From NCBI GenBank assembly GCA_041661005.1, contig JBAZVG010000001.1, forward strand, positions 403,307-467,306: a stretch of DNA of 64,000 nt, in the 5' to 3' direction. The notes beneath the pieces are model-generated. The model ran no database searches and had not been told where the DNA came from. It was given only the letters and a program-made list of their open reading frames with translations. The position numbers were made by a program, and so were the translations under genes. Positions 1 to 64,000 of the stretch are shown here, piece after piece. Source of the DNA: Minisyncoccota bacterium. GTDB lineage: Bacteria; Patescibacteriota; Minisyncoccia; Phycocordibacterales; UBA9973. Position 1 is the first letter of the stretch. Every line of letters starts with the position of its first letter.

Positions 1-660
1 ATTGATTTATCTCTTGTTAAACAAGAATATGATATAAAAATAGGGCGACTATATTTAAAATTAGATGAAACTAATCTTGAGATTTTAAAATTCAAAAAGA
101 TTGAGGATTTAATGATTAAAGGTTTTTCTTTTGAAGAAGCACAAAAAGTTGTAGAAGAAACTCTTAAACATAGGCGTGAACAGATAGATGAAGAATACAA
201 AAAACTTAACGAGGAGGAAAAAGATATTGAGAAACGAAAAAATATTTCGCAAGAGGAACAAAAAGAACTAAAAAATCTATTCCATAAGCTTGCTCATAAA
301 TTTCATCCCGATATAACTGGAGGTGATGATTCAATGATGAAAAAAATCAATAAAGCTTATACTAACGGTGATTTAGAAACCTTACGTGCGATTAATCGAG
401 GTGTTGATATTGGAAATGTTAATATAAAAACTATTGAGGAACTCAAAAATAAATTAGCAAAATTAGAAGAATCTATTAAAAAAACTCTTTCCGAACAAGA
501 ACAACTTAAACATTCGGAATGGGCTATTTTGAGAGAAAGTATTGAAAAAGCAAAGAAGCAAAAGCGTGATATTTTAAGTGAGCTTGCAGAAAAAGTGGTA
601 GAAGATATTGCTAAAAAAGAAAATATGCTTGATGAGTTAAAGAAAAAATATGGACGATGA
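1..660 (+). CDS. J-domain (DnaJ-like) protein, 5'-partial
   Basis: The frame is open from base 1, so the gene starts upstream of the window. It has an HPD tripeptide in a J-domain context (LFHKLAHKFHPDITGG...KINKAYTNGDLETLR) and a charged coiled-coil C-terminus. Confidence 0.55.
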   Translation: MDLSLVKQEYDIKIGRLYLKLDETNLEILKFKKIEDLMIKGFSFEEAQKVVEETLKHRREQIDEEYKKLNEEEKDIEKRKNISQEEQKELKNLFHKLAHKFHPDITGGDDSMMKKINKAYTNGDLETLRAINRGVDIGNVNIKTIEELKNKLAKLEESIKKTLSEQEQLKHSEWAILRESIEKAKKQKRDILSELAEKVVEDIAKKENMLDELKKKYGR

Positions 661-1384
661 AAAAGATAAAAAAATAATAACATCCCCGTATTATTCTCTG
701 GAACAACTAAAAAAACATTCTAGTCTTGCAAAAAGAGGTTTGCGAGATCTTAATATATTGCCAGAGATACAAACACTTATCGTAAAAATGAAAGAAGAAT
801 GCTTTGCTGGTAATTTTCAAGAATGCATTAATCTTTGCGATGAAATATTAAAGTCTATTCCTGCTTATTCTGAACCACTTTATAAGAATGAGATTTTTTT
901 CTACAAATGTGCTTGTTTGTCATATTTAAATAAATATGAGGAGGCAATTATTTGGATAGATAAAGCTTTGGAATATTATCCTGATGATAAAGAATTTTTT
1001 CATTTAAAAGCCAACTGTTTTTATTCATTAAGTAATTATGAGGAAGCTTTAAAATGGTATAACAAGGATTCAGAAAATTATTATGAGAAAGCCACTTGTT
1101 TATATTCATTAGGCAATTACGAAGAATCCTTGAAGTGGTATGATAAAGTTATAGAAAATTGGTCTGGTAATATACCAACTCCTAATGGCTTTTTAGGGAG
1201 GGTTAATATGTTTTACAATAAAGCAAGTTGCTTATACCATTTAAATAGATATGAAGAAGCTTTGGTGTGGTTTGATAAAGCTTTAGAAAAAAATCCAGAA
1301 TATCAACTAACTGGATCTTTGCAAGAAGATTGTCTTGAAGATAAAGCAGTGTGTCTAAAAATGTTGGGTAGAAAACATGTTTGA
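650..1384 (+). CDS. TPR-repeat protein (paralog 1)
   Basis: Repeated 34-aa TPR-like units (YEEALKWY, YEESLKWYDKV, YEEALVWFDKAL). The start overlaps the J-protein stop by 11 nt. The N-terminal 35 aa are nearly identical to the next gene. Confidence 0.6.
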   Translation: MDDEKDKKIITSPYYSLEQLKKHSSLAKRGLRDLNILPEIQTLIVKMKEECFAGNFQECINLCDEILKSIPAYSEPLYKNEIFFYKCACLSYLNKYEEAIIWIDKALEYYPDDKEFFHLKANCFYSLSNYEEALKWYNKDSENYYEKATCLYSLGNYEESLKWYDKVIENWSGNIPTPNGFLGRVNMFYNKASCLYHLNRYEEALVWFDKALEKNPEYQLTGSLQEDCLEDKAVCLKMLGRKHV

Positions 1385-1401
1385 TGAGTTAAAGAAAAAA
1401 T

Positions 1402-2073
1402 ATGGACAATGGAAAAGATAAAAAAATAATAACATCTCCGTATTATTCACTGGACAAACTTAGTGAAGATTCCGGTCTTCTGAAGAGAGGTTTAAGAGAT
1501 TTGAGTTTATGGCCTCAGGTTCAAGATATTTTTAATAAGTTAAATGAAAAATTTTGTGCTGGTTTAACTGACGAATCTATAGAACTTTGTCTTGAGATTC
1601 TTGCGACAGACCCAAATCATTTCACTACACTTTGGTATTATGGCAGATGTCTACTTGAAAAAGGTGAGTACGAAAAATCTATTGAATATTTTACGCGATG
1701 TCTGAATGAAAATGAAGAAAGTAGTAACTTTTTTATCTTGATATTTCGAGGAGATGCATATTGGAAATTAGGTGATTACAAAAATGCTTTGAACGACTTT
1801 CTTAAGGCAATAGATTTAGATCCTTCTATTGGTGTATCGTATGTTAATGTAGCAATATGTTTTTCTTCTATGGGTGAACATGATAAAGCTCATGAGTATA
1901 TCGATCAAGCAATTTCAATGGACAATAAAAGTGATCTACCTATGGGTAAGAAAGCAGAAATTTTTGAAAATCAAGGGAAAATAGCTGAAGCTCTTGAACA
2001 ATATAAAAAGACATTGAAAATGTTTCCTGATGACGAATATGCAAAGAAAAAAGTGATAGAGCTATCAAAATAA
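1402..2073 (+). CDS. TPR-repeat protein (paralog 2)
   Basis: N-terminus MDNGKDKKIITSPYYSLDKL...KRGLRDL matches the N-terminus of the 650..1384 gene. TPR motifs (YKNALNDFLKAIDLDP, AEALEQYKKTLKMFP). Confidence 0.6.
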   Translation: MDNGKDKKIITSPYYSLDKLSEDSGLLKRGLRDLSLWPQVQDIFNKLNEKFCAGLTDESIELCLEILATDPNHFTTLWYYGRCLLEKGEYEKSIEYFTRCLNENEESSNFFILIFRGDAYWKLGDYKNALNDFLKAIDLDPSIGVSYVNVAICFSSMGEHDKAHEYIDQAISMDNKSDLPMGKKAEIFENQGKIAEALEQYKKTLKMFPDDEYAKKKVIELSK

Positions 2074-2085
2074 TTATATAAAGAA

Positions 2086-2340
2086 ATGATAACTGACAAT
2101 TGTAACCATACATGGAAAAAACATACCGACGCAAGTCTTAGTGAAGGCACAGGTGTCATACCAGCTTATTATCGTTGTGAAAAATGCCGAACTTTAATGA
2201 CAGCACCAGAAGTCTTTCAATTAGAAGCATTAGAAAATCAAAACAAAACCTTGAGCCATATTAAAGGTTTTCAAAAATATATTGCTCTGATGGCTGTAGT
2301 AATTTCTTTTATCGCTTTGTTGATATCTATCTTTAAATAA
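2086..2340 (+). CDS. Small tail-anchored protein with putative zinc ribbon
   Basis: CNH...YYRCEKCRT Cys/His pairs and a C-terminal hydrophobic helix (YIALMAVVISFIALLISIF). No recognisable family. Confidence 0.3.
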   Translation: MITDNCNHTWKKHTDASLSEGTGVIPAYYRCEKCRTLMTAPEVFQLEALENQNKTLSHIKGFQKYIALMAVVISFIALLISIFK

Positions 2341-2341
2341 T

Positions 2342-3034
2342 ATGCCCGACGACCAAAACACAACCCAAAATCCAATCCCCACAGAAAACTCTATTCCAGC
2401 AAGCCCCCAAGAGCCTACCGAGCCTGCCCCTGAAAACACAGCACATTCTGAACCTGCTGATGCACTTCCTGAGGCCCCAGAAAGCTCACCGAACGACTTT
2501 TCAGTGAAAAGTAATGATATACCACCCTCAAATTCTACCCTTTCAGAGCCTTTCAGTGAGCCAAAACCTGAAGAAAAATCAGCTCCAAATGAACCTAACC
2601 CAGAGTCAGTTTCTGAGCCTGTTGAAGCCCCCGAACCCAAAACGGCTCAAATACCAGTATCTGAGCCGTTGAACTCTACGAGCGAGCCGTTAGGCGAGCA
2701 AGTAGAATTCCCGGAAACTAAAACCGAGACAAAACCAACCCCCGAAGTAAAACCTGAACCAGTAGAAACTAACCCCGTTCTTGTTTCAACGAAACCCTCC
2801 CAAAAAAATTTATGGCAAAGATTTCTAAGTAAAATACAAATTGGAAAAAGAAAAAAGTTGGATCGTGTTATGACTTTATTTCTGAAAAAATCTAAAATCA
2901 CAAACGACGAAGTCGAGAAATTTCTTCACGTCTCTGACGCCACAGCAACTAGATATCTTTCAATTCTGGAAAAGGAAGGAAAAATAAAACAGAATGGAAA
3001 AACTGGAAAAGGAGTTTCGTATTCCAGAATTTAA
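2342..3034 (+). CDS. Pro/Glu/Ser-rich low-complexity protein with C-terminal winged-helix DNA-binding domain
   Basis: Repeated SEP/PEP low-complexity N-terminus. The C-terminus EVEKFLHVSDATATRYLSILEKEGKIKQNGKTGKGVSYS resembles an HTH_24/RecG-C-type winged helix. Confidence 0.45.
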   Translation: MPDDQNTTQNPIPTENSIPASPQEPTEPAPENTAHSEPADALPEAPESSPNDFSVKSNDIPPSNSTLSEPFSEPKPEEKSAPNEPNPESVSEPVEAPEPKTAQIPVSEPLNSTSEPLGEQVEFPETKTETKPTPEVKPEPVETNPVLVSTKPSQKNLWQRFLSKIQIGKRKKLDRVMTLFLKKSKITNDEVEKFLHVSDATATRYLSILEKEGKIKQNGKTGKGVSYSRI

Positions 3035-3039
3035 TTCTA

Positions 3040-3705
3040 ATCAGGGAGTGAGTTTGCGTGCACGCACGGGTGGGTGGAGTTTTTGTGTAATCACAAAAAC
3101 TCTGGGGCAAGCACGATGGCATTTGCGCCTTCGGGAATTTCCGCTAGGGTGTCTGGGCTAAAGACGAGCGCCTGAGCAATATGAAATACTAAAATCTCAT
3201 AGCGAAAGCGACATACTAAACATGGATATGAAAAACCTGAGAGGGGTTTGTGCGGTCGGGTGGGGTGAGCCCTGTTCCGCTTTGCGGAATGCGACCGCAG
3301 GGAGCACGAACCGAGACAACGCACTGGGGAGAGGAGAATCCTCTCCCCAACTAGAAGCGGGCTTTTTCTTGAACGGCTCATTTACCAGTATTTGAGCCGT
3401 TCGAAAAAGTCCCGCTACCTAGAACTGGCGCTCGTAGCCCTAGCGGAAATTCCCGAGGCGGATGCCGAGGGTGTATTCCTTTAGACTGGACACAATGATA
3501 TGATGGACGAAGGCACCGAGCATTTGTATTTGGATTTCTCCTGCGGGCAGAATTCAGAATCTCGTCAAAAGAACATTAGTCGAGGAAAAGCGGAATCCTA
3601 ATCCCTAAAATATTTGTTCCGCTTTTCCGAGTCCATTGAATTAGCACATTAGTAGAGCGTGGTAATTAGTTTAAAGTTAAGAGGCGCGCGTAGCGTGCAC
3701 ATTAG
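3040..3705. repeat. GC-rich (about 50% GC) noncoding island of nested inverted repeats and palindromes
   Basis: Outer GCGTGCACGC-containing inverted ends at 3048..3071 and 3680..3705. A 19+8-bp long-range inverted repeat at 3133..3170 and 3428..3460. A roughly 70-bp palindrome at 3352..3422. A GGGGAGAGG/CCTCTCCCC hairpin at 3311..3333. No credible ORF: 3091..3381(-) is Arg/Cys/Ser-rich junk. Confidence 0.5.
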
Positions 3706-3790
3706 GAATTTTTACTAAAATAGGTTCTAGCTGATTTTAAAAGATACTCCAGTTTTGTAGCAAAATATATTCTTCTTTTTTAAAAAAAAA

Positions 3791-4276
3791 TTATTTATTA
3801 AGTTCTATTTCTGCCCGTTCCGCTAAATCTATGAAAATAGCAACTTCTTTCAAGCTAAGTTTTCGAGGTCTTGTATCTTTAATACAAAAGACACCTATTG
3901 GCTGACGTGTTTTGTAATCAAAAAGAGCGATTCCAGCATAAAATCTTATAAATGGAGAACCCACAACCATTGGATTGTCCATGAAACGCGGGTCGTTTAA
4001 GGTATCCTCTACAATAAAAACATTTTTTGCTAATAGCGTATGCCCACAGAAAGAGACAGTCCTATCCCCTTCTTTATTTTCTACTCCGATGCATGACTTG
4101 AACCATTCACGATTAGAATCTAAGATCGCAACCATAGACATGGGAACACGTAATTTTTCCACCGCTTCACGAGTCAAAACATCAAACCGCTCTTCCGGTT
4201 TGGTATCTAAAATAGCCATTCGATGCACAGCTTCTAATCTTTTATTTTCATCATCTGGAACTGGGGCTTTTTGCAT
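3791..4276 (-). CDS. GAF domain protein (stand-alone)
   Basis: GAF-like conservation pattern (ERFDVLTR...VPMSMVAILD...RFMDNPMVVGSPFIRFYAGIAL). Confidence 0.55.
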   Translation of the reverse strand: MQKAPVPDDENKRLEAVHRMAILDTKPEERFDVLTREAVEKLRVPMSMVAILDSNREWFKSCIGVENKEGDRTVSFCGHTLLAKNVFIVEDTLNDPRFMDNPMVVGSPFIRFYAGIALFDYKTRQPIGVFCIKDTRPRKLSLKEVAIFIDLAERAEIELNK

Positions 4277-4319
4277 ACATAAATTATAAACTTACTGGTT
4301 AGAAATTTCAACAATTTTC

Positions 4320-5033
4320 CTACTGCCCTATCAATACACCAGCAAGAAGTCCGGCAAATAAAGCTATACCTCCCATAATGAGAACCCTCATGCCTGATTT
4401 TAGTATCGGCTGTTTGGTAAATTTGGTAGTGCTCATCCCCAATGCGAAAAGTCCGATTAGAGTTATCGCTATTGATAAAGGAACGGCATTCTTAATGGAT
4501 AAAACAAGATAAGCAAATAATGGAACAATACCTCCTAAGATATATGCAAAAAACATATAAAATCCCCCTTTAATGGAAACAGATTCCTGATCGCCTGAAA
4601 TCTTTAATTCATGCATTATCATTTCTTTCAGAATGAGCTCATGATTCCCTGAAACCTCCTCAGACATCCGAACTGCCAGATCCTTTGACCAGCCATCTTT
4701 CAAATATATTTGATAGAGTTCTTCTTTTTCTTCTTCTGGAAATTTTTCCAGTTCTTCTTTTTCTTCTTTTATTTTTCTTTGTTCTAATTCTTCTTGAGAG
4801 CGATTAGAAAGATAAGAACCTATGCCCATGGAGATAGATTCTACAGAAATAATAACCACCCCTGCCAAAATGACTGTAGCCTGATTGTTGCTACCTATGG
4901 CTATTCCAGTAATCGAACCCAAAGTCGAAACCATGCCATCTTCCATGCCAAAAACTACTTCTCTAAAAACGTTAGTCAGAGAAGATTTTTGATGATGTAT
5001 ATAATCTTTATTTATTTTTTTATGTATTTCCAT
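4320..5033 (-). CDS. VIT1/CCC1-family iron/manganese transporter
   Basis: VIT-family signature FGMEDGMVSTLGSITGIAIG, plus five predicted TM segments. Confidence 0.6.
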   Translation of the reverse strand: MEIHKKINKDYIHHQKSSLTNVFREVVFGMEDGMVSTLGSITGIAIGSNNQATVILAGVVIISVESISMGIGSYLSNRSQEELEQRKIKEEKEELEKFPEEEKEELYQIYLKDGWSKDLAVRMSEEVSGNHELILKEMIMHELKISGDQESVSIKGGFYMFFAYILGGIVPLFAYLVLSIKNAVPLSIAITLIGLFALGMSTTKFTKQPILKSGMRVLIMGGIALFAGLLAGVLIGQ

Positions 5034-5738
5034 TTATAATGCAGATTTCTCTGCTGATTTAGTATTTAATGCCTCTTTTTGTGTTTTTAAATAATCTTTT
5101 AATTGCGGGATAATCTTTTCAATCTCTTCTGTAGTTTTGAAACCGGGATAATTTTTTCCATCAATCACCATAACAGGCACATTTGCCGGTATCTTGTATA
5201 TAGAGATCAAAGCTTTTATGGCTGATAGATCCAAATTGTAATCAAAAGAATAAATGCGTAATTGCGGATACTTTTCACGCAATAGAGATAAGACATATTC
5301 TTGTTTTACACAATCAGTGCAAGTGGGGTCTGGAGAATACATATAGAGAATAAAAGAATTTTCAGAACCACAACGTTCATTTATCTTTTTCATTAAAAGA
5401 TAATCCTTAATCTCCAGCAAAGAATAATATTTCTTCAGATACTTGATGTCCGTATTGTCAGTAGCAAAATTTTTTTCACTATAATTTATCTTGTCGGCAA
5501 TATTATTTATTTCTTGAGACAGCACGGAATTATCAACGTTCTTGCAAGACAATTCCTGCAAAAGAGAAAACTGTGTTTCAGAAGAAAGAATGTCGATAGA
5601 AATATTGTCTTGAATGCTCTTTAATTGATTGATCTTATTATTATAAAAATAATTGGTAACATAAAAAGCGCTAGCAAACAAAGTAGCTGTTATGAAAAAA
5701 ACTATAATATATTTCCTCCAATCGTTTTGCGGTATCAT
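5034..5738 (-). CDS. Membrane-anchored thioredoxin-fold protein (CxxC)
   Basis: N-terminal TM helix. CTDC motif in a Trx-like context (LYMYSPDPTCTDCVKQEY...VPVMVIDGK). Confidence 0.4.
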   Translation of the reverse strand: MIPQNDWRKYIIVFFITATLFASAFYVTNYFYNNKINQLKSIQDNISIDILSSETQFSLLQELSCKNVDNSVLSQEINNIADKINYSEKNFATDNTDIKYLKKYYSLLEIKDYLLMKKINERCGSENSFILYMYSPDPTCTDCVKQEYVLSLLREKYPQLRIYSFDYNLDLSAIKALISIYKIPANVPVMVIDGKNYPGFKTTEEIEKIIPQLKDYLKTQKEALNTKSAEKSAL

Positions 5739-5747
5739 TTTTAAAAA

Positions 5748-6992
5748 TTAACGCCAGCTGGGCCTTTCTGAAACTATAACATTATACACAGCTTTCAAGA
5801 ACCAGATGGGTGCTATAACACTATAAGTCAACATATAAAAAACAATGTAAAAACTTGGCTGAAAACGATTTTCGGCTATTTTCCGACCGACCAAAATGGA
5901 AAAAAAGACCAGAGCGTAACACACTACAAGGATCAACGATATGCCTTTGATATTGAAATAAAACCAATCAAATTTTGGAAACTGTAGTATCTCGCTAAAA
6001 CCAACCACTTGAATTTCTATAACCTTTTCAATAATAAAATTTCCAAATTTAAACATTAAAACTACAAACAAAAAAATGATGCTAAAAATAGAAATTACTC
6101 CCGATGGCAGAGTGAGTAGAGACAAAGCTCCCAACTTCGGTTTTAACAATAAATGCCTGTAATCAATCAGATTTTTAATAAACCCATAATACCAGCGTAA
6201 TCGCTGTTTATATAATTTATACAGCGAATCCGGCGGAACAGTGTAAACATAGGCATCATGACAATAATCTATGCGTAAATTGTGTTGATGCATACGTAAT
6301 GCAATCTCTCCATCTTCTGTATTGTGTGCCTTCCTGAACCCCCCTAGCCTGTCAAAAACTTCCCGTCTGTAAATAGGCAAGGTGCCTGGTGTGACATTCA
6401 GTCCGTTTAAAAGACCCAGCACTTTCTTTACAAAAATAGATCCGAGATATTCAATCTTTTGGATCTTTTGAGCGAAGTTTTTTGGATTATGAATTATTGT
6501 CGCTGGGATAACCGCCATGACATCTTTATTGTCCAAAAAACATTGCATCATCCTACTCAACGCTTGTGGATGGACAAAAGAATCAGCGTCAAGACAAGCA
6601 ACAAATTCCGTTTTTACATGTTGGAGGCCTAGATTTATTGCAGTATGTTTCCCACCATTTTCTTTATGAAAAATTGAAATATTGGGATACTTCTCAAAAC
6701 GTTTCATTATACTCCATGTATTGTCAATTGACCCATCATCAACCAGAAAAATCTTCAGCTTTTCTTTTGGATAATCAATACCGAGTAAAGAACGTACAGT
6801 TTTATAAATTGTTTTATCTTCATTCCAACAAGACACAATGACGGTTACTGTAGGATAGTGACTCAACTTAATCTTCCCATTTCTGATAGTTATCTTTTTT
6901 CTATTTTCCAAAAAGGTCACGAAGAAAAACACCTGCACATACACGGACAGAAAAATTAATACATAAAATATTATGTTGGAAATTGAAACCAT
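5748..6992 (-). CDS. Processive family-2 glycosyltransferase (chitin/cellulose/hyaluronan-synthase-like)
   Basis: GT2 motifs: VTVIVSCWNE, LVDDGSIDNT, CLDADS, QRLRWYYG (QxxRW). Multiple C-terminal TM helices. Confidence 0.7.
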   Translation of the reverse strand: MVSISNIIFYVLIFLSVYVQVFFFVTFLENRKKITIRNGKIKLSHYPTVTVIVSCWNEDKTIYKTVRSLLGIDYPKEKLKIFLVDDGSIDNTWSIMKRFEKYPNISIFHKENGGKHTAINLGLQHVKTEFVACLDADSFVHPQALSRMMQCFLDNKDVMAVIPATIIHNPKNFAQKIQKIEYLGSIFVKKVLGLLNGLNVTPGTLPIYRREVFDRLGGFRKAHNTEDGEIALRMHQHNLRIDYCHDAYVYTVPPDSLYKLYKQRLRWYYGFIKNLIDYRHLLLKPKLGALSLLTLPSGVISIFSIIFLFVVLMFKFGNFIIEKVIEIQVVGFSEILQFPKFDWFYFNIKGISLILVVCYALVFFSILVGRKIAENRFQPSFYIVFYMLTYSVIAPIWFLKAVYNVIVSERPSWR

Positions 6993-7009
6993 ATTACTTC
7001 GACAAAGAA

Positions 7010-7300
7010 TTACATGCCAACTTCCGCCTTGTTGTCAGTATCGCAAGCACCACAAGCAGCCATGCATTTTTTGCACTTGCAACCAAAAATCTTCATAACA
7101 GCCGCAATACCGACTAATATGTAGACGATTGCTTCAATAGTTGGAACAGATCCGAGAACCATCTTCACAACATTCCAATCACCATTCATCAACATCCCCA
7201 CACCCACCAAACCCCAGTTGATGCCTCCTATGATCAATAGGATTTTGCCAATCAAGGCTGGAGTGCAACAACCCTTACAACAACTCATTCCATGACACAT
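7010..7300 (-). CDS. DUF378-family small membrane protein with Cys-rich termini
   Basis: GGINWGLVGVGML core of DUF378. N-terminal MCHGMSCCKGCC and C-terminal CKCKKCMAACGACD Cys clusters. Confidence 0.5.
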   Translation of the reverse strand: MCHGMSCCKGCCTPALIGKILLIIGGINWGLVGVGMLMNGDWNVVKMVLGSVPTIEAIVYILVGIAAVMKIFGCKCKKCMAACGACDTDNKAEVGM

Positions 7301-7464
7301 ATATTTTTTCGTCTCGCGTGAGACAATTAACTAATAAAGGACCTTTTAATAATAAGTCAATTATAGCACTATTCTTTTAAAATGCTACAATGAGAGGACA
7401 TTAATAGCCTCGACATAAAGTCGAAGTTTCGACTAAAGACGTCGGAATTAACATAAAAAAATAA

Positions 7465-8226
7465 ATGGAAGAAAACAACATTGAAAATAAAGGCAACAAC
7501 AAGAATGAAAGTCAAAAACAAATAGCTGGAGCAATAATCATAGCAGGTCTCATTATAGCTGGAGCAATTTTGTTGAAAGGAAACAGAACCTCTATTCCCA
7601 CAAGTAATGGAGTTCCCGTCACATCTTTAGCTCCAATTGAAAAAAACGATAGAACTCTCGGGAATGTAAAAGCAAAAGTCATCCTCGTTTCATATGAGGA
7701 CTTTCAATGTCCATTCTGCGGAGCAATTTCTGGTTTGGCGCCCGACTCAGACGCTGTAAAGTATTTAAAACAAATTAACCAAAGCTGGACACCTCTTATG
7801 ATCGGCATCGATGAATATATAAAAAACGGGGATGTGTTGTTTGTATATAGAGATTGGGCATTTTTAGGACCGGAATCAGTAAAATCAGCCGAAGCCGCAA
7901 GGTGCGCCGGTGATCAAGGAAAATTTTGGGAATATCACGATTATCTCTATGCCCATCAAAATGGAGAAAATAAGGGGAACTTTTCCGATACTAACCTAAA
8001 GACTTTTGCAAAAAGTTTGAAATTAGACACAAATACTTTTGATCAATGTCTTGATGGTAACAAATACGCGCAAGCGGTTGCAGACTCCAAAACACAAGGA
8101 ACAGAGGCTGGAGTGACAGGCACACCAAAAGGGTTCATTCTTAAAGACGGCAAAATCGTCGGCACTATTGACGGAGCTGAATCATGGACAACTGTCAAAC
8201 CAAAGATTGATAGCGCGCTCAAATAA
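7465..8226 (+). CDS. DsbA-family thiol:disulfide oxidoreductase (membrane-anchored)
   Basis: CPFC active site in a DsbA context (YEDFQCPFCG). N-terminal TM segment. Confidence 0.65.
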   Translation: MEENNIENKGNNKNESQKQIAGAIIIAGLIIAGAILLKGNRTSIPTSNGVPVTSLAPIEKNDRTLGNVKAKVILVSYEDFQCPFCGAISGLAPDSDAVKYLKQINQSWTPLMIGIDEYIKNGDVLFVYRDWAFLGPESVKSAEAARCAGDQGKFWEYHDYLYAHQNGENKGNFSDTNLKTFAKSLKLDTNTFDQCLDGNKYAQAVADSKTQGTEAGVTGTPKGFILKDGKIVGTIDGAESWTTVKPKIDSALK

Positions 8227-8237
8227 AACTAATCGAA

Positions 8238-8681
8238 ATGAAAAATATATTTACATTTCTAATATTTATCCTCCTCATTGTTAATTCCTATTTTACATTT
8301 GGAACATTTTTAAGTGGTGCTACTGGTGGTGGCTCTGCTGTATTTCGTTATCTTGTTCCGCTTGGAATAGCCATAATTGCTGGAATAATTGGATTATCTT
8401 CTAGAAATTCATACCAATTTGATAATGGACGTAAGATGATAATTATTGGTCTAGTCATACCTCTTATATTATTTATTTATGCATTTATTCTAAACCAGTC
8501 TGATGTTGCCAAATTCAAGCAACGTAAAGTAGATTACGAAAATTCAGCCACAATAGTTAATATTCCCCCCTATTCCTATAAGGTATACCCAAATGGAGGA
8601 TTTACTCCTTTAAATGTTTGTGATGCTGGAGCTGGAACTCTGGAATGTATTAATGCTATAAAGGTTTGGAATCAACATTAG
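8238..8681 (+). CDS. Hypothetical membrane protein
   Basis: Three hydrophobic helices. No family recognised. Confidence 0.3.
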   Translation: MKNIFTFLIFILLIVNSYFTFGTFLSGATGGGSAVFRYLVPLGIAIIAGIIGLSSRNSYQFDNGRKMIIIGLVIPLILFIYAFILNQSDVAKFKQRKVDYENSATIVNIPPYSYKVYPNGGFTPLNVCDAGAGTLECINAIKVWNQH

Positions 8682-8760
8682 TTGATACAAAACTAATGAA
8701 AGTAGTTTTTTTATCTTACATTAAGAACTACCTTTAAATTACCTTGACTGAAACAAAAAA

Positions 8761-8792
8761 ACCATAATAGACACGACCGTGTCTATTATGGT
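8761..8792. promoter_or_regulatory. 32-bp palindrome ACCATAATAGACACG-AC-CGTGTCTATTATGGT, 13 nt upstream of the PaaX-like gene start
   Basis: Perfect 15-bp arms. TATTAT inside the right arm is a possible -10. A near-identical copy lies 3' of the same gene at 9391..9422. Confidence 0.55.
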
Positions 8793-8804
8793 AACATATA
8801 AAAT

Positions 8805-9365
8805 ATGCGCTTAATTGATCAAGAGTCTAATTCAGGCAAAATAATCCGCGCGCTTGGTATCGGGATAGGGATATCCGTGGCACTAGGAAATAGGAGAACA
8901 AGCTATAAAATGACAAAAACATTAATTAAAGAAATTTTTGGTTTAAATAAACAACCCAAAAATTATTCTAGATATTTTTCTAAACTGAGAAAACAAAAGT
9001 TTGTATGTATTAAGAAAATTGACAGTGATCACATTGTGTCTCTCACAGAAAAAGGCAGAGAAGTTTTTTTAAGATTTAATTACGAAAACTTGGAAATAAA
9101 AAGAAGTAAAATATGGGATAGGAACTTTCGCATGGTTGTCTTTGATATTCCAGAAATAAAAAGAAATGCCAGAGATTCACTTCGAGATAAACTGAAAGAA
9201 ATGGGTTTGGTAAAATTCAACGATAGTGTTTGGATATATCCGTTCCCCTGCCAGCAAGAAATTGATTTTATTGCCAATTATTGGAATATAGGAAAATATG
9301 TGCATTTTGCTTTAGTTAAAAATATAACCAATAGAGATTACTTAGAAAGGTATTTTAATTTATAG
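8805..9365 (+). CDS. PaaX-like transcriptional regulator, short form (paralog 1)
   Basis: Winged-helix region (KQKFVCIKKIDSDHIVSLTEKGREVF) followed by a PaaX middle-domain-like block. IWDRNFRMVVFDIPE...LVKFNDSVWIYPFPC compares with E. coli PaaX AWDGKWLLLLSEGL...GFGALAPSLMASP. Confidence 0.5.
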   Translation: MRLIDQESNSGKIIRALGIGIGISVALGNRRTSYKMTKTLIKEIFGLNKQPKNYSRYFSKLRKQKFVCIKKIDSDHIVSLTEKGREVFLRFNYENLEIKRSKIWDRNFRMVVFDIPEIKRNARDSLRDKLKEMGLVKFNDSVWIYPFPCQQEIDFIANYWNIGKYVHFALVKNITNRDYLERYFNL

Positions 9366-9390
9366 ATATTTTTTCTTATATTTCATAAAT

Positions 9391-9422
9391 ACCACAATAA
9401 CCACGGCCGTGTCTATTGTGGT
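9391..9422. promoter_or_regulatory. Second copy of the paralog-1 palindrome, ACCACAATAACCACGG-CCGTGTCTATTGTGGT, 26 nt past the stop
   Basis: About 27/32 identical to the 8761..8792 site, itself an imperfect palindrome. It sits between convergent genes. Confidence 0.5.
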
Positions 9423-9452
9423 ATTAGTTTAACACCGCTAACATACTCCCTA

Positions 9453-10655
9453 TTAGTCAAAGTAATTTTTCAACCTTGAAATCTTCTCGTGCTGACGAAG
9501 TTTTTCGTGAACTTTTGCTTCGATCTGACGAATACGTTCACGGGTCACACCAAACTCCTCTCCTACCCGTTCCAAAGTATGCTGAATGCCATCGAGCAAT
9601 CCATAGCGCATCTCAAGAATTTTGCGTTCTTTTGGATTAAGTTCATTCAAGACTTCACGGATTTGGTCAGAAAGAATTCTGCGAGAAGATTCTTGATCCG
9701 GACGCAAGATTTTATCGTCCGGAATAAAATTTTCGAGTGTTGATTTATCATCATCATCTCCGACCGGCTGTTCCAAAGACACCGTCTCTTGGCTGATATT
9801 TTCAATCACGTGAATTTTCTCTACTGGAATACCCATCTCCGTAGCAATCTCTTCCGCCAACGGTTCTCGTCCTAAATCTTGAGAAAGCCGACGATGAGTC
9901 TGCTTGTATTTTGAAATTGTTTCCACCATGTGCACTGGAATGCGAATAGTGCGGGATTGATCGGCGAGCGCGCGAGTGATAGATTGACGAATCCACCATG
10001 TAGCATAGGTAGAGAATTTATATCCCTTAGTCCAATCAAATTTTTCAACTGCCTTGAATAAGCCCAGATTGCCTTCCTGAATAAGATCCAGAAGCGTCAA
10101 ATTCGCGGACCTTCCAACGTATTTTTTAGCAATAGAGACCACTAGACGCAGGTTCGCGCGAGCAAGCAAGTTCTTTGCCTCTTCGTCGCCATGTTCAATT
10201 CTCTTCGCAAGATCTTTTTCATCGCTGGCGTGGATAAGTGGATATTGACCTATTTCTTTTAAATACATCTGAATAGAGTCGTGCATAGTGGATTTATTCA
10301 AATCTTTATCAGTCAGATCCGTATTTAAATTTAGTAAGTTTCCGCCTTCTAAGACATCAATACCAGCAGTCGCAAACTTTTCATAAAGTTCATCCAAAAA
10401 TAGAATATTATTTTCAATGTCGGGAAAAATTTTTAATATTTCATCGTAAGTGATGAATCCTCTTTTGCGCCCTTTTTCTATAAGATCGTTTGATATGCGA
10501 TTCAGACCTTCCGCTTTTTTTTCTGAAGATGTTAATCTCACAACATTTTTTTTGCTTGGAGTTTTCTTTTTAATCTTCTTGACTTTTTTTATAATCTTCT
10601 TGACCTTTTTGACAACTTTCGTCTTTTTATTAAATTTTTTATTTTTTTTCTTCAT
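9453..10655 (-). CDS. rpoD: RNA polymerase sigma-70 factor RpoD
   Basis: Region 2/3/4 motifs ([39 protein letters not shown]). Lys-rich N-terminal extension. Directly downstream of dnaG. Confidence 0.9.
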
Positions 10656-10663
10656 ATTTTTTA

Positions 10664-12499
10664 TTAACGACTATTTTTAATTTCCTCTTTTCTTTTATTT
10701 ATTTCACTTATTTTTTTTAAAATCTCCACTTCTTCTTTTTTGTCTTTAAGATTTTTAAGTTCTATCATTTTTCTTACAAGTTCTTCATTTAAATATTCTT
10801 CCTCGATTGAAAGCAACATCTCATTCACATCCTTCTGTAAATTTTCACTATCCAAATAAAATGCTTCCGCTTCATAAATTAAATCTTCCTTTATATTTTT
10901 ATATTTTTCTCTCGCTTGGTCCTTCGGCCCAGAGCCTATAGGCGAGGCTAATTTTTCAAAAATGGTGTTCGGATCTATAGTCTTGTTTTTCACGCTCTCT
11001 TGCCAGAAAGCTATTCCAAACAACCTTCTCTCGATCGGATCTTTTCTAAAACTTTTCTCCACATTTTCGATAGCAGTCTTGATTTCTTTACTTTCAGTCT
11101 CCATCGCCGATATCACTTTCTTTAGATCTTCCACCAAAGCATCTTCTTTTATTCCAGATTTGTCACTAATGAGTGTTATGAAATGAGATTTTTCGATAGA
11201 ACTTTCTAGATCATTCACAAATGGCAACAAGCGCTCTTGTATCGCTCTACCGATTTTTCTTTGGTCGGGAGCGAACTCTTTCAAGATTCTCTCTAGTATA
11301 GACGGAATAAAGTGCTTGGAATTACGTATCGCTTCGTGCCAGGCATCTTTGCCTTCTTTGGAAATAATATCTGCTGGGTCCATGCCTTCTTTCATACTTG
11401 CCACTTTCACGTCCATACCCATAGACAACGCAATTTTTGCAAAACGGTTTGAAGCATTCGCCCCAGCCTTGTCTGCGTCATATGCCAAGACAATATTTTT
11501 TGACAGTCTAAAAACTAGCCCTAAATTATTTATCATATTTTCCTTGGAAACTATCACATCAGTCATCGCCGTGCCAGAAGAAGCCACCGTATTTTTAAAA
11601 CCTGCCTGATGAGACAAAACTAAATCCATTTGGCCCTCGACCAAGATAGAAAAGTTATTTTTGCGAATAGAATCCTTCGCCTTGTCTATGCCGAAAAGCA
11701 CGGAAGATTTGTTGAATATCGGAGTTTCTGGGCTGTTTAAATACTTGGCCTGACTTATCACCTGCCCTGAGCCTGCCTGCGGTGAGCTTGCCGAACCCGT
11801 CGAAGGGTCGTCCACCAGAATCCTACCTGAAAAAGCAATTATGCGACCACTAGAGTCACTGATGGGAAACATGATTCTTCCACGGAATCTGTCGTACATT
11901 GCCCTAGACCCGCTTTGCAGGTCGGGCGATCCGCCTATGGCGGATTTAGCCTCAGGTTTTTTAGCCAGCCCGGCTTTTTCTATTTCAGTGTCAGTAAAAT
12001 TCTTAGACTTTAAATAATCGTAAAGTTTTCGCCAATCCAAAATAGCAAAACCTATTCTAAAATCTTTAATAGTTTTTTCTTCAAGTCCGCGAGATTTCAA
12101 ATATTCTTGTGCTTCCTTATTGTTCTTGAGATTATTTTCAAAGAACTTCGTGGCCTCTTCCATCACTTCATAAAGTTTTTCCTTTTCGCTCTTTGTCTCT
12201 TTGGCCTCTTTGCTATAAGTTTCGAGTTGGATGCCAGCTCTATCCGCCAAAAGTTTTAGCGCGCCCTTAAAATCAAGCCCTTCGAATTCTTCCACAAAAG
12301 TAAAAATATCCCCCGAAGCTCCGCAACCGAAACAATAATAACTCCCTCGCTCCGGACTGACAAAAAAGCTGGGTGTCTTTTCATTATGAAACGGACACTT
12401 GCCTTTCCAGCTCTTCCCCGCCTTGTCCAGCTTTATGTATGATGTCACAAGCGAGAGAATATCTATTCGTGATTTTATTTGATCAACAGATGAGGACAT
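10664..12499 (-). CDS. dnaG: DNA primase DnaG
   Basis: CHC2 zinc finger [11 protein letters not shown]...[11 protein letters not shown] and a TOPRIM region. Classic dnaG-rpoD arrangement. Confidence 0.9.
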
Positions 12500-12534
12500 A
12501 AATTTTTGATCATTATTTTTACTTAACTTAAAAA

Positions 12535-13011
12535 CTATTTTGTGAATTTGAAAGTGGAAAGGATTGCATCATATTCCGTCTTGTATTCTTTTGGAATAAG
12601 ATATGGGGATGGTAAAAGGGCTACGAATACATCCGAATTATTAGCAATCAATTCTGTAAAAGCACGCCCATTTGGCTTTTGAAACTCATTTTTAATCTCT
12701 ACCCATTCATTTTTTGGATATAACACAATACTGAACAAAATAAGAGTATCAATCGGCTTTGGTGTTTGAAAAGAAAAAGACACTATTTTTTGATTCAGAA
12801 TTGGACTTTCTTCGGATTGCATGGACCATGCTGTTGGATATTTAAACTCAAACCCATATTTCTCATTCGTATATGTTTCCCAATCAGAAGTGTCAGGACC
12901 CCAGTTATGATTCTTATCATATGTGGGTTGTGAAAAATACATATATGTATAGCTTCCAGCACCTATAATCACAACTGCTATAATAATTCCCCAAATAATT
13001 TTTTTGTTCAT
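12535..13011 (-). CDS. Secreted/membrane-anchored hypothetical protein (paralog of 27656..28369)
   Basis: N-terminal TM segment. The shared motifs W(E/K)TYTN(E/V)KYGFEFKYP and an identical C-terminus ILSTFKFTK are both present in 27656..28369. Confidence 0.45.
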   Translation of the reverse strand: MNKKIIWGIIIAVVIIGAGSYTYMYFSQPTYDKNHNWGPDTSDWETYTNEKYGFEFKYPTAWSMQSEESPILNQKIVSFSFQTPKPIDTLILFSIVLYPKNEWVEIKNEFQKPNGRAFTELIANNSDVFVALLPSPYLIPKEYKTEYDAILSTFKFTK

Positions 13012-13117
13012 ATTATTTAAAATAAGCTTATGAATTATGGATAATTTCGACTTTATATAAATATTACTAATAACTGCTTGACATATTTTTTGTATTTGCT
13101 AATATAATGGGTATTAT

Positions 13118-13160
13118 GGCTTCGGCCTCCGAGAAACCCCGCGAAAGCGGGGTTTCGATT
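13118..13160. terminator. Bidirectional intrinsic terminator hairpins (GGCTTCGGCC and AAACCCCGC-GAAA-GCGGGGTTT plus T-run)
   Basis: GC stem with a GAAA tetraloop followed by TTTCGATTTT on the + strand. On the - strand it lies immediately after the MazF-like stop. Confidence 0.5.
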
Positions 13161-13574
13161 TTATATGCTATCCTTAAAAACCTTCATAATTTTTTCGAAA
13201 TCATCTATCGATACAAGATCAACTTTTCTTAAAAGTCTTTTGTTGCTGATAACGCGAGCTTGAGTTAGTTTGACCCATACAGGCCTTTCTTCACACTCAC
13301 CAGTTTTGATATTTTTTATTTTTACAAAAATCTTATAATGAAATTTGTCATTCTTTTCCCTGCTCGTAATTGGCAACACAAACATTGTTTCTTTGCTATA
13401 AACACTTAGCACTAAAACAGGTCTTTCAAAACTATCATTCTTGCCATCTATTTCTGCTCCCAAATTTAATCCTAAAGAACACCACCACACCTCTCTTGGA
13501 TGCGCAAAAATTTCCCTATTTTCTTTTTCAAAAGTTTTTTTAAGATTATTCCATTTGTCAAAATCTTTTTGCAT
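13161..13574 (-). CDS. PemK/MazF-family toxin-like protein (solitary)
   Basis: REVWWCSLGLNLGAEIDGKNDSFERPVLVLSV...VLPITS...KLTQARVISNKRL matches the MazF/PemK pattern. Start set at the internal MQKDFDKW. No antitoxin ORF is visible upstream. Confidence 0.5.
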   Translation of the reverse strand: MQKDFDKWNNLKKTFEKENREIFAHPREVWWCSLGLNLGAEIDGKNDSFERPVLVLSVYSKETMFVLPITSREKNDKFHYKIFVKIKNIKTGECEERPVWVKLTQARVISNKRLLRKVDLVSIDDFEKIMKVFKDSI

Positions 13575-13742
13575 AAATATTGGTATTTGCAAAAGGGGAA
13601 ACAGATAAAACTGCTTAGTCCTTAATGGGTCAGTCCTCACGCACACTTATTTTTGCTGTTACCCAGACTACAGAATGTTCGTAGTGCGATACACATTCCG
13701 CTCCCCCCTTTTGCAAACACCTTATAATTATACCCTAATAAT

Positions 13743-16700
13743 TTATTTCTCCGCCTCAGCCTTAATCTTGCTCTTGAACCCAGTCCCAGCTGGAATGAGT
13801 CGGCCGATGATGACGTTTTCTTTGAGTCCTCGCAGAGAATCCACACCACCCTTGATCGCGTTTTCAATAAGCACCCGGTTGGTGTTTTGGAACGATGCGG
13901 CCGAGAGCCAGCTCTTGGTGCGAAGCGATACTTCGGTAATACCGAGCACAACTGTTTCAGCTTTAGCTTTCGCTTCTTCTTTCCCAGTCAATTCCGAAAT
14001 TCTTGAATTTTCTTCCATAAATGCGGTGTTTTCAACGATGTCACCGATAGAAAAATTAGTTTCCCCGGCTTCTTTTATTTTTCGGCGCGAGAACATCTGG
14101 CGAACTATTATCTCTGTATGTTTTCTAGAAATCGAAGCACTCTGCAATTCATAAACTTTATTTATTTCACGAATTATGTATTTTTCAACTAACTCCTTTC
14201 CGCCAAATTTGAAAATCTCCGCAATATCCGCCGATCCATCGGTCAAGAGTTCGCCTTTTTTAACATGATCGCCAACTTTAACCATTGGTATTCTGTGAAA
14301 AGCCACAACGTATTCTATTTCATTCTTTCCACCTGCCTTGCTCGCCTCGCTCCCGCCATGGCGAAGCGGGCCACCATCCAAATCTGAAAGCACTTTGATG
14401 ATTTTCTCTTTTCCATCTTTTGCCGTAATAGAAGTAACTTCTCCATCTGTTTCAGACACGATTGCCGGATTTTTGGGAATTCTTCTTTCAAATATTTCTT
14501 CAACGCGAGGTAGTCCAGTGGTAATGTCAGTACCAGCAACACCTCCGGCATGAAATGTGCGGAGCGTAAGCTGAGTGCCCGGCTCTCCTATGGCTTGAGC
14601 TGCGATAATACCAACCGCTTCACCCAAATCCACCAAGTGATTGCGTCCCAAATCAAGACCGTAACACATCTGACAAAGACCATGCACAGTCCGACAAGTT
14701 AATGGAGAACGCACAAAGACTTCTGTAAAACCAGCTCCTTCAATATTATAGGCTTCCTCTTTGGTAATCAAAAATCCTTTCTTGTAAACTACGTTGCCAT
14801 TTTTATCTTTCAAGTCGCCAGCTAATACTCGTCCACGGATATTTTTTGAAAGTGGAATCTCCATGCCAGAAATATCTTCTCTAGTAACCATTCTTCCTTC
14901 TTTGGTTCCACAATCTGTTTCAGTGATAACCACGTCCTGTGCAACATCAACCAGTCTTCTGGTCAAATATCCGGCTTTAGCAGTATTGAGCGCTGTGTCC
15001 GAAGCGCCTTTTCGAGCACCGTGAGTAATAACGAAATATTCAATCGGAGAAAGCCCCTCTTGATAACAAGGAATGATAGGAAATTCCAAAGTCTTGCCTT
15101 GGTTGTTTTGAATAAGCCCAATCATTCCGGTCATTTGCATAAGACTGGACATCGTGCCTCTCGCCTTTGAAGTGAATAAATCGTAAGTAGAACCTCTCCT
15201 GTCGAGCGTTTTTGGCAGAACTTTTTCCAAATCTTTCTTTGTGCGTGTCCAAATCTCAATAACTTTCTGATATTTTTCTTCCTCAGATAAAAGCCCCTCG
15301 CGCCATTGTGATATTATCTCCTCCTCCAATTTTTTACCTTGAGCTATGATTTTAGGCTTTTCAGTAGATACAGAAACATTATCCAATCCCCACGTAGTTC
15401 CAGAAACTGTAGAATACTTAAAGCCGAATGCTTTAATCTTATCTAGAATCGCTGGCGTATTGTCGACGCCCGAGTGAACGATAAGTTCATCCAAAAGTTT
15501 TGACAACCTATCTTGAGTCATCTCATCATTCACATAAGAAAAATCAGCGGGTAATATGTTATTGAAAAGAAGCTTTCCTGCCGAAGTGTCAAAAATTCCT
15601 CCATCAAACTTGCGATACTTTGGCTTGTCTGTGGCTAGAACTTTTATTTTAGCTCGAAGAGAGATGACTCCATAGTCATACGCAGTAAGGGCGCTATTTG
15701 GACTTGAGAAATACTTACCTTCTCCGATTTCACCATCAACCGATTTGGTCATCCAATAACTTCCAAGCACCATGTCCATGCGAGGATGCACTATCGGATC
15801 GCCATTTTGTGGCTTTAACAGATTTTTGTTTGCAGCCATTAATTCTTTTGCCTCAGATTGCGCTTCTTCAAGAAGCGGAACATACACTGCCATTTGGTCT
15901 CCATCGAAATCAGCGTTGAAAGCCTGACAGACTAGCGGATGGACTTGGATAGCGTTGCCCTCTATCAAGATAGGATTGAAAGCCTGAATACCAAGACGGT
16001 GTAAAGTCGGCGCACGGTTCAAGAGAACATATTTCCCAGCAATAACTTCTTCAAGCATTGCCCAGACATCGGGAGTGCGTTCCTCTATGAGCTTGTTCGC
16101 TCCGCGGATATTGAATGCCAATTCTGCCTGTAAAATTTTAGAAATTACGAATGGTCTGAAAAGCTCGAGCGCCATATGTTTCGGTAATCCACATTGATTG
16201 AGCTTGAGTTCGGGACCTACAACAATAACTGAACGCCCTGAATAATCAACTCGTTTTCCGAGTAAATTTTGACGGAAAAGACCCTGTTTTGATTTCAAAT
16301 TATCCGAAAGAGATTTCAGAGGACGTTTTTGAGATTGACTCATTGCAGCAGAATCATTTTGTTTAGCAATTGAATTGTCAATAAGCGCATCAACCGCTTC
16401 CTGAATAATTCTTTTTTCATTTCGCAAGATTACATCGGGCGCGTTGATCTCTTTTAATTTTTTCAAACGATTATTTCTGTTTATAACTCGACGATAAAGA
16501 TCGTTCAAATCGCTGGTCGCATGTCTACCACCATCGAGCGCAACCATTGGACGCAAGACTGGCGGAATAACCGGAATCACAGTCAGAAACATCCATTCAG
16601 GACGAATTCCAGCATAAGTCATAGCGCGAATGAGAGAAAGCCTTTTCTGTAATTTCTCTTTTTCAGCCACGCTAGCTTCTGCAATCATTTTTTCAGTGTG

Positions 16701-17396
16701 AGCTTTCAACTTATTCAAGTCTAGATTTTTGAAAATAGAATAAATAGCTTCAGCGCCTATATTCGCTTCAAAACAAGTTCCATATTTCAAAGAAAAATGA
16801 TGGAAAGAAATTTCGTTTAAAACTTTTCCTTCATATATTTCTCCTATCTCCTTTTTGGTAACAGAAAGCAAGTTTTTCAATTTCTCTTTTGTGTCGACAT
16901 CTGCCGCATTCTTTAACTTAACTTTATATTCTTTATCTAAGTTTGCGACGATAGATTCTTTCTCTTCTTCATGAACTTTGGTAATGATATATCCAGCAAA
17001 ATATATAACTTTTTCGAGGTCAGAAACTGATATGTTTAGGAGAATACTCATTCGAGAAGGCACCCCACGCAAGAACCAAATATGCGATACAGGAGTAGAA
17101 AGCTCTATGTGCCCCATTCGCTCTCTTCGCACTATGGAACGAGTAACTTCAACTCCGCACTTTTCACAAATAATATCCTTATAACGAATTCGGCGATACT
17201 TTCCACAGTAACATTCATAATCTTTTTCCGGTCCAAATATTTTCTCATCAAAAAGACCTCCGCGCTCAGATCTACCGGTGCGGTAATTTATAGTCTCCGG
17301 CTTAGTGACTTCTCCAAAAGACCATTCTTTTATTTGCTCGGGCGAAGCGAGTCGTAGCGCGATCGAATCAAATTCAGTTGTGTTTAAAGTTTTCAT
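13743..17396 (-). CDS. rpoC: DNA-directed RNA polymerase subunit beta' RpoC
   Basis: 1217 aa with Zn-binding [23 protein letters not shown] and the catalytic NADFDGDQM motif. Confidence 0.95.
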
Positions 17397-17423
17397 ATGT
17401 TTTTAAATAAAAATTAAGAAGGA

Positions 17424-20400
17424 TTAAATTTCTTTACTAACGCCTTTTCTTAAATCCACGTCAAGCGCTAGACCTCTTAAATAATTTAAGAGCACATTGA
17501 ATGATGCCGGAGAGTTGGGCGGTCGGATTGTTTCATTCTTAATAATCGAATCGAAAGTAGCCGATCGGCCGAGAATGTCGTCAGACTTAATAGTGAGCAT
17601 TTCACGCAATGTATAAGCCGCGCCGTAACCTTCGAGCGCCCAGACTTCCATTTCTCCGAATCTCTGGCCTCCACCTTGAGCTTTTCCACCGAGAGGCTGT
17701 TGGGTAATAAGCGAATAAGGCCCAATCGAACGCATGTGAATTTTGTCTTCTACCATATGGTGAAGTTTCAACATATACATATAACCGACAGCGACATCCT
17801 GTTCAAAAGCTTCTCCAGTACGTCCGTCAAAAAGTTTTATTTTTCCGTTTTTTGGCAATCCTGCTTTTATTAATTCTCCTTCTATTTCTTCATGCTTAGC
17901 CCCCAAGAATGGCGGAACGATCGCCTGATAACCGAGACTATTGGCAGCCATACCAAGATGCATTTCCAAAATTTGCCCCAAGTTCATACGAGAAGGAACA
18001 CCAAGTGGAGAAAGCACAACATCAACTGGTGTGCCGTCTGCCATATAAGGCATATCTTCTTCTGGCAAAATTGTTGAAATAACTCCCTTGTTTCCATGAC
18101 GCCCTGAGAGCTTGTCACCAACCGAAATATTTCTAATCTGCGCAACTTCAATAACAATTTTTTTAATTATCCCCGCTTCTAGAGTGTGTCCCAAATCGCG
18201 AGAAAAAATCTTGACACCAATGATACGTCCACGCTTTCCATGCTCAACTCTAAGGGAAGTGTCTTTTACATCTCTAGCCTTTTCAGCAAAAATTGAACGC
18301 AATAGACGCTCTTCCGGAGTGAGCTCAGTCTCACCTTTCGGTGTAATTTTACCAACCAAAATATCATTTTCTCTAACTTCTGCTCCGATACGAACAATGC
18401 CGTCTTCATCCAAATCTTTAAGTTTTAGTTCTCCGACATTTGGAATGTCCCGGGTAGTTATCTCTGGACCCAGCTTCGTGTCACGCACGATAGCAGTAAA
18501 TTCCTCGACATAGACTGAGGTAAACTTGCTCTTTTTTACCAGACGCTCAGAAACAATTATGGCATCCTCATAAGTTGATCCAGACCAAGACAAGAAGGCT
18601 ACAAAAATATTCTGCCCCAATGATATTTGTCCACCCACAGTGCTACTAGTATCTGCCAACACATCGCCTTTTTTTATTTTATCACCCACATTGACTAATG
18701 GACGCTGATGAAATACCGCAAAGTTGTTATTCCTCATAAAATTAACAAGGTTGTAAGTTTTTTCAGAAACCCCCTTAACGGTTATCTTTTTTGCATCCAA
18801 ATAAGAAACAACACCGTCTTCTAGGGCTATGATCAATCTGCCCGAATCCCGCGCTGCCAACTCTTCAACACCTGTAGCGACGAGCGGCGCTTCTGGCAAG
18901 ACGCAAGGCACAGCCTGTTTTTGCATGTTGGATCCCATCAGTGCTCGGTTGGCATTATTATGTTCCAAAAACGGAATCATGGAAGTTGCTATGGAAAAAG
19001 CCTGGTTAGGAGACACATCTATGAAATCAACTTCATCACGAGAAATAGCGCCCGGTTCTGTCTTAATTCTGGCTTCTACTTTTTCTTCCGTTATATTTCC
19101 TTTAGAATCGTATGGAGTTCCGGCATGCGCAATGTTATATTTTTCTTCCTCAAGCGCATTAAGATAAACCACTTCGCCGGTAATGCGTCCCTTTGTAACT
19201 TTTACATATGGAGTTTCAATTATTCCAAAATCATTTATCTTTGCATAAGTGGAAAGATGTAATATAAGTCCAATGTTTGGACCCTCTGGAGTGTGAATAG
19301 GACAAACTCTTCCGTAGTGTGAAGGATGCACGTCTCGAACTTCCAATCCGGCGCGTTCGCGTGTAAGACCTCCGGGTCCTAAAGCCGACAAAGTGCGCAA
19401 ATGTTCTATCTCGTAAAGAACATTTTCTTGCGCCATGAATTGCGAAAGCTGGTTGGTAGTGAAAAATTCTTTTATGCGAGCCTGAAGTGGACGTTGGTTG
19501 ATGATGGCAATGGGCATAGCCGTATCAACATCCACAATAGACATTCTATCTTGGATATTCCTTTTTATTTGCATCATTCCAGTACGAACTTTTTGTTGAA
19601 GTATCTCGCCGACGAATCTCACACGCCTTTGACCCAAATGATCTATATCATCACCTTTTCCATCGGGAGTATTATTTAAAACAATGATATTCATTATCAC
19701 CGTCACTAAGTCCTCTTTAGAAATAGTCCTTTTAGATAGAGACACCTCATCCATGGGCTTGTCAAAACGCTTATTGAATCTGAAACGTCCGACAGGAGAA
19801 AGATCGTATCTTTCTCCTGTAAATAGAGAGTTGATGAATTCTCGAGCATTATCTGCGGTAGCCATATCGCCATCTCTTAGTCGCTTATATATCTCAATAT
19901 ATGAATCGTTTAAACTCTTGACTCCATCTTTTAAAAGACACGTCTTTATCGTTTCTTCGACTGATTTGGCTGTTAAATCGCCAAGCCAACTCGGCGCTTT
20001 GGTCGCCAAGCTATTGAAAACTTTTAATATTTCTTCATTGGTCTCATAACCCATAGCGCGGAGAAGCGCAGTTGCAGGGAATTTTCTCTTTTTATCTATC
20101 CTTATGTAAATACCTCCATCAGCTTCGGATTCTATTTCTATCCACACTCCGCGAGCTGGAATAATTTTAGCGCCAAAATATCTACTGCCTTTACTCTCAG
20201 ACTCTGTAAAAAAAACTCCGAAACTTCTCGCAAGTTGGGGCACGATGACACGCTCCACACCGTTTATAATGAAAGTTCCATGGGAGGTCATCAAAGGAAG
20301 CTCCGACATAAATATTTCTTGCTCCTTTACGGTACCCAAGATTTTGTTTGTCAGCTTTACCCGAGCCTTCAAAAGTCCTTGATATGAAAGTTTATTTATT

Positions 20401-20636
20401 TTAGAATTATTTTCATCTGTTTTGGATTCTCCAAGAGAAAAAGAAGTAAATTCAAGTTGAAACTTTTTTGTAGAATAGTCGCTGATGGGAGAAAATTCTT
20501 TGAAAACTTCCCCAATGCCTTTTTCAATTAACCATTTGAAACTTTTTACCTGTGCTTCAATTAAATTTGGAAATTCAACTAGAGGTTTTTTGTATCTTGA
20601 AAAATATTTCTTCGGACGCGAGGTTATCGTATGCAT
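17424..20636 (-). CDS. rpoB: DNA-directed RNA polymerase subunit beta RpoB
   Basis: Conserved beta-subunit blocks throughout. The start is taken at MHTITSRPKK. The upstream MFFFDFFF extension of the ORF is rejected. Confidence 0.95.
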   Translation of the reverse strand: MHTITSRPKKYFSRYKKPLVEFPNLIEAQVKSFKWLIEKGIGEVFKEFSPISDYSTKKFQLEFTSFSLGESKTDENNSKINKLSYQGLLKARVKLTNKILGTVKEQEIFMSELPLMTSHGTFIINGVERVIVPQLARSFGVFFTESESKGSRYFGAKIIPARGVWIEIESEADGGIYIRIDKKRKFPATALLRAMGYETNEEILKVFNSLATKAPSWLGDLTAKSVEETIKTCLLKDGVKSLNDSYIEIYKRLRDGDMATADNAREFINSLFTGERYDLSPVGRFRFNKRFDKPMDEVSLSKRTISKEDLVTVIMNIIVLNNTPDGKGDDIDHLGQRRVRFVGEILQQKVRTGMMQIKRNIQDRMSIVDVDTAMPIAIINQRPLQARIKEFFTTNQLSQFMAQENVLYEIEHLRTLSALGPGGLTRERAGLEVRDVHPSHYGRVCPIHTPEGPNIGLILHLSTYAKINDFGIIETPYVKVTKGRITGEVVYLNALEEEKYNIAHAGTPYDSKGNITEEKVEARIKTEPGAISRDEVDFIDVSPNQAFSIATSMIPFLEHNNANRALMGSNMQKQAVPCVLPEAPLVATGVEELAARDSGRLIIALEDGVVSYLDAKKITVKGVSEKTYNLVNFMRNNNFAVFHQRPLVNVGDKIKKGDVLADTSSTVGGQISLGQNIFVAFLSWSGSTYEDAIIVSERLVKKSKFTSVYVEEFTAIVRDTKLGPEITTRDIPNVGELKLKDLDEDGIVRIGAEVRENDILVGKITPKGETELTPEERLLRSIFAEKARDVKDTSLRVEHGKRGRIIGVKIFSRDLGHTLEAGIIKKIVIEVAQIRNISVGDKLSGRHGNKGVISTILPEEDMPYMADGTPVDVVLSPLGVPSRMNLGQILEMHLGMAANSLGYQAIVPPFLGAKHEEIEGELIKAGLPKNGKIKLFDGRTGEAFEQDVAVGYMYMLKLHHMVEDKIHMRSIGPYSLITQQPLGGKAQGGGQRFGEMEVWALEGYGAAYTLREMLTIKSDDILGRSATFDSIIKNETIRPPNSPASFNVLLNYLRGLALDVDLRKGVSKEI

Positions 20637-20868
20637 GTTTTTTTTACCTAAATAAACAAAAAAGAAATCAAAGAAAAACAAAGGGAAAAATGCTTTTCTT
20701 TAGCCTCTTAAAATATATTTAGAATGATTAAGTTAAAAACCTTGTAATATATACACAGGATTGCATCCGATACTCAATCAATGAATCAAATACACCCTAC
20801 TCTATTTGAACTTTTTTGTCAAATTTCCTTTGGGGATATTGCCTTATTGTAAATTACCCTTCTGATTA

Positions 20869-21483
20869 TTAGTTAGATTTAATGCGTAGAGAACTAACAA
20901 TTGTGTCAAATAATTCTTGATCAAATTCTTTTCCTGACCCATACGTACCTCCATTTATAGTGACTGAATATTCTTTTCCTCTAAAAATTTCTGGTAATTG
21001 GTCTCCTCTTAAATAGCCAACTAAAAAAGGATTGCCATCGGCATCAGAAGTGGTCTCTACAGCTTTGTTGCCAAAAAGATTTATAAGTTTTGGTTCTAAA
21101 TATCCTGAATTAGTACCAGTAAGAATAAAATCCACATATTCGCTAGGTTTTAAAACTTTTATATTTGTATTATTTTGAGGCACAAAATCTCGTATATAAA
21201 TTGTAGGTGCAACTTCAGAAAGATAGCCATCACGCAATATTTTCCCCACACTTACACGGAATTCATACCCACCTTCATATCCACCCGAGGCATAAACTCC
21301 ATATCCTTGTGGTAAATCAAATTCAATTGGACCATTGCCTATTGTAATTGTATTGAAATTTTTAACTTCGGAAGTATTTTTTATTTCCTCAACATCTACC
21401 TTTTTATCGCTAAAATACCATGCACCAGCCATCGCAAGAATAACAATAACAAGAAAACTAATCAAAATATTTTGTTTATTCAT
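20869..21483 (-). CDS. Secreted hypothetical protein
   Basis: N-terminal signal/TM segment. No family recognised. Confidence 0.3.
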   Translation of the reverse strand: MNKQNILISFLVIVILAMAGAWYFSDKKVDVEEIKNTSEVKNFNTITIGNGPIEFDLPQGYGVYASGGYEGGYEFRVSVGKILRDGYLSEVAPTIYIRDFVPQNNTNIKVLKPSEYVDFILTGTNSGYLEPKLINLFGNKAVETTSDADGNPFLVGYLRGDQLPEIFRGKEYSVTINGGTYGSGKEFDQELFDTIVSSLRIKSN

Positions 21484-21542
21484 ATAACTGTATTATATAC
21501 TATCAACCTTTCTCTTTCCACTCCTTTGTTTTTTTATTTTTG

Positions 21543-21580
21543 TTATCTAATTTTTACGCATATGCTAGAATTTCAGATAA
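21543..21580. promoter_or_regulatory. Imperfect palindrome TTATCTAA-N20-TTCAGATAA, 3' of PaaX-like paralog 2
   Basis: About 25/28 identical to the 5' site at 22205..22241 (shared GCATATGC...TTTCAGATAAGAA). Confidence 0.5.
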
Positions 21581-21588
21581 GAAATAGA

Positions 21589-22203
21589 TCAAGATAACCG
21601 AAATTGTTTCTTTAATTTCTCATCCCTTAAAATATTTTCTACCGTTAGAATTTCCACATACTTCCCTACTCCAAAGAAATCAGCAATATAAATTATTTCG
21701 TCTTCACAAGGATAGGGATATATCCAGGCAGATTTTTGAAACTGAAAAAAATCTAGTGCTTTCAAATTATAACGTAATGCTTCCCTGCCCTTGGTAAATC
21801 TCATGGGAATATCAAACATGACCAATCTCCATTTTCCATCCCATTTTTTTGGTTTACTAATCTTCATAAGCTCAATATCAAAAGCTCTTAATTTAGTTTC
21901 ACCTTTCTTGGTAATTTTAACTATCGTTTTTCCATCCTTGTCACAGACGTATTCTATTAGCTTTTGACGCTTCATGCTATCCATCACGCTACTGATTTGC
22001 TTATTGGAATATTTCTTAGAACCTTTGAACATTTTAAATACTTGCACTGCATTACCCATAACCGAAGCTCCTAGCACAAGTACAGGTATTGAAGCTAAAG
22101 CCAATACGCAAAGTGCTACCGTAGTGATCTTTGCTTCAGTGGTATCAGAATTTAAAAAATCTTTTAGTCTTTCCATGTACGAATCTTTTTTCATCTGATT
22201 CAT
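21589..22203 (-). CDS. PaaX-like transcriptional regulator, short form (paralog 2)
   Basis: KKWDGKWRLVMFDIPMRFTKGREALRYNLKALDFFQFQKSAWIYPYPCEDEI. This is the same WDGKW block as E. coli PaaX. A winged helix precedes it, and there is an N-terminal hydrophobic segment. Confidence 0.5.
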   Translation of the reverse strand: MNQMKKDSYMERLKDFLNSDTTEAKITTVALCVLALASIPVLVLGASVMGNAVQVFKMFKGSKKYSNKQISSVMDSMKRQKLIEYVCDKDGKTIVKITKKGETKLRAFDIELMKISKPKKWDGKWRLVMFDIPMRFTKGREALRYNLKALDFFQFQKSAWIYPYPCEDEIIYIADFFGVGKYVEILTVENILRDEKLKKQFRLS

Positions 22204-22204
22204 A

Positions 22205-22241
22205 TATCTGAAATTATAGCATATGCAGACTTTTCAGATAA
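22205..22241. promoter_or_regulatory. Palindrome TATCTGAAA-N18-TTTCAGATA abutting the start codon of paralog 2
   Basis: Perfect 9-bp arms. On the minus strand a TATAAT hexamer lies inside it about 14-19 nt upstream of the ATG. This is an operator-over-promoter layout. Confidence 0.55.
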
Positions 22242-22246
22242 GAATT

Positions 22247-22657
22247 CTATACTTTCATAATATATCCAAAACCATTTAATGCTGGAGTCAGATTAACATA
22301 ACTTCTGAAAAGGCGGAGGCGAGCTTGTTCTCTTTTTCTTTCATTTTCTGGTTTATCTTCTCCATTAGGGTATAACCAAAATTCATTTATGCCACTGTCT
22401 TTAGCAACTTCTTTAATGCAAGCTGAAATATATTTCATATCGACACCTTCCCTTCGGAGTTCGGGCTGGTTCTTGGAATCTTTATTGTATTCAGTGTTAA
22501 AAGTGCCAAATAGGATCTCTGGTAATTCTTTATAGTTTTTTCCAGAAGTATCTATCGCAATCACAACATGATTGAAAACATACAAAGCAACATCTTTTTT
22601 GTGCTGTTTTTTCTCAAACGAAAGATTGTGCTCTGCATTTATTTTATTTTCTTCCAT
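22247..22657 (-). CDS. Hypothetical protein
   Basis: 136-aa ORF immediately upstream of paralog 2. No family recognised. Confidence 0.3.
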   Translation of the reverse strand: MEENKINAEHNLSFEKKQHKKDVALYVFNHVVIAIDTSGKNYKELPEILFGTFNTEYNKDSKNQPELRREGVDMKYISACIKEVAKDSGINEFWLYPNGEDKPENERKREQARLRLFRSYVNLTPALNGFGYIMKV

Positions 22658-22737
22658 TCTTCTATTTTAGCATGATTCCCGGAAAGTAAAATTTTTGGGA
22701 CCCCAGTAGAACAGCAAAGCTGTCTACGGGGCATGCT

Positions 22738-23397
22738 TTATAATTTTTTTTTCCAAAGGTCAATATTCTTATGATTACCTGACAACAACACCTTTGGAAC
22801 TCTATAGCTTTTACCACGATATTTTAAAATTTCTGGGCGAGTGTAAACTTCACTACTTGAAACCCTTTCTTCTTCCAACGATTCATATTTCCCCAAAACT
22901 CCGGGAATCTGACGAGAAATTGAATCTATTAAAACCATGGCTGGAAGCTCTCCGCCAGTCAATACATAATCCCCGATCGAGATTTCTTCAGCCCGCAATA
23001 TTTTTTGAGCTCGCGCATCGATACCCTCATATCGTCCAGAAATTAAAATAATATCTGTATATTTTTTTGCTGAAATTTTTGCATAAGCTGTATCAAACTT
23101 TTTGCCAGATGGAGAAAATAAAACAACTTTTAACTTAACTGTCTTTTTAGCCTTTAGCTTTTTGAAAACAGCCTCAACCGCTTTCAAAATTGGTTCTGCT
23201 TTCATAACCATACCTGGACCACCTCCGTAAGGCCTATCATCGACAGGTTTATAATTATTTTTTGGCGCTCTGATAAAATCTCTGGGATTATAAAATTTTA
23301 CCGCCAAGAGCTTATTTTTTATTGCCCGTCCAATAATAGACTCATTTAGGTATGAATCGAAAATATTCGGAAAAATTGTTATTATATGAAAACGCAT
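22738..23397 (-). CDS. trmD: tRNA (guanine37-N1)-methyltransferase TrmD
   Basis: MRFHIITIFPNIF...GRYEGIDARA...LTGGELPAMVLIDS TrmD/SPOUT motifs. Start at the internal Met. Confidence 0.85.
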   Translation of the reverse strand: MRFHIITIFPNIFDSYLNESIIGRAIKNKLLAVKFYNPRDFIRAPKNNYKPVDDRPYGGGPGMVMKAEPILKAVEAVFKKLKAKKTVKLKVVLFSPSGKKFDTAYAKISAKKYTDIILISGRYEGIDARAQKILRAEEISIGDYVLTGGELPAMVLIDSISRQIPGVLGKYESLEEERVSSSEVYTRPEILKYRGKSYRVPKVLLSGNHKNIDLWKKKL

Positions 23398-23500
23398 ATA
23401 AACATAATACATAAAAAAGAGCGAATACAAAAGTTTTCGCCTGGAGCAACTGGATTCTTCTTTGCTCCCAGAAAATTTTTGTATTCGCTCTTTTTAAAAA

Positions 23501-23845
23501 CTAAATTCCTTTCAAATCCTCCATCGCTTGGTCAACAGTCTTCAGAGAAGATGGAGCGCTACTCATGTGTCCCACAGAACTTTGTGGTCGAGTGCTTCCC
23601 TCTGGCTCATTGATCTTTAGATTTACGCGGGCGTTATTCTTCATCCCGATGATTCGCAAAAGAGTGCGGATAGCTTTGGCAGTGTTCCCCATTCTTCCGA
23701 TAATCTTGCCCATGTCGGCAGGATTTACAGTAAGACTGATAAGCACCCCCATCTCGTCCACAGTACGATCGATTTTTATATCGTTCGGATTGTCGACAAG
23801 AGCTTTTACCACATACTCCAGAAATATCTGATCAGCGTCTTGCAT
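23501..23845 (-). CDS. KH-domain RNA-binding protein (UPF0109/KhpA-like)
   Basis: GKIIGRMGNTAKAIRTLL GxxG KH motif. Sits between rpsP and trmD as in the rpsP operon. Confidence 0.7.
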   Translation of the reverse strand: MQDADQIFLEYVVKALVDNPNDIKIDRTVDEMGVLISLTVNPADMGKIIGRMGNTAKAIRTLLRIIGMKNNARVNLKINEPEGSTRPQSSVGHMSSAPSSLKTVDQAMEDLKGI

Positions 23846-23958
23846 ATGTTTCAGTAAATTTTTATTTTTTAATCAAATGCAGTGTACGACCGATACTGCT
23901 TGCGGTAATTATACCCTGCAGTAAAATTTTTGCAAAATTTACTACGGGGCAAGTAAAA

Positions 23959-24285
23959 CTATTTTTTGGCTTTCAACTCCTTTTTCTTTTGGGTTGGTTT
24001 CTTCTTCGGCAGAACATTCACTTTTTTGCCTTCTATGATTTTTCCATGCACTAGAAAATTGTGCATCGTATCTGAAAGTTTTGCTCCTTTGGAAAGCCAA
24101 TACTTTATTCGGTCATCAACAAAACTCGTCCGCTGTTTCTTGTCTGCCACCTTTGGATTGTATGTTCCGAGTATTTCTAAAAATTTTCCACTCTTCGTGC
24201 TGTTCTTTGAGTCAGTCAAAACCACTCGAAAAGCTGGATCGTTCTTTCTGCCTATTCTTTGCAATCTTATTTTTAACATGGTCAT
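23959..24285 (-). CDS. rpsP: 30S ribosomal protein S16
   Basis: MLKIRLQRIGRKNDPAFRVVLTDSKNSTKSGKFLEILGTYNP, with a Lys-rich C-terminal tail. Confidence 0.85.
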   Translation of the reverse strand: MTMLKIRLQRIGRKNDPAFRVVLTDSKNSTKSGKFLEILGTYNPKVADKKQRTSFVDDRIKYWLSKGAKLSDTMHNFLVHGKIIEGKKVNVLPKKKPTQKKKELKAKK

Positions 24286-24342
24286 AGCTTAACATAAATT
24301 ACAAAAAAGGCAAACATTGCTACTTTATGTTATATTTACCGA

Positions 24343-26487
24343 GTGAAAAACCAAATGAATAAAAAAGAGGGCCTCGCCCGTAGGCCTATGGCCGAGGGCA
24401 TTATATCCATTACCTCCAAAGGCACTGGATATGTTGCCATTGGGGACGCAAAAAACAAACAAGACCCAGAAATTGATTCCAAGTATTTGAATACTGCCCT
24501 GCATGGAGATCTAGTCGAAATTACCCTGCATCCAAAAGGTAAAGCAAGACAGACAGCTGAAGTTTCAAAAATAATCACCCGCGCGAAAATGCGTTTTGCT
24601 GGAGTTTTAGAATTAGACCCCACCAAGAACGGGGCAAGAAACAATATATTTTTCTTGAAACCAGATGATACAAAAATGTACACGGATATTCTAATACCCG
24701 AGGGAGAATTAAACGGAGCAAAGGCGGGACAAAAAGTCTTTGTGGAAATAACTTCTTGGACAGATGCAAGCAAAGCTCCTGTCGGAAAAGTAATCAAAAT
24801 TTTAGGAAATCCGGGAGATAATGACACAGAAATGCATTCTATCGCAATGGAAAAAGGATTCGATTCAGAATTACCCCAAGAAGTAGAGAACGAGGCCAGA
24901 GAAATAAAAATACGCGGTATAAAAGAAAGTGATTACGCATCGCGTCGCGATTTCAGAAAAACTTTAACTTTCACCATTGACCCCTCAGATGCAAAAGATT
25001 TCGATGATGCAATTTCGTTTCGAGTTATTAATTCCCCTCTTGAGGGGTGGCCGAAGGACGGGGTGGAAAATGCATCCACCTCCCTCCGACAAAAGTCGGA
25101 GTACTCCTCAAGAGGAGAATTGTACGAAATAGGCATACATATAGCAGACGTATCGCATTATGTAAAAATAGGCAGTGCTTTGGATGTCGAAGCGCGAGAA
25201 CGAGGAACTTCGGTTTATTTAGTGGATAGGACAATACCGATGTTGCCCGAGACATTATCAAATGATCTATGTAGCCTGGTACCCAATAAAGACAGACTCA
25301 CCATGAGCGCAGTTTTTATTATGGACAAAAATGCCAAAGTAAAAAATGAATGGTATGGCGCTACCATTATACATTCTCAAAAAAGATTTACTTATGAAGA
25401 AGCCGAGGAATCCCTCGGCCATAGCCCTACGGGCGAGGCAATCAAAAAACTGAATGCTCCCCTGCATAAAGAATTGTCTATTTTAAATGATCTGGCAAAA
25501 AAATTAACAAAAGAAAGATTTGATAACGGCGCCATATCGCTTGATCAGGAAGAAGTAAAATTTGTATTAGATAAGAATGGAACACCGATAAAAGTAATCA
25601 CAAAAGAGCGCGGAGATTCTAATAGATTAATTGAGGAATTCATGCTTCTTGCCAACAAAAGAGTGGCGAAGATTTTATCTCCCCAATCTTCCCGCAGTCA
25701 CCTATCTGGGAAAGAAGAAAATAATAATATTTCTATATACCGCGTGCATGATCTACCAAGCAAGGAAAAGATGGCAGATCTGGCATTTTTTCTGCGAAGT
25801 TTGGGACATAAAATATCTTTAGTAAACGGAGTCATACCCAGTCATGAAATAAATAATCTTCTAAAAAAATTAGAAGGAAAGAATGAGGAAAACACAGTGA
25901 ATCGCGCGGTGATACGCTCCATGGCAAAAGCGATTTATTCAACCAAAAACATCGGGCACTACGGACTCGCTTTTGAGCATTACACGCACTTCACTTCCCC
26001 GATCAGACGATACCCGGATATCATAGTGCACAGATTACTTGCCAATTTTCTTGCCGGTAAAAAAGTCGGCAAAGAAAAATTGCTTGAATATGAAAAAATC
26101 GCCAGAATTTCATCTGAACAGGAAAAACGCGCTTCCGATGCTGAACGAGCTTCCATCAAATATAAACAAGTTGAGTATATGTCGAAGCGTCTAGGAGAAA
26201 ATTTCGAGGGAATCATAAGTGGAATTACAGAGTGGGGCATTTATGTAGAAGAAACAGAAACGAAATGCGAAGGACTAGTGCGAATACGTGACATGAGCGA
26301 TGATTTTTATGTTTTTAATGAAAAGAAAATAGAATTAGTTGGACAAGGGAAGAAGTCCCGACGCCCTTCGGGGTCGGGATCCCGATCGCAAGCATCGGGA
26401 AAAAAATATCGACTAGGCGATCGTGTTAAGATAAAAGTAAAAGGAACTGATCTGGAGAAAAAAACAATAGACTACGTTTTATTATAG
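24343..26487 (+). CDS. rnr: Ribonuclease R (RNB family, VacB)
   Basis: RNB catalytic motif IGIHIADVSHYV and a C-terminal S1 domain. Carries a roughly 92-bp in-frame repeat-element insertion at 25029..25120. Confidence 0.85.
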   Translation: MKNQMNKKEGLARRPMAEGIISITSKGTGYVAIGDAKNKQDPEIDSKYLNTALHGDLVEITLHPKGKARQTAEVSKIITRAKMRFAGVLELDPTKNGARNNIFFLKPDDTKMYTDILIPEGELNGAKAGQKVFVEITSWTDASKAPVGKVIKILGNPGDNDTEMHSIAMEKGFDSELPQEVENEAREIKIRGIKESDYASRRDFRKTLTFTIDPSDAKDFDDAISFRVINSPLEGWPKDGVENASTSLRQKSEYSSRGELYEIGIHIADVSHYVKIGSALDVEARERGTSVYLVDRTIPMLPETLSNDLCSLVPNKDRLTMSAVFIMDKNAKVKNEWYGATIIHSQKRFTYEEAEESLGHSPTGEAIKKLNAPLHKELSILNDLAKKLTKERFDNGAISLDQEEVKFVLDKNGTPIKVITKERGDSNRLIEEFMLLANKRVAKILSPQSSRSHLSGKEENNNISIYRVHDLPSKEKMADLAFFLRSLGHKISLVNGVIPSHEINNLLKKLEGKNEENTVNRAVIRSMAKAIYSTKNIGHYGLAFEHYTHFTSPIRRYPDIIVHRLLANFLAGKKVGKEKLLEYEKIARISSEQEKRASDAERASIKYKQVEYMSKRLGENFEGIISGITEWGIYVEETETKCEGLVRIRDMSDDFYVFNEKKIELVGQGKKSRRPSGSGSRSQASGKKYRLGDRVKIKVKGTDLEKKTIDYVLL
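25029..25120 (+). repeat. GC-rich multi-hairpin mosaic element, copy A (in-frame within rnr)
   Basis: ATTCCCCTCTTGAGGGGTGG...GACGGGGTGGAAAATGCATCCACCTCCCTCCGACAAAAGTCGGAGTACTCCTCAAGAGGAGAAT. Five successive hairpins. Homologous copies at 56870, 63309(-) and 63812. Confidence 0.75.
26357..26400 (+). repeat. Two adjacent GC-rich hairpins inside the rnr C-terminal tail
   Basis: CCCGACGCCC-TTCG-GGGTCGGG and TCCCGAT-N8-ATCGGGA. They encode SRRPSGSGSRSQASG. Confidence 0.35.
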
Positions 26488-26499
26488 ATTTTTTAAAAT

Positions 26500-27594
26500 A
26501 TGCCAGAAAAAATTAAACTAAGAATTGGATTAGTGTTTTGGATAATATGTCCGGTAATCATCGGCGTTTTTTTGACATCCTCTATATTGCCATTTTTCGA
26601 ACATATTGAATCAAAAACTGCGCCCCAGGTGGCATATGTGAATACGGCAACGGAAGAAATACCCGAAATAAAAGATCCTGATTTTTTAACACTTACTTTT
26701 GTCGGAGACATAATGCTTGATCGTGGAGTAAAAAAATCAGTAATAAAAAATTTAGATGGAGACTATAAAAAATTATTTGAAAGTGTGGAAATACTTAAAG
26801 ATTCCGACATAACTTTTGCAAATCTGGAAGGTCCTGTGTCAGATAAAGGTAAAGACAGACACAATCTATATTCTTTTCGCATGGAACCTATCGTTGTGGA
26901 ATCTTTGAAAGACGCAGGCATAGACATAGTATCAGTTGCCAATAATCATGTCGGAGACTGGGGACGAGATGCATATGTTGATAATTTAACACAATTAACG
27001 GACGGAGAAATACTTTACACTGGTGGAGGAATAGACAGCTTTGAGGCAGAACAACCGACGATTATTGAAAAATACGGAATCAAAATAGGTTTTCTCGGTT
27101 TTTCGGACGTCGGACCAAATGATATGAAGGCAGAAATAGACGAGGCAGGTCTGTTGCTTGCACACAATCCGTATTTTGATGAAATAATCCAAAATGCTTC
27201 AAAACAAGTGGATTATCTGATAGTCTCCTTCCACTTTGGTGACGAATACAAACCAAAACATAATGCAAGACAAGAATACCTAGCGCACAGAGCAGTAGAT
27301 GCTGGCGCAAAAATAGTGATAGGACATCATCCACATGTCATACAGGACACAGAAATTTACAAAAATAGTCATTGCCTCGCCGAAACTCACTGTGAGGGCG
27401 GGTTTATCGCCTACTCGCTCGGCAACTTTATTTTTGATCAATCTTGGAGCGAGCCGACCATGCAAGGTATGCTCTTAGAAATTAAATTAAATAAAGACGG
27501 CTCGATGACAGCTAAAAAAGACACCTTTAAGCTGAATAAATTTTTCCAACCAGGGGAAATAATCAGAGGTGAAGAAGAGGAAGTGAGATTTTAG
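26500..27594 (+). CDS. CapA/PGA_cap-family metallophosphatase-like protein
   Basis: LTFVGDIMLDRG, FANLEGP, VANNHVGDWG and GHHPHV motifs. N-terminal TM segment. Confidence 0.65.
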   Translation: MPEKIKLRIGLVFWIICPVIIGVFLTSSILPFFEHIESKTAPQVAYVNTATEEIPEIKDPDFLTLTFVGDIMLDRGVKKSVIKNLDGDYKKLFESVEILKDSDITFANLEGPVSDKGKDRHNLYSFRMEPIVVESLKDAGIDIVSVANNHVGDWGRDAYVDNLTQLTDGEILYTGGGIDSFEAEQPTIIEKYGIKIGFLGFSDVGPNDMKAEIDEAGLLLAHNPYFDEIIQNASKQVDYLIVSFHFGDEYKPKHNARQEYLAHRAVDAGAKIVIGHHPHVIQDTEIYKNSHCLAETHCEGGFIAYSLGNFIFDQSWSEPTMQGMLLEIKLNKDGSMTAKKDTFKLNKFFQPGEIIRGEEEEVRF

Positions 27595-27655
27595 GCTAAA
27601 TTCAGCGAAGTTGAATCGCCCGACGCTTCTGAAGAAGCGTTTAGGGAAGCAAAAA

Positions 27656-28369
27656 CTACTTTGTAAATTTGAAAGTGGAAAGAATTTTATTGAAAATAGG
27701 TTTATCGGTGACAAGTAAAGCAACTATATTTTTGTCATTTGAGAGATAAATTACTTTATGTTTTCCACCGAGGTCAAAAAAACCTTCTGATGGAATAACA
27801 GAACACATAGTTTCGCATTCAAATGATGATCCTTCATAATTACCAACTTTCGTTTCAGATAAATTTGTTACCTTACTAGGCATATATTGGTAATAATCAT
27901 GTTTGGTGGCATACTCGGAATTTTTTTTATCCGCTTTATTATTATAGTCGTACGCATACTGAGCATACTCCTTTGAAGTTTGATTGACTTGTATGTTAAA
28001 AACAGAAAATTGATCTCGCCACACAATATGAGACTGATGAGGAGGTCCGGGATTTCTTGAACTCAATGGATCAAATATAGTAACAAAATTTGATTTTTCA
28101 AGAGGATTTTTACTTTGTCCAGCGTCTGGATAATATCTGTCATTATTTTCTATCTCTAGGCTTACTGGGTACTTAAACTCAAACCCATATTTTACATTTG
28201 TATATGTTTTCCAATTAGAAGTATTTGTCTGTTGTGTTCCAATATCAACCACAGCCGGCGCTTCTGCTTTTTTACTTTTATAAATTAAATAACCACCGCC
28301 TCCGATAACTAATAAAGCAATAATTGATATTAATAACGGCACAACGGAACCCTTTTGTAAGTTTTTCAT
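27656..28369 (-). CDS. Secreted/membrane-anchored hypothetical protein (paralog of 12535..13011)
   Basis: Shared WKTYTNVKYGFEFKYP motif and the same C-terminal ILSTFKFTK as 12535..13011. Confidence 0.45.
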   Translation of the reverse strand: MKNLQKGSVVPLLISIIALLVIGGGGYLIYKSKKAEAPAVVDIGTQQTNTSNWKTYTNVKYGFEFKYPVSLEIENNDRYYPDAGQSKNPLEKSNFVTIFDPLSSRNPGPPHQSHIVWRDQFSVFNIQVNQTSKEYAQYAYDYNNKADKKNSEYATKHDYYQYMPSKVTNLSETKVGNYEGSSFECETMCSVIPSEGFFDLGGKHKVIYLSNDKNIVALLVTDKPIFNKILSTFKFTK

Positions 28370-28465
28370 ATGCTATTATTATATCATAAGTAGAAAAAAG
28401 TTATGGACATCACAAAAAATACTGTCATGAATTTGTCTGTCAAACACCCGATGTTTGACATAGTA

Positions 28466-29041
28466 TTATTGATATCCAGCTTCTGTAAGTAACTTTTTTA
28501 GTAGTTGAAGAGGTGTGCCAGTAACGCTTCCTTTATCCCCTTCAATTTTTTCCACGTATGGCTCCATAATCGGATGTTGAATTCCAAAACCTCCTGCCCG
28601 TGAAAGTGGTTCTCCATTTTTAATAAAATCTTCTATCATAAAAGGGGGGAATTTTTTAAAGAAAACTTTTGCTTTATCAACACCCTCATATCTTTTACCA
28701 GTTATTGTATTTATTACTACAATAGCAGACACTGTTTCTGGAACCAGATCTTCACTATATTTCTTTAGAAATTCTCGCGCTTCGATTTCTGTTTTTGGTT
28801 TTTCGTAAAGCTTACCATTTCCTATTACTACCGTGTCCAAAGCAATAATCAGGGCTGGCTCTTTTATTTTTTTCATAAGATCATCAGCTTTTGCTCTCGC
28901 TAAAATCAATGGTCTTTCGTATGAATTGTTTGTTTCAATCAATTTTTCATCAATATCAGGATTAAAAATGTCGAAAACATATCCAGCTTTTTCAAGAATT
29001 TCTTTTCGATGTTTAGAAGATGAACCAAGAATTAATTTCAT
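28466..29041 (-). CDS. maf: Maf-like nucleoside triphosphate pyrophosphatase
   Basis: LILGSSSKHRKEIL N-terminus and Maf family conservation. Confidence 0.75.
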   Translation of the reverse strand: MKLILGSSSKHRKEILEKAGYVFDIFNPDIDEKLIETNNSYERPLILARAKADDLMKKIKEPALIIALDTVVIGNGKLYEKPKTEIEAREFLKKYSEDLVPETVSAIVVINTITGKRYEGVDKAKVFFKKFPPFMIEDFIKNGEPLSRAGGFGIQHPIMEPYVEKIEGDKGSVTGTPLQLLKKLLTEAGYQ

Positions 29042-29044
29042 AAT

Positions 29045-31207
29045 CTACTTCGCAATAGCAGTTGCTTCGTCGAATTTGACGGAGAGAAGTTTAGAGGCGC
29101 CATTTGCGCCTATTGTTACGCCATAGAGCACACCAGCACGGGACATCGTCTCGCGGTTGTGAGTAACAACGATGAGCTGAGAATGTTTGGATAATTTTTC
29201 CAACATATCGCCATATTTACGGGAATTTGATTCATCGAGAGCGGCATCCGTCTCATCGAGAACTAAAAATGGAGGCGGATTGACTTGTGACATAGCAAAA
29301 AGGAGGGCGATAGATGTGAGCGACCTCTCTCCACCGGAGAGAGCATGAAGCTCTTTGACTTTTTTATGCGGAAGTGAAACATTTATCTCTATTCCCTGTT
29401 CGAAAACAATTTCTTCCTTTGCCTCGCCGTAGCCTTCGGCGTAGGCGGGATCATCTTCCAATTCTTCCGGAACATTCTTTCTCTTTTTATTTTCAACAAC
29501 TATGGCAAGAGAACCTGTGCCACCACCAAACATCAGCGAGAAAAATTCTTGAAACTCCACATTTATTTTTTTCACACCTTCTTTAAATTCTATATCAATC
29601 TTTTCTTTCAAATCTGCTATAAGTTTCTGCAAAGATTCTATACTTTTAGTCAAATCTTCCATCTCTTTAGTCAAAAATTGATCCCTTTCAGACACTTCTT
29701 TGAATTCTTTCATCACTTCCGCGCCATTACCCATGCCCGCATCTTCCAACTTTATTTTTATGCGCTCAATTTTTCTCTTCTGCTCTTCTTGAGAAATTCC
29801 TGAATCAATTTCCGCCTCTTCAGCGGATCGCTGAAAAGACGATTTGTAAGATAAAATCTCTGATCCGATAAGCGCGACACCCTCTTTGATTTCATTGTCA
29901 AAGGCTTCAATTCTACTCTTCAAGTTTACTTCTTTAATACGCACAAATTCCAAAGCTGAGGATAATTCCTGATGTTTTACTTTGAAACTAAACTTCTCAC
30001 GTTCCAAATCACGCAAAGCTTCCATCTCCTCATTCAAGGCTTCTTTTAATTGCCTGATCTGGCTAGCAAGCTCTTTTTCTTTATTTTCCATTTCTCTCAT
30101 CTGTGCCAAAATGCCGGTCTGAGAATTTTTTAATTCAGACAATTCTTTCTCACCACTTTCCCTGTTTTCTAATTGCTCTTTGCTTATTTCCCCCAGTTCT
30201 CTGCCACATGTCGGACATCTGCCTGAAACCTTGGCTCTATTCTCTTTTGCTTCTATCATTCCCTCGATTCTGCCGAGTTTTCGCTCCATTTCACTTTTCA
30301 ATCCACGAATTTCATTCATCTGCCTCTCGATAATCTCCAATTCTTCTATTTTTGGATTTTCTTTGGCAGTATCAGCCCCTTCTGTGCTAGAAATTTTTGC
30401 GCTGATATTTTTAAGCTCGCTTGAAATTTCCCGATGCTCGACTGATAAATCGTTTTTTTCTTTTTCCAGATAAATACTTTCTTTTTTGAGATATTCTCTA
30501 TATAAAGTTGCCAACTCCCTCTGCATTTCTTTGGCTTTCTCAAATTTCTCAACCTGTTTCTTTAAAAAATTTAAATGAGGAGCATTCTCCCTGCGCAACA
30601 TGACAACCTCTTTCATGTTATTTTCTGTTTTTTCTAATTTCCTGACGGATTCTTTTATTTTATATTGAAAAATTTTGAGCCCCAATGCGTCTTCCACCAT
30701 TTCTTTTCGATCTTTTGGACTTGCATTTAAAATCCTGTCAGCTTCACCTTGGGAAATAATATGGTGCCCGCTTGAACCAATATTCACTGACGCCAAAAGA
30801 TTATGAATATCTCTCAAACGCACTTCTGTGCCATTCAAGATATATTTATTCAACCCATCTGAAAAAACTTCGCGAGAAATACTGATTGTTTCATAATTTA
30901 AATTTATGTTTTCTCCCCCATCGTTTTCAAGCTTGAAAACTTTATCCGAATTGTTGAAATATATAGTGACAGTAGCGCGCGACCCCTTGGGAAGATTCTT
31001 TGACCCTTTGAAAATCAAATCAGAACCGGATTTCCCGCGCATTGATTTCATTGACTGTTCGCCTAAAACATAGCGAATAGCTTCTACCACATTTGACTTG
31101 CCAGAGCCATTCGGACCCACTACGCAAACAACGGGATTTTCAAATTCCAAAGTTGTTTTTTGGGAAAAAGACTTAAAGCCATTTAGTTCTAATGTTTTTA
31201 GTCGCAT
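29045..31207 (-). CDS. smc: SMC-family chromosome segregation ATPase, short form with CxxC zinc hook
   Basis: SMC head (LNGFKSF, GPNGSGKSN, LSGGERSL, LVLDETDAALDE). Roughly 400-aa coiled coil with CPTCGREL at its midpoint. Conserved rnc-smc neighbourhood. Confidence 0.7.
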   Translation of the reverse strand: MRLKTLELNGFKSFSQKTTLEFENPVVCVVGPNGSGKSNVVEAIRYVLGEQSMKSMRGKSGSDLIFKGSKNLPKGSRATVTIYFNNSDKVFKLENDGGENINLNYETISISREVFSDGLNKYILNGTEVRLRDIHNLLASVNIGSSGHHIISQGEADRILNASPKDRKEMVEDALGLKIFQYKIKESVRKLEKTENNMKEVVMLRRENAPHLNFLKKQVEKFEKAKEMQRELATLYREYLKKESIYLEKEKNDLSVEHREISSELKNISAKISSTEGADTAKENPKIEELEIIERQMNEIRGLKSEMERKLGRIEGMIEAKENRAKVSGRCPTCGRELGEISKEQLENRESGEKELSELKNSQTGILAQMREMENKEKELASQIRQLKEALNEEMEALRDLEREKFSFKVKHQELSSALEFVRIKEVNLKSRIEAFDNEIKEGVALIGSEILSYKSSFQRSAEEAEIDSGISQEEQKRKIERIKIKLEDAGMGNGAEVMKEFKEVSERDQFLTKEMEDLTKSIESLQKLIADLKEKIDIEFKEGVKKINVEFQEFFSLMFGGGTGSLAIVVENKKRKNVPEELEDDPAYAEGYGEAKEEIVFEQGIEINVSLPHKKVKELHALSGGERSLTSIALLFAMSQVNPPPFLVLDETDAALDESNSRKYGDMLEKLSKHSQLIVVTHNRETMSRAGVLYGVTIGANGASKLLSVKFDEATAIAK

Positions 31208-31226
31208 GATATGCCTTGTTTGTATT

Positions 31227-31937
31227 TTAATCCAACCAATTTTTTGCTTTTAATGCCGCTTCAGCCGCTTTTTGTTCCGCTTCCTGTTTGCTTTTACCTT
31301 TACCCTCGGCTATCAAATCATCTCTGAAAAAAATACCAACAGTAAAATGCTTGTCGTGGTCAGGACCTGATTCATGTAGCACTTTATATGCAGGCGTAAC
31401 ATTCACAAACTCCTGCGCTTTTTCCTGCACGAGAGATTTCGCATCGCGCCAAAGTTTTTTCGATACTATTTCTTCAGTCTTAGGCAGAAGATATTTTTGC
31501 AAAAACTTATCCACCACTTCTATCCCCTGATCCAAATACATGGCTCCAATATACGCCTCATAAGTATTGGCTAAAATATATTGCCTTGCCTTACCATTAT
31601 CTTTTGCTTCGCCTTTGGATAAAAGAAGATATTCGTTCATGCCGATACCTGTCGCAACTTCAGAAATAATAATAGCATTAACTAAAGCTGAACGCAGAGA
31701 AGTCAGTTCCCCTTCTGTATAATTAGGATATTTTTTATAAAGAAAATCAGTGACGATCAGCTCCAACACGGCATCACCTAAAAATTCCAGCCTCTCATTG
31801 TGCGACAGTTTTGTCCCCGGATTTTCATTTATATAAGAACGATGTATAAAAGCCTGCTGAAGCAAACCCTTATCTTTGAAAGTTACTTTGGTTTTTTTTT
31901 CGAAGTTTGAAAAGTTAATCATAGAATTATTTCCCAT
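31227..31937 (-). CDS. rnc: Ribonuclease III
   Basis: NERLEFLGDAVLELIV signature and a C-terminal dsRBD (KQEAEQKAAEAALKA). Confidence 0.85.
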   Translation of the reverse strand: MGNNSMINFSNFEKKTKVTFKDKGLLQQAFIHRSYINENPGTKLSHNERLEFLGDAVLELIVTDFLYKKYPNYTEGELTSLRSALVNAIIISEVATGIGMNEYLLLSKGEAKDNGKARQYILANTYEAYIGAMYLDQGIEVVDKFLQKYLLPKTEEIVSKKLWRDAKSLVQEKAQEFVNVTPAYKVLHESGPDHDKHFTVGIFFRDDLIAEGKGKSKQEAEQKAAEAALKAKNWLD

Positions 31938-32925
31938 CTACGCGGGTAGGTTTAGTTATAATCTCAACTGCCTTGGCGATAAGCGGAATGATGTCATTAT
32001 AAATACGAAGTCCTGGCACCTCGGACATTTCAAACCATCTAGCTCCATCGAGCCCGCCGGATTTCTCCAGAACAAGCTCTTTATATTCGCTAGATGCTAA
32101 AAAGTAAACAACTTTTTTGAGACTCTTACCCTTTTCCGGGTGTGTCGCAACATATTCATTGGTGCCAAGTTTTTCTTCTATCACAACATCAAGCCCTATT
32201 TCTTTCTTGATGGCTTTCAATGCGCCTTCTTGTATATCTCCACCTGCTTCAATTTTTCCTTTTGAAAGAGTCCAGTAGCCAAAAACATCATGCACGAAGG
32301 CAAACAAAATATTTTCATTTCCTTTGAGGTTGGCGGGCTTTTTTGTATACACCAATGCGCCCCCTAAATTTTCAACCGGCAATTCATTGATATCTTCTGG
32401 TCCTTTTGTATCTTTTGATGAAACATCATTTCTTTTTTTATCAAATTTTTTTTGATGTTCTTTTTCCGGCTCACCGATCTCCTTATAGACAGTTCCGAGC
32501 ACTCCATTTACAAACTTTCCAGAGTTTTCGCCACCAAAAGTTTTCGCCAATTCTATGGCTTCATTGATTGCCACTTTCGGTGGCACTTGCATTCTATTAC
32601 CAAATAAAAGTTCAGCCAATCCAATTCGAAGAATGTTTCTGTCAACAATAGAGATTTTGCTTATTGGCCAATCCGGCGCAGCTTTTTCTATGATTTCATC
32701 AACCACGATGCGCCTTTTTAACACTTCTTCTAAAAGTAAAAAAACAAAATCATTATCTTCAAGCCCGGGAGCAAATTCTTTTAAATTCCTGCTTAGAATA
32801 TTTCTTATTTCTTTTTCATCAATAGGTTTGTCTGTATCGCGTTGCATCGCTTTGCGAGCCGACAAGAAATCCCACTCGAAAAGCGTCTGGAGTACTATTG
32901 ATCTTGAAAGGTGCCTATTTGCCAT
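31927..32925 (-). CDS. nusB: NusB-like N-terminal domain fused to a NUDIX-like C-terminal domain
   Basis: N-terminus MANRHLSRSIVLQTLFEWDF...AINEAIELAKTFGGENSGKFVNGVLG (NusB). C-terminus contains a degenerate Nudix box GDIQEGALKAIKKEIGL. Overlaps rnc by 11 nt. Confidence 0.55.
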   Translation of the reverse strand: MANRHLSRSIVLQTLFEWDFLSARKAMQRDTDKPIDEKEIRNILSRNLKEFAPGLEDNDFVFLLLEEVLKRRIVVDEIIEKAAPDWPISKISIVDRNILRIGLAELLFGNRMQVPPKVAINEAIELAKTFGGENSGKFVNGVLGTVYKEIGEPEKEHQKKFDKKRNDVSSKDTKGPEDINELPVENLGGALVYTKKPANLKGNENILFAFVHDVFGYWTLSKGKIEAGGDIQEGALKAIKKEIGLDVVIEEKLGTNEYVATHPEKGKSLKKVVYFLASSEYKELVLEKSGGLDGARWFEMSEVPGLRIYNDIIPLIAKAVEIITKPTRVDGK

Positions 32926-33037
32926 ACATTAGTTCAAAGTTGTAAAGTTCATAAAGTTAAAAGAAAATTTCAAGAAAAATTCAGACTTCCCTACTTTACA
33001 AACTTTCAAATTTCTTTTTGCTTTCTACTTTAATAAA

Positions 33038-33268
33038 CTAACTCTTCACTTCTGCTTTCTTAGCTTTTTCTTTCTTTTGCTTTTTCTCTGTTTTTTTAAC
33101 TAAATCTAAAACCTTTTTCCCACGATAAAACCCGCACGCAGAACACACTGTGTGACGTCTTTTCAAAGCTTTGCAATTTTCGCACTTAGAAAAACTCGTG
33201 CTCGAAAGTGCGTGGTGAGAACGCCTATTTCCCGTATGTGATCTTGTGCTTCGCATTCGTACTACCAT
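33038..33268 (-). CDS. rpmF: 50S ribosomal protein L32
   Basis: MVVRMRSTRSHTGNRRSHHAL...CENCKALKRRHTVCSACGFY, with a Lys-rich C-terminal extension. Confidence 0.8.
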   Translation of the reverse strand: MVVRMRSTRSHTGNRRSHHALSSTSFSKCENCKALKRRHTVCSACGFYRGKKVLDLVKKTEKKQKKEKAKKAEVKS

Positions 33269-33352
33269 AATGGGCTTATACTAACATATTATGGATGAAA
33301 AGCAATTATTGCAGAATTTTAGAATAAAAAATAATGTGCTATGATATGAACT

Positions 33353-35110
33353 ATGGAGAAAATAGACAAATCGGACAACATGAGGCATACTCTGGCTCAC
33401 CTACTAGCCGCATCAGTGGGAGAAATCTACAAGTTCGATAAAATCAAACTAACTCTCGGACCAGCTATAGAAAATGGCTTTTATTATGATATTGATTTTG
33501 GCGATGAGAAGATCACTGACGCAAATCTAAAGAAAATAGAAGATGTGATGCGCAAGAAATTGCCAAAATGGACGGAATGGAAACATAAAGAACTAACAAA
33601 AGAAGAAGCTTTAAATTTCTTCAAAAATGAATACAAAGCGGAATTGATAAATGAAATTGCAGAACGCGGAGAAAAAATAACTACATATACTTGCGGAGGG
33701 TTTACGGATTTGTGTCGTGGTGGACATTTAAAAAATCCAGCAAAAGAAATCGACCCAGAATCTTTCAAACTCGACCGCATTGCCGGAGCTTATTGGCGCG
33801 GAGATGAAAAAAACAAAATGCTCACACGCATTTATGGATTAGCTTTTGAAACAAAAGAAGAACTGGGGACGTATATAGCACAACGAACAGAAGCAGAAAA
33901 AAGAGACCACAAGAAATTAGGCAAGGAGTTAGATTTATTTGTTATTGATGAAAAAGTCGGCAAAGGATTACCAATGTGGACACCAAAGGGTACTGCAATC
34001 AAATTTGAACTTCAAAAATTTACTCGTGAACTCGAACAAAAATATGGATATCAGCACGTAGAAACACCTTATTTAGGAGGAGAAGAACTTTATCGTACTT
34101 CTGGACACCTAGATCATTATTCAAAAAACATGTACGCACCTATCGATATGGATGGTAATAAATTTTATCTGAGACCCATGGCATGCCCTCATCATATTCG
34201 AATGTACCAACGTCGTCCTTGGAGTTACAAAGAATTACCTATACGCTATGCTGAAATAGCCGACTATAATAGATATGAAAAATCAGGTGAATTGATGGGT
34301 ATGATGCGCGTACGTAAATTTCAATTAACTGATGGTCATCTTTTTGTAACACCAGAAGGACTTAAAGAAGAATTTAAACTTGTGTGTAATATGATTGTGG
34401 AAGGAATGAAAGGATTGGGTTTTATAGATATCGTATCGTACAGATTTTCAAAACGTGATCCAAAAAACAAAGAAAAATATTATCCAGACGATAATTTATG
34501 GAATCAAGCCGAGAATCTTATGAAAGAAGCACTTGATGAACTGAAGTTAAACTATGTCGAGGCGGAAGATGAGGCAGCTTTTTATGGTCCCAAACTTGAT
34601 GTCCAAGCAAAAAATGTTAATGGAAAAGAAGATACATTATTCACTGCACAGATGGATTTTTTATTGCCTGAAAAATTTGAAATCGAGTATATTGACCGAG
34701 ACGGCAAAAAGAAACGCCCAGTTATGATTCATCGTTCAACCATAGGTAGTCTTGAGCGTGTTTTCGGATTTCTTATTGAACATTATGCCGGCGCGTTCCC
34801 TCTCTGGCTCGCACCTGTGCAAGTAAAAGTCATACCCGTGCGGGAAAATCATAACGAATACGCAAAAAAAATTGCTGAAATGCTAAAAGAAAATAATATC
34901 CGCGTAGAGTTTGATGATAAAGATGAAAATCTCGGCACAAAAGTTCGCGACGCTAAAAATAACAAAATCCCCTACTGGATAGTCATTGGCGATAAAGAGA
35001 TAGAAGCGAAAAAAGTGACCTTAGAATCCCGCGACAAAGGCCAGCTAGGTCAGATGTCAAAAGAAGAACTAGTCTCAAAGTTTTTGGAAGAAATACAAAA
35101 TAAGAAATAA
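33353..35110 (+). CDS. thrS: Threonyl-tRNA synthetase (lacks N-terminal TGS domain)
   Basis: Starts in the N2/editing domain (HTLAHLLAASV...IENGFYYD). DHKKLGKELDLF motif, class II core and a C-terminal anticodon-binding domain. Confidence 0.85.
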   Translation: MEKIDKSDNMRHTLAHLLAASVGEIYKFDKIKLTLGPAIENGFYYDIDFGDEKITDANLKKIEDVMRKKLPKWTEWKHKELTKEEALNFFKNEYKAELINEIAERGEKITTYTCGGFTDLCRGGHLKNPAKEIDPESFKLDRIAGAYWRGDEKNKMLTRIYGLAFETKEELGTYIAQRTEAEKRDHKKLGKELDLFVIDEKVGKGLPMWTPKGTAIKFELQKFTRELEQKYGYQHVETPYLGGEELYRTSGHLDHYSKNMYAPIDMDGNKFYLRPMACPHHIRMYQRRPWSYKELPIRYAEIADYNRYEKSGELMGMMRVRKFQLTDGHLFVTPEGLKEEFKLVCNMIVEGMKGLGFIDIVSYRFSKRDPKNKEKYYPDDNLWNQAENLMKEALDELKLNYVEAEDEAAFYGPKLDVQAKNVNGKEDTLFTAQMDFLLPEKFEIEYIDRDGKKKRPVMIHRSTIGSLERVFGFLIEHYAGAFPLWLAPVQVKVIPVRENHNEYAKKIAEMLKENNIRVEFDDKDENLGTKVRDAKNNKIPYWIVIGDKEIEAKKVTLESRDKGQLGQMSKEELVSKFLEEIQNKK

Positions 35111-35112
35111 AT

Positions 35113-36003
35113 ATGGGAATCGAATTTGAAAATCAAAAACAAGAAGCGAGTCAATTTGTCAATCAAAAAGTAATAGATAAAGCGTATGAGAAAGCTCTGA
35201 AGGTGCTTTCTCAACCGATTGATCCAGAAGACTTCAAGGATATTTATCGAGACGTTGAAAAAGACATTGCTTTTGTTGAAAGAATGGAAAGAAAATTTGC
35301 TGAAGAAGCTGCTGGGGGGTCACTCGAAAAGCAAAATCGTATGAAAATCGCAAAAATATTTGAGGCGATTATTTTTCAACATGCTGAACAGAGTAATTGG
35401 TTTGGTGACACTGCGACAACAATAGAAGCCTCTCGTTTTGACGACATAGTTAATAAAGTTGACACAATAGTCGAATTTGGGGAAAGTGAATCACGAGCTA
35501 CCCACCTGGCACTTGCTATGGACGTGACGACAGCTAGTCGCTTTAGTGAGAAGTTCGAGCATATCAAAAAAAGTATTGAGCGAGGTGAGCTTACTAAGGT
35601 AAAATATTTCATTTCAGAGATTTTAGATATTCGCGGGGAAAAATCAAACATTCCACACGTTGTAATTGGTGTCGACCGGAAGACTACATTTGATGTCATA
35701 GAAGCATGGAATCGTGGTGATAATAAAAAACTAGCGAACCATCCAGTTCAAATAAAAATTCTCGCTGAAATACAAATTCAACTCAAAGCATTCAAGCAAT
35801 ATGCTGAAAAACTTGGCAAAGATGACGTTGTACGGGTATACGAAAAAACTCTCCGTATAATAGAATCAATCATGTCTGTAAAAGAAATCGACGAAAAAGA
35901 TTTAGCTGAAGCTGAAAAAGATGAATATTTTTCTGCTATAAAACAAAACGCTGAAGATATTGCCATGGGCATAACACCTTCAGGTATGACCGCTATTGAT
36001 TAA
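35113..36003 (+). CDS. Hypothetical protein
   Basis: 296-aa ORF 3 nt after thrS. No family recognised. Confidence 0.35.
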   Translation: MGIEFENQKQEASQFVNQKVIDKAYEKALKVLSQPIDPEDFKDIYRDVEKDIAFVERMERKFAEEAAGGSLEKQNRMKIAKIFEAIIFQHAEQSNWFGDTATTIEASRFDDIVNKVDTIVEFGESESRATHLALAMDVTTASRFSEKFEHIKKSIERGELTKVKYFISEILDIRGEKSNIPHVVIGVDRKTTFDVIEAWNRGDNKKLANHPVQIKILAEIQIQLKAFKQYAEKLGKDDVVRVYEKTLRIIESIMSVKEIDEKDLAEAEKDEYFSAIKQNAEDIAMGITPSGMTAID

Positions 36004-36060
36004 AAAATCGATAAATAACTTACCCTTTATCTTTCTTTAATGTTTTAATAAAATTTTTTT

Positions 36061-36597
36061 ATGGATGAAAAAAAATTATTGGAAGCAACCTTGGGCTTTT
36101 TAGTAAGGGACGGGAAGGTATGGCTCGCAATAAAAACAAGAAATATTGGCAGAGACCATTGGAATGGTTACGGAGGTGGTGTAGAGCCAGAAGACAAAAA
36201 TCTAATAGAATGTCTAAAAAGAGAAACACAAGAAGAATGTAAAGTTGAAATTAAGGGAGAAACAGCAGAAAAGGTGGCTGTTATAGATTTTCACAACACA
36301 AAAAGTGATGGAGAAATTTTTGTATGCAAAGTTCACATCTTTTTAGTTAAAGATTGGGAGGGGGTTCCACAAGAAAGCGAAGAAATGGCAACTCCTACAA
36401 ATTTTAAAATAGATAATTTACCATTTGAGCAAATGATGCCGGCAGATAAAGAATGGTTGCCCTTGGTCCTTGAGGGTAAAAAACTAATTGCAGAATATTA
36501 TTACGGCCCCTTTCAAAAAGAACTTATTAAAGAAAGAAAAATAGAACAAATCGAAAAATTCCCAGAAGAACACTCAGGGGAATTCAGAATGCACTGA
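36061..36597 (+). CDS. NUDIX hydrolase
   Basis: Nudix box GGGVEPEDKNLIECLKRETQEECKV. Confidence 0.65.
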   Translation: MDEKKLLEATLGFLVRDGKVWLAIKTRNIGRDHWNGYGGGVEPEDKNLIECLKRETQEECKVEIKGETAEKVAVIDFHNTKSDGEIFVCKVHIFLVKDWEGVPQESEEMATPTNFKIDNLPFEQMMPADKEWLPLVLEGKKLIAEYYYGPFQKELIKERKIEQIEKFPEEHSGEFRMH

Positions 36598-36630
36598 AAA
36601 ATTAGTTATTCAAACTTAATAAACATTTAA

Positions 36631-36664
36631 TTTACTAGATTGACGACCGTTAGTTTGGTAAACA
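36631..36664. promoter_or_regulatory. Imperfect palindrome GTTTAC-N22-GTAAAC, 3' of PaaX-like paralog 3
   Basis: TTTACTAGATTGACGACCGTTAGTTTGGTAAACA is about 23/28 identical to the 5' site at 37259..37290. It lies between convergent genes. Confidence 0.5.
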
Positions 36665-36677
36665 ATCAGCTAATAAT

Positions 36678-37250
36678 CTAAGTTATTTTCTTTAAACTGC
36701 CCGTCTTGCTAATTTCAAAAATTTCCACAAATTCAAGAATTTTTAAGTTTTCCAAATCTTCAATAAAATCTTTCGGAACTTTCCCTTTCCCCATCCAAAC
36801 ACTTTGATGAATCATTCGAAATCCAAAATTTCTAATGACCTCTCTCAGCCAATTGCGCTTTCGACGCAATCTCTCGGGTATATCAAAACTTATTATTACA
36901 GAATTACCCTTATGATTCCGTTCATAAAACCTTCCGGGTAAATTATTTCTAAGTTTATTAAGTTTATCTATTCCCTTACCAGAAATCTTGAATTTATTAT
37001 TCTCTGTTTCAATAAGACCATCATGTTTCATTTTTGATATGAATATTGTCAATCTCCTTCTACTGTTCTGAAGAGCTTCTATTTTTTCTTTCCCGTCTTC
37101 AGAAATTCTTCTGCGCTTATTATACTCATAATTTATTCTACTAGAACTTGCTCCATAACCAGCAGCCAAAACTGCACCAAAGAAATAAACTTGATTCATT
37201 GCTCCTTGACATAGGAATTCTAAAGCTTTTAGTAAAATTTTTCCTCTCAT
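36678..37250 (-). CDS. PaaX-like transcriptional regulator, short form (paralog 3)
   Basis: GNSVIISFDIPERLRRKRNWLREVIRNFGFRMIHQSVWMGKG middle-domain block. A winged helix precedes it, and there is an N-terminal hydrophobic segment. Confidence 0.5.
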   Translation of the reverse strand: MRGKILLKALEFLCQGAMNQVYFFGAVLAAGYGASSSRINYEYNKRRRISEDGKEKIEALQNSRRRLTIFISKMKHDGLIETENNKFKISGKGIDKLNKLRNNLPGRFYERNHKGNSVIISFDIPERLRRKRNWLREVIRNFGFRMIHQSVWMGKGKVPKDFIEDLENLKILEFVEIFEISKTGSLKKIT

Positions 37251-37258
37251 AACTTTAA

Positions 37259-37290
37259 GTTTACTACATTGACAGTCGTTAGTATAGTAA
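37259..37290. promoter_or_regulatory. Imperfect palindrome TTTACTACATTGACAGTCGTTAGTATAGTAA, 5' of paralog 3
   Basis: Starts 9 nt upstream of the start codon. Cognate copy at 36631..36664. Confidence 0.5.
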
Positions 37291-37321
37291 GGAGTTTTTG
37301 GAAGAAATAAGAAATAAGAAA

Positions 37322-37636
37322 CTATTTTATTTTCGTATCGTAAAATTTATACATAACTAAAGCCCCGTAAGGAATTATTAGAAAAAACAAAAATTCTTCA
37401 ATCGGTAGACCTAAAATTCTTATACCAACAAGGCCATCGCCTGGAAAAATCCAATGTTGTCGATATACAGCAAAATAATCCCAAAACATTCCAAATAAAA
37501 AAATATTTAGTGTAACATATAATCTTTCCTTCCTGGAATGGTATAGATGGATGTGATACTTATATTCAATAAATATCGTTACTATAAGTACAACCACTAA
37601 AATTGTTAGATATTCTGGCATACTTTTAGATATCAA
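37322..37636 (-). CDS. Small hypothetical membrane protein
   Basis: Three hydrophobic helices. Overlaps the gyrB end by 11 nt. Confidence 0.3.
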   Translation of the reverse strand: MISKSMPEYLTILVVVLIVTIFIEYKYHIHLYHSRKERLYVTLNIFLFGMFWDYFAVYRQHWIFPGDGLVGIRILGLPIEEFLFFLIIPYGALVMYKFYDTKIK

Positions 37637-39731
37637 TTTCCGCTAGTTTTGCATTGGATTGAATAAAAGATTTGCGAGGAGGAACTTCGGAGCCCATGAG
37701 AATATCGAAAATTTTATTTGCTTCTTCAGCATCATCTATGTTTACCTTTTTGAGAACTCGATTCTTCGGATCCATCGTGGTTTCCCAAAGCTCTTCGGGA
37801 TTCATTTCTCCGAGACCTTTAAAGCGCTGAATATGTATTTTATTTGATTTAGTTTTAGCTTCTTCAGGATTTTCTTGCTCCACCGCCTCGTTGGAGTCAG
37901 GGGTGGAAGCAGGCTCTTCGACAGCCTCAATCTCACTCACATCTGTGTTCTTGCCGACAATTTTTAATTTTTCTTCGTCCGTATAAGCGTATGAAATTTC
38001 TTTACCCTTTTTTATTTTATAAAGCGGTGGCTGGGCAATATAAATATATCCAGCGTCGACAACTGCTCTAAAATATCTGTAGAAAAGCGTCAAAAGAAGT
38101 GTCCGAATGTGCGAACCGTCCACGTCTGCATCTGTCGCAATGATTATTTTATGATAACGCATCTTTGATAAATCAAAAGTGTCTCCAATCGAAGTACCCA
38201 TGGCAATGACGAGGGACTTTACTTCTTTGGAAGCAAGCATTTTGTCTATACGCGCGCGTTCAACATTTAAGATTTTTCCACGGAGTGGCAGTATGGCTTG
38301 AGTTCGGCGATCACGGCCCTGCTTTGCTGAGCCCCCAGCGGAGTCTCCCTCCACCAAGAATAATTCCGACTCTTCCGCATTCTTGCTTTGACAATCTGCC
38401 AATTTTCCCGGAAGTGTCATGCCCTCAAGAGCGCCTTTTCGTAAAATTGAATCTTTCGCAGCTTTAGCAGCCTTGCGAGCTTTCAAGGCGAGAATAGACT
38501 TGTTTATTATGGATTTGGCTTCATCGGGATTTTCTTCTAAGAAATTATTGAATGCCTCACCAAACACAGTAGCCACTGCCCCTTGAGCCTCCATACTTCC
38601 GAGTTTTGCCTTAGTTTGACCCTCAAATTGAATCTCACGCAATTTTACAGAGATAGCCACAGTCAAACCTTCCAGAACATCTTCACCAGTAAATCCCCCT
38701 TCGGACTCTTTCATCATTTCATTTTTCTTGCAGTAAGTATTCAAAGTTCTCGTGAGCGCAGTTTTGAAACCTGTCACGTGCGTACCGCCTTCAGGAGTGT
38801 TTATGTTGTTAGCAAAAGGAATAATGCGATCACTTATATCATCGACATATTGCAAAGCAATCTCTACTCCGACATTATCAAATTCTTTTTCAACATAAAA
38901 AATATTATTTTGAATTGGTTTTTGAAATTTATTATAGTATTTGATGAGAGAAACCAACCCGCCTTCAAAATAAAAAGAAACTGATGGAAGCTCTAAGCCA
39001 AGATCCCTGAAATAAAAGACGTCATTGTCGTCCATTCCTTTTTTATTATCCCATTCTCTGGCATCAATTATTAAAATTTTTAAACCCTTTACTAGATATG
39101 CCTGCTGGCGGATATGGTTAACCACTGTGTGCCAATCAAATTTAATATCTTTAAATATTTCTTGATCTGGTTCAAAAGTTATTATTGTGCCATGAAGTTT
39201 TGAACTGCCTATTTTTTTTACCGCCGATTTTTTCTTGCCTTGAGAATACTCCTGCACATAAACACCGCCATCTTTGTGAACTTCTGCCTTGCAAAAGATA
39301 GAAAGCGCATTCACAACTGACGCGCCAACCCCATGCAGACCACCAGAAACTTTGTATCCTTCTCCACCGAATTTTCCTCCGGCGTGGAGTGTGGTCATGA
39401 CTGTTTCCAAAGCTGATACTTTTGTTTTTTTATGAACATCAACCGGTATACCTCGGCCGTTATCCACCACTCGCACTCGATTGTTAGGAAGAAGCACCAC
39501 CTCAATATCATCGCAAAAACCTCCCATCGCTTCATCGCGCGAGTTGTCAAAAATCTCCCATATTAAGTGATGAAGTCCTTCCGGGCCAGTAGTCCCAATA
39601 TACATACCGGGACGGCGCCGTACGGGCTCTAAACCCTCTAAAACCGAGATATCCGAGGCATCATAATGATGAGCCCCACCAGAAGAGGCAGGGCTTTTCT
39701 TGCTATTTTCAGTGTCTTTTTCTTTGGCCAT
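37626..39731 (-). CDS. gyrB: DNA gyrase subunit B (type IIA topoisomerase ATPase subunit)
   Basis: GLHHLIWEIFDNSRDE, GGLHGVGASVVNALS and TOPRIM motifs EGDSAGGSAKQGRDR. Confidence 0.85.
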   Translation of the reverse strand: MAKEKDTENSKKSPASSGGAHHYDASDISVLEGLEPVRRRPGMYIGTTGPEGLHHLIWEIFDNSRDEAMGGFCDDIEVVLLPNNRVRVVDNGRGIPVDVHKKTKVSALETVMTTLHAGGKFGGEGYKVSGGLHGVGASVVNALSIFCKAEVHKDGGVYVQEYSQGKKKSAVKKIGSSKLHGTIITFEPDQEIFKDIKFDWHTVVNHIRQQAYLVKGLKILIIDAREWDNKKGMDDNDVFYFRDLGLELPSVSFYFEGGLVSLIKYYNKFQKPIQNNIFYVEKEFDNVGVEIALQYVDDISDRIIPFANNINTPEGGTHVTGFKTALTRTLNTYCKKNEMMKESEGGFTGEDVLEGLTVAISVKLREIQFEGQTKAKLGSMEAQGAVATVFGEAFNNFLEENPDEAKSIINKSILALKARKAAKAAKDSILRKGALEGMTLPGKLADCQSKNAEESELFLVEGDSAGGSAKQGRDRRTQAILPLRGKILNVERARIDKMLASKEVKSLVIAMGTSIGDTFDLSKMRYHKIIIATDADVDGSHIRTLLLTLFYRYFRAVVDAGYIYIAQPPLYKIKKGKEISYAYTDEEKLKIVGKNTDVSEIEAVEEPASTPDSNEAVEQENPEEAKTKSNKIHIQRFKGLGEMNPEELWETTMDPKNRVLKKVNIDDAEEANKIFDILMGSEVPPRKSFIQSNAKLAEIDI

Positions 39732-39874
39732 TTATGAGTATATTATAGCACTAAAATGTTCTGGTTGCCAGAACATTCGTGCGAACAATTTCATAAATTT
39801 ATGAAATTGTTTTAGCAAATTTTTATTGCATTTGCTAGTGATTTATTTGTGTAAAATACAAAAAAGTAGGCCGT

Positions 39875-39912
39875 TGTTGCTCGAAGCGACAACGGCCGAT
39901 ACTGGTCAACAA
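39875..39912 (-). terminator. Strong intrinsic terminator on the minus strand
   Basis: Minus strand reads GGCCGTTGTCGC-TTCGA-GCAACAACGGCC followed by TACTTTTTTGTATTTT. Confidence 0.5.
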
Positions 39913-40093
39913 TCCCATCAACCCTCGGGATAAAACATCAGTCGAGACCTCAACACAGTCAGTATCCCATTGACGTATCCAAGGTATTGGTAAAGGAAAG
40001 TTCTTTTCTTCCTTTTCATTTTAATCACCTCCCTTCTCAAAGAGAAGAGTAACATTTTATTTGAAAATGTAAAGGATAGATTTGTTGAATGAA

Positions 40094-40130
40094 AAAAGCC
40101 AGCAACATAAAGGAGTTCTGGCTTTTCAAA
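40094..40130 (-). terminator. Intrinsic terminator immediately after the small Cys-protein gene
   Basis: Minus strand reads AAGCCAG-N15-CTGGCTT followed by TTTTCATTC. Confidence 0.4.
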
Positions 40131-40144
40131 AGTTGATCAGGATT

Positions 40145-40411
40145 TCAGCCTGTGAAAATGTCCCCAACCGAAATTACCTCGGTTTTACCATCCACTTTAA
40201 TGAAAGCGAATATCAGCCTTTTGATTTGTACACATCTTGAGACTTCAAAACACATTCCGGGTTCAAGATGTTTGCCATTAGGCTTTCCATCTTTTTGGTA
40301 ACAAGGCGTTCTCCACTTTGTTATCGCACATGTACCTGAAGAGCGTGCTAGTCCCACACTTTTAGCACTGCCAGCAAAACACCGACTTGCTTTTTTTTTG
40401 CGTTTTTTCAT
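40145..40411 (-). CDS. Small basic Cys-containing hypothetical protein
   Basis: A perfect Shine-Dalgarno GAGGAGAAA directly precedes the ATG. 88 aa with five Cys. No family recognised. Confidence 0.4.
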   Translation of the reverse strand: MKKRKKKASRCFAGSAKSVGLARSSGTCAITKWRTPCYQKDGKPNGKHLEPGMCFEVSRCVQIKRLIFAFIKVDGKTEVISVGDIFTG

Positions 40412-40674
40412 TTTCTCCTCAATTCTGTTTTCAACGAACGTTTTTAGTTGTGCCCTCTTTAAACGAGAACACCAGCCTTTAGAGGGCTGGTGTTTGGGTT
40501 GTAAGTTAGTTTAGTTTGTTTTTACAGCGCAAATATCAGCCTTCTAAATTGAGGGCTGGTAAAGAAAACATTACCAAGTCGTAAATTTTTATTCACGCTT
40601 CTAGTATTACATACTGATAAATAATTGCAAGCTATGCACTTTACTTCTGGAAGATTTTTATCTAAACTAAAAAG

Positions 40675-41829
40675 ATGGCGAAATATGACATAACAAGTCC
40701 CGAAGAAGCAGCTTTAAGGAAAGATCTAGAACCAAAGACCGATGCACATTCTATGCGTTTGAAGCGTTATCTTTCTATGCCGGATCTTTCCCGTACTCCC
40801 GGAAGTCCTTTGGAAGAGATAGTAAGAAAAGCCAAGGAAGTGTCTTCGCTTAAAAATTTCGATGAAATAAAAATACCAGAAATCGTGCCAACAAAAATTC
40901 TTTTTGATTTATTTAATATGCCCGAGGGTCATCCAGCTCGCAGTCCTTCAGACACTTATTATGTTGATGAAAATAATGTTTTAAGAACACATGATACAGT
41001 ATTTTGGTATTACTATCTAAACCTCCCTGAAATAAAAAAAAGGATTGCCAACAAAGAAACTCTCGGGGCTATATGTTATGGCAAAGTGTATCGTAAAGAT
41101 GAAATTGATGCCCGTCACATGAATGTTTTCCATCAATTTGGTGGATGGCTAATAGCACCGGACGACCTGCCTCGACTAGGCAAGGCGGGCAAAGAAACAC
41201 TCACTCCTGAAGATTTAAAAAAAGCTTTAACAGAGATAGCAACAAGTATTTTCGGTAAAATAAACTTTCGTTTTTATGACCACAACTTTCCTTATACTGA
41301 TCCAAGCTTTGAGATGGAAGCAGAGATTAACGGCAAATGGATTGAAATGTTGGGCTCTGGAATGGTAAGAAAAACTGTTCTATCTAATCTAGGGCTCGAA
41401 GGCTACCATGGATGGGCTTTTGGATTCGGTCTAGAACGCCTCGCCATAGCGAGCATGCAACTCCCAGATATCCGACTTTTATGGTCAGAAGACGGAAGAG
41501 TTAAGAAACAACTCAAACTTGGACAAAAATTTGTTGAAGTTAGTAAATATCCTCCGATTGTGCGAGATATTTCTTTTATTGTAAAAAACGACTTCGTGCC
41601 AAATGATTATTTTGATTTCGTGAGAGAATTAGCCCCCGGTATAGTGGAACAAGTAGAACTTTTAGACAAATATGAAAATATAGAAAAATTCGGCGCTGGA
41701 AAAGTTAGTTATGCTTATAGAATCATTTATCGATCGATAGAGAGAACTCTAATTTCAGAAGAGATTGATAAAATTCATAAAAAATTAGAAACTGAGACTA
41801 CAAAAAACTTCAACGCAACAATACGTTAA
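40675..41829 (+). CDS. pheS: Phenylalanyl-tRNA synthetase alpha-type catalytic core with fused C-terminal FDX-ACB anticodon-binding domain (single-chain)
   Basis: Class II motifs (FRFYDHNFPYTDP, GWAFGFGLERLAIA). C-terminal KYPPIVRDISFIV...KVSYAYRIIYRS is an FDX-ACB-type domain. No pheT adjacent. Confidence 0.7.
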   Translation: MAKYDITSPEEAALRKDLEPKTDAHSMRLKRYLSMPDLSRTPGSPLEEIVRKAKEVSSLKNFDEIKIPEIVPTKILFDLFNMPEGHPARSPSDTYYVDENNVLRTHDTVFWYYYLNLPEIKKRIANKETLGAICYGKVYRKDEIDARHMNVFHQFGGWLIAPDDLPRLGKAGKETLTPEDLKKALTEIATSIFGKINFRFYDHNFPYTDPSFEMEAEINGKWIEMLGSGMVRKTVLSNLGLEGYHGWAFGFGLERLAIASMQLPDIRLLWSEDGRVKKQLKLGQKFVEVSKYPPIVRDISFIVKNDFVPNDYFDFVRELAPGIVEQVELLDKYENIEKFGAGKVSYAYRIIYRSIERTLISEEIDKIHKKLETETTKNFNATIR

Positions 41830-44800
41830 ACTTCAGAGGAACTAGTATAAATCTTTGCCATTTTGCAATACTCGCACCCGGTATTTTTACCATAAGAATT
41901 GTAGTTGCAAGGTCTATCTATCCATTTATGTGTCTTGATCAAGTCATCGTAATCTTTAATGTCTTGAATCAAGAGATCTATTTCCTTGGCAGTTATAACT
42001 CTATTATAAAAAAATTCTTTTTCATTTTTTGCTTCCAAAAACTCAAGCCGGCTTTCGCGCACATCTGCCTCCCATTTAGGACTTTTTTCAATTAAATATG
42101 AGTACATCGTTAACTGGCGTAAATAAGAACTCATCCTGCCTTCTTCATCTAATTTTTCAATATCCCCCGTTTTTCGCACACTTCCAGTTTTAAAATCCGT
42201 CACACGCACATTTTTAGCATCCCCGCCTTGCATCGAGGCAGGTAAATTTTCTATCAAGTCTATCTTGCCGTAAATATTTAAATGTGGAAACCTGTCATCA
42301 ATCACAGAAATACTTTGCTCATTCTGTCTCCTTTCGCTTATATCCCCCAGTCTTCTATCTATCCATCTAGAAACCATGTCGAGAGCCAGCTTGGATAGTT
42401 CTTTTTGTTTGTTTTCGTCGCCAAAACCTGACTTTCTAACCTGATGTAAAATTATATTCTGCAAATCTTTTGCACTTGGTTTTTTAACCGACTTTAAAAC
42501 CTGATCAATAGATCCATGTATAATATTTCCAAATTCCAAACTTTCAGATTTTGACTCTGGCAATTGAAGTAAATTTCTGAAATACCATTTCCATGGACAT
42601 TCAAAAAAATTATTCAAAAGAGACACAGAGATTTTCCTGTCTTTATAATCTCTAGCAACCAACTTCGCCAAATCCAATAACGTGATGTTTTTTGGATCAT
42701 TTGCAAGATCAGAAGAAGCGACATAAGCTTTTGGATTGTTTTTTAAAATAATATTTTCTGTTTCAGAAGCGTTTTGCTCTGTAAAATTACCCTTTAAATC
42801 CGCCACAATATGGGCCAATTCTTGATCTCCCCCACTGTATGATTTTAGCGCGTAGGAAATAGTGCAGAATCTCTTAGCGCGAGTTATCGCCACATACAAT
42901 TCACGCTTCAAAACTATCTCGCCTCGTTTTTCAATCTTTTCTTGGAGAGATACAGGCAAAGAAAAACCTCCGCGTCTTTCTCTACTAAAAGATTGCTCAT
43001 CCATATGCGCTATCCACACATAGTCAAACTCAAGCCCCTTTGAACCGTGCAAAGTTAAAACTTTCACACCTTCATTGGAATTAAATATGGCAAGCGGTAT
43101 ATTTTCTCCATAGCTCTCTATTCTTTCCAAGAAACTCAAAAAGCCCTGCAAATTTAATTTAGGGTTTTTTTCTATCTGCATTAACACCAAATGCAACATC
43201 GTGCGAACAACTTCGACTCGGATTATTAAATCTCCATGATTTTTTGCGGTATCAATCAAAAATTCGGTTCCAATCTTTTGAATAAAAGGGTAAAGAGGCT
43301 CGGTCCCTGACGCTAGCCAAAGTTTCAACTTTCGAATCCAAACATTTACTTCATTTTTACTATCAAACAAATTATTTTCATCTTCTACAACGTTCAGTAA
43401 AGAAAACTCGCGCATTTTATTATCTCTAATAAATTCATGTGCTCTCAGAGCAGGAACTCCGGATAATTTGTCGAAAAATGACAACCCAAGAGCCACCCCG
43501 TCATCGGGGTTGGCTATAATTTTCAGCACCCGCAATAAAGACACTGCCTCTTCTGTATCGAAAAAATTCACCATTTCTCCACCCGCAACCGGAATGTCCA
43601 TATCTTTTAATATGGCAATAGTGCTACGAACTTGCTGATTCTTGGGCACCAAAATAGCCATATCGTTTACATCATGCCCTTTTTTTATTTTTTCTTTTAT
43701 TTCTAAAGCGGAAAAAATAATTTCATCTCTCGGGTAATAGGACTCAATCAGACGAAGAGGATGATTTTCTTTATGATTGCTTTTAAGCTGGCCTTCAGAA
43801 AGAGAGCTTTGGAGTAGCTTGTGGGAAGAATCTAGGATCTGCTGGGTGGAGCGATAGTTCTCGACTAGGGTGATAAGTTTCGCTTTACCAAAAGCATTTT
43901 TGAAATTTTTAAAATATTCAAGCGAGGCTCCGCCAAATCCATAAATAAGTTGGCGATCATCTCCAACCACAAAAATATTCGGCTTTTCTTCACCTCCCCA
44001 AACCTTAGACAGAAATTCATTCTGCACTCCGCTAGAATCTTGATGTTCATCTATCAAAATATAGAGAAAATTTTCTTTAATATAACTGTTTGCTTCTTCT
44101 GATTCTTCCACAATAAAAACTAGGGATTCCAAAATATCATCATAATCAAACAAATTCTTTTCCTTTTTGGCTGTTTCATAGAGAGCATAAAACTTTACAG
44201 CCTCCAGGGTGCGAAAAAGACTTTCGATTTTTTTTTGTATTTCTTTTTTTATCTCACCTTTACTTTCCCCTCTCGTAGAAATGTTTTCGGGGTCATCTTT
44301 AATATTTTTTATTTCTTTATTTATTTCATTCTCAAAATCCTCGGGAGTTATCCGCTCTCTCTTTAGAAGAGAGATCATATTTTTAAGATCTTTGAAATAT
44401 CGAGAAGTTTCTGAACGTGGACGAATGTGTTTCCAATCGTTTTTTTGAAGAACTTCATCATAGAGATTGATAGTATCCTTTTCGTCCATCAATTTTGGTT
44501 TCTCATCAAGAGAAAGCACGTTAAAATATTTATCAAGTATTTCCATGCCAAAACTGTGAAAAGTGGAAATTTTAACCTTGGAGGCTTCAGAACCGATGTA
44601 TTTACGTAATCTATCCCGCATAGCAAGAACTGCTGAATTGGTAAAAGTAAGACACAAAACACCGTCTGCTTTTGTGTCAGTTTTTGATAAAATATTTCCT
44701 ATCCTAAGAGCTAAAATCTGTGTTTTGCCTGTTCCCGGCCCTGCTACCACCATCACCGGACCTTCAATTGAGTCCACCGCTTCCTTTTGGGTAGAATTTA

Positions 44801-44843
44801 GGTTTTTATATTCATTACTGTATTCTCCTTTAAAATTTTTCAT
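41826..44843 (-). CDS. UvrD/PcrA-type SF1 helicase fused to C-terminal PD-(D/E)xK nuclease with Cys cluster (AddAB/Cas4-like)
   Basis: N-terminus AGPGTGKTQILALRI. C-terminus ECPWKWYFRNL, GKIDLIE and VTDFKTG nuclease motifs, plus terminal CNYNSYGKNTGCEYC. Confidence 0.7.
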   Translation of the reverse strand: MKNFKGEYSNEYKNLNSTQKEAVDSIEGPVMVVAGPGTGKTQILALRIGNILSKTDTKADGVLCLTFTNSAVLAMRDRLRKYIGSEASKVKISTFHSFGMEILDKYFNVLSLDEKPKLMDEKDTINLYDEVLQKNDWKHIRPRSETSRYFKDLKNMISLLKRERITPEDFENEINKEIKNIKDDPENISTRGESKGEIKKEIQKKIESLFRTLEAVKFYALYETAKKEKNLFDYDDILESLVFIVEESEEANSYIKENFLYILIDEHQDSSGVQNEFLSKVWGGEEKPNIFVVGDDRQLIYGFGGASLEYFKNFKNAFGKAKLITLVENYRSTQQILDSSHKLLQSSLSEGQLKSNHKENHPLRLIESYYPRDEIIFSALEIKEKIKKGHDVNDMAILVPKNQQVRSTIAILKDMDIPVAGGEMVNFFDTEEAVSLLRVLKIIANPDDGVALGLSFFDKLSGVPALRAHEFIRDNKMREFSLLNVVEDENNLFDSKNEVNVWIRKLKLWLASGTEPLYPFIQKIGTEFLIDTAKNHGDLIIRVEVVRTMLHLVLMQIEKNPKLNLQGFLSFLERIESYGENIPLAIFNSNEGVKVLTLHGSKGLEFDYVWIAHMDEQSFSRERRGGFSLPVSLQEKIEKRGEIVLKRELYVAITRAKRFCTISYALKSYSGGDQELAHIVADLKGNFTEQNASETENIILKNNPKAYVASSDLANDPKNITLLDLAKLVARDYKDRKISVSLLNNFFECPWKWYFRNLLQLPESKSESLEFGNIIHGSIDQVLKSVKKPSAKDLQNIILHQVRKSGFGDENKQKELSKLALDMVSRWIDRRLGDISERRQNEQSISVIDDRFPHLNIYGKIDLIENLPASMQGGDAKNVRVTDFKTGSVRKTGDIEKLDEEGRMSSYLRQLTMYSYLIEKSPKWEADVRESRLEFLEAKNEKEFFYNRVITAKEIDLLIQDIKDYDDLIKTHKWIDRPCNYNSYGKNTGCEYCKMAKIYTSSSEV

Positions 44844-45750
44844 GCTTCAAAAATATTTTAGATTTCCAAAAGAAAAATCCAATTATAAGAAATGTCGCAA
44901 ATGGAGAGAAATATTCCGGAATATCAAAACCAAAACTATGCAAGATCATTATAACGCCGAGCACTAATATGGAATACATCGCTCCGTTCTTCAAATAAAT
45001 ATATCTTTTTATTCTTTCTATATTGCTTATCGTAATTTGTCGGACTAAAAGAGCGCCGAGACCATTACCGAATAAAATGAGGGGCACAGAAAGAGTGAAG
45101 GCAAAAGCGCCCAGAACACCGTCAATGGAAAAAGTTGTATCAATTATTTCCAGAAAGAAAAGTTTACTTAAATCAGAATGCGCGTTACCAAGCAATTTTT
45201 TCTCCTGCTCTTCCGCGTTTTGCTTGAAACCATGGGTTATAAAAAATAAACTTGAGCCCACCACAGCGCCAAAACCCATCAAATTACTTTCTTTTAATGC
45301 GAACCAAGCAATAACAGATAACAATATAGAGACTGTGGCATAAAACCAAACCCCCTTTGACATGAAAAATTTCTCTGTCTTGGGCAATCCTAAATGTTTA
45401 TCTTCCAGAAAAAGCCAGTGTAGAAACAAAAATAAAAGAAACACGCCTCCGGCGACGAGCAGTATGGGCGCTGACTTTTCTATAGATTCCAAAACCAAAG
45501 GATCAGAAGACCAAGCAGCTGACAAAATCTGCCCAGGGTTGAGAGAGGTATTGAATGCCCAAATTATAACAAATGGCAAAAGACCACGGACAAGAAAAAC
45601 CGCAATAAACATCCCCCAAGTCAAAAACCACCTCCGAGCCTTGGCACCCATCGTCGAGAGCACTTCGGCATTGATAATGGCATTATCAACAGAAGAAACT
45701 GCCTCAAAAAGCGAAAGACCAACTATCGTAATTAAAGCAGACAATATCAT
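44830..45750 (-). CDS. TerC/DUF475-like integral membrane protein
   Basis: SSVDNAIINAEVL N-terminal motif. Eight hydrophobic helices. Confidence 0.4.
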   Translation of the reverse strand: MILSALITIVGLSLFEAVSSVDNAIINAEVLSTMGAKARRWFLTWGMFIAVFLVRGLLPFVIIWAFNTSLNPGQILSAAWSSDPLVLESIEKSAPILLVAGGVFLLFLFLHWLFLEDKHLGLPKTEKFFMSKGVWFYATVSILLSVIAWFALKESNLMGFGAVVGSSLFFITHGFKQNAEEQEKKLLGNAHSDLSKLFFLEIIDTTFSIDGVLGAFAFTLSVPLILFGNGLGALLVRQITISNIERIKRYIYLKNGAMYSILVLGVIMILHSFGFDIPEYFSPFATFLIIGFFFWKSKIFLKHEKF

Positions 45751-45759
45751 TGTTATATT

Positions 45760-46590
45760 CTACCCCACTTGCTTCCAGTTGCCAATTTTTGTCCTTTTTA
45801 TAGAAAATGCTAAAGCCGGTATATTCATTTTCTGACCTAAGTCATTTGCTATGCTACGCACATACGTTCCACTGCCACATTTTATATGAAAAGAAACTAG
45901 AAAAAACTTGTTCCCCGTTTTTATGTGAATTTGAAGTTTTTTTCGCCAAATTTTTAGAATTTCCTCTTGCCTGAAATCCCCGCCTGCAAAAGCTATGCCT
46001 TTAGCATTGCGGGCAGGACCATGTACTTTTGCAATTCTCTTTTCGATATTTTCTAATAAATTTTTTGCGTTTATTTTTCTTAATTTTAGAAATTTCAAAC
46101 TTTCCACGTTTACTTCATGTCTCGGACTTTCCACAACTTTTCCCGCCCTAGCATAGACGAAAAGCGATTTACCAGCGACGGTTTTTGAAGAATACATCGG
46201 ATATTTCTGTATAAATTTACCGATAAAAAATTCTAAATTTTCTTTTATTTTTTCTTCTAAATCATCTCTATTTACTATTCTCCTATTCGTACGAATTAGA
46301 CCATGTGTAATTTTCCCTAAAATATCATAAGTGTCGGTAGAAAACCCAAAAAGAATTTCAAATTCATATTCCTTATCTAGCGCCAAATATTTTTCTTTAT
46401 TTCTTACTTCCTCCCCTACCAAAACAACCAGGAGTCCGCTCGCCATCGGGTCCAACCGACCAGCATAGGTCATTTTTATATTTTGATATTTTTTATTTTT
46501 AACGCGAAAACTATTGAGAACTTCTAATGGAGTTTCACCCTCTTTTTTGTTTAAAAGTAAAATATTTTTCATAATTAATTCTATTATCAA
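45760..46590 (-). CDS. truB: tRNA pseudouridine(55) synthase TruB
   Basis: YAGRLDPMASGLLVVLVGE catalytic-Asp motif. Confidence 0.85.
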   Translation of the reverse strand: MIIELIMKNILLLNKKEGETPLEVLNSFRVKNKKYQNIKMTYAGRLDPMASGLLVVLVGEEVRNKEKYLALDKEYEFEILFGFSTDTYDILGKITHGLIRTNRRIVNRDDLEEKIKENLEFFIGKFIQKYPMYSSKTVAGKSLFVYARAGKVVESPRHEVNVESLKFLKLRKINAKNLLENIEKRIAKVHGPARNAKGIAFAGGDFRQEEILKIWRKKLQIHIKTGNKFFLVSFHIKCGSGTYVRSIANDLGQKMNIPALAFSIKRTKIGNWKQVG

Positions 46591-46637
46591 ATCCTTCTTC
46601 TAGCTTTTTTTTGAAAATAATGTAAATTAGGTAGTAT

Positions 46638-46724
46638 TGGAGGCGTCGCATAGCGGTCTAGTGCACCACCTTGGAAAGGTGGCAGGCTCGAAAGGGTCTC
46701 GAGAGTTCAAATCTCTCCGCCTCC
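46638..46724 (+). tRNA. tRNA-Ser (anticodon GGA)
   Basis: 7-bp acceptor stem GGAGGCG/CGCCTCC, a 3-bp D stem, anticodon stem CCACC/GGTGG with loop TTGGAAA, a long variable arm and a T arm GAGAG-TTCAAAT-CTCTC. No encoded CCA. Confidence 0.8.
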
Positions 46725-46763
46725 GCAAAAATTTTACATTATCGAAAAAAATAATTCTTGTAG

Positions 46764-48086
46764 TTATTTCAGTACACTCCTGTCACCACCCCATTCCACG
46801 ACAGTAAAGCCAACACGTGCTGGTGCATGGAATACCTGTGGCGTGACAGATTGTAAAGTATCAAGAGGTTTGAATAACATATAGACGCGAATCACTGTAT
46901 CTGGCGAAGGTTTTATGATCATCGGCACCAACTTGTCATAGTCATTTTTCGGCATGAAGTATACGTATACGTAAGGTTTATCAGTGGTCATTCTGGGTGC
47001 CCAATAGTCTATAAATTCATCATACTCTATTGGTAAGAGTCCTTGTTTGGCAAGAGCTGAAGCCAAGAACATCCTAACGTCTTTGGTCGGTACGACAAAT
47101 CCCTGTGAACGATCTACGATGGGCTTACCAGACTTTCCTTCCCAGAATAAATATGGATATGTCAATCCATCAGTATGATTGATTATGGAGCCATCTGGAT
47201 GAGCTGTGACATTCCAGCCATCGCCATAAGGAGGTATAGACTCATCTATACTCTTCGTGGTGACCTTGACCGACACATCCGTAGTCTCCGTGGGATAAAG
47301 GTAGATGACGGGCTTGCCAGGCTCAAAGCCCGAGAAAGTTTCTCTCTTTGGACCGATACAATAGTACCCTTTTGTTGGCGCGCACAAGAGATGGGAATAA
47401 GAGTTTTCGTAATAATTAGGAGGCCCGACATCATCATCTATTGTTAAAAATTTTCCGGCGATGGCATTTTTCAGAACCGAACTATTTTCGTTTTCAAGGT
47501 GCGCCCTGATGCGGTAGTTTTGGTAAGGAGGATTGTCTTCGGATGACGGCATATAGGCGTATGACCTAGCTGGAAACAAAGGATCCTGTATTTGAGCGGT
47601 ATATGCTTCCGCCATGGAAGGAGGAGAAACAAATGACAATAATCGATCAGAGGTAGTGCGATTCGCAAGAGATTCGGCATGGATCGCGGTTTCTGCTCGC
47701 GCTATATACTTGCCCTGCTCTAGAACTGCGAGTAACCCATCCCAGTTTGTAGCTATGTTGTCAAATACTCCTTGCTCAGAACTCCAATCTGAAATACGAT
47801 GTGAACCGCTATTTATGGGTGTATAAACTCTTGGATACTCTCCATAATCGCTATAATATAATTCAAGCGCGGTTTGAACTGTATTTAGGGTAGAGATTCG
47901 TGAAGAGTCTCTAGCAGTCGACCGGACATTGTTGGTAGCTGAAAGCACTATGGAAGCCATCAACGAAAAAATACTGATCACAACCAAGAGTTCAATAAGT
48001 GTAAACCCGTCTCGCCTTCGGCAAGCCGAGGTGGAACCTTTTTTTTGTGGAATAAGTTTGTTTGTAAAAAAAATCATTTTTTTCAT
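46764..48086 (-). CDS. Large (440 aa) type IV pilin-like protein with prepilin N-terminus
   Basis: GFTLIELLVVISIFSLMASIV class III signal/N-methylation motif after a basic leader. Confidence 0.55.
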   Translation of the reverse strand: MKKMIFFTNKLIPQKKGSTSACRRRDGFTLIELLVVISIFSLMASIVLSATNNVRSTARDSSRISTLNTVQTALELYYSDYGEYPRVYTPINSGSHRISDWSSEQGVFDNIATNWDGLLAVLEQGKYIARAETAIHAESLANRTTSDRLLSFVSPPSMAEAYTAQIQDPLFPARSYAYMPSSEDNPPYQNYRIRAHLENENSSVLKNAIAGKFLTIDDDVGPPNYYENSYSHLLCAPTKGYYCIGPKRETFSGFEPGKPVIYLYPTETTDVSVKVTTKSIDESIPPYGDGWNVTAHPDGSIINHTDGLTYPYLFWEGKSGKPIVDRSQGFVVPTKDVRMFLASALAKQGLLPIEYDEFIDYWAPRMTTDKPYVYVYFMPKNDYDKLVPMIIKPSPDTVIRVYMLFKPLDTLQSVTPQVFHAPARVGFTVVEWGGDRSVLK

Positions 48087-48338
48087 ACTGAATAAATTAC
48101 GGTTATATTATATCTAAGCCGTAACAATTTGTAATTGCATTAATAAATATAAATTTAAACATACAAAAAAAGAAAAAACGGCATAATGCACCAAATCATG
48201 ATAACGATATTGGTGCCATCTCCTATACCATGCTATTTTTCTCATAAGTAAATCATGCATATATATCAAGAATTATACAACTTATATAAAAATACATAAA
48301 CAAAAGTTATCCACAAGCAAGAGAAACTGTATTCACTA

Positions 48339-50528
48339 TCACATAGAGAGCAATTCCAAAAATTCTCTTTCATTTACTATTTTTACTCCTAATTTTTCCG
48401 CAGTTTTAAGTTTAGAACCCGGCTCAACTCCAGCGACCACATAAGAAGTATTTTTTGAAACTGAACCCACGACCTTTCCACCCAGAGAAATTATTTTTTC
48501 TTTGGCTATCTCGCGCGACATAAGAGAAAGCGTCCCCGTCAAAACAAAATTAAGTCCTCTTAATTTACCTGTCTTCTTTGCAAGATTCTCTTGCATTTTT
48601 TCTACAACCACACCGTTTCTTTTTAATTTGTCTATAAAATTTATATTATTCTTGTCATGAAAAAAATCAGAAAAGCTCTTTGACACGGCTGGTCCTATAT
48701 TTTCTATGCTATCTACCTCGGATGTTTCAGTTTTCGTGGAGGAGATTAATTTATCTAAAGTTCCGAAATGTTCCGCCAAATCTCGAGCAGTCTCCTCCCC
48801 CACATGCAATATTCCAAGAGCCCAAAGAAATTTTGAAAAAAGAATTTTCTTTTTGTTATTTATTTCTTTTATAATATTCTCCGCTGATTTTTCTCCAAAG
48901 CGCTCTAGGGGCGCGATGTCTTCTTTTAGAAGTGTGAAAATATCCGCCGCGTCAGTGATCAATCCTTCGTCTTTAAAACGTCTTAAAATTTTTGGGCCTA
49001 GTTCGTATATTTCAAACACTGACACAAAATGTTCTAAATATCTTTCATTCTTGGCCGGACACTTAGAATTAGCACAATAATAGGCGACAGAAGGCGAAGC
49101 TGGAGAAAGGTTTTCGAGCTGGTCTGGCCGGGGTTTGGGGCCCCGGGGAACCGAGGACCCGAGAAAATCTTTCTCCAGCTTCGCCCCTATATCTCTCTTC
49201 TCCACTATTCCCCCACAAGCAGGACAACCCGTCGGCATTTTAAATTTTTTCTCTTTGCCGGTGCGCATACGAGTCAACACTTCCACGACTTTTGGAATCA
49301 CGTCGCCAGCTTTTTCTATCACTACAGTATCCCCGATTCGTAGATCAAGACGATCTATTTGATCCATATTGTGCAAGGTGGCTTTTGATACCGTAGAACC
49401 TGCGACGAGCGTCGGTTTAAAAATTGCCAGTGGCGTCAAAACTCCAGTCCTGCCTACATTGACCAAAATTTCTTTTATCACAGTCGTTGCTTTCTCAGCC
49501 GGATATTTGAATGCCACCATATAACGCGGAGCTTTACCGACAACGCCTAAAACCTCTTGCAATTTCAAATCATCCACCGATATTACTATGCCATCCGTGC
49601 CATATGAAAAATCAGATCTTATTTTTTCGAATTTTTTTATAAAATTCGCGACTTCATCCAAATTTTTACATAACGCCTCATTTTGTTCTACTTGAAAACC
49701 TAAATTTTTTAAAAAATTATGCTTGTCTGAATGAAGGCGCAAATTTGGTAAAGAATTCAAGGAGCCGTGGGTCCCCTGTCCTTTGTCTCCGAGGGCGAAG
49801 GCGGGAGAATTCTTTACCAAATTTGCGCCAACCAAATCAACCAAATCATAAGCAAAAAAATCCAGCTTCCTTTCAGCCGCCAATTTAGGATCCAACTGCC
49901 GTAGACTCCCAGCCGCCGCATTTCTGGTATTAGCAAAAAGAGGTTTGCCTTCTTTCTCATTTTTAAGATTCAATTTTGATAAAGTTTTTTTAGAAATCAA
50001 AGCTTCTCCACGAACTTCGAAATACTTTGGAAATGGTTTCTTTAATATTAACGGAATCGAATTTATAGTTTTAAGATTCTCAGTAATGTCTTCACCCACA
50101 AAACCATCTCCCCTTGTGGCGCCACGCACAAATTTTCCATCTTCATAAATTAACGAAACCGCCAGTCCATCGAATTTAACTTCGCAGAAATAACTCACCC
50201 CGTGTGCTTGCAGAGGTAAAAGTTTTTTGATTCTTTTCTCCCAATCCTGAAGCTCCTCGTAAGAAAAAACATCATTCAAAGAAAGCATCCTGCTGTTGTG
50301 CTTCACTTTCACAAATTTATCAAGCGGTTTTCCAGCTACTCTATTCTCCGGCGCATTGACATCGTCAAATTCAGGATGCTCTTCTAGAAGCATTTTAAGC
50401 TCGCGAGTGAGAGAATCATAAACGTCATCAGTAACGTTCGGAGCATTTTCTGTGTGATAGGCATTCCGCAATCGCGCGATTTCGCTTCGCAATTTTTCTA
50501 TTCTCTTTTTTGCTTCAAGCCTGTCCAT
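48339..50528 (-). CDS. ligA: NAD-dependent DNA ligase LigA
   Basis: Adenylation domain, Cys4 zinc finger, HhH and C-terminal BRCT. Carries a 93-bp in-frame palindromic insertion between the zinc-finger Cys pairs. Confidence 0.9.
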   Translation of the reverse strand: MDRLEAKKRIEKLRSEIARLRNAYHTENAPNVTDDVYDSLTRELKMLLEEHPEFDDVNAPENRVAGKPLDKFVKVKHNSRMLSLNDVFSYEELQDWEKRIKKLLPLQAHGVSYFCEVKFDGLAVSLIYEDGKFVRGATRGDGFVGEDITENLKTINSIPLILKKPFPKYFEVRGEALISKKTLSKLNLKNEKEGKPLFANTRNAAAGSLRQLDPKLAAERKLDFFAYDLVDLVGANLVKNSPAFALGDKGQGTHGSLNSLPNLRLHSDKHNFLKNLGFQVEQNEALCKNLDEVANFIKKFEKIRSDFSYGTDGIVISVDDLKLQEVLGVVGKAPRYMVAFKYPAEKATTVIKEILVNVGRTGVLTPLAIFKPTLVAGSTVSKATLHNMDQIDRLDLRIGDTVVIEKAGDVIPKVVEVLTRMRTGKEKKFKMPTGCPACGGIVEKRDIGAKLEKDFLGSSVPRGPKPRPDQLENLSPASPSVAYYCANSKCPAKNERYLEHFVSVFEIYELGPKILRRFKDEGLITDAADIFTLLKEDIAPLERFGEKSAENIIKEINNKKKILFSKFLWALGILHVGEETARDLAEHFGTLDKLISSTKTETSEVDSIENIGPAVSKSFSDFFHDKNNINFIDKLKRNGVVVEKMQENLAKKTGKLRGLNFVLTGTLSLMSREIAKEKIISLGGKVVGSVSKNTSYVVAGVEPGSKLKTAEKLGVKIVNEREFLELLSM
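49092..49184. repeat. 93-bp GC-rich palindromic element inserted in-frame in the ligA zinc-finger loop
   Basis: Perfect 17-bp terminal inverted repeats GGCGAAGCTGGAGAAAG / CTTTCTCCAGCTTCGCC flanking a GC-rich core. Encodes AKLEKDFLGSSVPRGPKPRPDQLENLSPASP. Confidence 0.75.
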
Positions 50529-50536
50529 ACTAGAAA

Positions 50537-50944
50537 TTAACGCGGTATTTTTACTTGGAGTTCGCGCTGAACACTTTTAGAATTACAATTGTTATATCCT
50601 TTTGAAATAATAACGTCATTGTCTGGATCGTTAGAAATTCTTTTATCCACTGTTACTATGGCGCAACTCTGTCCTAGGCTACCCAATCCAACTATATCAG
50701 GAATAGTAGTAAAAGAATCGGGTGACAGACTGTCATAATTATACAACGCATATTCAGCTCCCGTATCTGCCGCAAAGAAAGCATCATTTGTATCGCGAGC
50801 ATTGGTGCTGAATTTTACTTCTCTAAAAGCAATATTAGCAACACCTATTGCTATAGTTAAAAGAATAGCAGAAAGTGTAACAGCAAAAAGCATGACGAAT
50901 CCCCTATTGCTTTGTAAGTTTTTTATCATCATATTTCTATCCAA
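50537..50944 (-). CDS. Minor pilin/pseudopilin-like protein
   Basis: N-terminal GFVMLFAVTLSAILLTIAIG hydrophobic segment after a short basic leader. Lacks Glu+5. Confidence 0.35.
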   Translation of the reverse strand: MDRNMMIKNLQSNRGFVMLFAVTLSAILLTIAIGVANIAFREVKFSTNARDTNDAFFAADTGAEYALYNYDSLSPDSFTTIPDIVGLGSLGQSCAIVTVDKRISNDPDNDVIISKGYNNCNSKSVQRELQVKIPR

Positions 50945-51579
50945 TTAAATAAATTCTCCGAAAAGGTAACATTGTAACCTCCTGAACCCTGAGTCCATTC
51001 AACTCTTGAAAAAATTTTTACTTCATCGGTATTCCCTGCGCCTATAGGGACCATCCAGATTTTACGGATAAAACCGGAATCAACGACACTCACCGTTGTG
51101 CTATAATTTCCATTGTCTAGATATAGTCTGCAATCACTGGGATTGGTACATACAGTAACACCAAAAGGAGGCTCATCAAGACCACATGGATTATTGTCCT
51201 CATCTGGATCATTACACGATGACAATTGTGCCTTAAAACTACCCTCCCATGGATTGCCGTTTCCATACAACACAGCAGTGTCTCGCATATTTCTAATATA
51301 TTCTATGCCCTCTTGCGCCAGATACGTGGCTATCATTTTCTGTTTGGCGTAGTTGGTATTGGCAATACCAGATGCTAAGACAGACATTATCCCGATTAAA
51401 GATACAGTAAAAATCGAAATCGCCACAAGCACTTCCACTAGGGTAAACCCAGTAGTGAATTTTGGCGAAGCACTTTTAGTGCGCGATGAAATCGCATCGC
51501 CAAAATCTACTAACTGGGTGAACCCGCCCTGATTTAACTTATTGGATTTTCTAAAAAGAAATTTCAAAATTTTCTCCAT
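50929..51579 (-). CDS. Type IV minor pilin-like protein
   Basis: GFTLVEVLVAISIFTVSLIG prepilin motif. The true start is probably downstream of the annotated Met. Confidence 0.5.
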   Translation of the reverse strand: MEKILKFLFRKSNKLNQGGFTQLVDFGDAISSRTKSASPKFTTGFTLVEVLVAISIFTVSLIGIMSVLASGIANTNYAKQKMIATYLAQEGIEYIRNMRDTAVLYGNGNPWEGSFKAQLSSCNDPDEDNNPCGLDEPPFGVTVCTNPSDCRLYLDNGNYSTTVSVVDSGFIRKIWMVPIGAGNTDEVKIFSRVEWTQGSGGYNVTFSENLFNWIEI

Positions 51580-51580
51580 G

Positions 51581-52174
51581 TTAAATATCTATATTTCTCT
51601 GCGACACTGAAGTCTGTAAAGAGAAAGGCGTGACAACATTTTTAATATTTATCTCACCCACAAGCCGAATGGTAACAAAAGGTTGCTGTTCATTAGGTGG
51701 TGGTTCTGCGCCTATTACTGTAAAACTAGAAGCTGAAGAAATGGTAACTTCGCTCGGAACCAATTGAATAAGATCCGATCCATCGACTGATTTACATATT
51801 CCGTTCGTGTTATCACCACAATCTCCTATAAAATATATCCAACGACTTACAGGGTCACTAGTAGAGTCAAAAGAAATACCTCCTCCTCCATTCTCGCAAC
51901 TGTAAACACTGACATCTCCGAATAAATCATCATCATTCGTACTATCTATGCAATGATAATTATATCCCGTCCTCAGGCTCCTAGACATATCTTCCATAAT
52001 GAAACTTAGATTATCCAAGATAGAACGCATGTTGTTAGACTTTTGATGAAGCCGATGAGCATTCAAAAGCGCGCCCATGCCCACCATGATGATAATCAAA
52101 AAAATGGAAACAGAAATCATTGTTTCTATAATTGTAAACCCGGTAGTTGATTTTAGTTTTTTATTTTTCTTCAT
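51581..52174 (-). CDS. Type IV minor pilin-like protein
   Basis: KSTTGFTIIETMISVSIFLIII prepilin motif. Confidence 0.55.
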   Translation of the reverse strand: MKKNKKLKSTTGFTIIETMISVSIFLIIIMVGMGALLNAHRLHQKSNNMRSILDNLSFIMEDMSRSLRTGYNYHCIDSTNDDDLFGDVSVYSCENGGGGISFDSTSDPVSRWIYFIGDCGDNTNGICKSVDGSDLIQLVPSEVTISSASSFTVIGAEPPPNEQQPFVTIRLVGEINIKNVVTPFSLQTSVSQRNIDI

Positions 52175-52211
52175 AACCTGTCCCGTAGTGAGCTTTGCTC
52201 TACTACTGGGA

Positions 52212-52859
52212 TTAATTTACCTGTATCCTTCCTGAAGGATATATTTTTATTTTGGCACTTGCCTCTTTAGGCGACTTGATAGTTATTTGGACATAACTAA
52301 AATTATATGCCGTTGGGTCTGGGCCTCGTACTTCATTCTCTAAGTAGAAAACTGCACCAGAATTCGGCCTTTTGAAAGTGATGGAGTAATTGCCAAAAAG
52401 ATTAAAAGAATTAGTATCAATGCAATCGCCACGGCATTCCTCTATTTGATATATATAATTATTTTTTGTAATACTAAAAGGGTCGCCTAACATTTCACCG
52501 TCGTCGTAAATACCAGAGTTATTAAAATCAGCAAAATAAATAAAGTTTGTTGTATGAGTGGGATTTGCAAGATTAAAATAAACCCCATAAGAAGGTTTAC
52601 AGCCATCACAAAAAGTGCTTGTTGACGGTAAATTGCCCGACATAGCTGACTTCTGCGCTTCGACGATTTTTGAAGCGATATCACTGGCTAGATTCTTTAT
52701 GTCCACTTTTGCCTGAAACTCTCCGTAGCTAAACATGACAATGGCAGACATCACAGCAAAAATGCCCAGAACTACGATAAGCTCCACATAAGTCATACCA
52801 CGGCGAAAATCGCCAATTTTTAATTTACAATTTCTAATTTTTAATATATTATTTTTCAT
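52212..52859 (-). CDS. Type IV minor pilin-like protein (FimT/GspH-like)
   Basis: RRGMTYVELIVVLGIFAVMSAIV prepilin motif. Confidence 0.55.
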   Translation of the reverse strand: MKNNILKIRNCKLKIGDFRRGMTYVELIVVLGIFAVMSAIVMFSYGEFQAKVDIKNLASDIASKIVEAQKSAMSGNLPSTSTFCDGCKPSYGVYFNLANPTHTTNFIYFADFNNSGIYDDGEMLGDPFSITKNNYIYQIEECRGDCIDTNSFNLFGNYSITFKRPNSGAVFYLENEVRGPDPTAYNFSYVQITIKSPKEASAKIKIYPSGRIQVN

Positions 52860-52861
52860 CC

Positions 52862-53734
52862 CTAAAAATTAAAAAGATTTAATTCAAAAATAAATGCCAA
52901 AAATGTTCCTAGAACCAAAAATGGAGCAAATGGAATTTCGCTTTTCATCCCCATACTGTTTATTCTACCATTTTTTGCCAGCCTCGCCGAGTCTAGGCGG
53001 GCCAGCCTCGCCGAGTCTAGGCGGGAAAGAACTACAAGCGTCACCCCGACGACAGCTCCAGACCAGAAAGCCATCACCAAACCAGATAGAGCAACAGAAA
53101 TACCGAGCAACCATCCGATGCCTAGAGAGAGCTTTGCATCCCCCAGCCCCATCCACCTGCCACGAGATATAAACCAAAAGAAAGCAAACGGGAATGCTAT
53201 GAACACACCAGAAAGAAATTCCCAAACAGTCGGGATTTGAAAATATAAAACGATAGGATTGGAAGAATCTAAAAAATTATTATGGAAAAAAAATAAACCC
53301 AGAAATGCCAGAACGCCGAAAATAAGAGAAAGCATGTCCGGAATTATTTTATGTTTCAGATCATAAGTCGCTATGACCACAAGCAGTGAAAACGCAGTTG
53401 CATAGTAAACATAAATGATGCCGAAAGATTGAATGTCTGCCAGAAAAATATCCTGGAATTTCAAAAACAGCAAAGCGAAAACGAGGCCTGTTGTAAATTC
53501 AACCAAAGGATATTGCATGGAAATTTTGGTTTTACAATTCCGGCACCTCCCCCCGAGCCATAGAAAGCTAACGACAGGTATGAGATCATACCAATGGAGT
53601 TTATTTTGGCAAGACATGCAGGCGCTCCGCCCGCCGAGAGATCTTTTTGTGTTGAGTCGATAAATTACAACATTCAAAAAACTGCCAATAGTGAGACCGA
53701 GAACAAAGAAAAAAAACCCAAGTAATAAAATCAT
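52862..53734 (-). CDS. pilD: Prepilin peptidase (A24 family)
   Basis: N-terminal Cys4 (CMSCQNK...CRNCKTK) and conserved catalytic Asp regions (DLKHKIIPD, GLGDAKL). Contains a 24-bp x2 in-frame tandem repeat. Confidence 0.85.
   Translation of the reverse strand: MILLLGFFFFVLGLTIGSFLNVVIYRLNTKRSLGGRSACMSCQNKLHWYDLIPVVSFLWLGGRCRNCKTKISMQYPLVEFTTGLVFALLFLKFQDIFLADIQSFGIIYVYYATAFSLLVVIATYDLKHKIIPDMLSLIFGVLAFLGLFFFHNNFLDSSNPIVLYFQIPTVWEFLSGVFIAFPFAFFWFISRGRWMGLGDAKLSLGIGWLLGISVALSGLVMAFWSGAVVGVTLVVLSRLDSARLARLDSARLAKNGRINSMGMKSEIPFAPFLVLGTFLAFIFELNLFNF
52977..53024. repeat. Perfect 24-bp tandem duplication (GCCAGCCTCGCCGAGTCTAGGCGG x2) in-frame within pilD
   Basis: GC-rich. Encodes LARLDSAR twice near the PilD C-terminus. 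Confidence 0.7.
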
Positions 53735-53763
53735 ATGCTCTTACTATTATAGCATAAACAAAA

Positions 53764-54768
53764 TTACCTCACTATCTTAAACTCATCTTTTACGCCTGAA
53801 AGAGAATAAAACATACCCCTGAGACTTTTTTCTGTTACCTCTACCCTCAAAAACCCGTATATATCACCCTCAAGCGAAGCAAAATATGGAACTTCTGGAT
53901 CATTAAAATCAATTTTGCGGGATGGAGCGCCACCTGTACCCACTATCGTGATTATTCCTCCGTTCCCTTGCTTGTAATCCTCCGGAGATGTATCTTCTCC
54001 TAAACAAGCTGGGTCGAACATGTTTAATTTTACACAAACGAGCTGTTTCGTTCGCTGATAACTATGCTCATGACCTTGCATAATCAGATCGACATTGTGC
54101 GCTAAAAGATAATTTATAAGCTCTTCCCCTATTTCACAACCATGTATACCTCCCGCTGATATACAGATTTTGTGCATGCCAACAATCGTCCAAGGAATTT
54201 CTTTTTGATGACCTTCATCGATAACCTTTTTTAACCACTCCATGTGCTTACTTCCTGTACTATAAACAAAAGTCTGTCCGTCGCTAAAATGCAAGTTTGG
54301 AGAAATCAAAATGAAACGAATTAAAGGTTTTTCTTCCGGATAGTCAAAATAATATTCCTTTCCATATTCCCCTTTAATGCCCGCTGTCACATTTGGTAAA
54401 CAAGATATGAATTTTTCTATTGAGCCATTTTGCCCATCACTTTCATGGTTGCCAGCAAGAAGTTCAATAGGCACACTAGGCAAGTATTTTTTCATCATAT
54501 TACACCATTCTGTTTCTGGTTTCACTTCATCATAACTTAAATCTCCAAGTACAAAATGCAGATCAGGCATTTCTTTTGCAATATTTTTTAGATTTTTAAC
54601 AGTAAATGAGTTAACACCATAATCTCCGGCTGATGTAAAAATAAAACTTGGCCCAGTCTGTTTATCCACCCTCTCTGTCCTCGAAATAAAAATTGAGATA
54701 CCAAGAACAAGCAAAAGAATAATCAATACTATCAGCCGAATATATCTCTTATCGAATATCTTTGTCAT
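53764..54768 (-). CDS. Calcineurin-like metallophosphoesterase
   Basis: GDLSYDE, GNHE and GHEHSYQR metal-binding motifs. Start set at MTKIFDKRY because the upstream extension overlaps a divergent gene. Confidence 0.65.
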   Translation of the reverse strand: MTKIFDKRYIRLIVLIILLLVLGISIFISRTERVDKQTGPSFIFTSAGDYGVNSFTVKNLKNIAKEMPDLHFVLGDLSYDEVKPETEWCNMMKKYLPSVPIELLAGNHESDGQNGSIEKFISCLPNVTAGIKGEYGKEYYFDYPEEKPLIRFILISPNLHFSDGQTFVYSTGSKHMEWLKKVIDEGHQKEIPWTIVGMHKICISAGGIHGCEIGEELINYLLAHNVDLIMQGHEHSYQRTKQLVCVKLNMFDPACLGEDTSPEDYKQGNGGIITIVGTGGAPSRKIDFNDPEVPYFASLEGDIYGFLRVEVTEKSLRGMFYSLSGVKDEFKIVR

Positions 54769-54793
54769 GTATGTTATATTATAATCAAAATAA

Positions 54794-56194
54794 ATGGAAA
54801 AAACTAACGAAAAAATAACTACTGTGTGTATACCGACCTGCAACAGGCCAGAATTTTTGCATAGAGCCCTCATTGGTCTTGTAGAAAACCTGAAAAAATA
54901 TGGCCGTGCTCCGCGCATCTTGGTTATAGATGATTCCGAGGAACCACAAAATGCTCAAAAAACAAGAGAAATTTGTAGCTCACATGGGGCTAATTATCAG
55001 GGAAAAATTGAGTGCATGGATAGAAATGATCGCGCAGAGATGGCAAAAATACTCGCAAAAGAAAAAGGGGTGTCTCTCGAGGTTCTTAATTTTGCTTTAT
55101 GCGGGGATAAACTATCTACAACAACAGCAGGAGCAGTCCGAAACACCTTCCTATTAAAAACACGAGGTGAAAAAATACTTATAGTGGATGATGATGTGGT
55201 TTATAATTTTTTTTCTCCAATTTTTGAAGAACCGCCACTTTTTAGTATCGAAAATCCCCTTGAATATTGGTTCCTAGAGGGTGATGAAACACCACCAACT
55301 TCTTTATTTAAACCTGTTGAGGTTGATTTGCTAGATATCCATGAAAGTATGCTTGGTAAAAAAGCTGGTGAGATACTAGGTCAAAATATTCCAGATGATA
55401 TGAAAGGTATGGAAATAATGGACACATATATGGGAGCCTATGGGGATTCTCCCATGGAATCACATATCCCCCTACTCCTTTTACCTCAAGTCTATGAGAA
55501 ATTTAAAAACATTTCTCCAATCCAATATAAAGCAATTAAGGGAACTAGAAAAATCATTCAAGTTCCTTTTTCTACGACGGTTTATCAAGGACCTATCTGC
55601 ACTTCAATGGTTGTGGGAATAGATAATCGTCAACTTCCTCCACCATTCATACCGATAGGCAGAGCACAAGATCTCGTATTTGGAACTACACGATGGACTG
55701 CTTTTCCTTCAAAACTTTCTGTATATCTTCCCATTCTCATAGGACACGAGAGACCTGATAAAAAAATCCAGTCTGCAGTATACAACAGTGTACATGAGGT
55801 AACAAAAATAAACAGAATTATAGCTAACTTCATAGAAGAGGAAATAAACAATGTTAATATAAACTCAAGTGAGAATTTACAGATAATTGGAAATAAATTT
55901 ATCAACATCGCTCAAAAATCAGAGTCCGAGTTCTCGCTCTTTATGGAAACTCAATGTCAAAAAATCACCAAAATAGTAACAGATCATGTAAATAACATAC
56001 TTAAAAATAGTCCTGAGATGCCTGATTTTTGGATAAGCGATATGAATTCTATGATAAGCGAACTTGAATTTTCAGATCCTAAATTTTTTATGGACAATAT
56101 AACAAAAAGTCCTAATAAAAATAGACTGACAATCCTTCAAAAATGGATGGGGTTATATGGCCAATTGCTACAAGTCTGGTATAAGTTGTTATAG
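54794..56194 (+). CDS. Putative family-2 glycosyltransferase-like protein
   Basis: N-terminus TVCIPTCNRPEFL...ILVIDDSEE and later ILIVDDDVV (DxD-like). Weak assignment. Confidence 0.4.
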   Translation: MEKTNEKITTVCIPTCNRPEFLHRALIGLVENLKKYGRAPRILVIDDSEEPQNAQKTREICSSHGANYQGKIECMDRNDRAEMAKILAKEKGVSLEVLNFALCGDKLSTTTAGAVRNTFLLKTRGEKILIVDDDVVYNFFSPIFEEPPLFSIENPLEYWFLEGDETPPTSLFKPVEVDLLDIHESMLGKKAGEILGQNIPDDMKGMEIMDTYMGAYGDSPMESHIPLLLLPQVYEKFKNISPIQYKAIKGTRKIIQVPFSTTVYQGPICTSMVVGIDNRQLPPPFIPIGRAQDLVFGTTRWTAFPSKLSVYLPILIGHERPDKKIQSAVYNSVHEVTKINRIIANFIEEEINNVNINSSENLQIIGNKFINIAQKSESEFSLFMETQCQKITKIVTDHVNNILKNSPEMPDFWISDMNSMISELEFSDPKFFMDNITKSPNKNRLTILQKWMGLYGQLLQVWYKLL

Positions 56195-56272
56195 AGGTTT
56201 CTCAATGACAAAAAAACCATCGTCGAAGATGGTTTTTTTGTAGAAATTATTAATTTCACTAAACGAATTTTA

Positions 56273-56704
56273 TTAACTAGCAGCACAAACAGTTGCATCA
56301 GCACCCTTGCCGCCCGTCCTAACTCCAGAGAAACCAGCACTGTCAACACAGAATATTGTTCCATCATTCAAAGTTGCCTCTGCAGCCCAAGCACTGTATG
56401 GCGCAGCAGCTGGAACATCACAATTAACCGCACCAGCAGCAGGAATCTGAGCGTTTACAGCTACAATCAGTCTATTTAATTGACCAGCAGCACCACACAG
56501 TGTTGATGGATAATTTCCACTGGAATCAACAACCAATTCAGCCTCCGCTCTCATGGAAGTCATACTTGCCTTTGCACTTGCATCTTTACCCTTTGTTCTA
56601 GCCGTATTAAGCGACGCCAAAACGACCGAAGCCAAAATACCAATGATAGCCACGACCACCAAAAGCTCAATCAATGTAAAACCTTTCTTTAAATTCATTT
56701 TCAT
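56273..56704 (-). CDS. pilA: Type IV major pilin
   Basis: KKGFTLIELLVVVAIIGILASVVLASL prepilin motif. 143 aa with a C-terminal Cys pair. Confidence 0.8.
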   Translation of the reverse strand: MKMNLKKGFTLIELLVVVAIIGILASVVLASLNTARTKGKDASAKASMTSMRAEAELVVDSSGNYPSTLCGAAGQLNRLIVAVNAQIPAAGAVNCDVPAAAPYSAWAAEATLNDGTIFCVDSAGFSGVRTGGKGADATVCAAS

Positions 56705-56869
56705 AATTAAATTCTAAACTAAATTAATAATAATTAATAATGCAATTTCGACTCCCGCCTGCTCCCATAGGGCGGACAGGTATTTTTAATACAACTATTA
56801 TAACATTATGCAAAAACATTTATGCAACCAAGTTATCCACACCCCTTCGCCAAGGCTACGGAGGTGCAG

Positions 56870-57033
56870 GCAGGGTAGTGATTCCCCTCTTGAGGGGTGG
56901 CTCGCTTACGAGACGGGGTGGAAGAATTCCCTCACCCCTTGCTTTCCCCTCTCCATTCAAAAGAATGGAGAGGGGTTGGGGAGAGGGTATCCACCTCCCT
57001 CCGACCTAGGTCGGAATACTCCTCAAGAGGAGA
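56870..57033 (+). repeat. GC-rich multi-hairpin mosaic element, copy B (expanded, intergenic pilA/pilC)
   Basis: ATTCCCCTCTTGAGGGGTGG-CTCGCTTACGAG-ACGGGGTGGA, an extra CCCCTCTCC...GGAGAGGGG module, then TCCACCTCCCTCCGACCTAGGTCGGAATACTCCTCAAGAGGAGAAT. Confidence 0.75.
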
Positions 57034-57042
57034 ATTAAAATT

Positions 57043-58251
57043 CTAGCTAATACTTCCTGCTAGATTGTAAATTGGCATGAGGACAGACACGAGCAATATT
57101 CCAACGCCCAAGCCCAAAACCACGATCATCACCGGCTCGATGAGTCCTACCAGCGTATCCACCGCATCATCCACTTCACGCCGATAAAAATCAGTTAAAG
57201 TTTTCAAAATAGACACGAGAGAACCCGTCTCCTCGCCCACCTGAATCATCTGCACCAGAATGCCGGGTATTTCAACTTTATGTTTCGCAAATGCGACAGA
57301 GAGCGTCAATCCGGATTTCACCCCATCCGCGACTTCCGCTAAAATGCCTTTATACACACGACTGCCGACAACTTCAGCGGTAATGTCTATCGCTCGAACG
57401 ATAGGAACTCCGGAGCTCAACATGGTGCTCAGGTTGTCTGATATTCGAGAAAGATAAAGCTTTTTATACAAATTGCCAATAGCGGGCATGGAAAGTTTCA
57501 ATGAATCGAGATATTGTTTCCCCTTTTCGGTCATAGCCATTTTCCAAACCCAAATACCGAGCAAGACTAAAAAAATCAAAAAGAAAAAACCATAGTGGAC
57601 GAACAGATTTGAAATTGCTATGACTACCTTGGTGTAAAAAGGAATATCTTGACCGGAATCTAAAATAATCTCAGAAAGTTTTGGAATCACCACCACAAAC
57701 ATCAAAGTCATAACCACGAAAAAGGTAACAACGACGAAAACTGGATAGATAAGGGCATTTCTGGTCTTGGAGGTAAGAGAATATTGGCGATCTAAATATT
57801 CCGCCAAATATATAAACGTCTGATTGAGTTTTCCGGTTTCCTCTCCCACTTTGACCATGTTTATATAAAAATTCGAAAATACATCTGGATGTCTTGCGAG
57901 TGCTCCAGAAATGGAAATACCAGCTTGGAGATCGTCACTGACGGCAGTCAATTTGCGACCTAAAAGCTTGTTTTCTGTATTGGCCGCCAACATGGTAAAA
58001 GATTTCAAGGCAGAAACTTGCGCCTCAAACAACGTCGCGATCTGACGTGAGAGAATGACCACATCCTTATTCGAGACTCTCTCAAAAAAAGAGATCTGGA
58101 AAATTGATTTACTTTCCTTTTCGTCTTTGATGGAAATAATCACAAGCCCCCTTCTCTGAAGCCCAGAGACCGCCATGTCATGACTCGGCGCGTCGATTTG
58201 CCCTTCTTTTGTTGTCCCTTCAGAATCTATTGCTTTGTATTTAAAAAGCAT
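57043..58251 (-). CDS. pilC: Type IV pilus assembly platform protein PilC (GspF family)
   Basis: 402 aa with two GspF-type domains and three TM helices. Confidence 0.85.
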   Translation of the reverse strand: MLFKYKAIDSEGTTKEGQIDAPSHDMAVSGLQRRGLVIISIKDEKESKSIFQISFFERVSNKDVVILSRQIATLFEAQVSALKSFTMLAANTENKLLGRKLTAVSDDLQAGISISGALARHPDVFSNFYINMVKVGEETGKLNQTFIYLAEYLDRQYSLTSKTRNALIYPVFVVVTFFVVMTLMFVVVIPKLSEIILDSGQDIPFYTKVVIAISNLFVHYGFFFLIFLVLLGIWVWKMAMTEKGKQYLDSLKLSMPAIGNLYKKLYLSRISDNLSTMLSSGVPIVRAIDITAEVVGSRVYKGILAEVADGVKSGLTLSVAFAKHKVEIPGILVQMIQVGEETGSLVSILKTLTDFYRREVDDAVDTLVGLIEPVMIVVLGLGVGILLVSVLMPIYNLAGSIS

Positions 58252-58255
58252 ATAT

Positions 58256-59317
58256 TTATATCATTCGCTCAAGCCCCTTTGGATTGAGCGAATATTGATA
58301 AGCGTTTTCAATGGAAATCTCTCCAGAGCGCACTAGTTCCATAAGTGAATGGTTCAAGTCTATCATCCCAGACTCACTTCCTGTTTCTATAACCACATCT
58401 ATTTCATGCGTGCGTTTTTCACGAATTAGATTTGACACCGCGCTATTATTCAAAAGCAGTTCGTAGGCCGGAATGAGCCCGCCGGTGATTCTAGGGATCA
58501 ATCTTTGAGAAAAGATGCCGAGGAGTGATGACGCGAGCTGAGTGCGAATCTGGTCTTGTTGGTCACCTGGAAATGAATCGATTATTCTGTCTATCGTTTG
58601 AGAAGCATTATTGGTATGCAGTGTCGAAAGCACGAGGTGTCCGGTCTCGGCCGCGGTCACCGCAGTCGCCACAGTCTCCGGCGTGCGCATTTCTCCAATC
58701 ATTATCACATTTACGTCTTCGCGAAAAACCGACTTGAGCGCCACATGAAAATCATGGGTATCGATGCCCACTTCACGCTGGTTGATTATTGATTTATTTG
58801 GAGCATACACGTGTTCGATCGGATCTTCGATTGTTATGATATTGCGCGCTTGTTCATTGTTGATTAAATCAACCATTGCGGAAAGAGTGGTTGATTTACC
58901 TTGTCCGACAGGTCCAACTACCAGAAAAAAACCTTGTTTCTTGCGAGCCAAATCAGCAATGATAGGAGGCAAATGTAACTCCGCTATGGTTTTTACTTTT
59001 GGAACTAGACGAAACACTATATTGATCAAGCCTTTTTGAAAAAAAGCATTGCCACGCAATCGCGCTTCTCCGCGAAAATCATAAGAAAAATCCGCTTCCT
59101 GATTTTCCACAAATTTATCGATCTTCGCCTTAGGCAATATTTCACTCAAGATTCCCATCGTATCGTCATCAGTAAAAACTGTATGTTTTACGAGAAATAT
59201 CAGCTCTCCGGCCACGCGAATTACCGGCACACGTCCAGTGCCTATATGTAAATCCGATCCACCTTCGCGGATAACGTTCAAAATTAGCTCTTCAAGTATC
59301 TTTTTATGATCTGTCAT
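58256..59317 (-). CDS. pilT: Type IV pilus retraction ATPase PilT
   Basis: Walker A VVGPVGQGKSTT and GspE/PilT His box, about 350 aa. Confidence 0.85.
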   Translation of the reverse strand: MTDHKKILEELILNVIREGGSDLHIGTGRVPVIRVAGELIFLVKHTVFTDDDTMGILSEILPKAKIDKFVENQEADFSYDFRGEARLRGNAFFQKGLINIVFRLVPKVKTIAELHLPPIIADLARKKQGFFLVVGPVGQGKSTTLSAMVDLINNEQARNIITIEDPIEHVYAPNKSIINQREVGIDTHDFHVALKSVFREDVNVIMIGEMRTPETVATAVTAAETGHLVLSTLHTNNASQTIDRIIDSFPGDQQDQIRTQLASSLLGIFSQRLIPRITGGLIPAYELLLNNSAVSNLIREKRTHEIDVVIETGSESGMIDLNHSLMELVRSGEISIENAYQYSLNPKGLERMI

Positions 59318-59364
59318 AATGTTTTAATTTTCCGTTTCTTCGACGGAACGCCGTTGAGGGCGAT

Positions 59365-59766
59365 TTATTTTGGAACTACGACTTTTTTTTCTAAAATACT
59401 TACAACCTGACTGATAACTTCGAGCGGGGTGGAATTCGCTTTAATGATATAGCCCGCTACTCCCAGACTATTGCCTCGATCGATATCTGACTGTTGACTT
59501 TTGTTGGACAAAATTACTTTTACAGAATCCGGAGATAATTTATCGACATTTACTTTTTCCAACATTTCAAAACCGTCCATTTCTGGCATGATTATATCTA
59601 CCAGCACAAGATTAGGCTTGAGTCCGTCTTTGATTTTCTCTATAGCTTGCAGGCCACTTGTCGCCGTGTGAACTTCAAAGTTATTCTGGCTGAATTTGAG
59701 CGCATACATATCCAAAAGAAAACTATCGTCATCAACTATTAAAATTTTTCTTTTTTCTTTTTCCAT
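59365..59766 (-). CDS. Stand-alone response-regulator receiver domain (CheY/PilH-like)
   Basis: ILIVDDD, VLVDIIMPEMDG and K-containing REC motifs. Confidence 0.75.
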   Translation of the reverse strand: MEKEKRKILIVDDDSFLLDMYALKFSQNNFEVHTATSGLQAIEKIKDGLKPNLVLVDIIMPEMDGFEMLEKVNVDKLSPDSVKVILSNKSQQSDIDRGNSLGVAGYIIKANSTPLEVISQVVSILEKKVVVPK

Positions 59767-59820
59767 ATATTTTATAAAATGAGCTAAACCCCTGACTTAA
59801 TTATACTACACAATAATTCA

Positions 59821-61560
59821 TTATTCATTCTCGTTACTGAAATTATACACCTCTGTGAAAGGAATAACACCTTCCAAAGATTTGAGCATGGCATCTTCTT
59901 TCATCATAAGCATACCATGTCTGCGAGCCACTTTGTATATGTCTCCATTGGTGGGACTTTTTAATATTACACCCTGCATTTCCTTGTCGATTTTAAACAT
60001 TTCAAAAACAGCGATGCGACCTCTCGTGCCCGAAGGACATTCGCCAGAGGGAACTGTATCATACATCTCGTTTTTAGATTTGATATCTTTTTTAAATTCT
60101 TCCGGCAAATCTTTCATCTGTTGTTCAATTTGGATTTTAATGCTCTCATCTATAGGCACGAGCTTGCGTGAAGAAGGACAAGTCATACGAGCAAGACGTT
60201 GAGCAATAGATAAAATCAAGGTCGGCGCAATCAAATATGGATCGACACCCATATCGACCAAGCGGGGCACCGCGCCAATAGCATTGTTGGTGTGAAGCGT
60301 AGAAAGCACCAGGTGCCCGGTCAAAGCCGCTTGAATGGCAAGCTGAGCTGTTTCCTTGTCGCGTATCTCTCCAACCATTATTATATCCGGGTCTTGACGT
60401 AAGATAGAACGGAGTCCTGAAGCAAAAGTGTATCCTATCTCTGGCATCATCTGTGATTGATTTATGTCAGGCATGTGATATTCCACAGGATCCTCGAGCG
60501 ACACGACATTGCTTTCTTCTTTATCTAGTTCATTCATCATTGAATACAAAGTTGTGGACTTTCCCGAACCAGTCGGACCAGTAATCAAAATAAGTCCATA
60601 AGGCTGTTTCAGCGCTTCTCTGATCATGGAGAGATTTGTCTCGGATAAACCTAATTGATCCAAAGGCTTGACTCCTTTTTCGGAATCCAGTATACGCATT
60701 ACGACTTTCTCGCCATAATATGCCGGCATAGTAGAAACACGAAAATCAATCTTTCGTCCATCAATGTTGGCGGAAAACGACCCGTCTTGAGGTTTTCTCT
60801 TTTCATCCAACCTGAGTTTGGCCAGAATTTTTATACGCGCCACTACTCCGCTGTAAATATTTGGAGGCAATACTATCGTAGTGTGCAAACTTCCATCCAC
60901 TCGAAAACGGACTTTTACTTTTTCTCCGGTAAATTCTATGTGTATATCAGAAGCGCCCCCTTCCAAGGCATTGCGCAATATGACAGCGACAATCTTTATG
61001 ACCGGCGCGTCTTCCACTATCTTTGTCTCTTCGCCTTTTTTTATATTTTTTATCTCTTTGCTTAGATTTTCTTCGTTCAAACTTTTTGCATGATCTTCGC
61101 TCAATTCGTTGAGCGCTTCTTTTACTTGATTGCCTATACCTTTGTAGGTATGCATCAGATTTTCATAATCACTTTTAGAAATTAAATATATTTTGAATGG
61201 GATGCCAAGCTTGGCGGAAATAAACTGCAACGCATCAAGCGCCTGTATATCTTCTCCGTTTGTCACTCCTACTTCCAACACTCCTTCCCGCATCTCAATC
61301 GGGGCAAAATGATAGTGTATCGCCGAATCTTCCGAAATATATTTCAAAACATCAAAAGATGAATCTTCGATTTTTACTTTCTTTATCGGCATTTGCAAGT
61401 ATTTTCCTTTTATCTCTAGAATTTTTTCTTCTGTTATTCCAGATTCAATCAATGCTTCATCGATGTCTCCCCCGTGTTTCTCCTGCGCGCGACTTTTGAT
61501 CTCACCTATCTGGCTCTTCTCAATTATATTTTCTTTTACTAGCTCCTCTAAAAAACTCAT
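59821..61560 (-). CDS. pilB: Type IV pilus assembly ATPase PilB (GspE family)
   Basis: N-terminal T2SE_N domain, Walker A ITGPTGSGKSTT, Cys4 cluster (CPSSR...CPSG). Confidence 0.9.
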   Translation of the reverse strand: MSFLEELVKENIIEKSQIGEIKSRAQEKHGGDIDEALIESGITEEKILEIKGKYLQMPIKKVKIEDSSFDVLKYISEDSAIHYHFAPIEMREGVLEVGVTNGEDIQALDALQFISAKLGIPFKIYLISKSDYENLMHTYKGIGNQVKEALNELSEDHAKSLNEENLSKEIKNIKKGEETKIVEDAPVIKIVAVILRNALEGGASDIHIEFTGEKVKVRFRVDGSLHTTIVLPPNIYSGVVARIKILAKLRLDEKRKPQDGSFSANIDGRKIDFRVSTMPAYYGEKVVMRILDSEKGVKPLDQLGLSETNLSMIREALKQPYGLILITGPTGSGKSTTLYSMMNELDKEESNVVSLEDPVEYHMPDINQSQMMPEIGYTFASGLRSILRQDPDIIMVGEIRDKETAQLAIQAALTGHLVLSTLHTNNAIGAVPRLVDMGVDPYLIAPTLILSIAQRLARMTCPSSRKLVPIDESIKIQIEQQMKDLPEEFKKDIKSKNEMYDTVPSGECPSGTRGRIAVFEMFKIDKEMQGVILKSPTNGDIYKVARRHGMLMMKEDAMLKSLEGVIPFTEVYNFSNENE

Positions 61561-61641
61561 CCTATCAGAAATTTTATTAGTAATTTTGTTTGATGTTTTT
61601 TAAACATATGTTGAATTTCTAACGAAACACGCGTATTTGAA

Positions 61642-61983
61642 TTAAAATGCTACATCAGCGCCAAGCGGAGCGAATGGGTTTATTCGACCTTCATTGCCAT
61701 CTGGCACGAGCGTGATGCTCGAATCATGCAAGCTTAGAAACGCGCTATTGGAAAAAATAGCATCATTTAATTTTATATTTTTAACACTCAAGAGTAGATT
61801 TAAAAATTCTTGAGTAACTGCCGGATCATTTTTTTTTGTTATCGCGCCGGGTGTTGCTGGAACACTAGGAGAAGAAACCAAAGTTGCTTTATTATCGGGA
61901 GATGGTTTTATGAAAAAGATATAAATCAAAACAAAGGATATACCGATTGCAATAAATATTATTATGTTTTTTATTTTTGGCAT
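61642..61983 (-). CDS. PilP-like small membrane protein (putative)
   Basis: N-terminal TM helix. C-terminal GRINPFAPL resembles the PilP RxPF motif. The position after pilO fits. Confidence 0.35.
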   Translation of the reverse strand: MPKIKNIIIFIAIGISFVLIYIFFIKPSPDNKATLVSSPSVPATPGAITKKNDPAVTQEFLNLLLSVKNIKLNDAIFSNSAFLSLHDSSITLVPDGNEGRINPFAPLGADVAF

Positions 61984-61984
61984 T

Positions 61985-62599
61985 TTAGTTTTTCAACCAA
62001 TAAGTTTTAATTTTAAAATCGTATTTATAAGAATCTGGAGATGGAGAACCAGTGGCTGTCTTGGTTCCGCTACTTGTGTCGGACGAAAATTGAACCGAAG
62101 ATATGTCTACGATTCGGAGATTGCCTTCCAGGGCTCTCGTAAAGTTGAGAAAATTATCATAGGTGCCTGTCGTAGAAAACGACAGATCCCAGACTCCATA
62201 ATCTCTGTTTGGAGTTTGAACTGCTCCGCCTCCTTTTACAACTGCTCCACCAGAAGAAGTAGTGCTTTTTGCAGAATCAGTGGGACTGTATGTAACATCT
62301 TTTAACGCCATTCCAAAAGGCAAAGCTACTTGTTCCATCTCAAGAATCAAACGTATGTTGTCAATATTTTCTGGTAAAAGTTTTTGAATTTTTAACAGGT
62401 CATTCTTGTTGATAGCATTAAACTTAGCGGTCAATTTATCCCGCTCGTTTTCAAGCGCCTTGGAATTAGAAAGAGCTTGATCATAAGACTCCACCTGCCC
62501 ACGCAGTTCATTGACATCTTTATAAAACGGATTGGAAAATACAAAAAATACAGTAACGCTTATCCCTATTAAAATGATCGGCATAATAAATCTCATCAT
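61985..62599 (-). CDS. pilO: PilO-like pilus assembly protein
   Basis: N-terminal TM helix plus coiled coil. Position in the pilN-pilO-pilP order. Confidence 0.5.
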   Translation of the reverse strand: MMRFIMPIILIGISVTVFFVFSNPFYKDVNELRGQVESYDQALSNSKALENERDKLTAKFNAINKNDLLKIQKLLPENIDNIRLILEMEQVALPFGMALKDVTYSPTDSAKSTTSSGGAVVKGGGAVQTPNRDYGVWDLSFSTTGTYDNFLNFTRALEGNLRIVDISSVQFSSDTSSGTKTATGSPSPDSYKYDFKIKTYWLKN

Positions 62600-62604
62600 A
62601 AAAA

Positions 62605-63246
62605 TTAGCTTTCTTGCGTTAAGATCGTTTGCTTATAATCAACAAAAGATGGATCGACTGAAAATTCTAAATCAAAAAGGACATTACCCTTGTCATCCAG
62701 AGTAAGATTGGAAAAAACAGGATCGATAAAATTCTTACCTTCGTCCTTGGTGGTAAAAAGATCGGATTGTAGAGCCACCGAACGATAGCCGACTGCAGTG
62801 CCACTCATTTTAATAAGAACCTTGGAATTTTTTGTGTCTTTTTCATTCCCGCCTTGACTCGACGAGTCAGGTCCAAAACTATAACTAAATCTAGTGTAAC
62901 GAACAGTCTTCATAGTAATGGCAGAAAGCGCCTCAAAAATAGGAGTTATCGCAATATGTTTGGACAAGATTTCAGTTGACGCCCGCAAGCGCCTGTCTAA
63001 AACCTGAAGCTCGGTTATCTTGGAAGGCTCGAAACGATTTCTGGCTAAAGTTAAATCATTTTCCATTTTGACAATGTCTTTCGCTAAAATACCTTTATAG
63101 AAAAAAAGTCCACCGGTCGCGAGCAACACAGAAAACAAAATAAAAAAAGAAATAACCGTAAAAAAACCAATAGATCGCGTCGTAACGACACGCTCTACCA
63201 CCATCGGTTTTTTAGGGATAAATGATGTTTGGAAATTCGGCTCCAT
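62605..63246 (-). CDS. pilN: PilN-like pilus assembly protein
   Basis: N-terminal basic segment and TM helix (IGFFTVISFFILFSVLL) followed by a coiled coil. Confidence 0.5.
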   Translation of the reverse strand: MEPNFQTSFIPKKPMVVERVVTTRSIGFFTVISFFILFSVLLATGGLFFYKGILAKDIVKMENDLTLARNRFEPSKITELQVLDRRLRASTEILSKHIAITPIFEALSAITMKTVRYTRFSYSFGPDSSSQGGNEKDTKNSKVLIKMSGTAVGYRSVALQSDLFTTKDEGKNFIDPVFSNLTLDDKGNVLFDLEFSVDPSFVDYKQTILTQES

Positions 63247-63308
63247 ACTACACTACTATTATATTATAAAAACAAATTATAATGAAGTAAAATGTGTATA
63301 ACTCAACA

Positions 63309-63419
63309 TCCACCCCGCATTCATTCTCCTCTTGAGGAGTACTCCGACCTAGGTCGGAGGGAGGTGGAAATGCATCCACCCCGTCTCGGATTACCGAGCC
63401 ACCCCTCAAGAGGGGAATT
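63309..63419 (-). repeat. GC-rich multi-hairpin mosaic element, copy C (minus orientation)
   Basis: The reverse complement reads ATTCCCCTCTTGAGGGGTGG-CTCGGTAATCCGAG-ACGGGGTGGATGCATTTCCACCTCCCTCCGACCTAGGTCGGAGTACTCCTCAAGAGGAGAATGAATGCGGGGTGGATG. It supplies the last codons and the TGA stop of the DUF559 gene. Confidence 0.75.
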
Positions 63420-63876
63420 TTAAGACACCTTTCCTTTTGTATATTGTTTCTAATACAAATTGATAAACACTAGCCAAATTTTTCTTAACTTCTATATCAA
63501 GTATCCGAACTACTTCTAAATTTAGATCTTTCATGAAAGCATCTCTTTCTGCATCATACTCCATTTTATTATCGTGGCTTGAACCATCTATTTCAAATAC
63601 CAATCCCAGTTCGGGAACAAAAAAGTCCACTATATAATTACCTATTACAACTTGTCGATCTATATCAAAGCCTAATTTATTTTTATCCTTGAATGTTTGC
63701 CAAAACAAAACTTCTGACAAATTGCCCGATTTTCTTAAATCTCTTGCTCTGTCCGTTAAAAGTTTGTTTTTTGGAATTTCCCAATAGGGATACAAGGACT
63801 TTGGATCCCATAATTCCCCTCTTGAGGGGTGGACTTTGTAATCAAAGGACGGGGTGGATGAATTCTTCTTGGGCAT
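63406..63876 (-). CDS. DUF559 (Vsr-like endonuclease fold) protein
   Basis: LRKSGNLSEVLFWQ...DRQVVIGNYIVDFFVPELGLVFEIDGSSHD...AERDAFMKDLNLEVVRI DUF559 pattern. Both ends overlap repeat-element copies. Confidence 0.6.
   Translation of the reverse strand: MPKKNSSTPSFDYKVHPSRGELWDPKSLYPYWEIPKNKLLTDRARDLRKSGNLSEVLFWQTFKDKNKLGFDIDRQVVIGNYIVDFFVPELGLVFEIDGSSHDNKMEYDAERDAFMKDLNLEVVRILDIEVKKNLASVYQFVLETIYKRKGVLKFPS
63812..63866 (+). repeat. GC-rich multi-hairpin mosaic element, copy D (partial left half)
   Basis: ATTCCCCTCTTGAGGGGTGG-ACTTTGTAATCAAAG-GACGGGGTGGATGAATTC. Lies inside the annotated 5' end of the DUF559 ORF. Confidence 0.7.
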
Positions 63877-64000
63877 TTAGTTATTTTGGCTTAGTCAGTA
63901 ACTACACCAAATCTATTTGTGTGAAATTAATTAAAGTTAGAGAGAAAAACAAAAATATAATAGAAAAAAGGTTTTAGAAATGTAATCAATAGTAGTAGAG

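What the first reader, a model, noticed from the sequence alone, without database searches (positions are those of the whole stretch)
40675..41829. Single-chain (mitochondrial-type) phenylalanyl-tRNA synthetase; no pheT next to pheS
The 384-aa protein has the PheS class II catalytic core (FRFYDHNFPYTDP, GWAFGFGLERLAIA). It continues into a C-terminal domain with the KYPPIVRDISFIV ... VSYAYRIIYRS pattern typical of the FDX-ACB anticodon-binding domain. That domain is normally found at the C-terminus of PheT and in monomeric organellar PheRS.

The gene is followed by a convergent helicase gene, not pheT. Canonical bacterial PheRS is an alpha2-beta2 tetramer, so a monomeric form would mean loss of the editing beta subunit.
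Basis: partly seen in the sequence, partly recalled or inferred. Interest (0 to 1): 0.6.

Follow-up and report, generated by a model that had tools for sequence, protein, structure and literature searches.

The report
Single-chain, mitochondrial-type PheRS in a CPR bacterium
This tiny-genome bacterium (Candidate Phyla Radiation) appears to charge tRNA-Phe with a one-polypeptide enzyme built like the mitochondrial one, lacking the large proofreading beta subunit that textbook bacterial enzymes have.

Summary
ORF 40675-41829 (+) encodes a 384-aa protein with a complete PheS class II catalytic core (PF01409, E=1.8e-50). This is fused directly to a full-length FDX-ACB anticodon-binding domain (PF03147, E=1.7e-21).

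Its best solved relative, by sequence and by predicted fold over the full length, is human mitochondrial PheRS (E~4e-55; TM 0.72).

The host is a Candidatus Paceibacterota (CPR) bacterium. The gene belongs to a large, tight CPR family that is as conserved as GyrB and sits in a conserved helicase-PheRS-gyrB block. It forms a sister clade to the mitochondrial and huge-phage single-chain enzymes.

No pheT or second pheS lies in the 64-kb window or in 335 kb of related CPR loci. A published single-copy-gene table scores exactly one 'PheRS alpha' in near-complete Nomurabacteria genomes that carry this gene.

In sister lineages (Doudnabacteria-like) a 140-aa stand-alone copy of the PheT B2 tRNA-binding domain sits directly upstream. 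This suggests the beta subunit was pared down to its tRNA-binding modules.

Two things were not shown directly: absence of pheT from the whole genome, and the monomeric state.

This is a new (bacterial) member of a known kind, and interest is moderate to high.

The parts
40675..41829 (+). Complete gene for the single-chain PheRS (384 aa plus stop codon)
   Evidence: ORF. An identical protein, P0001, comes from a Candidatus Paceibacterota MAG (locus tag WC735_02440, 813,355-bp contig). Homologues align over 100% of its length, which supports the ATG start.
40675..40803 (+). N-terminal extension (aa 1-43). It is conserved within the CPR family and much shorter than the ~85-100-aa coiled-coil arm of canonical bacterial PheS.
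   Evidence: Family alignment A2 shows invariant L18, D23, R28, R31, D37, L38 and R40. The AF2 model predicts two helices, H9-18 and H24-34, with pLDDT ~80-94.
40804..41511 (+). Class II PheS catalytic core (aa 44-279)
   Evidence: PF01409, E=1.8e-50. 34% identity to E. coli PheS residues 131-327. Foldseek TM-score normalised to target length (TMt) is 0.77-0.80 to bacterial PheS cores.
40930..40941 (+). HPAR motif (aa 86-89), conserved PheS signature upstream of motif 2
   Evidence: H86 and R89 are invariant across A1 and A2 and present in E. coli PheS (HPAR at position 149) and in the representatives.
41089..41136 (+). Class II motif 2 region, YRKDEIDARHMNVFHQ (aa 139-154). It holds the motif-2 arginine R140 and the FHQ triplet.
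   Evidence: R140, D142, D145, H148, F152, H153 and Q154 are invariant in A1. It aligns to human mt PheRS VYRRDQIDSQHYPIFHQ. The loop at aa 142-150 has low pLDDT, as expected for a substrate-ordered loop.
41287..41307 (+). Phenylalanine-pocket strand FPYTDPS (aa 205-211). It corresponds to E. coli F248-P-F250-T251-E-P-S. Y207 replaces the second Phe.
   Evidence: Position mapping is. T208 corresponds to E. coli T251. FPY occurs in 120/120 closest homologues and 22/24 GTDB CPR loci. FPF occurs in 102 of 121 scorable representatives and in E. coli.
41410..41451 (+). Class II motif 3, GWAFGFGLERLAIA (aa 246-259). A248 corresponds to the E. coli specificity residue A294.
   Evidence: A248, F249, G250 and R255 are invariant in A1. 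It aligns to human GWAFGLGLERLAM and E. coli GFAFGMGMERL.
41512..41541 (+). Short linker or hinge (aa 280-289) joining the equivalent of the PheS C-terminus (PDIRLLWSED.RV..Q) directly to the anticodon-binding domain
   Evidence: pLDDT is below 50 at aa 282-288. The flanking motif PDIRL(L/F)W is shared with human mt PheRS. It corresponds to the very C-terminus of E. coli PheS (DLRSFFENDLRFLKQFK).
41542..41826 (+). FDX-ACB (ferredoxin-fold anticodon-binding) domain (aa 290-384), homologous to domain B8 at the C-terminus of PheT
   Evidence: PF03147 positions 1-94/94, E=1.7e-21. TIGR00472 pheT_bact positions 693-798/798. My own PheT HMM matches positions 695-798. Conserved RD(I/L)(S/A)F and S345/R353 positions are.
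37626..39731 (-). gyrB, a conserved neighbour of the gene across CPR lineages (context, not part of the enzyme)
   Evidence: gyrB is adjacent to the single-chain PheRS gene in most related loci.
41826..44843 (-). UvrD-type helicase with C-terminal PD-(D/E)XK nuclease (AddA-like). It is convergent and overlaps the PheRS stop codon by 4 bp. It is a conserved member of the same synteny block (context).
   Evidence: Pfam. The same helicase lies in the block helicase ... tRNA_bind - PheRS - gyrB in L083 and L086.

Best explanation
The gene encodes this bacterium's housekeeping phenylalanyl-tRNA synthetase. It is a single polypeptide with the same architecture as mitochondrial PheRS.

Shown:
- A complete PheS class II catalytic core, with motifs 2 and 3 and the Phe-pocket residues intact, is fused through a ~10-residue hinge to the ferredoxin-fold anticodon-binding domain that normally ends the beta subunit.
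- The family is large, CPR-wide, as conserved as GyrB, and syntenic.

Inferred mechanism, by homology with human mt PheRS:
- The core makes Phe-AMP from Phe and ATP.
- The C-terminal domain reads the GAA anticodon of tRNA-Phe.
- The domain swings on the hinge from a closed to an open state so that the acceptor end reaches the active site.
- Because beta domains B1 and B3-B7 are absent, there is no B3/B4 post-transfer editing site. Fidelity against Tyr and m-Tyr must therefore rest on the synthetic site alone. That site carries a clade-specific F-to-Y change at the pocket wall, Y207.

Inferred history: the fusion looks like a deletion that joined the end of pheS to the last domain of the adjacent pheT. 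In sister CPR lineages the only other remnant of PheT is a stand-alone B2 tRNA-binding mini-protein encoded just upstream. This window's lineage lacks that mini-protein next to the gene.
For: Domain architecture.

Best sequence match among solved structures is human mt PheRS at 4e-55, with alignment through core, hinge and anticodon-binding domain.

AF2 model has pLDDT 81. Foldseek best match is 3cmq, TM 0.72 over 388 columns.

Catalytic and specificity residues are conserved: E. coli T251 = T208, A294 = A248, motif 2 R140, FHQ.

Family size and host: more than 6000 clusters, Nomurabacteria/Paceibacterota, 72-92% identity among the top 120. UniRef names them phenylalanine--tRNA ligase.

Housekeeping-level constraint: mean 59.8% identity against 61.9% for GyrB across 15 genome pairs.

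Conserved block helicase-(tRNA_bind)-PheRS-gyrB-greA-aaRS.

No pheT or second pheS in the window or in 335 kb of 25 CPR loci. As a control, 52 of 55 Clostridia loci found by the same scan have pheT next to pheS.

Anantharaman et al. 2016 (PMC5079060), Suppl. Data 4, scores 'Phenylalanyl tRNA synthetase alpha' = 1 in Nomurabacteria RIFCSPLOWO2_01_FULL_42_17. That genome is 99.9% complete, and its longest contig (326,489 bp) is the contig carrying P0006, which is 88% identical to this protein. Three further genomes with names matching those of carriers also score 1. The CPR 43-gene list contains no PheRS beta.

The stand-alone PheT-B2 mini-protein family has 867 hits. IMG names these proteins 'PheRS beta chain'.
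Against: - I could not read the other ~750 kb of the source contig, so a pheT or pheS elsewhere in this genome is not excluded directly.
- The single-copy-gene table is annotation-based. If its pipeline missed the single-chain form, the count of 1 could refer to a canonical PheS. GenBank records of these genomes call the protein 'hypothetical'.
- The protein scores below the curated cutoffs of every NCBIfam PheRS model.
- The 335 kb of related loci all sample the same syntenic neighbourhood, so they are weak evidence of absence.
- Activity, oligomeric state and amino-acid specificity are untested. The invariant Y207 in the pocket could mean altered specificity.
Confidence: 0.8

Rival explanations
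1. Auxiliary paralogue. The genome has a normal pheS-pheT pair elsewhere, and this fused protein is an extra PheS-like ligase. It could be a second PheRS with different specificity or resistance, or a 'mystery ligase' of the SrmL type that acts on another substrate.
For: NCBIfam contains a family called 'PheS-related mystery ligase SrmL' (NF051887). It matches this protein nearly end to end at 209 bits. A related single-chain protein in an Oligoflexia MAG sits among non-housekeeping genes. Mukai et al. 2017 (PMC5370408) state that CPR bacteria do have PheRS beta, often without B2. Whole-genome absence of pheT was not tested directly.
Against: The SrmL score is far below its cutoff of 300, and none of 20 related representatives reaches that cutoff. 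The gene is as conserved as gyrB and lies in a conserved housekeeping block across CPR classes. Near-complete Nomurabacteria genomes of ~0.67 Mb score one PheS-type gene, not two. Catalytic and Phe-pocket residues are intact. An 0.8-Mb genome keeping two PheRS systems is unparsimonious. The Mukai example accession lies in the GenBank block of other CPR phyla; that placement is my inference from neighbouring accessions.
Confidence: 0.1
2. It is the cell's PheRS but not a lone monomer. It works as a homo-oligomer or with a small trans-acting partner, such as a stand-alone tRNA-binding (PheT-B2) mini-beta or a free-standing editing factor encoded elsewhere in the genome.
For: In Doudnabacteria-like and other CPR loci, a 139-156-aa PF01588 protein that matches PheT HMM positions 42-159 is encoded 20-220 bp upstream on the same strand. 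This mini-protein family has 867 members. Nearly all other class II synthetases are oligomers (general knowledge).
Against: No mini-beta gene is present next to the gene or anywhere in this 64-kb window. There are only weak hits (E~4e-5) inside rpoC. The contig lengths of the 120 closest PheRS homologues and of the 120 best mini-beta hits do not overlap. Human mt PheRS with the same architecture is active as a monomer (PMC3275996, abstract; otherwise general knowledge).
Confidence: 0.15
3. Foreign or artefactual. The gene is a recent transfer from a eukaryote, giant virus or huge phage, or it is a mis-binned contaminant on this contig.
For: The closest characterised relatives are mitochondrial. 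Single-chain PheRS genes occur on a 494-kb phage-like contig and in nucleocytoviruses (PMC11304981).
Against: GC content of the gene region (0.37) matches the window. The family forms its own CPR clade with 100% NJ bootstrap support, separate from the mitochondrial/phage clade. It is found with conserved bacterial neighbours in at least 25 GTDB CPR species and thousands of metagenomic clusters.
Confidence: 0.02

Closest known systems
Mitochondrial phenylalanyl-tRNA synthetase (human FARS2, yeast MSF1; TIGR00469; PDB 3CMQ, 3TUP; 'PheRS-M' in AARS Online)
   Same: The architecture is identical: PheS-type class II core, short hinge, then FDX-ACB anticodon-binding domain in one chain of ~350-420 aa. 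There are no B1-B7 domains and no editing site. It is the best sequence match (4e-55) and the best fold match (TM 0.72, full length). Motifs are shared through the hinge (PDIRL(F/L)W).
   Different: The host is bacterial and the enzyme would act in the cytosol. Identity is ~31-40%. The score of 212.8 bits is below the equivalog cutoff of 258.35. It lacks the insertion between motifs 2 and 3 that splits alignments to eukaryotic members. FPY replaces FPF in the Phe pocket. It forms a sister clade rather than nesting among mitochondrial sequences.
Canonical bacterial PheRS, (alpha-beta)2: PheS (TIGR00468) plus PheT (TIGR00472)
   Same: The catalytic core is homologous to PheS (34% identity to E. 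coli residues 131-327). The C-terminal domain is homologous to PheT domain B8 (E. coli residues 608-794).
   Different: It has no long N-terminal coiled-coil arm and no separate beta subunit next door. All of B1, B3/B4 (editing), B5 and B6/7 are missing. It is below the PheS cutoff (154.7 against 237.45). In the control Clostridia loci pheT follows pheS in 52 of 55 cases.
NCBIfam NF051887, 'PheS-related mystery ligase SrmL'
   Same: A near full-length match (profile positions 31-344 of 349) implies that SrmL proteins share the core-plus-C-terminal-domain layout.
   Different: The score is 209 bits against a cutoff of 300, so this protein is not a member. No related representative tested reaches the cutoff either. 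Nothing on SrmL was found in the paper library.
Single-chain PheRS genes of huge phages and giant viruses
   Same: The domain pair PF01409+PF03147 is the same, in proteins of 340-370 aa. One example is P0145 on a 494-kb contig with terminase, T4 RNA ligase and a GluRS-like gene. Nucleocytovirus PheRS groups with organellar PheRS (PMC11304981).
   Different: Those proteins pass the mitochondrial equivalog cutoff and fall in the mito-like clade B, not in the CPR clade.
Editing-defective PheRS of Mycoplasma and other reduced-genome parasites
   Same: Both show the same trend: loss of PheRS proofreading in organisms with minimal genomes (PMC3553970, listed; otherwise general knowledge).
   Different: Mycoplasma keeps the full alpha and beta subunits with point changes in the editing site. 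Here the whole editing domain, and most of beta, is gone.

Membership tests
PheRS alpha-type class II catalytic core (Pfam PF01409) | Significant match to the tRNA-synt_2d profile, with motifs 2 and 3 present | tested here: met
   172.1 bits against a cutoff of 19.8, aa 44-279, profile positions 17-245/246. R140, FHQ and GWAFGFGLER are conserved.
PheRS alpha-type class II catalytic core (Pfam PF01409) | Phe-pocket specificity residues equivalent to E. coli T251 and A294 | tested here: met
   T208 and A248. The neighbouring F250 equivalent is Tyr (Y207), a clade-specific change.
FDX-ACB anticodon-binding domain (Pfam PF03147) | Full-length match above the gathering score | tested here: met
   76.9 bits against 31.1, profile positions 1-94/94, aa 290-384. 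It also matches PheT model positions 693-798.
Mitochondrial-type single-chain PheRS (NCBIfam TIGR00469 pheS_mito, equivalog) | Score at or above the curated cutoff of 258.35 bits | tested here: not met
   212.8 bits. The 50%-identity cluster representative of the same CPR clade, P0121, just passes at 264.3 bits.
Mitochondrial-type single-chain PheRS (architecture) | One chain: PheS core, hinge, then a C-terminal B8-like anticodon-binding domain, with a full-length fold match to the solved enzyme | tested here: met
   Foldseek to 3cmq gives TMq 0.72 and TMt 0.69 over 388 columns.
Mitochondrial-type single-chain PheRS (architecture) | Active as a monomer | not testable with these tools
   This needs biochemistry. 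It is inferred only from the shared architecture.
Mitochondrial-type single-chain PheRS (architecture) | No beta subunit used: no pheT in the genome or compartment | tested here: inconclusive
   None in the 64-kb window. None in 335 kb of related loci. Published tables score one PheS-type gene per near-complete Nomurabacteria genome, and beta is not in the CPR single-copy list.
Canonical bacterial PheS (NCBIfam TIGR00468, equivalog) | Score at or above 237.45 bits, with the N-terminal coiled-coil domain and an adjacent pheT | tested here: not met
   154.7 bits, matching only profile positions 71-321. There is no pheT neighbour.
SrmL, PheS-related mystery ligase (NCBIfam NF051887, equivalog) | Score at or above 300 bits | tested here: not met
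   209.1 bits.
Phenylalanine--tRNA ligase (EC 6.1.1.20), function | Aminoacylates tRNA-Phe with phenylalanine | not testable with these tools
   No tRNA-Phe gene is in the window; the only tRNA is Ser-GGA. Activity is inferred from conserved catalytic and anticodon-domain residues.

The most novel reading that the evidence does not exclude
Whole classes of CPR bacteria (Paceibacteria/Nomurabacteria, Doudnabacteria and relatives) translate with an editing-free, single-chain PheRS. It shares one fusion origin with the mitochondrial enzyme. The 'mitochondrial-type' PheRS would then be an old prokaryotic (CPR or phage-borne) invention that eukaryotes acquired, not a eukaryote-specific reduction. 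In these bacteria the beta subunit survives at most as a 140-aa B2 tRNA-binding mini-protein.
Probability: 0.3. Interest if true: 0.8.

Novelty: new member of a known kind. Interest (0 to 1): 0.58.

Why it matters
Reviews describe three PheRS forms: bacterial (alpha-beta)2, archaeal/eukaryotic cytosolic (alpha-beta)2, and a monomeric form restricted to organelles (for example PMC3275996).

A large bacterial radiation that uses the monomeric form as its only PheRS would have several consequences:
- It would break that rule.
- It would give a natural case of complete loss of PheRS proofreading in free-standing cells. That matters for mistranslation tolerance in ultra-small symbionts.
- It would provide prokaryotic outgroups for the origin of mitochondrial PheRS.
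- It would explain why NCBI annotation leaves thousands of these genes as 'hypothetical protein'.
- It would explain why pheT-based markers behave oddly in CPR genome-completeness estimates.
- It would offer a compact 376-384-aa PheRS scaffold for engineering.

Tried and rejected
1. Finding a CPR PheT to use as a seed, so that contig lengths and locus tags could link it to genomes carrying this gene. This did not work.
- E. coli and Clostridia PheT would only return their own relatives among the 120 listed hits.
- A PheT alignment (A3) against viral contigs returned only ordinary bacterial pheT on prophage flanks.
- I left the last large protein search unused, because no available query could rank Paceibacteria PheT first.

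2. Reading the source contig beyond the window. The look-up of encoding contigs returned only a 2-kb Logan contig for the exact protein.

3. Literature. Nine full-text searches found no paper describing a bacterial or CPR single-chain PheRS, and nothing on SrmL.

4. Leader RNA. There is no T-box or other Rfam family in the 940-bp gap upstream, and no terminator-like site. Promoter-like hits are at the level of shuffled sequence.

5. Hidden PheT among the neighbours. The ~650-710-aa ORFs next to the gene in related loci are gyrB.

6. Mini-beta remnant in the window. There are only weak tblastn hits inside rpoC domains 2-3, which I judged to be chance.

7. SrmL membership. It is rejected on score.

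8. Sampling more loci from metagenomes to test for pheT. I rejected this because all such loci sample the same conserved neighbourhood and add little independent evidence.
Full report
**1. Observation**

All four quoted peptides are present, at aa 198-210, 246-259, 291-303 and 344-354.

Pfam finds two domains:
- The PheS class II core, PF01409, at aa 44-279 (E=1.8e-50).
- A complete FDX-ACB domain, PF03147, at aa 290-384, covering profile positions 1-94 of 94 (E=1.7e-21).

The same C-terminal stretch aligns to the last 106 positions of the bacterial PheT model (TIGR00472 693-798/798). It also aligns to E. coli PheT residues 608-794.

The next gene is convergent. It is a 1005-aa UvrD-type helicase with a PD-(D/E)XK nuclease domain, and its stop codon overlaps the PheRS stop by 4 bp.

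**2. What organism, and what else is in the window**

An identical protein (P0001) comes from a Candidatus Paceibacterota MAG (locus tag WC735_02440) on an 813,355-bp contig. This is therefore a CPR/Patescibacteria genome of the Nomurabacteria type, with GC ~0.37.

The window is ordinary housekeeping DNA. It holds rpoB/rpoC, dnaG, a sigma-70 factor, RNase R, SMC, RNase III, NusB, ThrRS, gyrB, ligA, truB, type IV pilus genes and one tRNA-Ser.

No ORF in the window has PheT domains, and there is no second PheS. tblastn with E. coli PheS and PheT hits only this ORF, and so does an HMM built from 41 PheT sequences.

The 940-bp gap upstream of the gene holds no T-box or other Rfam family.

**3. What the protein resembles**

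Among solved structures the best sequence matches are all human mitochondrial PheRS (E ~4e-55). The alignment runs through the core, the hinge (PDIRLLW against PDIRLFW) and the anticodon-binding domain. Bacterial PheS chains match only the core, at ~1e-25.

An AlphaFold2 model has mean pLDDT 81 and pTM 0.75. Confidence is low only in the motif-2 loop (aa 142-150) and the hinge (aa 282-288).

The model superposes over its full length on the closed form of human mt PheRS (3cmq, TM 0.72, 388 columns). It fits the open tRNA-bound form less well (3tup, TM 0.57). It matches bacterial PheS only over the core.

Catalytic residues are in place: HPAR, the motif-2 arginine R140, FHQ, and motif 3 GWAFGFGLER. 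The two residues that set Phe specificity in E. coli, T251 and A294, correspond to T208 and A248.

There is one clade-specific difference. The second Phe of the FPF pocket wall (E. coli F250) is Tyr here. FPY is found in all 120 closest homologues and in 22 of 24 GTDB CPR loci. FPF is found in 102 of 121 scorable representatives.

**4. Family membership**

The protein is below the curated cutoff of every NCBIfam model it hits:

| Model | Score (bits) | Cutoff (bits) |
|---|---|---|
| pheS_mito (TIGR00469) | 212.8 | 258.35 |
| SrmL 'PheS-related mystery ligase' (NF051887) | 209.1 | 300 |
| pheS (TIGR00468) | 154.7 | 237.45 |

This explains why NCBI calls the family 'hypothetical protein', while UniRef calls it phenylalanine--tRNA ligase and IMG calls it 'PheRS alpha chain'.

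An exhaustive search of 1.84 billion representatives finds only 189 clusters at E<=1e-30. The whole close CPR family collapses into essentially one 50%-identity cluster. Its representative, P0121 (57% identity), just passes the mitochondrial cutoff. None of 20 representatives tested reaches the SrmL cutoff.

A neighbour-joining tree gave the following bootstrap support, using the 234 core columns only and 100 replicates:
- All single-chain proteins are monophyletic against E. coli, Clostridia and Fusobacteria PheS: 100%.
- Clade A, made of the CPR family plus a few others such as an Oligoflexia protein: 100%.
- Clade B, made of insertion-bearing (eukaryote-like) and short phage-like proteins that pass the mitochondrial model: 99%.

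This method is rough and the outgroup is narrow. It supports a single origin of the fusion and a sister relationship, but it does not prove either.

One clade-B protein lies on a 494-kb contig with terminase, a NUMOD endonuclease, T4 RNA ligase and a GluRS-like gene. That contig is a huge phage.

**5. Is it the cell's only PheRS?**

This is the crux, and I could not read the rest of the contig. The indirect evidence is as follows.

(a) Constraint. Across 15 CPR genomes that carry both genes in the fetched loci, identity to the window protein averages 59.8% for PheRS and 61.9% for GyrB.

(b) Synteny. The gene sits beside gyrB in most of the 25 GTDB CPR loci recovered (Yanofsky-, Kaiser-, Zambryski- and Azambacteria, Paceibacterota, and a 37%-identical Gracilibacteria copy). 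Doudnabacteria-like contigs show the block helicase ... tRNA_bind - PheRS - gyrB - greA - class IIb aaRS. The window has the same helicase and gyrB neighbours, in different orientations.

(c) No canonical genes nearby. No canonical pheS or pheT is found in 335 kb of these loci. The same scan's Clostridia hits show pheT next to pheS in 52 of 55 loci, so the detection method works. This is weak evidence, because the CPR loci all sample one neighbourhood.

(d) Published gene counts. Anantharaman et al. 2016 list 43 single-copy genes per genome. This genome scores 'Phenylalanyl tRNA synthetase alpha' = 1.
- Three other Nomurabacteria genomes, with names matching those of carriers, also score 1.
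- If a canonical PheS were present as well, the count should be 2.
- The list has no beta-subunit entry. The authors say the reduced set was chosen because many CPR lack some single-copy genes or have versions too divergent to predict.
- That PheRS beta was among the genes dropped from the larger list is my recollection, not something I tested.

(e) A remnant of PheT. In three GTDB loci and in further metagenomic contigs, a 139-156-aa ORF directly upstream on the same strand is a stand-alone tRNA_bind domain (PF01588).
- It matches PheT HMM positions 42-159, which is domain B2, at 63-92 bits.
- The family has 867 hits. The best 120 are all stand-alone proteins of 116-156 aa, mostly labelled Doudnabacteria, and IMG names them 'PheRS beta chain'.
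- A PheT reduced to B2 as a free protein, with B8 fused to alpha, is what one would expect if the full beta subunit had been lost.

Taken together, I put ~0.8-0.85 on 'sole PheRS'.

The counter-evidence is as follows:
- Mukai et al. 2017 note that CPR bacteria have PheRS beta, often lacking B2. CPR is therefore not uniform.
- The single-copy table is annotation-based.

**6. Mechanism (inferred)**

By homology with human mt PheRS, the core activates Phe with ATP and the ferredoxin-fold domain binds the GAA anticodon. The domain then rotates about the short hinge so that the acceptor end reaches the active site.

With B3/B4 absent there is no post-transfer editing site. Discrimination against Tyr and m-Tyr must come from the synthetic site, where the invariant Y207 is a candidate adaptation. 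That last point is speculation.

The join is direct. The equivalent of the PheS C-terminus (…DIRLLWSED.RV..Q) runs straight into the start of B8 (…SKYPP..RDISF). A single deletion spanning the pheS stop and pheT domains B1-B7 would produce this arrangement.

**7. Novelty and score**

Single-chain PheRS is a known kind, but it is described as organellar (PMC3275996; AARS Online PMC11580382 lists PheRS-M with FARS2). Nine full-text searches found no description of a bacterial or CPR version.

The sequences are public, and UniProt auto-names them PheRS. The gene family is therefore visible in databases even though it appears not to be discussed.

I file it as a new (bacterial) member of a known kind, with interest 0.58. 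The main open item, a whole-genome check for pheT, is trivial for anyone who has the MAG.

Noticed in passing
L003:9533-9949, L016:304-732, L020:9511-9978, L083:6001-6429, L086:6001-6420 (not in the window): A stand-alone 139-156-aa tRNA_bind (PF01588) protein is encoded directly upstream of the single-chain PheRS gene in Doudnabacteria-like and other CPR lineages. It is most similar to domain B2 of PheT. The family has 867 hits, and IMG annotates its members as 'PheRS beta chain'. It looks like a mini-beta subunit.
   Followed up: partly
L088 (JGI Ga0210003_1000004, 494,080-bp contig), gene 8001-9104: A 367-aa single-chain PheRS that passes the mitochondrial equivalog cutoff lies on a huge-phage-like contig. 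Neighbours include a terminase, a NUMOD homing endonuclease, T4 RNA ligase, a PNKP-like gene and a GluRS/GlnRS-type synthetase.
   Followed up: partly
window 39732-40674: There is an unusually long (940-bp) gap for this compact genome, between divergent gyrB and the PheRS gene. It holds several G+C-rich hairpins (for example ~39869-39897 and ~40468-40495) and an 88-aa Cys/Lys-rich ORF on the - strand (40145-40411) with no Pfam match. No Rfam family reaches its threshold.
   Followed up: partly
window 41287-41307 (aa 205-211): The Phe-pocket motif reads FPY instead of the near-universal FPF. This change is invariant in the core CPR clade but absent from the two most divergent CPR loci (L024, L025) and from most other single-chain PheRS. 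It may be a compensation for loss of editing.
   Followed up: partly
Related genomes (PMC5079060 Suppl. Data 4), not the window: In the same single-copy-gene table, histidyl-tRNA synthetase is scored 0 in most Nomurabacteria genomes, including the 99.9%-complete one. Their HisRS is either missing or too divergent to be recognised.
   Followed up: no
window 36678-37250 (-): A 190-aa protein has a PaaX-middle/Cas2-like domain (PF20803 E=1e-9; weak Cas2 match). It sits between a NUDIX gene and a small lycopene-cyclase-domain membrane protein. I saw no CRISPR array.
   Followed up: no
window 31927-32925 (-): NusB is fused to a C-terminal NUDIX hydrolase domain in one 332-aa ORF, next to RNase III.
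   Followed up: no
window 53764-54918 (-) and 54794-56194 (+): Two long ORFs on opposite strands overlap by ~125 bp. The - strand ORF is a metallophosphoesterase. The 466-aa + strand ORF has no Pfam match.
   Followed up: no
L003, L017, L022 against the window: PheRS and GyrB identities to the window proteins are discordant in some genomes: for example L003 72% against 54%, and L022 51% against 70%. This could reflect transfer of the PheRS gene among CPR lineages, or gyrB/parE paralogy.
   Followed up: no

What the first reader, a model, noticed from the sequence alone, without database searches (positions are those of the whole stretch)
49092..49184. Exact 93-bp palindromic insertion in the zinc-finger loop of LigA, keeping the reading frame
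Perfect 17-bp terminal inverted repeats GGCGAAGCTGGAGAAAG ... CTTTCTCCAGCTTCGCC enclose a GC-rich core (CCGGGGTTTGGGGCCCCGGGG...). The total is 93 bp, or 31 codons, encoding AKLEKDFLGSSVPRGPKPRPDQLENLSPASP.

The insertion sits between the two Cys pairs of the LigA Cys4 zinc finger: CPACGGIVEKRDIG[insert]SVAYYCANSKCPA. Removing it restores the canonical 13-residue spacing seen in other LigA proteins.

This element belongs to a different sequence family from the CCCCTCTTGAGGGG element. The genome therefore tolerates at least two kinds of in-frame palindromic insertions in essential genes.
Basis: seen in the sequence. Interest (0 to 1): 0.75.

Follow-up and report, generated by a model that had tools for sequence, protein, structure and literature searches.

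The report
Mobile hairpin insert in DNA ligase
The palindrome in the zinc finger of this bacterium's DNA ligase is real and is a small selfish DNA element read through as an extra protein loop, and its long arms were copied from the ligase gene itself at insertion rather than carried by the element, which known elements of this kind do not do.

Summary
The palindrome is real, at 49093-49185 (one base off). It has 17 perfect arm pairs, 22 of 23 overall, and a 47-nt GC-rich centre, inside ligA (48339-50528, minus strand) between the two Cys pairs of the zinc finger.

It is not a 93-bp element. The mobile part is a 59-nt unit, ATTTTC...GAAAAC (49110-49168). This unit is 58/59 identical to copies in unrelated metagenome loci that have completely different arms. 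Among 71 copies, core anchors are 97% identical; outer arms are 29% identical and AT-rich like the host.

In the closest insert-free ortholog (L011), the upstream arm (G-A-K-L-E-K-D-F) is native ligase sequence. The net insertion is therefore 24 codons (72 nt, 49092-49163): the unit plus a reverse-complement copy of the adjacent flank.

ligA holds a second such element of another family (49736-49829). In 79 Nomurabacteria orthologs, 35 carry a zinc-finger insert from about eight families, and sister taxa differ.

In-gene copies always keep the frame. AlphaFold gives pLDDT below 50 only for the two inserts.

The closest known relatives are Rickettsia palindromic elements. The target-derived inverted repeat looks new, and I found no report of it. 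A fold-back copying mechanism is inferred, not shown.

The parts
48339..50528 (-). ligA, NAD-dependent DNA ligase, 729 aa, the host gene
   Evidence: ORF. Pfam adenylation, OB, HhH and BRCT domains. Match to E. coli LigA 2OWO at E = 3e-142. Identical to P0001, named LigA by NCBI and JGI.
49093..49185 (-). Palindrome 1 (the finding): 93 bp, arms 23 nt (22/23 paired, outer 17 perfect), 47-nt GC-rich centre
   Evidence: No stop codon in any of the six frames.
49169..49185 (-). Upstream arm in the coding sense (outer 17 nt, within G448-K453). This is native ligase sequence and the template of the duplication.
   Evidence: Codon alignment with the empty-site ortholog L011: GGG GCG AAG CTG GAG AAA GAT TTT against GGA ATG AAG TCG GGG GAG GAC TTT. 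L011 retains 21 nt between the palindrome's outer borders.
49110..49168 (-). 59-nt mobile unit of family B, subfamily B1: ATTTTC-TCGGGTCCTCGG-TTCCCCGGGGCCCCAAACCCCGG-CCAGACCAGCTC-GAAAAC. It has an imperfect 6-nt terminal inverted repeat, and the arm mismatch (A/C) belongs to the unit.
   Evidence: 58/59 identical to L126 and 57/58 identical to L090, which have unrelated arms. Consensus of 71 copies.
49093..49109 (-). Downstream arm in the coding sense (within L474-P479): a new, perfect reverse-complement copy of 49169-49185
   Evidence: Absent from empty-site orthologs. The 17-mer has no other copy in the window.
49092..49163 (-). Net inserted DNA relative to the L011-type empty site: 72 nt = 24 codons, L456-P479 (LGSSVPRGPKPRPDQLENLSPASP). 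Four T of the unit's left end overlap the native GAT TTT.
   Evidence: with arithmetic: 59 + 17 - 4 = 72.
49736..49829 (-). Palindrome 2 in the same gene: 94 bp, arms 23/23, 48-nt core of family A (TCCCGCCTTCGCCCTCGGAGACAAAGGACAGGGGACCCACGGCTCCTT), residues G234-L265 in a loop of the adenylation domain
   Evidence: The core is 48/48 identical to L027 at a different ligA site with different arms. Twelve copies all have different arms. Here the downstream arm matches native L004 at 25 of 33 nt, so the new arm is the upstream one.

Best explanation
The 93-bp palindrome is a composite.

Shown:
- A 59-nt GC-rich, hairpin-forming, non-autonomous mobile unit (family B, ATTTTC...GAAAAC) sits in ligA just upstream of the codons for S-V-A-Y-Y-C.
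- It is followed by a 17-nt perfect reverse-complement copy of the ligase sequence that precedes it.
- The unit's own short inverted ends plus this target-derived duplication make the 23-nt stem.
- The net gain is 72 nt (24 codons). The unit has no stop codon in any frame.
- The gene stays open and the insert is predicted to be a disordered loop at the tip of the zinc-finger beta-hairpin.
- Elements of this kind, in at least five core families, are scattered through housekeeping genes and short intergenic spacers of Nomurabacteria/Paceibacteria. They turn over quickly and repeatedly hit the same permissive loops.

Inferred mechanism:
1. A 3' DNA end at the target (a stalled nascent strand or a break) pairs by 4-6 nt of microhomology (TTTT(C) here, GAATTC in families A and C) with the end of a donor copy.
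2. It copies the unit.
3. The unit's inverted ends snap back, so the 3' end primes on its own strand and copies about 15-25 nt of flank.
4. Synthesis then returns to the original template.

A dedicated enzyme that recognises the conserved core is an equally open possibility. The element most likely has no function for the host and is tolerated selfish DNA.
For: Core conserved, arms not:
- A metagenome scan with the core pattern gave 91 hits. About 85 of the 90 readable hits have flanking inverted repeats of 13-30 nt, different at nearly every locus.
- Core anchors are 97% pairwise identical, against 29% for the outer 12 nt of the arms. Core G+C is 0.78, against 0.345 for the arms.
- The window's unit is 58/59 identical to L126 and 57/58 to L090, which have unrelated arms.
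- Families A, C, D and E show the same pattern.

One arm is native:
- This holds in codon-level comparisons WIN/L011, L074/L028, L015/L018 and L022/L046. In L017 the arm covers the conserved N-V-E-K.
- Across 43 elements with empty-site orthologs, the empty sites retain a median of 18.5 nt, against a median arm of 21 nt.
- There is no direct target duplication.

Independent, repeated insertion:
- 35 of 79 LigA orthologs carry a zinc-finger insert from about eight families.
- Sister taxa differ: L003 has family D and L007 has B; L015 has C and L018 is empty; L002 is empty and L004 has D.

Translated rather than spliced:
- 52 of 75 unique family-B copies lie wholly within open frames of at least 150 codons, in both orientations and all phases.
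- The other 23 fill intergenic spacers, and none breaks a gene.
- AlphaFold2 gives pLDDT below 50 only for residues 233-259 and 448-479.

Microhomology at junctions: native GAC TTT TCC in L011 against unit ATTTTC; native GAA AAT TCT in L004 against unit GAATTC.

Fold-back templated inverted duplications of 5-34 bp are documented at DNA breaks in yeast (PMC11724301, listed).
Against: - No filled/empty pair is closer than about 87% nucleotide identity, so the exact inserted block is inferred through diverged, naturally length-variable loops.
- The side on which the new arm lies is not constant. It is downstream for palindrome 1 and upstream for palindrome 2.
- In one subfamily the same inner arm layer occurs in Pol I and in UvrB, which I identified by eye from its sequence. 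Arms can therefore also travel with the element.
- Subfamily B2 is seen only in the LigA zinc finger.
- Coreless palindromes occur at the same hot spots, which allows a two-step origin.
- The very high core conservation (97%) is not needed by a pure template-switch mechanism. It hints at a sequence-specific protein that I did not identify.
- No transcript, protein or population data were available.
Confidence: 0.72

Rival explanations
1. This is a conventional miniature inverted-repeat or RPE-type element of 93 bp. Both 17-23-nt arms are element-borne terminal inverted repeats, inserted whole into the zinc-finger loop.
For: Removing all 31 codons leaves 15 residues between Cys2 and Cys3, close to the 14 of E. 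coli LigA. In subfamily B-ii, arm layers of about 10 nt are shared between copies in different proteins, Pol I and UvrB. The CCCCTCTTGAGGGG family in the same window does have conserved arms.
Against: The 17-mer has no other copy in the window. Among 71 copies of the same core, arms are 29% identical, which is the random level, and have host-like G+C. Units 58/59 identical to this one have unrelated arms. The upstream arm aligns with native sequence of L011, and empty sites retain about one arm length.
Confidence: 0.06
2. The origin has two steps. A fold-back inverted duplication of the loop arises first and makes a coreless palindrome. GC-rich cores then home into the loops of pre-existing hairpins, or swap within them.
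For: Coreless perfect palindromes sit at the same hot spots. Examples are L011 and L018 at site 235, L024/L078 and L058 in the zinc finger, and many more inside ORFs. L114 and L119 have the same arms with the core flipped. Different core families occupy the same site.
Against: The closest empty-site relatives of filled sites (L028, L018 at the zinc-finger site, L046, L011 at the zinc-finger site) have no palindrome there. L058's 20-nt palindrome equals both arm ends of its relatives' element and is equally well read as a footprint of core loss by a 3-nt slippage. About 85 of 90 cores have arms, but hairpin targeting does not explain why the arms equal the local flank.
Confidence: 0.15
3. The hairpin is a functional, selected structure, such as an mRNA stem that regulates ligA translation or decay, or a protein-binding DNA site, or a lineage-specific functional LigA loop. 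The arms co-vary because the stem is under selection.
For: The fold is very stable, z = -5.9 to -8.2. Arms differ between orthologs yet stay complementary: WIN/L002, the B2 series, L126/L090. Cores are more conserved than the flanking coding DNA even though they encode a disordered loop.
Against: The same core sits in at least a dozen unrelated proteins and in intergenic spacers, in both orientations and all three phases. Arm mismatches show no excess of G.U-compatible pairs on the mRNA strand, 17 against 28. 42 of 79 orthologs lack any insert, and sister taxa carry different families. Some arms have visibly decayed, for example L008, L014 and L033. The insert has pLDDT below 50.
Confidence: 0.06
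4. The insert is removed or skipped before the protein is made, either as an intron-like RNA excision guided by the stem or by ribosomal bypassing as with mitochondrial byp elements.
For: It is a long perfect stem flanking a GC-rich core in an AT-rich genome, which resembles byps and GC clusters by analogy only.
Against: Every one of the 52 in-gene copies keeps the frame and is free of stops, and no copy interrupts a gene out of frame. An element removed before translation would not need that. No Rfam family matches at the gathering score.
Confidence: 0.02

Closest known systems
Rickettsia palindromic elements (RPE; Ogata et al. 2000, as summarised in PMC10969869)
   Same: Both are short palindromic repeats in a small, AT-rich genome of a host-dependent bacterium. 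Both occur in several families and insert in frame into unrelated housekeeping genes. Both are translated as extra surface segments that leave the fold intact, and both lack a coding capacity of their own.
   Different: RPEs are about 100-150 bp, and each family has a conserved sequence, and a conserved peptide, over its whole length. Here only a 45-60-nt core is conserved, and the outer 13-30 nt of each arm are a copy of the local target. The host phylum (Patescibacteria/CPR) and the sequences are unrelated.
Bacterial MITEs (Correia, ERIC, RUP, BOX and others)
   Same: Both are small, non-autonomous, multi-copy and able to form hairpins. Both sometimes lie in genes in frame.
   Different: MITEs have family-specific terminal inverted repeats and direct target-site duplications made by a parent transposase. 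Here the long arms are locus-specific, there is no direct duplication, there is an inverted duplication of the flank, and no parent IS was found.
Templated inverted (fold-back) duplications at DNA breaks and template-switch mutations (yeast: PMC11724301, PMC7467729)
   Same: Both produce a reverse-complement copy of 5-34 nt of the immediately adjacent sequence, use microhomology and are independent of a transposase. The coreless palindromes in these genomes look like exactly this.
   Different: Those events have no conserved, horizontally recurring core. Here a specific 59-nt unit is always at the tip of the fold-back, so the process propagates a sequence.
REP / REPIN elements mobilised by RAYT transposases
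   Same: Both are short GC-rich hairpins present in many copies. The intergenic copies here sit right after stop codons, as REPs do.
   Different: REP stems are conserved in sequence and the elements are extragenic. No RAYT was looked for beyond this window.
Mitochondrial GC clusters, byp elements and double-hairpin elements of fungi (from my own knowledge)
   Same: Both are GC-rich palindromic mobile clusters in AT-rich genomes, and both are found inside coding regions.
   Different: Byps are bypassed by the ribosome and need take-off and landing codons. The elements here are simply in frame and stop-free, and target-derived arms are not a described feature of those elements.

Membership tests
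Rickettsia palindromic elements (RPE) | In-frame insertion into unrelated protein-coding genes with the reading frame preserved | tested here: met
   52 of 75 family-B copies lie wholly within open frames of at least 150 codons. Hosts include LigA, Pol I, RNase R, UvrD, GatA, MnmA, ThrRS, IscS-like and CCA-adding enzymes.
Rickettsia palindromic elements (RPE) | Family consensus conserved over the whole element, including the palindromic arms (a conserved encoded peptide) | tested here: not met
   Only the core is conserved (97%). The outer arms are 29% identical.
Rickettsia palindromic elements (RPE) | Sequence homology to RPE-1 to RPE-10, and occurrence in Rickettsia | not testable with these tools
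   No RPE sequences were available to compare. The host here is Candidatus Nomurabacteria/Paceibacterota.
MITE (miniature inverted-repeat transposable element) | Terminal inverted repeats that are the same in all copies of a family | tested here: inconclusive
   A short 5-7-nt inner inverted repeat (TTTTC/GAAAA, GAATTC) is family-specific. The long outer arms are not.
MITE (miniature inverted-repeat transposable element) | Direct target-site duplication flanking the element | tested here: not met
   Direct repeats of 2-5 nt occur at about the chance rate: 11, 4, 0 and 1 of 75 observed, against 6.1, 2.3, 0.7 and 0.3 expected.
MITE (miniature inverted-repeat transposable element) | A parent autonomous IS with matching ends | not tested
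   Only a 64-kb window and flanks of loci were held. No systematic transposase search was done.
REP/REPIN | Extragenic location and conserved palindromic stem | tested here: not met
   About 70% of copies are intragenic and the stems are variable.
Fold-back templated inverted duplication (mutational process) | New DNA is the reverse complement of the immediately adjacent flank | tested here: met
   WIN/L011, L074/L028, L015/L018, L022/L046 and L017. Empty sites keep a median of 18.5 nt against a median arm of 21 nt.
Fold-back templated inverted duplication (mutational process) | No foreign sequence at the turn, only a short spacer | tested here: not met
   A conserved 45-65-nt core is at the turn. 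Coreless cases also exist.
Known structured RNA families (Rfam 15) | Match at or above the gathering score | tested here: not met
   There are only weak generic hairpin (miRNA-precursor) hits at 19-25 bits, against thresholds of 47-230. The whole window yields only one tRNA.

The most novel reading that the evidence does not exclude
These elements may be a new class of mobile DNA that spreads without a classical transposase. A short GC-rich hairpin unit would be copied into a new site by template switching, and would build its own long stem at each insertion by fold-back synthesis on the target. That leaves an inverted, not direct, target duplication. The class would be widespread in CPR bacteria and would continually remodel surface loops of essential proteins.
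Probability: 0.4. Interest if true: 0.9.

Novelty: new variant of a known kind. Interest (0 to 1): 0.78.

Why it matters
In-frame selfish palindromes are so far a textbook peculiarity of Rickettsia. This work shows that they also pervade essential genes of CPR/Patescibacteria, including ligase, Pol I, RNase R, UvrB/UvrD and aminoacyl-tRNA synthetases.

The stem here is made from the target itself. An inverted target duplication is a footprint that no described prokaryotic transposition pathway leaves. It points either to a new enzyme or to propagation by replication template switching, and it gives a concrete sequence signature for searching.

There are three practical consequences:
- The inserts break domain models. 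PF03119 no longer hits insert-bearing LigA proteins.
- They inflate apparent protein divergence in CPR genomes.
- They provide fast-evolving presence/absence markers for strain tracking.

They are also natural experiments on which loops of essential enzymes tolerate 25-50 extra residues.

Tried and rejected
- **Rfam.** A permissive scan of ligA and a gathering-threshold scan of the whole window gave no family, only sub-threshold generic hairpins.
- **Phage origin.** The family-A and family-B core patterns have no match in IMG/VR.
- **mRNA-stem selection.** Arm mismatches are not enriched for G.U on the sense strand, 17 against 28.
- **Direct target duplications.** None above chance.
- **A fixed polarity rule ('the new arm is always downstream in the coding sense').** It holds at the zinc-finger site but fails for palindrome 2. 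Automated scoring was noisy, 16 against 9, because the loops are too diverged. I dropped the rule.
- **A 'ruler' on total length.** The arm-versus-loop anticorrelation (rho = -0.47) is partly an artefact of where a mismatch ends an arm, so I report only the span distribution: median 92, interquartile range 83-97.
- **Vertical inheritance of one old zinc-finger insert with co-evolving arms.** The LigA tree shows families scattered and sister taxa differing, so repeated independent insertion dominates. A few cases remain ambiguous: L126/L090, and subfamily B2 confined to LigA.
- **Literature.** Six full-text searches found no description of such elements in CPR and none of mobile elements with inverted target duplications.
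- **Filled/empty pairs.** A search for near-identical pairs among 171 loci found none closer than about 87%.
Full report
**1. The observation.** The 17-mer GGCGAAGCTGGAGAAAG lies at 49093-49109 and its exact reverse complement at 49169-49185. The palindrome is therefore 49093-49185, one base to the right of the coordinates given. The arms extend to 23 nt with a single mismatch and enclose 47 nt of 74% G+C, in a window of 37.7% G+C. None of 100 shuffles gave two matches to the 17-mer. The stem-loop folds at -58.7 kcal/mol on the mRNA strand (z = -5.9) and -62.2 on the other strand. The 93 bp contain no stop codon in any of the six frames.

The host ORF (48339-50528, minus strand, 729 aa) is a complete NAD-dependent DNA ligase. 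The alignment to E. coli LigA breaks exactly between the two Cys pairs of the zinc finger, at query residues 445/484, with C435/C438 and C485/C490. The identical protein is on record from an 813-kb contig of a Candidatus Paceibacterota MAG.

**2. A second element in the same gene.** ligA holds another palindrome at 49736-49829: arms 23/23 paired and a 48-nt GC-rich centre of unrelated sequence, sitting in a loop of the adenylation domain at residues 234-265. E. coli LigA also lacks this segment.

**3. Orthologs.** A scan of one genome per species returned 80 ligA loci, all Candidatus Nomurabacteria/Paceibacteria at 62-77% amino-acid identity. Ortholog lengths run from 663 to 758 aa. The extra residues fall at a few hot spots, after window residues ~105, 162, 235, 450 (the zinc finger), 543, 600-607 and 704.
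- In the zinc-finger loop, 35 of 79 sequences have an insert, 42 have none and 2 have a short palindrome.
- 27 of the 35 inserts are palindromes of 76-113 bp with arms of at least 13 nt.
- They belong to about eight unrelated core families. The same families turn up at other positions in other orthologs.
- In a distance tree of LigA the families are scattered and sister taxa differ: L003 has family D and L007 has B; L015 has C and L018 is empty; L002 is empty and L004 has D. The site is therefore hit repeatedly and independently.
- ligA makes up about 11% of the 1.5 Mb held but contains 39 of the 85 long hairpins found.

**4. The core is conserved and the arms are not.**
- Within each family the GC-rich core is nearly constant while the arms differ at every locus.
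- The window's family-A core (palindrome 2) is 48/48 identical to the copy in L027, which sits at another ligA site with other arms. Twelve family-A copies all have different arms.
- For family B, the family of the finding, a metagenome scan with GGTCCTCGGNTCNCCGGGGCCCC gave 91 hits. About 85 of the 90 readable hits are flanked by inverted repeats of 13-30 nt, different at nearly every locus.
- Over 71 unique copies the core anchors are 97% pairwise identical and the outer 12 nt of the arms 29% identical, the random level. Core G+C is 0.78 and arm G+C is 0.345, like the host.
- The conserved unit is about TTTTYTCR-GGTCCTCGG...CCAGACC-AYTCRAAAA.
- The window's 59-nt stretch ATTTTC...GAAAAC (49110-49168) is 58/59 identical to L126 and 57/58 to L090, whose arms are unrelated. 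The single arm mismatch of the window's palindrome (A opposite C) is part of that shared unit.
- The 17-mer has no other copy in the window.

**5. One arm is host sequence.** Codon-level comparison with the nearest insert-free orthologs shows that the arm upstream in the coding sense is the native loop.
- The window's G-A-K-L-E-K-D-F (GGG GCG AAG CTG GAG AAA GAT TTT) aligns with L011's G-M-K-S-G-E-D-F (GGA ATG AAG TCG GGG GAG GAC TTT). It is followed in both by S-V-A-Y-Y-C.
- The net difference is 24 codons (L456-P479, 49092-49163), and both proteins then have 22 residues between Cys2 and Cys3.
- The same holds for L074/L028, L015/L018 and L022/L046. In L017 the arm covers the invariant N-V-E-K of the finger.
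- For 43 elements with empty-site orthologs, the empty sites retain a median of 18.5 nt between the palindrome's outer borders, against a median arm of 21 nt. That is one arm, not zero.
- There is no direct target duplication.
- The arithmetic fits: 59-nt unit + 17-nt copy - 4 nt (the TTTT shared by the native GAT TTT and the unit's end) = 72.
- For palindrome 2 it is the downstream arm that matches native sequence, 25 of 33 nt to L004. The new arm can therefore lie on either side. The native site there carries GAAAATTCT, matching the unit's GAATTC end.

**6. The inserts are translated and tolerated.**
- Of 75 unique family-B copies, 52 lie wholly within open frames of at least 150 codons. Of these, 41 are sense and 11 antisense to the core, and all three phases are used.
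- The other 23 fill short spacers, typically starting within a few bases of a stop codon. None splits a gene out of frame.
- Hosts include the LigA zinc finger (12 cases), the Pol I linker (recurrent), UvrD/PcrA, GatA, MnmA, ThrRS, cysteine desulfurase, the CCA-adding enzyme and an FAD oxidase. RNase R (at the very loop that carries the window's CCCCTCTTGAGGGG element), UvrB, LeuRS and PheRS-beta were identified by eye from their sequences.
- AlphaFold2 on a 120-sequence alignment gives mean pLDDT 77.6. Only two segments fall below 50, residues 233-259 and 448-479, which are the two inserts. The second is held between strands 441-447 and 480-485.
- The Pfam zinc-finger model PF03119 hits only some homologs and does not hit the window protein.
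- Arm mismatches show no excess of G.U-compatible pairs on the mRNA strand (17 against 28), and some arms have decayed. Nothing therefore points to selection for an RNA stem.

**7. Complications.**
- In subfamily B-ii an inner arm layer (GCAAATCCAG-CAGAATTTTC) is shared by copies in Pol I and UvrB. Arms acquired at one site can travel on, giving nested layers.
- Subfamily B2 occurs only in the LigA zinc finger.
- L114 and L119 have the same arms with the core inverted.
- L058 has, at the zinc-finger site, the 20-nt palindrome CGGAAGTTTCC|AAACTTCCG. This equals the two arm ends of its relatives' element and is probably a footprint of core loss.
- Perfect short-loop palindromes are common inside ORFs of these genomes, 52 of 130 found.
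- Palindrome spans are narrowly distributed: median 92, interquartile range 83-97, n = 122.
- Cores are more conserved between genomes than the flanking coding DNA, which is 75-87% identical. This means either recent spread or a sequence-specific constraint.

**8. Mechanism.**

Shown: a conserved mobile unit, a locus-specific inverted copy of one flank, no direct duplication, short matches between the target and the unit's end, repeated independent insertion, and frame preservation.

Inferred: a 3' end at the target pairs with the end of a donor copy and copies the unit. It then snaps back through the unit's inverted ends, primes on its own strand to copy 13-25 nt of flank, and returns to the template. 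Fold-back templated inverted duplications of 5-34 bp are known at yeast breaks (PMC11724301, found). What is new here is a conserved passenger at the turn.

An unidentified enzyme that recognises the core remains possible, and the 97% core conservation even suggests one. So does a two-step route in which the palindrome arises first and the core arrives later.

**9. Comparison and novelty.**
- The closest known system is the Rickettsia palindromic elements: in-frame, translated, multi-family selfish palindromes in housekeeping genes (PMC10969869). The elements here work like RPEs at the protein level. They fail the RPE and MITE criterion of element-borne conserved arms, and the MITE criterion of direct target duplications.
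- No Rfam family matches and no copy occurs in IMG/VR.
- Six literature searches found no description in CPR bacteria and none of a mobile element that leaves an inverted target duplication.
- I file it as a new variant of a known kind, with a substantial chance (about 0.4) that the mechanism defines a new class.

**10. Verdict.** Interest is 0.78.

Noticed in passing
window 49736-49829: Second in-frame palindromic element in ligA: arms 23/23 and a 48-nt family-A core, residues 234-265 in a loop of the adenylation domain. Here the downstream arm appears to be the native one.
   Followed up: yes
window 25030-25121 (RNase R ORF 24343-26487, plus strand): A CCCCTCTTGAGGGG-family element lies in frame in RNase R (...DAISFRVINSPLEGWPKDGVENASTSLRQKSEYSSRGELYEIGIH...). 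The same loop of RNase R carries a family-B element in other genomes (L122, L146). This family has conserved arms, unlike families A-E.
   Followed up: partly
window 56881-57035 and 63323-63418: Two further CCCCTCTTGAGGGG-family inverted-repeat elements lie in the intergenic gaps 56194-57043 and 63246-63406.
   Followed up: no
window 23412-23497: An intergenic hairpin with 27-nt arms (TAAAAAAGAGCGAATACAAAAGTTTTC) and a 32-nt centre lies between a KH-domain gene and trmD. Its inner arm ends, GTTTTC/GAAAAT, resemble those of family B.
   Followed up: no
window 24369-24408, 25396-25443, 29413-29460, 10909-10948, 52968-53036: Short GC-rich palindromic islands share a GCCTCGCC...GGCGAGGC-like motif. 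Several lie inside ORFs, including two in RNase R, and 52968-53036 holds a tandem pair. They may be another small in-frame element family.
   Followed up: no
window 8761-8792 and 9388-9425: Two near-identical palindromes, ACCA(T/C)AATAGACACGG and its complement, lie 600 bp apart and flank the ORF 8805-9365. They could be an operator-like site or another repeat.
   Followed up: no
window 19792-19820: A perfect 13-nt-arm palindrome with a 3-nt loop (ACAGGAGAAAGAT cgt ATCTTTCTCCTGT) lies inside the 1085-aa ORF 17424-20681. It is one of many coreless in-ORF palindromes in these genomes.
   Followed up: partly
L011 10723-10768, L018 5082-5115, L020 10780-10825, L027 10719-10760, L029 10701-10742, L042 876-917, L050 10716-10763: Coreless or nested double-hairpin palindromes (arms 15-23 nt, loops 2-4 nt) lie in frame at ligA hot spot 235 in other species. 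They may be fold-back duplications without a core, or footprints of element loss.
   Followed up: partly
L011 11680-11722, L050 13830-13866, L051 14756-14784, L005 17387-17417: A mini-family has the conserved centre CGTTAGG-caaga-CCTAACG and locus-specific outer arms. This is the same architecture as families A-E at a smaller scale.
   Followed up: no
L006 and L016, zinc-finger loop of ligA (about 11340-11450): Two elements sit side by side in the same zinc-finger loop, giving loops of 84 and 76 aa. The site can therefore be hit more than once.
   Followed up: no
L058, zinc-finger site of ligA: The 20-nt palindrome CGGAAGTTTCC|AAACTTCCG equals the two outer arm ends of the element present in its closest relatives (L072, L127, L128). 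It is probably an excision or deletion footprint. My ORF call for L058 ligA was also short, at 539 aa.
   Followed up: partly
LigA homologs P0001-P0120: The Pfam zinc-finger model PF03119 is reported for only some homologs and not for the window protein. This fits such insertions breaking domain annotation, but I did not check insert status homolog by homolog.
   Followed up: partly
window 46639-46726: tRNA-Ser(GGA) is the only RNA gene detected in the 64-kb window.
   Followed up: no

Follow-up and report, generated by a model that had tools for sequence, protein, structure and literature searches.

The window, the whole 64,000-nt stretch of DNA analysed here, contains four copies (A to D) of a GC-rich hairpin element, one of them within an RNase R-like gene and two overlapping a gene for a DUF559 (Vsr-like PD-(D/E)XK) endonuclease. 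These features are located as follows.

24355..26487, plus strand: RNase R-like gene, host of copy A
25030..25121, plus strand: copy A, full element, in-frame in the RNB domain of the RNase R gene between DFDDAISF and IHIADVSHY (H1 25034-47; H2 CC-GAA-GG 25051-57; tail 25058-67; TCCACCTCCC 25075-84; H4 25085-25100; H5 25104-17)
56836..56880, no strand assigned: possible degenerate module remnant (TCCACACCCC ... GGAGGTG), by relaxed pattern match only, just upstream of copy B
56881..57036, plus strand: copy B, full element into which an additional hairpin module is nested, lying in the spacer that separates pilC from a pilin gene (H1 56884-97; H2 CTCG-CTTA-CGAG 56901-12; tail 56913-22; nested module 56927-56987; TCCACCTCCC 56990-99; H4 57000-15; H5 57019-32)
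63308..63316, minus strand: second copy of CGGGGTGGA, from the alignment with locus L119
63323..63419, minus strand: copy C, full two-module cloverleaf element (H1 63402-15; H2 CTCGG-TAAT-CCGAG 63385-98; tail 63375-84; H3 partner GGAGGTGGA 63360-68; H4 63342-59; H5 63326-39)
63406..63876, minus strand: DUF559 endonuclease gene, 156 aa (Pfam PF04480 at 1.8e-22)
63812..63858, plus strand: copy D, solo module (AATT 63812-15; H1 CCCCTCTTGAGGGG 63816-29, then TGG; H2 ACTTTG-TAAT-CAAAGG 63833-48; tail ACGGGGTGGA 63849-58)

The repeating unit is a module of ~45 nt, composed of AATT, a constant hairpin H1 (CCCCTC-TT-GAGGGG), TGG, a variable hairpin H2 and the tail ACGGGGTGGA. Two inverted modules without a gene make up an element of ~95 nt, and copies A, B and C are of this kind. 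The motifs flanking H2 occur non-randomly within the window: GACGGGGTGGA is matched five times with at most one mismatch (0.22 expected) and GGGGTGGA eight times (0.91 expected). The elements fold as a cloverleaf or four-way junction, with z scores of about -7 to -8 for copies A, B and C: as DNA, copy A has z = -6.7, copy B forms a cloverleaf with an extended H3 arm at z = -8.0, and copy C forms a four-way junction on either strand (z = -7.0 and -6.6), its RNA fold having z = -7.3. The H2 sequences differ in 48 of 51 tails-inward module pairs; since an element's two H2-type arms are almost never alike in sequence and cannot cross-pair, each self-folds, and the element becomes a cloverleaf or four-way junction, either in single-stranded DNA or in a branched cruciform. 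Modules occur in two opposite architectures, with the heads pointing outward in most phyla but inward in the window and in its relatives among the Patescibacteria, an arrangement not predicted by the simple picture of a transposon's terminal inverted repeat. Only AT is conserved at both element ends; a clear target-site duplication was looked for at these ends and not found, the AT being indistinguishable from the inverted repeat itself. The window and the syntenic locus L119 differ in module content: a 66-nt module-2 segment of copy C, bounded by a 9-nt direct repeat consisting of the CGGGGTGGA pair, is present in the window and missing from L119 in their alignment. Closely related genomes differ through gain and loss of elements. 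The nested module type of copy B was also found at L036, L054, L056, L066, L086 and L096. Modules nested within other modules, and tandem arrays, occur as well.

The start region of the DUF559 gene crosses copy D, whose antisense reading supplies residues ~6-22 (SSTPSFDYKVHPSRGEL), and its stop codon TGA is the H1 loop of copy C (...KFPS*). A module-encoded start (M.KKNSSTPS...HPSRGE) and stop (KFPS*) are found in 41 homologues. An identical protein (P0003), on an 813-kb contig, is annotated as a "DUF559 domain-containing protein" of Candidatus Paceibacterota bacterium. In the AlphaFold model the core has a pLDDT of 81-93 over residues 41-100 and 111-150, with a dip to 69 at residues 101-110, while residues 1-23, which include the copy D-encoded segment, fall below 50 and are predicted to be disordered. 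Its fold is best matched by 3HRL and by the homing endonuclease I-Bth0305I (3R3P), the latter being the nearest characterised structure. DUF559 has been placed together with Vsr and I-Bth0305I (PMC3424549).

In all four window copies the segment between GGGGTGG and ACGGGGTGGA is self-complementary, and the hairpins of copies B, C and D lie where the initial annotation had placed them. That annotation gave the right flank as GACGGGG; the leading G is the last stem base in copies B and C, and the constant flank is therefore ACGGGGTGGA. Copy A had been called degenerate, which does not hold, as CCGAAGG is a recognised DNA mini-hairpin (PMC13037366) with the commonest loop of the family, GAA. The DUF559 gene flanked by copies C and D and the in-frame position of copy A had escaped the initial annotation. 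A scan of GTDB species genomes for the exact flanks, with the insert left unconstrained, yielded at least 118 stretches; the window and the GTDB matches listed together give 139 copies with 96 distinct inserts. This pattern-found set contains 52 different stem arms, and 71% of its inserts pair perfectly over 4 bp or more, against 5.6% of shuffled inserts. When the register is set purely by geometry, counting from the outside in and without fitting a structure, Watson-Crick pairs make up 88-96% at depths 1-5 and include all four pair types, against 26-44% in partner shuffles and at most 32% in shifted registers. For an ungapped alignment of the 32 distinct 13-nt inserts, the covariation score is 0.320, which none of 500 shuffles reaches (0.096 +/- 0.016); 38 cells have changes on both sides, compared with 11.5, and slid registers score at most 0.059. 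In an independent set collected protein-first, via DUF559, 64% of 91 distinct inserts form stems of 4 bp or more, compared with 7% of shuffles. A test of coincidence on more copies, set beforehand in the initial annotation, thus returned statistically supported covariation that was replicated in the protein-first set, and its claim that pairing is kept while the primary sequence changes now extends to more than 180 distinct H2 hairpins across both sets. The stems are mostly perfect and wobble pairs are rare; the non-Watson-Crick stem cells on the G-rich strand comprise 12 G:T and 6 A:C.

Conservation of the element is also visible in the RNase R orthologue pair formed by copy A and L077, in which the element is 92.4% identical and the flanking coding sequence 74.8% (p = 1e-4). 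All differences between the two elements fall in H2 or in loops, and H2 itself reads CC-GAA-GG in one and CGT-GAA-GCG in the other, each arm of the latter being one base longer. The elements evolve more slowly than the surrounding coding DNA. Because pairing is maintained despite sequence change, the element is not a neutral relic, as had been proposed from the window alone. H2 is a sequence-free, structure-constrained arm of the ~45-nt DNA module; its compensatory changes may have arisen through selection or through hairpin-templated mutation.

The loops of H2 bear on whether DNA or RNA is the conserved form; most are of the C-GNA-G and GCGNAGC kinds, which make very stable DNA mini-hairpins. 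C-GNA-G is found in 38 of the 96 inserts (5.9 expected) and its complement in 7, and GCGNAGC in 13 (0.4 expected), with GNRA loops showing no enrichment (3 of 96, 2.6 expected) and UNCG loops absent from all 96. The protein-first set repeats this pattern, with C-GNA-G in 41 against 4 for the complement and GCGNAGC in 11 against 0. DNA hairpins of the d(GCGAAGC) type melt at about 70-76 C and the RNA form at 39 C; for GCGAAAGC, the RNA melts at 39 C and the DNA at about 76 C (PMC13037366). Such a strand-specific loop preference needs a single-stranded form. The preference for GNA tracks the G-rich strand of each module and so falls on opposite physical strands at the two ends of one unit, where a single transcript would hold one "right" and one "wrong" hairpin. 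Relative to neighbouring genes, module orientation is near random overall (40:28, 37:28 and 42:45); in a Bacillota MAG the modules show 12:1 co-orientation with genes, which fits either an RNA role or a lagging-strand ssDNA role. The element has no Rfam match, even at E values up to 10, and no terminator-like T-run was found 3' of any window copy. These observations favour DNA structure over a structured transcript as the basis of H2 conservation. Among the options offered by the initial annotation, a recombination or nuclease substrate or a protein-recognised cruciform is accordingly preferred, and a structured transcript is disfavoured by loops, orientation and Rfam.

By MAG labels the modules extend over more than ten bacterial phyla, although some contigs, for instance those assigned to Simkania or Burkholderiales, may have been binned wrongly. 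Most copies are non-coding, and 27 of 113 (24%) lie in long open frames, mostly antisense, the coding copies being in differing frames and strands. In-frame hosts include PheT, UvrB, PurD, Tgt, RNase R and a DNA methylase; the RNB domain of copy A's host is matched over 371 residues, compared with 326 positions in the model. Among the matches listed, 12 of the 119 loci found by pattern contain a DUF559 gene; its distance from the module is at most about 130 nt in 11 of them and ~600 nt in one. Approached from the protein, a module lies no more than 350 nt away at 61 of 66 DUF559 loci; 45 of the loci are flanked by modules on both sides, and 33 of those 45 show the order module > ORF < module. 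Relative to the ORF, both module orientations are found. Modules number 4.69 per kb in the vicinity of the DUF559 gene and 0.17 per kb further off. At most module-rich loci, such as the 16 of the Bacillota MAG, no DUF559 gene was seen in the 8 kb covered. The H1 type CCCCTC-TT-GAGGGG accompanies all 14 DUF559 proteins at least 62% identical to that of the window; more distant proteins have CCCCTCC-NNN-GGAGGGG in 33 cases, the TT type in 5 and neither exact type in 28, mostly with another H1-like hairpin (CCCCTC, 2-6 nt, GAGGGG), and the two types never share one locus. DUF559 clades track module subtypes, i.e., the two have co-diversified. The module is an inverted repeat bracketing genes of one DUF559 clade in Patescibacteria and at least ten other phyla. 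DUF559 proteins of different phyla are 52-62% identical, which together with the patchy phylum distribution indicates horizontal spread. A 14-fold enrichment of "DUF559 domain-containing protein" among genes between inverted repeats (PMC9881135) hints at independent support for the linkage of modules to DUF559.

The element appears to represent a novel type of selfish DNA, and on balance it is probably a repeat that behaves much like REP/REPIN, MITEs and Rickettsia palindromic elements and whose single-stranded or cruciform fold is recognised by the DUF559 nuclease, an enzymatic link that we infer. The nuclease would read the constant H1 and GGGGTGG boxes together with the shape into which H2 folds on the G-rich strand, and would nick or cleave at the module; such cutting would help modules to be copied or moved, much as in REP/REPIN-RAYT systems or in homing. 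Copies without H2 pairing would cease to propagate, which would account for the compensatory changes in surviving lineages, and hairpin-templated repair during replication probably helps to re-establish pairing. To our knowledge, PD-(D/E)XK nucleases by themselves are not known to perform transposition, and in an alternative reading of the linkage the DUF559 gene could be a passenger or a preferred target.

The REP/BIME/REPIN elements with their RAYT (Y1 HUH) partners are similar in being short GC-rich imperfect palindromes in many dispersed copies, as singlets and inverted doublets, with a single nuclease-type gene between inverted copies, strand-specific ssDNA hairpins as presumed substrate, and a CGTC-like tag (CCCCGTC here, next to the H2 stem in most module copies). 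They differ in that the flanked gene here is a Vsr-like DUF559 nuclease and not a Y1 HUH transposase, the module sequence is common to more than ten phyla where REPs are particular to their species, one copy in four lies inside a gene and so is not "extragenic", and the module combines a constant with a hypervariable hairpin, its doublet being a cloverleaf. Rickettsia palindromic elements, likened here by description and not by sequence, are also palindromes of ~100 nt inserted in-frame in housekeeping genes whose proteins tolerate the peptide, but the present modules extend beyond one genus, are endonuclease-linked, and occur as solo modules, doublets and nested inserts. MITEs (Correia/NEMIS) share terminal inverted repeats, ORF-less derivatives beside ORF-bearing units, and locations between genes and at operon borders; unlike them, the present units have no recognised transposase and no demonstrable target-site duplication beyond AT, and their internal arms are self-complementary rather than mutually complementary. 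Integron attC sites likewise combine variable sequence with conserved structure and short conserved boxes at the base only, and recognition would again be of a folded single strand with defined polarity, but the module consensus lacks GTTRRRY-type core boxes, the copies examined have no cassette context, and the partner is a nuclease and not a tyrosine recombinase. Vsr-like/EDxHD homing endonucleases, among them I-Bth0305I, the best characterised structural match of the window's DUF559 protein, and free-standing homing endonuclease genes share with the present system a small, horizontally spreading endonuclease gene that occurs inserted in conserved genes such as hsdS, whereas the DUF559 gene has no intron or intein context and its flanking hairpin repeats also disperse without it. 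The mobile GC clusters and double-hairpin elements of fungal mitochondria are GC-rich hairpin modules in an AT-rich genome, and share with the modules in-frame gene insertion, nesting and uncertainty over the mobilising enzyme; they belong to eukaryotic organelles, and the likeness implies no homology.

It is rather unlikely that the modules are host-beneficial DNA sites without active selfish mobility, with DUF559 as a domesticated partner as proposed for REP/RAYT, serving in nucleoid organisation, as replication or priming signals or as recombination hotspots. Each DUF559 protein is on few contigs only, like single-copy RAYTs, the element is conserved at the nucleotide level, and CCGAAGG and GCGAAGC are known as hairpins that serve for recognition at single-strand initiation sites (PMC13037366), all of which would suit such a role. 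In-frame insertion in the essential PheT, UvrB, Tgt and RNase R is hard to square with it, however, as are nesting and tandem arrays, presence and absence between close relatives, and the signs of horizontal spread. A structured RNA, be it a small RNA, an mRNA-stabilising 3' structure like some REPs or a cis-regulator, with H2 as an RNA helix, is improbable: the fold is equally significant as RNA, and the single-strandedness implied by the loops, the co-orientation in the Bacillota MAG and the lean to G:T would agree with it, but it is opposed by DNA-type loops whose RNA hairpin melts far lower, by near-random orientation relative to genes and either orientation relative to the DUF559 ORF, by the strand flip between unit ends, by the mostly antisense coding copies, and by the lack of Rfam matches and T-runs. 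Mutation without structural selection, with intrastrand template switching or quasi-palindrome correction copying arm onto arm, seems equally improbable as a full account. The symmetric change between copy A and L077 is easier as a templated event than as two independent indels, and perfect stems dominate; this process nevertheless leaves unexplained why the insert was initially a hairpin in every lineage, the one-strand enrichment of the most stable DNA loops, the slow evolution of the non-palindromic GGGGTGG, ACGGGGTGGA and remaining element relative to adjacent coding DNA, and the nuclease gene association. As it needs hairpin formation in vivo, it complements a structural role and does not replace it. 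That the pairing is coincidental or imposed by protein coding, as might be suspected with only four window copies, of which B and C share most of their stem and D and A are translated, is refuted by the geometric-register, covariation and protein-first results, and the predominance of non-coding copies also speaks against it.

Apart from copy A, the RNase R-like gene of the window holds further GC-rich palindromic inserts at 24371-24398, 25412-25439 and 26354-26401.

Four copies of a GC-rich mosaic element were found in the window, which has a G+C content of 37.7%, and an open reading frame containing a DUF559 domain lies between the last two of them (all four copies are given from direct reading of the sequence):

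25030-25121, plus strand: copy A, variable segment CC-GAA-GG
56881-57036, plus strand: copy B, variable segment CTCG-CTTA-CGAG
63323-63419, minus strand: copy C, variable segment CTCGG-TAAT-CCGAG
63812-63858, plus strand: copy D, first half of the element only, variable segment A-CTTTG-TAAT-CAAAG-G
63406-63876, minus strand: DUF559 ORF (PF04480, 1.8e-22), between copies C and D

All four copies begin with AATT-CCCCTCTTGAGGGG-TGG, followed by the variable segment and then by ACGGGGTGGA. This module of ~45 nt comprises a constant hairpin, H1, and a hypervariable hairpin, H2, with two direct GGGGTGG boxes, one on each side of H2. The full elements (A, B and C) carry an additional, diverged and inverted module, which reads TCCACCTCCC, hairpin H4, then GTA-CTCCTCAAGAGGAG-AATT. 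By direct reading, H1 (CCCCTC/GAGGGG) differs from H5, the head of the second module (CTCCTC/GAGGAG), by a single compensatory pair, so that each forms a perfect local hairpin; the outer stem formed between H1 and H5 contains two conserved mismatches, C.A and G.T. A cloverleaf or four-way junction is predicted for copy C (on either strand) and for copy A (z = -6.6 to -7.3), with an outer stem of ~17 bp, head against head, and the arms H2, H3 and H4, the H3 arm being GGGGTGGA paired with TCCACC(T)CC. Copy B is predicted to adopt the same fold (z = -8.0) with an additional hairpin module nested in its H3 arm (56927-56987), and this nested type was found again in other Patescibacteria. In 48 of 51 module pairs with tails inward, the two H2-type arms show no sequence relationship, which forces each to fold locally instead of pairing with the other; the same pairs led to rejection of the idea that H2 is a specificity "guide" with matching copies at both ends. 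A type IV pilus cluster (pilin, PilC (T2SSF), two T2SSE ATPases and assembly genes, all on the minus strand) lies within positions 56870-63866 and is bordered by the GC-rich repeat copies. Copies B and C are inverted, with 49-nt arms at 56990-57038 and 63320-63368 that are 96% complementary and bracket the whole of this 6.3-kb cluster, a geometry which could allow inversion of the pilus operon.

The initial annotation proposed, from copies B, C and D, that pairing in H2 is kept while its sequence changes. Direct reading confirmed the three hairpins with two small corrections: the right flank, taken as GACGGGG, includes a G that is a stem base in B and C, and copy A, called degenerate, is a minimal hairpin with a GAA loop. 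One genome per GTDB species was scanned with the pattern CTCTTGAGGGGTGG-N(3-30)-ACGGGGTGG, leaving the insert (the segment holding H2) unconstrained, and at least 118 stretches matched. Among the matches listed, the window included, there are 139 copies with 96 distinct inserts, which use 52 different stem arms; 71% of these inserts can form a perfect stem of 4 bp or more, compared to 5.6% of shuffled inserts. When inserts were simply registered geometrically from the outside in, with no structure fitting, 88-96% of the positions at depths 1-5 formed Watson-Crick pairs, against 26-44% when partners were shuffled and at most 32% in shifted registers, and all four pair types occur at each of these depths. 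In the 32 distinct inserts of 13 nt, aligned ungapped, the covariation score was 0.320 (0.096 +/- 0.016 in shuffles, none of 500 reaching 0.320, and at most 0.059 in slid registers), with 38 cells changed on both sides as opposed to 11.5. RNAalifold analysis of 27 full elements detected four H2 pairs with 8-12 double changes apiece and one H4 pair with 4; the outer stem and H3 do not vary among these elements and carry no covariation information. A second set of 91 distinct inserts, reached through the DUF559 protein, contains stems of at least 4 bp in 64% of inserts (7% in shuffles). H2 is a hairpin conserved in structure and free in sequence, and the covariation proposed from three copies is clearly supported with more of them. 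Protein coding was rejected as the cause of the conservation, as the majority of copies do not encode protein and those that do are read on both strands and in several frames.

The initial annotation also suggested that either a folded RNA or a single-stranded DNA structure is under selection; of the two, the DNA structure is favoured by the evidence. The H2 loops are mostly GAA, GTA and GCA closed by a C-G pair. In the 96 distinct inserts among the matches listed, C-GNA-G is found in 38 (5.9 expected) and its complement in only 7, GCGNAGC in 13 (0.4 expected) and GCGNNAGC in 6 (0.3 expected); loops favoured by RNA are not enriched in the same inserts (cGNRAg in 3, with 2.6 expected, and UNCG in none). 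The protein-first set agrees, with 41 occurrences of C-GNA-G against 4 of the complement, and 11 of GCGNAGC against none. GNA loop motifs are known as "mini-hairpin DNA", the DNA form of which melts at ~70-76 C and r(GCGAAAGC) at 39 C, and CCGAAGG is the mini-hairpin of the RSF1010 ssiA site, which is bound by the RepB' primase (PMC13037366). The H2 hairpin of copy A is this same CCGAAGG. These loop preferences argue for a hairpin formed in single-stranded DNA, by the G-rich strand. The GNA preference tracks each module's own G-rich strand and therefore falls on opposite physical strands at the two ends of one unit, a switch that is expected of symmetric DNA ends and unexpected of a single transcript.

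A transcribed structure is also disfavoured by the near-even orientation of modules, at 40:28 and 37:28 relative to neighbouring genes and 42:45 overall relative to the local majority gene strand in 8-kb loci. Solo modules in a termite-gut Bacillota MAG (WRLT01) are co-oriented with genes 12:1 (p = 0.003, with gene strand as a proxy), a bias that fits lagging-strand-template exposure or transcription alike. In this MAG (L005, L017, L022, L030, L038, L047 and other loci), AAAG-rich spacers and extra CAGACGGGGTGGAAAG repeats follow the solo modules. At the gathering threshold, the sole Rfam match in the window was the tRNA at 46639, and a search of 63250-63900 at E-values up to 10 returned two chance-level matches, neither on a module. 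An intrinsic terminator was rejected: positions 56600-64000 contain 11 terminator-like sites, no one of which falls on copy B, C or D, and where a terminator has its T-run the tail behind H2 reads ACGGGGTGGA.

The ends of the gene between copies C and D are built from the modules. The first ~22 residues of its product are the antisense translation of copy D, and its stop codon is the TGA in the H1 loop of copy C; these module-encoded ends are kept in 41 homologues (71-87% identity), which start with M.KKNSSTPS...HPSRGE and end with KFPS*. In the predicted structure the module-encoded N-terminus is disordered and the nuclease core is mostly confident. The window protein is identical to a MAG protein in NCBI (P0003) encoded on an 813-kb contig, which places the window in a Candidatus Paceibacterota (CPR/Patescibacteria) genome; NCBIfam and PADLOC returned nothing for it further than "DUF559". 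It has the features of a DUF559/Vsr-like PD-(D/E)XK nuclease, namely the Pfam domain, a D...E-x-D...H core and a Vsr-like fold, with the catalytic-type residues D84, E95, D97 and H101 invariant in the 41 homologues. The sole homologue of solved structure detected by sequence search is 3HRL, an uncharacterised "endonuclease-like protein", which was also the best Foldseek match (E = 2e-6); next came the homing endonuclease I-Bth0305I, through its catalytic domain (3R3P, E = 6e-4), and, more weakly, the Vsr-like domains of AbaSI and PvuRts1I and Vsr itself. A survey of PD-(D/E)XK proteins placed VSR, DUF559 and I-Bth0305I in a single group (PMC3424549).

The module is coupled both physically and evolutionarily to this nuclease gene. 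Among the matches listed, a DUF559 gene is present in 12 of 119 pattern-found sources, within about 130 nt of the module in 11 and at ~600 nt in one; the loci bearing it belong to Patescibacteria and to MAGs labelled Brocadia, Nitrospirota, Cloacimonadota, Limisphaerales, Kapaibacterium and Fibrobacteria. In the reverse, protein-first approach, a DUF559 alignment was used as the query against metagenome contigs, yielding 80 loci that represent the closest relatives of module-linked DUF559 genes rather than DUF559 proteins at large. A generalised module lies at most 350 nt from the gene in 61 of the 66 loci for which both flanks were available and on both sides in 45, of which 33 have the arrangement module > ORF < module; modules number 4.69 per kb close to the gene and 0.17 per kb farther off. 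Protein clades follow module subtypes, in that an H1 of CCCCTC-TT-GAGGGG accompanies each of the 14 proteins sharing at least 62% identity with the window protein, and CCCCTCC-NNN-GGAGGGG (33) or other H1 hairpins accompany more distant proteins, the two main H1 types never occurring together at one locus. Units in most phyla are oriented heads-outward, resembling transposon inverted repeats; those in the window and its Patescibacterial relatives are heads-inward, with the ORF ends embedded in the modules. An independent survey recorded a 14-fold enrichment of "DUF559 domain-containing protein" in the genes located between inverted repeats and did not comment on it (PMC9881135).

Several further features of these loci were observed. 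The H2 "alleles" ACTTTG-TAxT-CAAAGG and CTCG(G)-...-(C)CGAG are found on either side of the DUF559 gene in the window (63812-63858 and 63385-63398) and in its close relatives L090, L120 and L124. Which allele lies upstream of the ORF and which downstream is the same in L120 as in the window and the reverse in L090 and L124, as would result if the ORF had inverted between the inverted H1 repeats. Tandem arrays of modules or fragments lie beside DUF559 genes (L166, 1822-2150; L146, 460-640; L162, 1-250), including seven head-to-tail reversed modules of 42 nt and repeated 18-nt CCACCCC-gcatttagaga units. In other phyla, units of DUF559 plus module are often in or beside restriction-modification genes: hsdS (L070, L127-L129, L149, L157, L139), hsdR (L166, L185) and DNA methylases (L068, L110). 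The recurrent hsdS site follows a conserved ...WFVDF(R/E)FP motif in mid-gene, splitting hsdS into two half-genes.

Modules are dynamic, become nested in one another, invade genes in-frame and are conserved at the nucleotide level. Copy A interrupts the RNB domain of RNase R in-frame, separating DFDDAISF from IHIADVSHY. Long open frames contain 27 of 113 evaluable modules, 20 in antisense and 7 in sense orientation, with PheT, UvrB, PurD, Tgt, a DNA methylase and an FAD oxidase as Pfam-confirmed host genes. The usual module-encoded peptide is ...SPLEEYP(KGEV/LGGGG)...STPS...ATPQEGN; a concatenated 61-aa query of the translated element gave only 2 weak matches among 5.8 billion proteins, with a word index ill-suited to such a query. 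Between the window and the syntenic metagenome locus L119, whole modules differ, and one indel, 66 nt long, has the 9-nt direct repeat CGGGGTGGA at its borders. The RNase R insertion is common to the window and MAG H52-bin032_1 (L077), where the element is 92.4% identical to copy A and the flanking coding DNA 74.8% (Fisher p = 1.3e-4), all differences in the element falling in H2 and in the H3 and H4 loops. Because it out-conserves the adjacent coding DNA in this comparison, the element is constrained or homogenised at the nucleotide level rather than a decaying relic. The same relative site within a protein family holds a module in several genomes or paralogues, as seen for RsmA/KsgA-like proteins (L023, L041, L114) and at T9SS C-terminal sorting domains (L033, L065, L085); such recurrence may reflect inheritance or site preference.

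By MAG label, the module is common to Patescibacteria (59 of the at least 118 loci, among the matches listed), Bacillota, Thermotogota, Bacteroidota relatives, Planctomycetota and others; this breadth is taken from labels, and single-contig cases could be mis-binned. One Thermotogaceae MAG contributes 15 loci and one Bacillota MAG 16, with copies on many contigs in each. The sharing of one small DNA module across these phyla implies frequent horizontal movement, and a module-pattern scan of viral contigs gave 0 matches and thus no sign of phage carriage.

The modules resemble several known systems in part. In REP/REPIN-RAYT systems the flanked gene encodes a Y1 HUH (IS200/IS605-like) transposase, whereas here it encodes DUF559 (PF04480), with a fold like that of 3HRL and I-Bth0305I. 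REPs are imperfect palindromes of 20-40 nt with GTAG or CGTC at the foot; CCCCGTC-[H2] is present on the C-rich strand of most copies here, and short variants (TGCCCGAAGGGCGGGG) are without it. REPs are also extragenic, unlike the 27 of 113 modules inside long open frames of real genes. Rickettsia palindromic elements share the in-frame insertion without gene disruption seen here in RNase R and the other six host genes, but membership in their sequence families is unlikely given a host range of Patescibacteria and others. As in MITEs, terminal inverted repeats are present (ATTCCCCTCTTGAGGGG / CTCCTCAAGAGGAGAAT, with 16 invariant outer-stem pairs in 27 copies). Where MITEs have a target-site duplication, only AT...AT is conserved at the borders, which is palindromic and inseparable from the inverted repeat; and where MITEs have a parent with the same ends and a known transposase, the ORF-bearing units encode DUF559 only. 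The likeness to homing endonuclease genes consists of the predicted fold similarity to I-Bth0305I and the insertion of units inside hsdS genes. A published description of the hairpin-module element was not found in the literature on DUF559, Vsr-like nucleases, REP and CPR palindromic elements.

Taken as a whole, a selfish element acting at the DNA level and linked to DUF559 is the reading we somewhat favour; that DUF559 itself is the enzyme acting on the modules is suggested more tentatively. The nuclease would recognise the constant boxes together with the folded H2, or the four-way junction of the doublet, and cut there, and cutting would drive module copying or movement in a REP/RAYT- or homing-like manner, such that lineages losing H2 pairing would cease to propagate. 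Hairpin-templated correction probably contributes, since the difference between copy A and L077 is a symmetric one-base addition to each arm. It is conceivable, though we would not yet rely on it, that this DUF559 clade, with its Vsr/EDxHD-like nuclease fold, is the dedicated enzyme of undescribed cross-phylum hairpin-module DNA elements, reading a constant box plus a shape-only DNA mini-hairpin or four-way junction, driving the spread of ~45-95-nt modules into intergenic DNA and, in-frame, into essential genes, and forming a PD-(D/E)XK counterpart of REP-RAYT. If so, the modules would be the first concrete, testable substrate for DUF559, a very common uncharacterised bacterial protein family, and a second, mechanistically different nuclease would be added to the REP/REPIN paradigm. 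The modules explain where some of the lineage-specific peptides inserted into essential proteins (RNase R, PheT, UvrB, Tgt, RsmA) of reduced CPR genomes come from, and they provide a natural data set for the DNA mini-hairpin loops favoured in vivo. For annotation, the DUF559 N- and C-termini here derive from the repeat, as do many of the short "insertions" in CPR proteins.

Other repeats were also observed in the window. The RNase R gene holds, in-frame, another GC-rich repeat, GCCTCGCCCGTAGGCCTATGGCCGAGGG, and its 96%-complementary inverse (24371-24398 and 25412-25439), encoding GLARRPMAEG and SLGHSPTGEA, and a third GC-rich palindrome lies close to the RNase R C-terminus (26354-26401). Short hairpin-prone islands of at least 62-75% G+C occur within long ORFs at 11759-11821, 11920-11948, 14332-14385, 29425-29457 and 49118-49168, which, in a genome of 38% G+C, suggests that several palindromic mini-insert families colonise coding DNA here. 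Two other families of perfect hairpins of ~35-40 nt, unrelated in sequence to the mosaic element, are paired around short genes (8754-8793 / 9384-9423 and 2641-2673 / 3369-3401). The 24-mer GCCAGCCTCGCCGAGTCTAGGCGG is perfectly tandem-duplicated at 52977-53024, with a 75% similar copy at 41165-41188.
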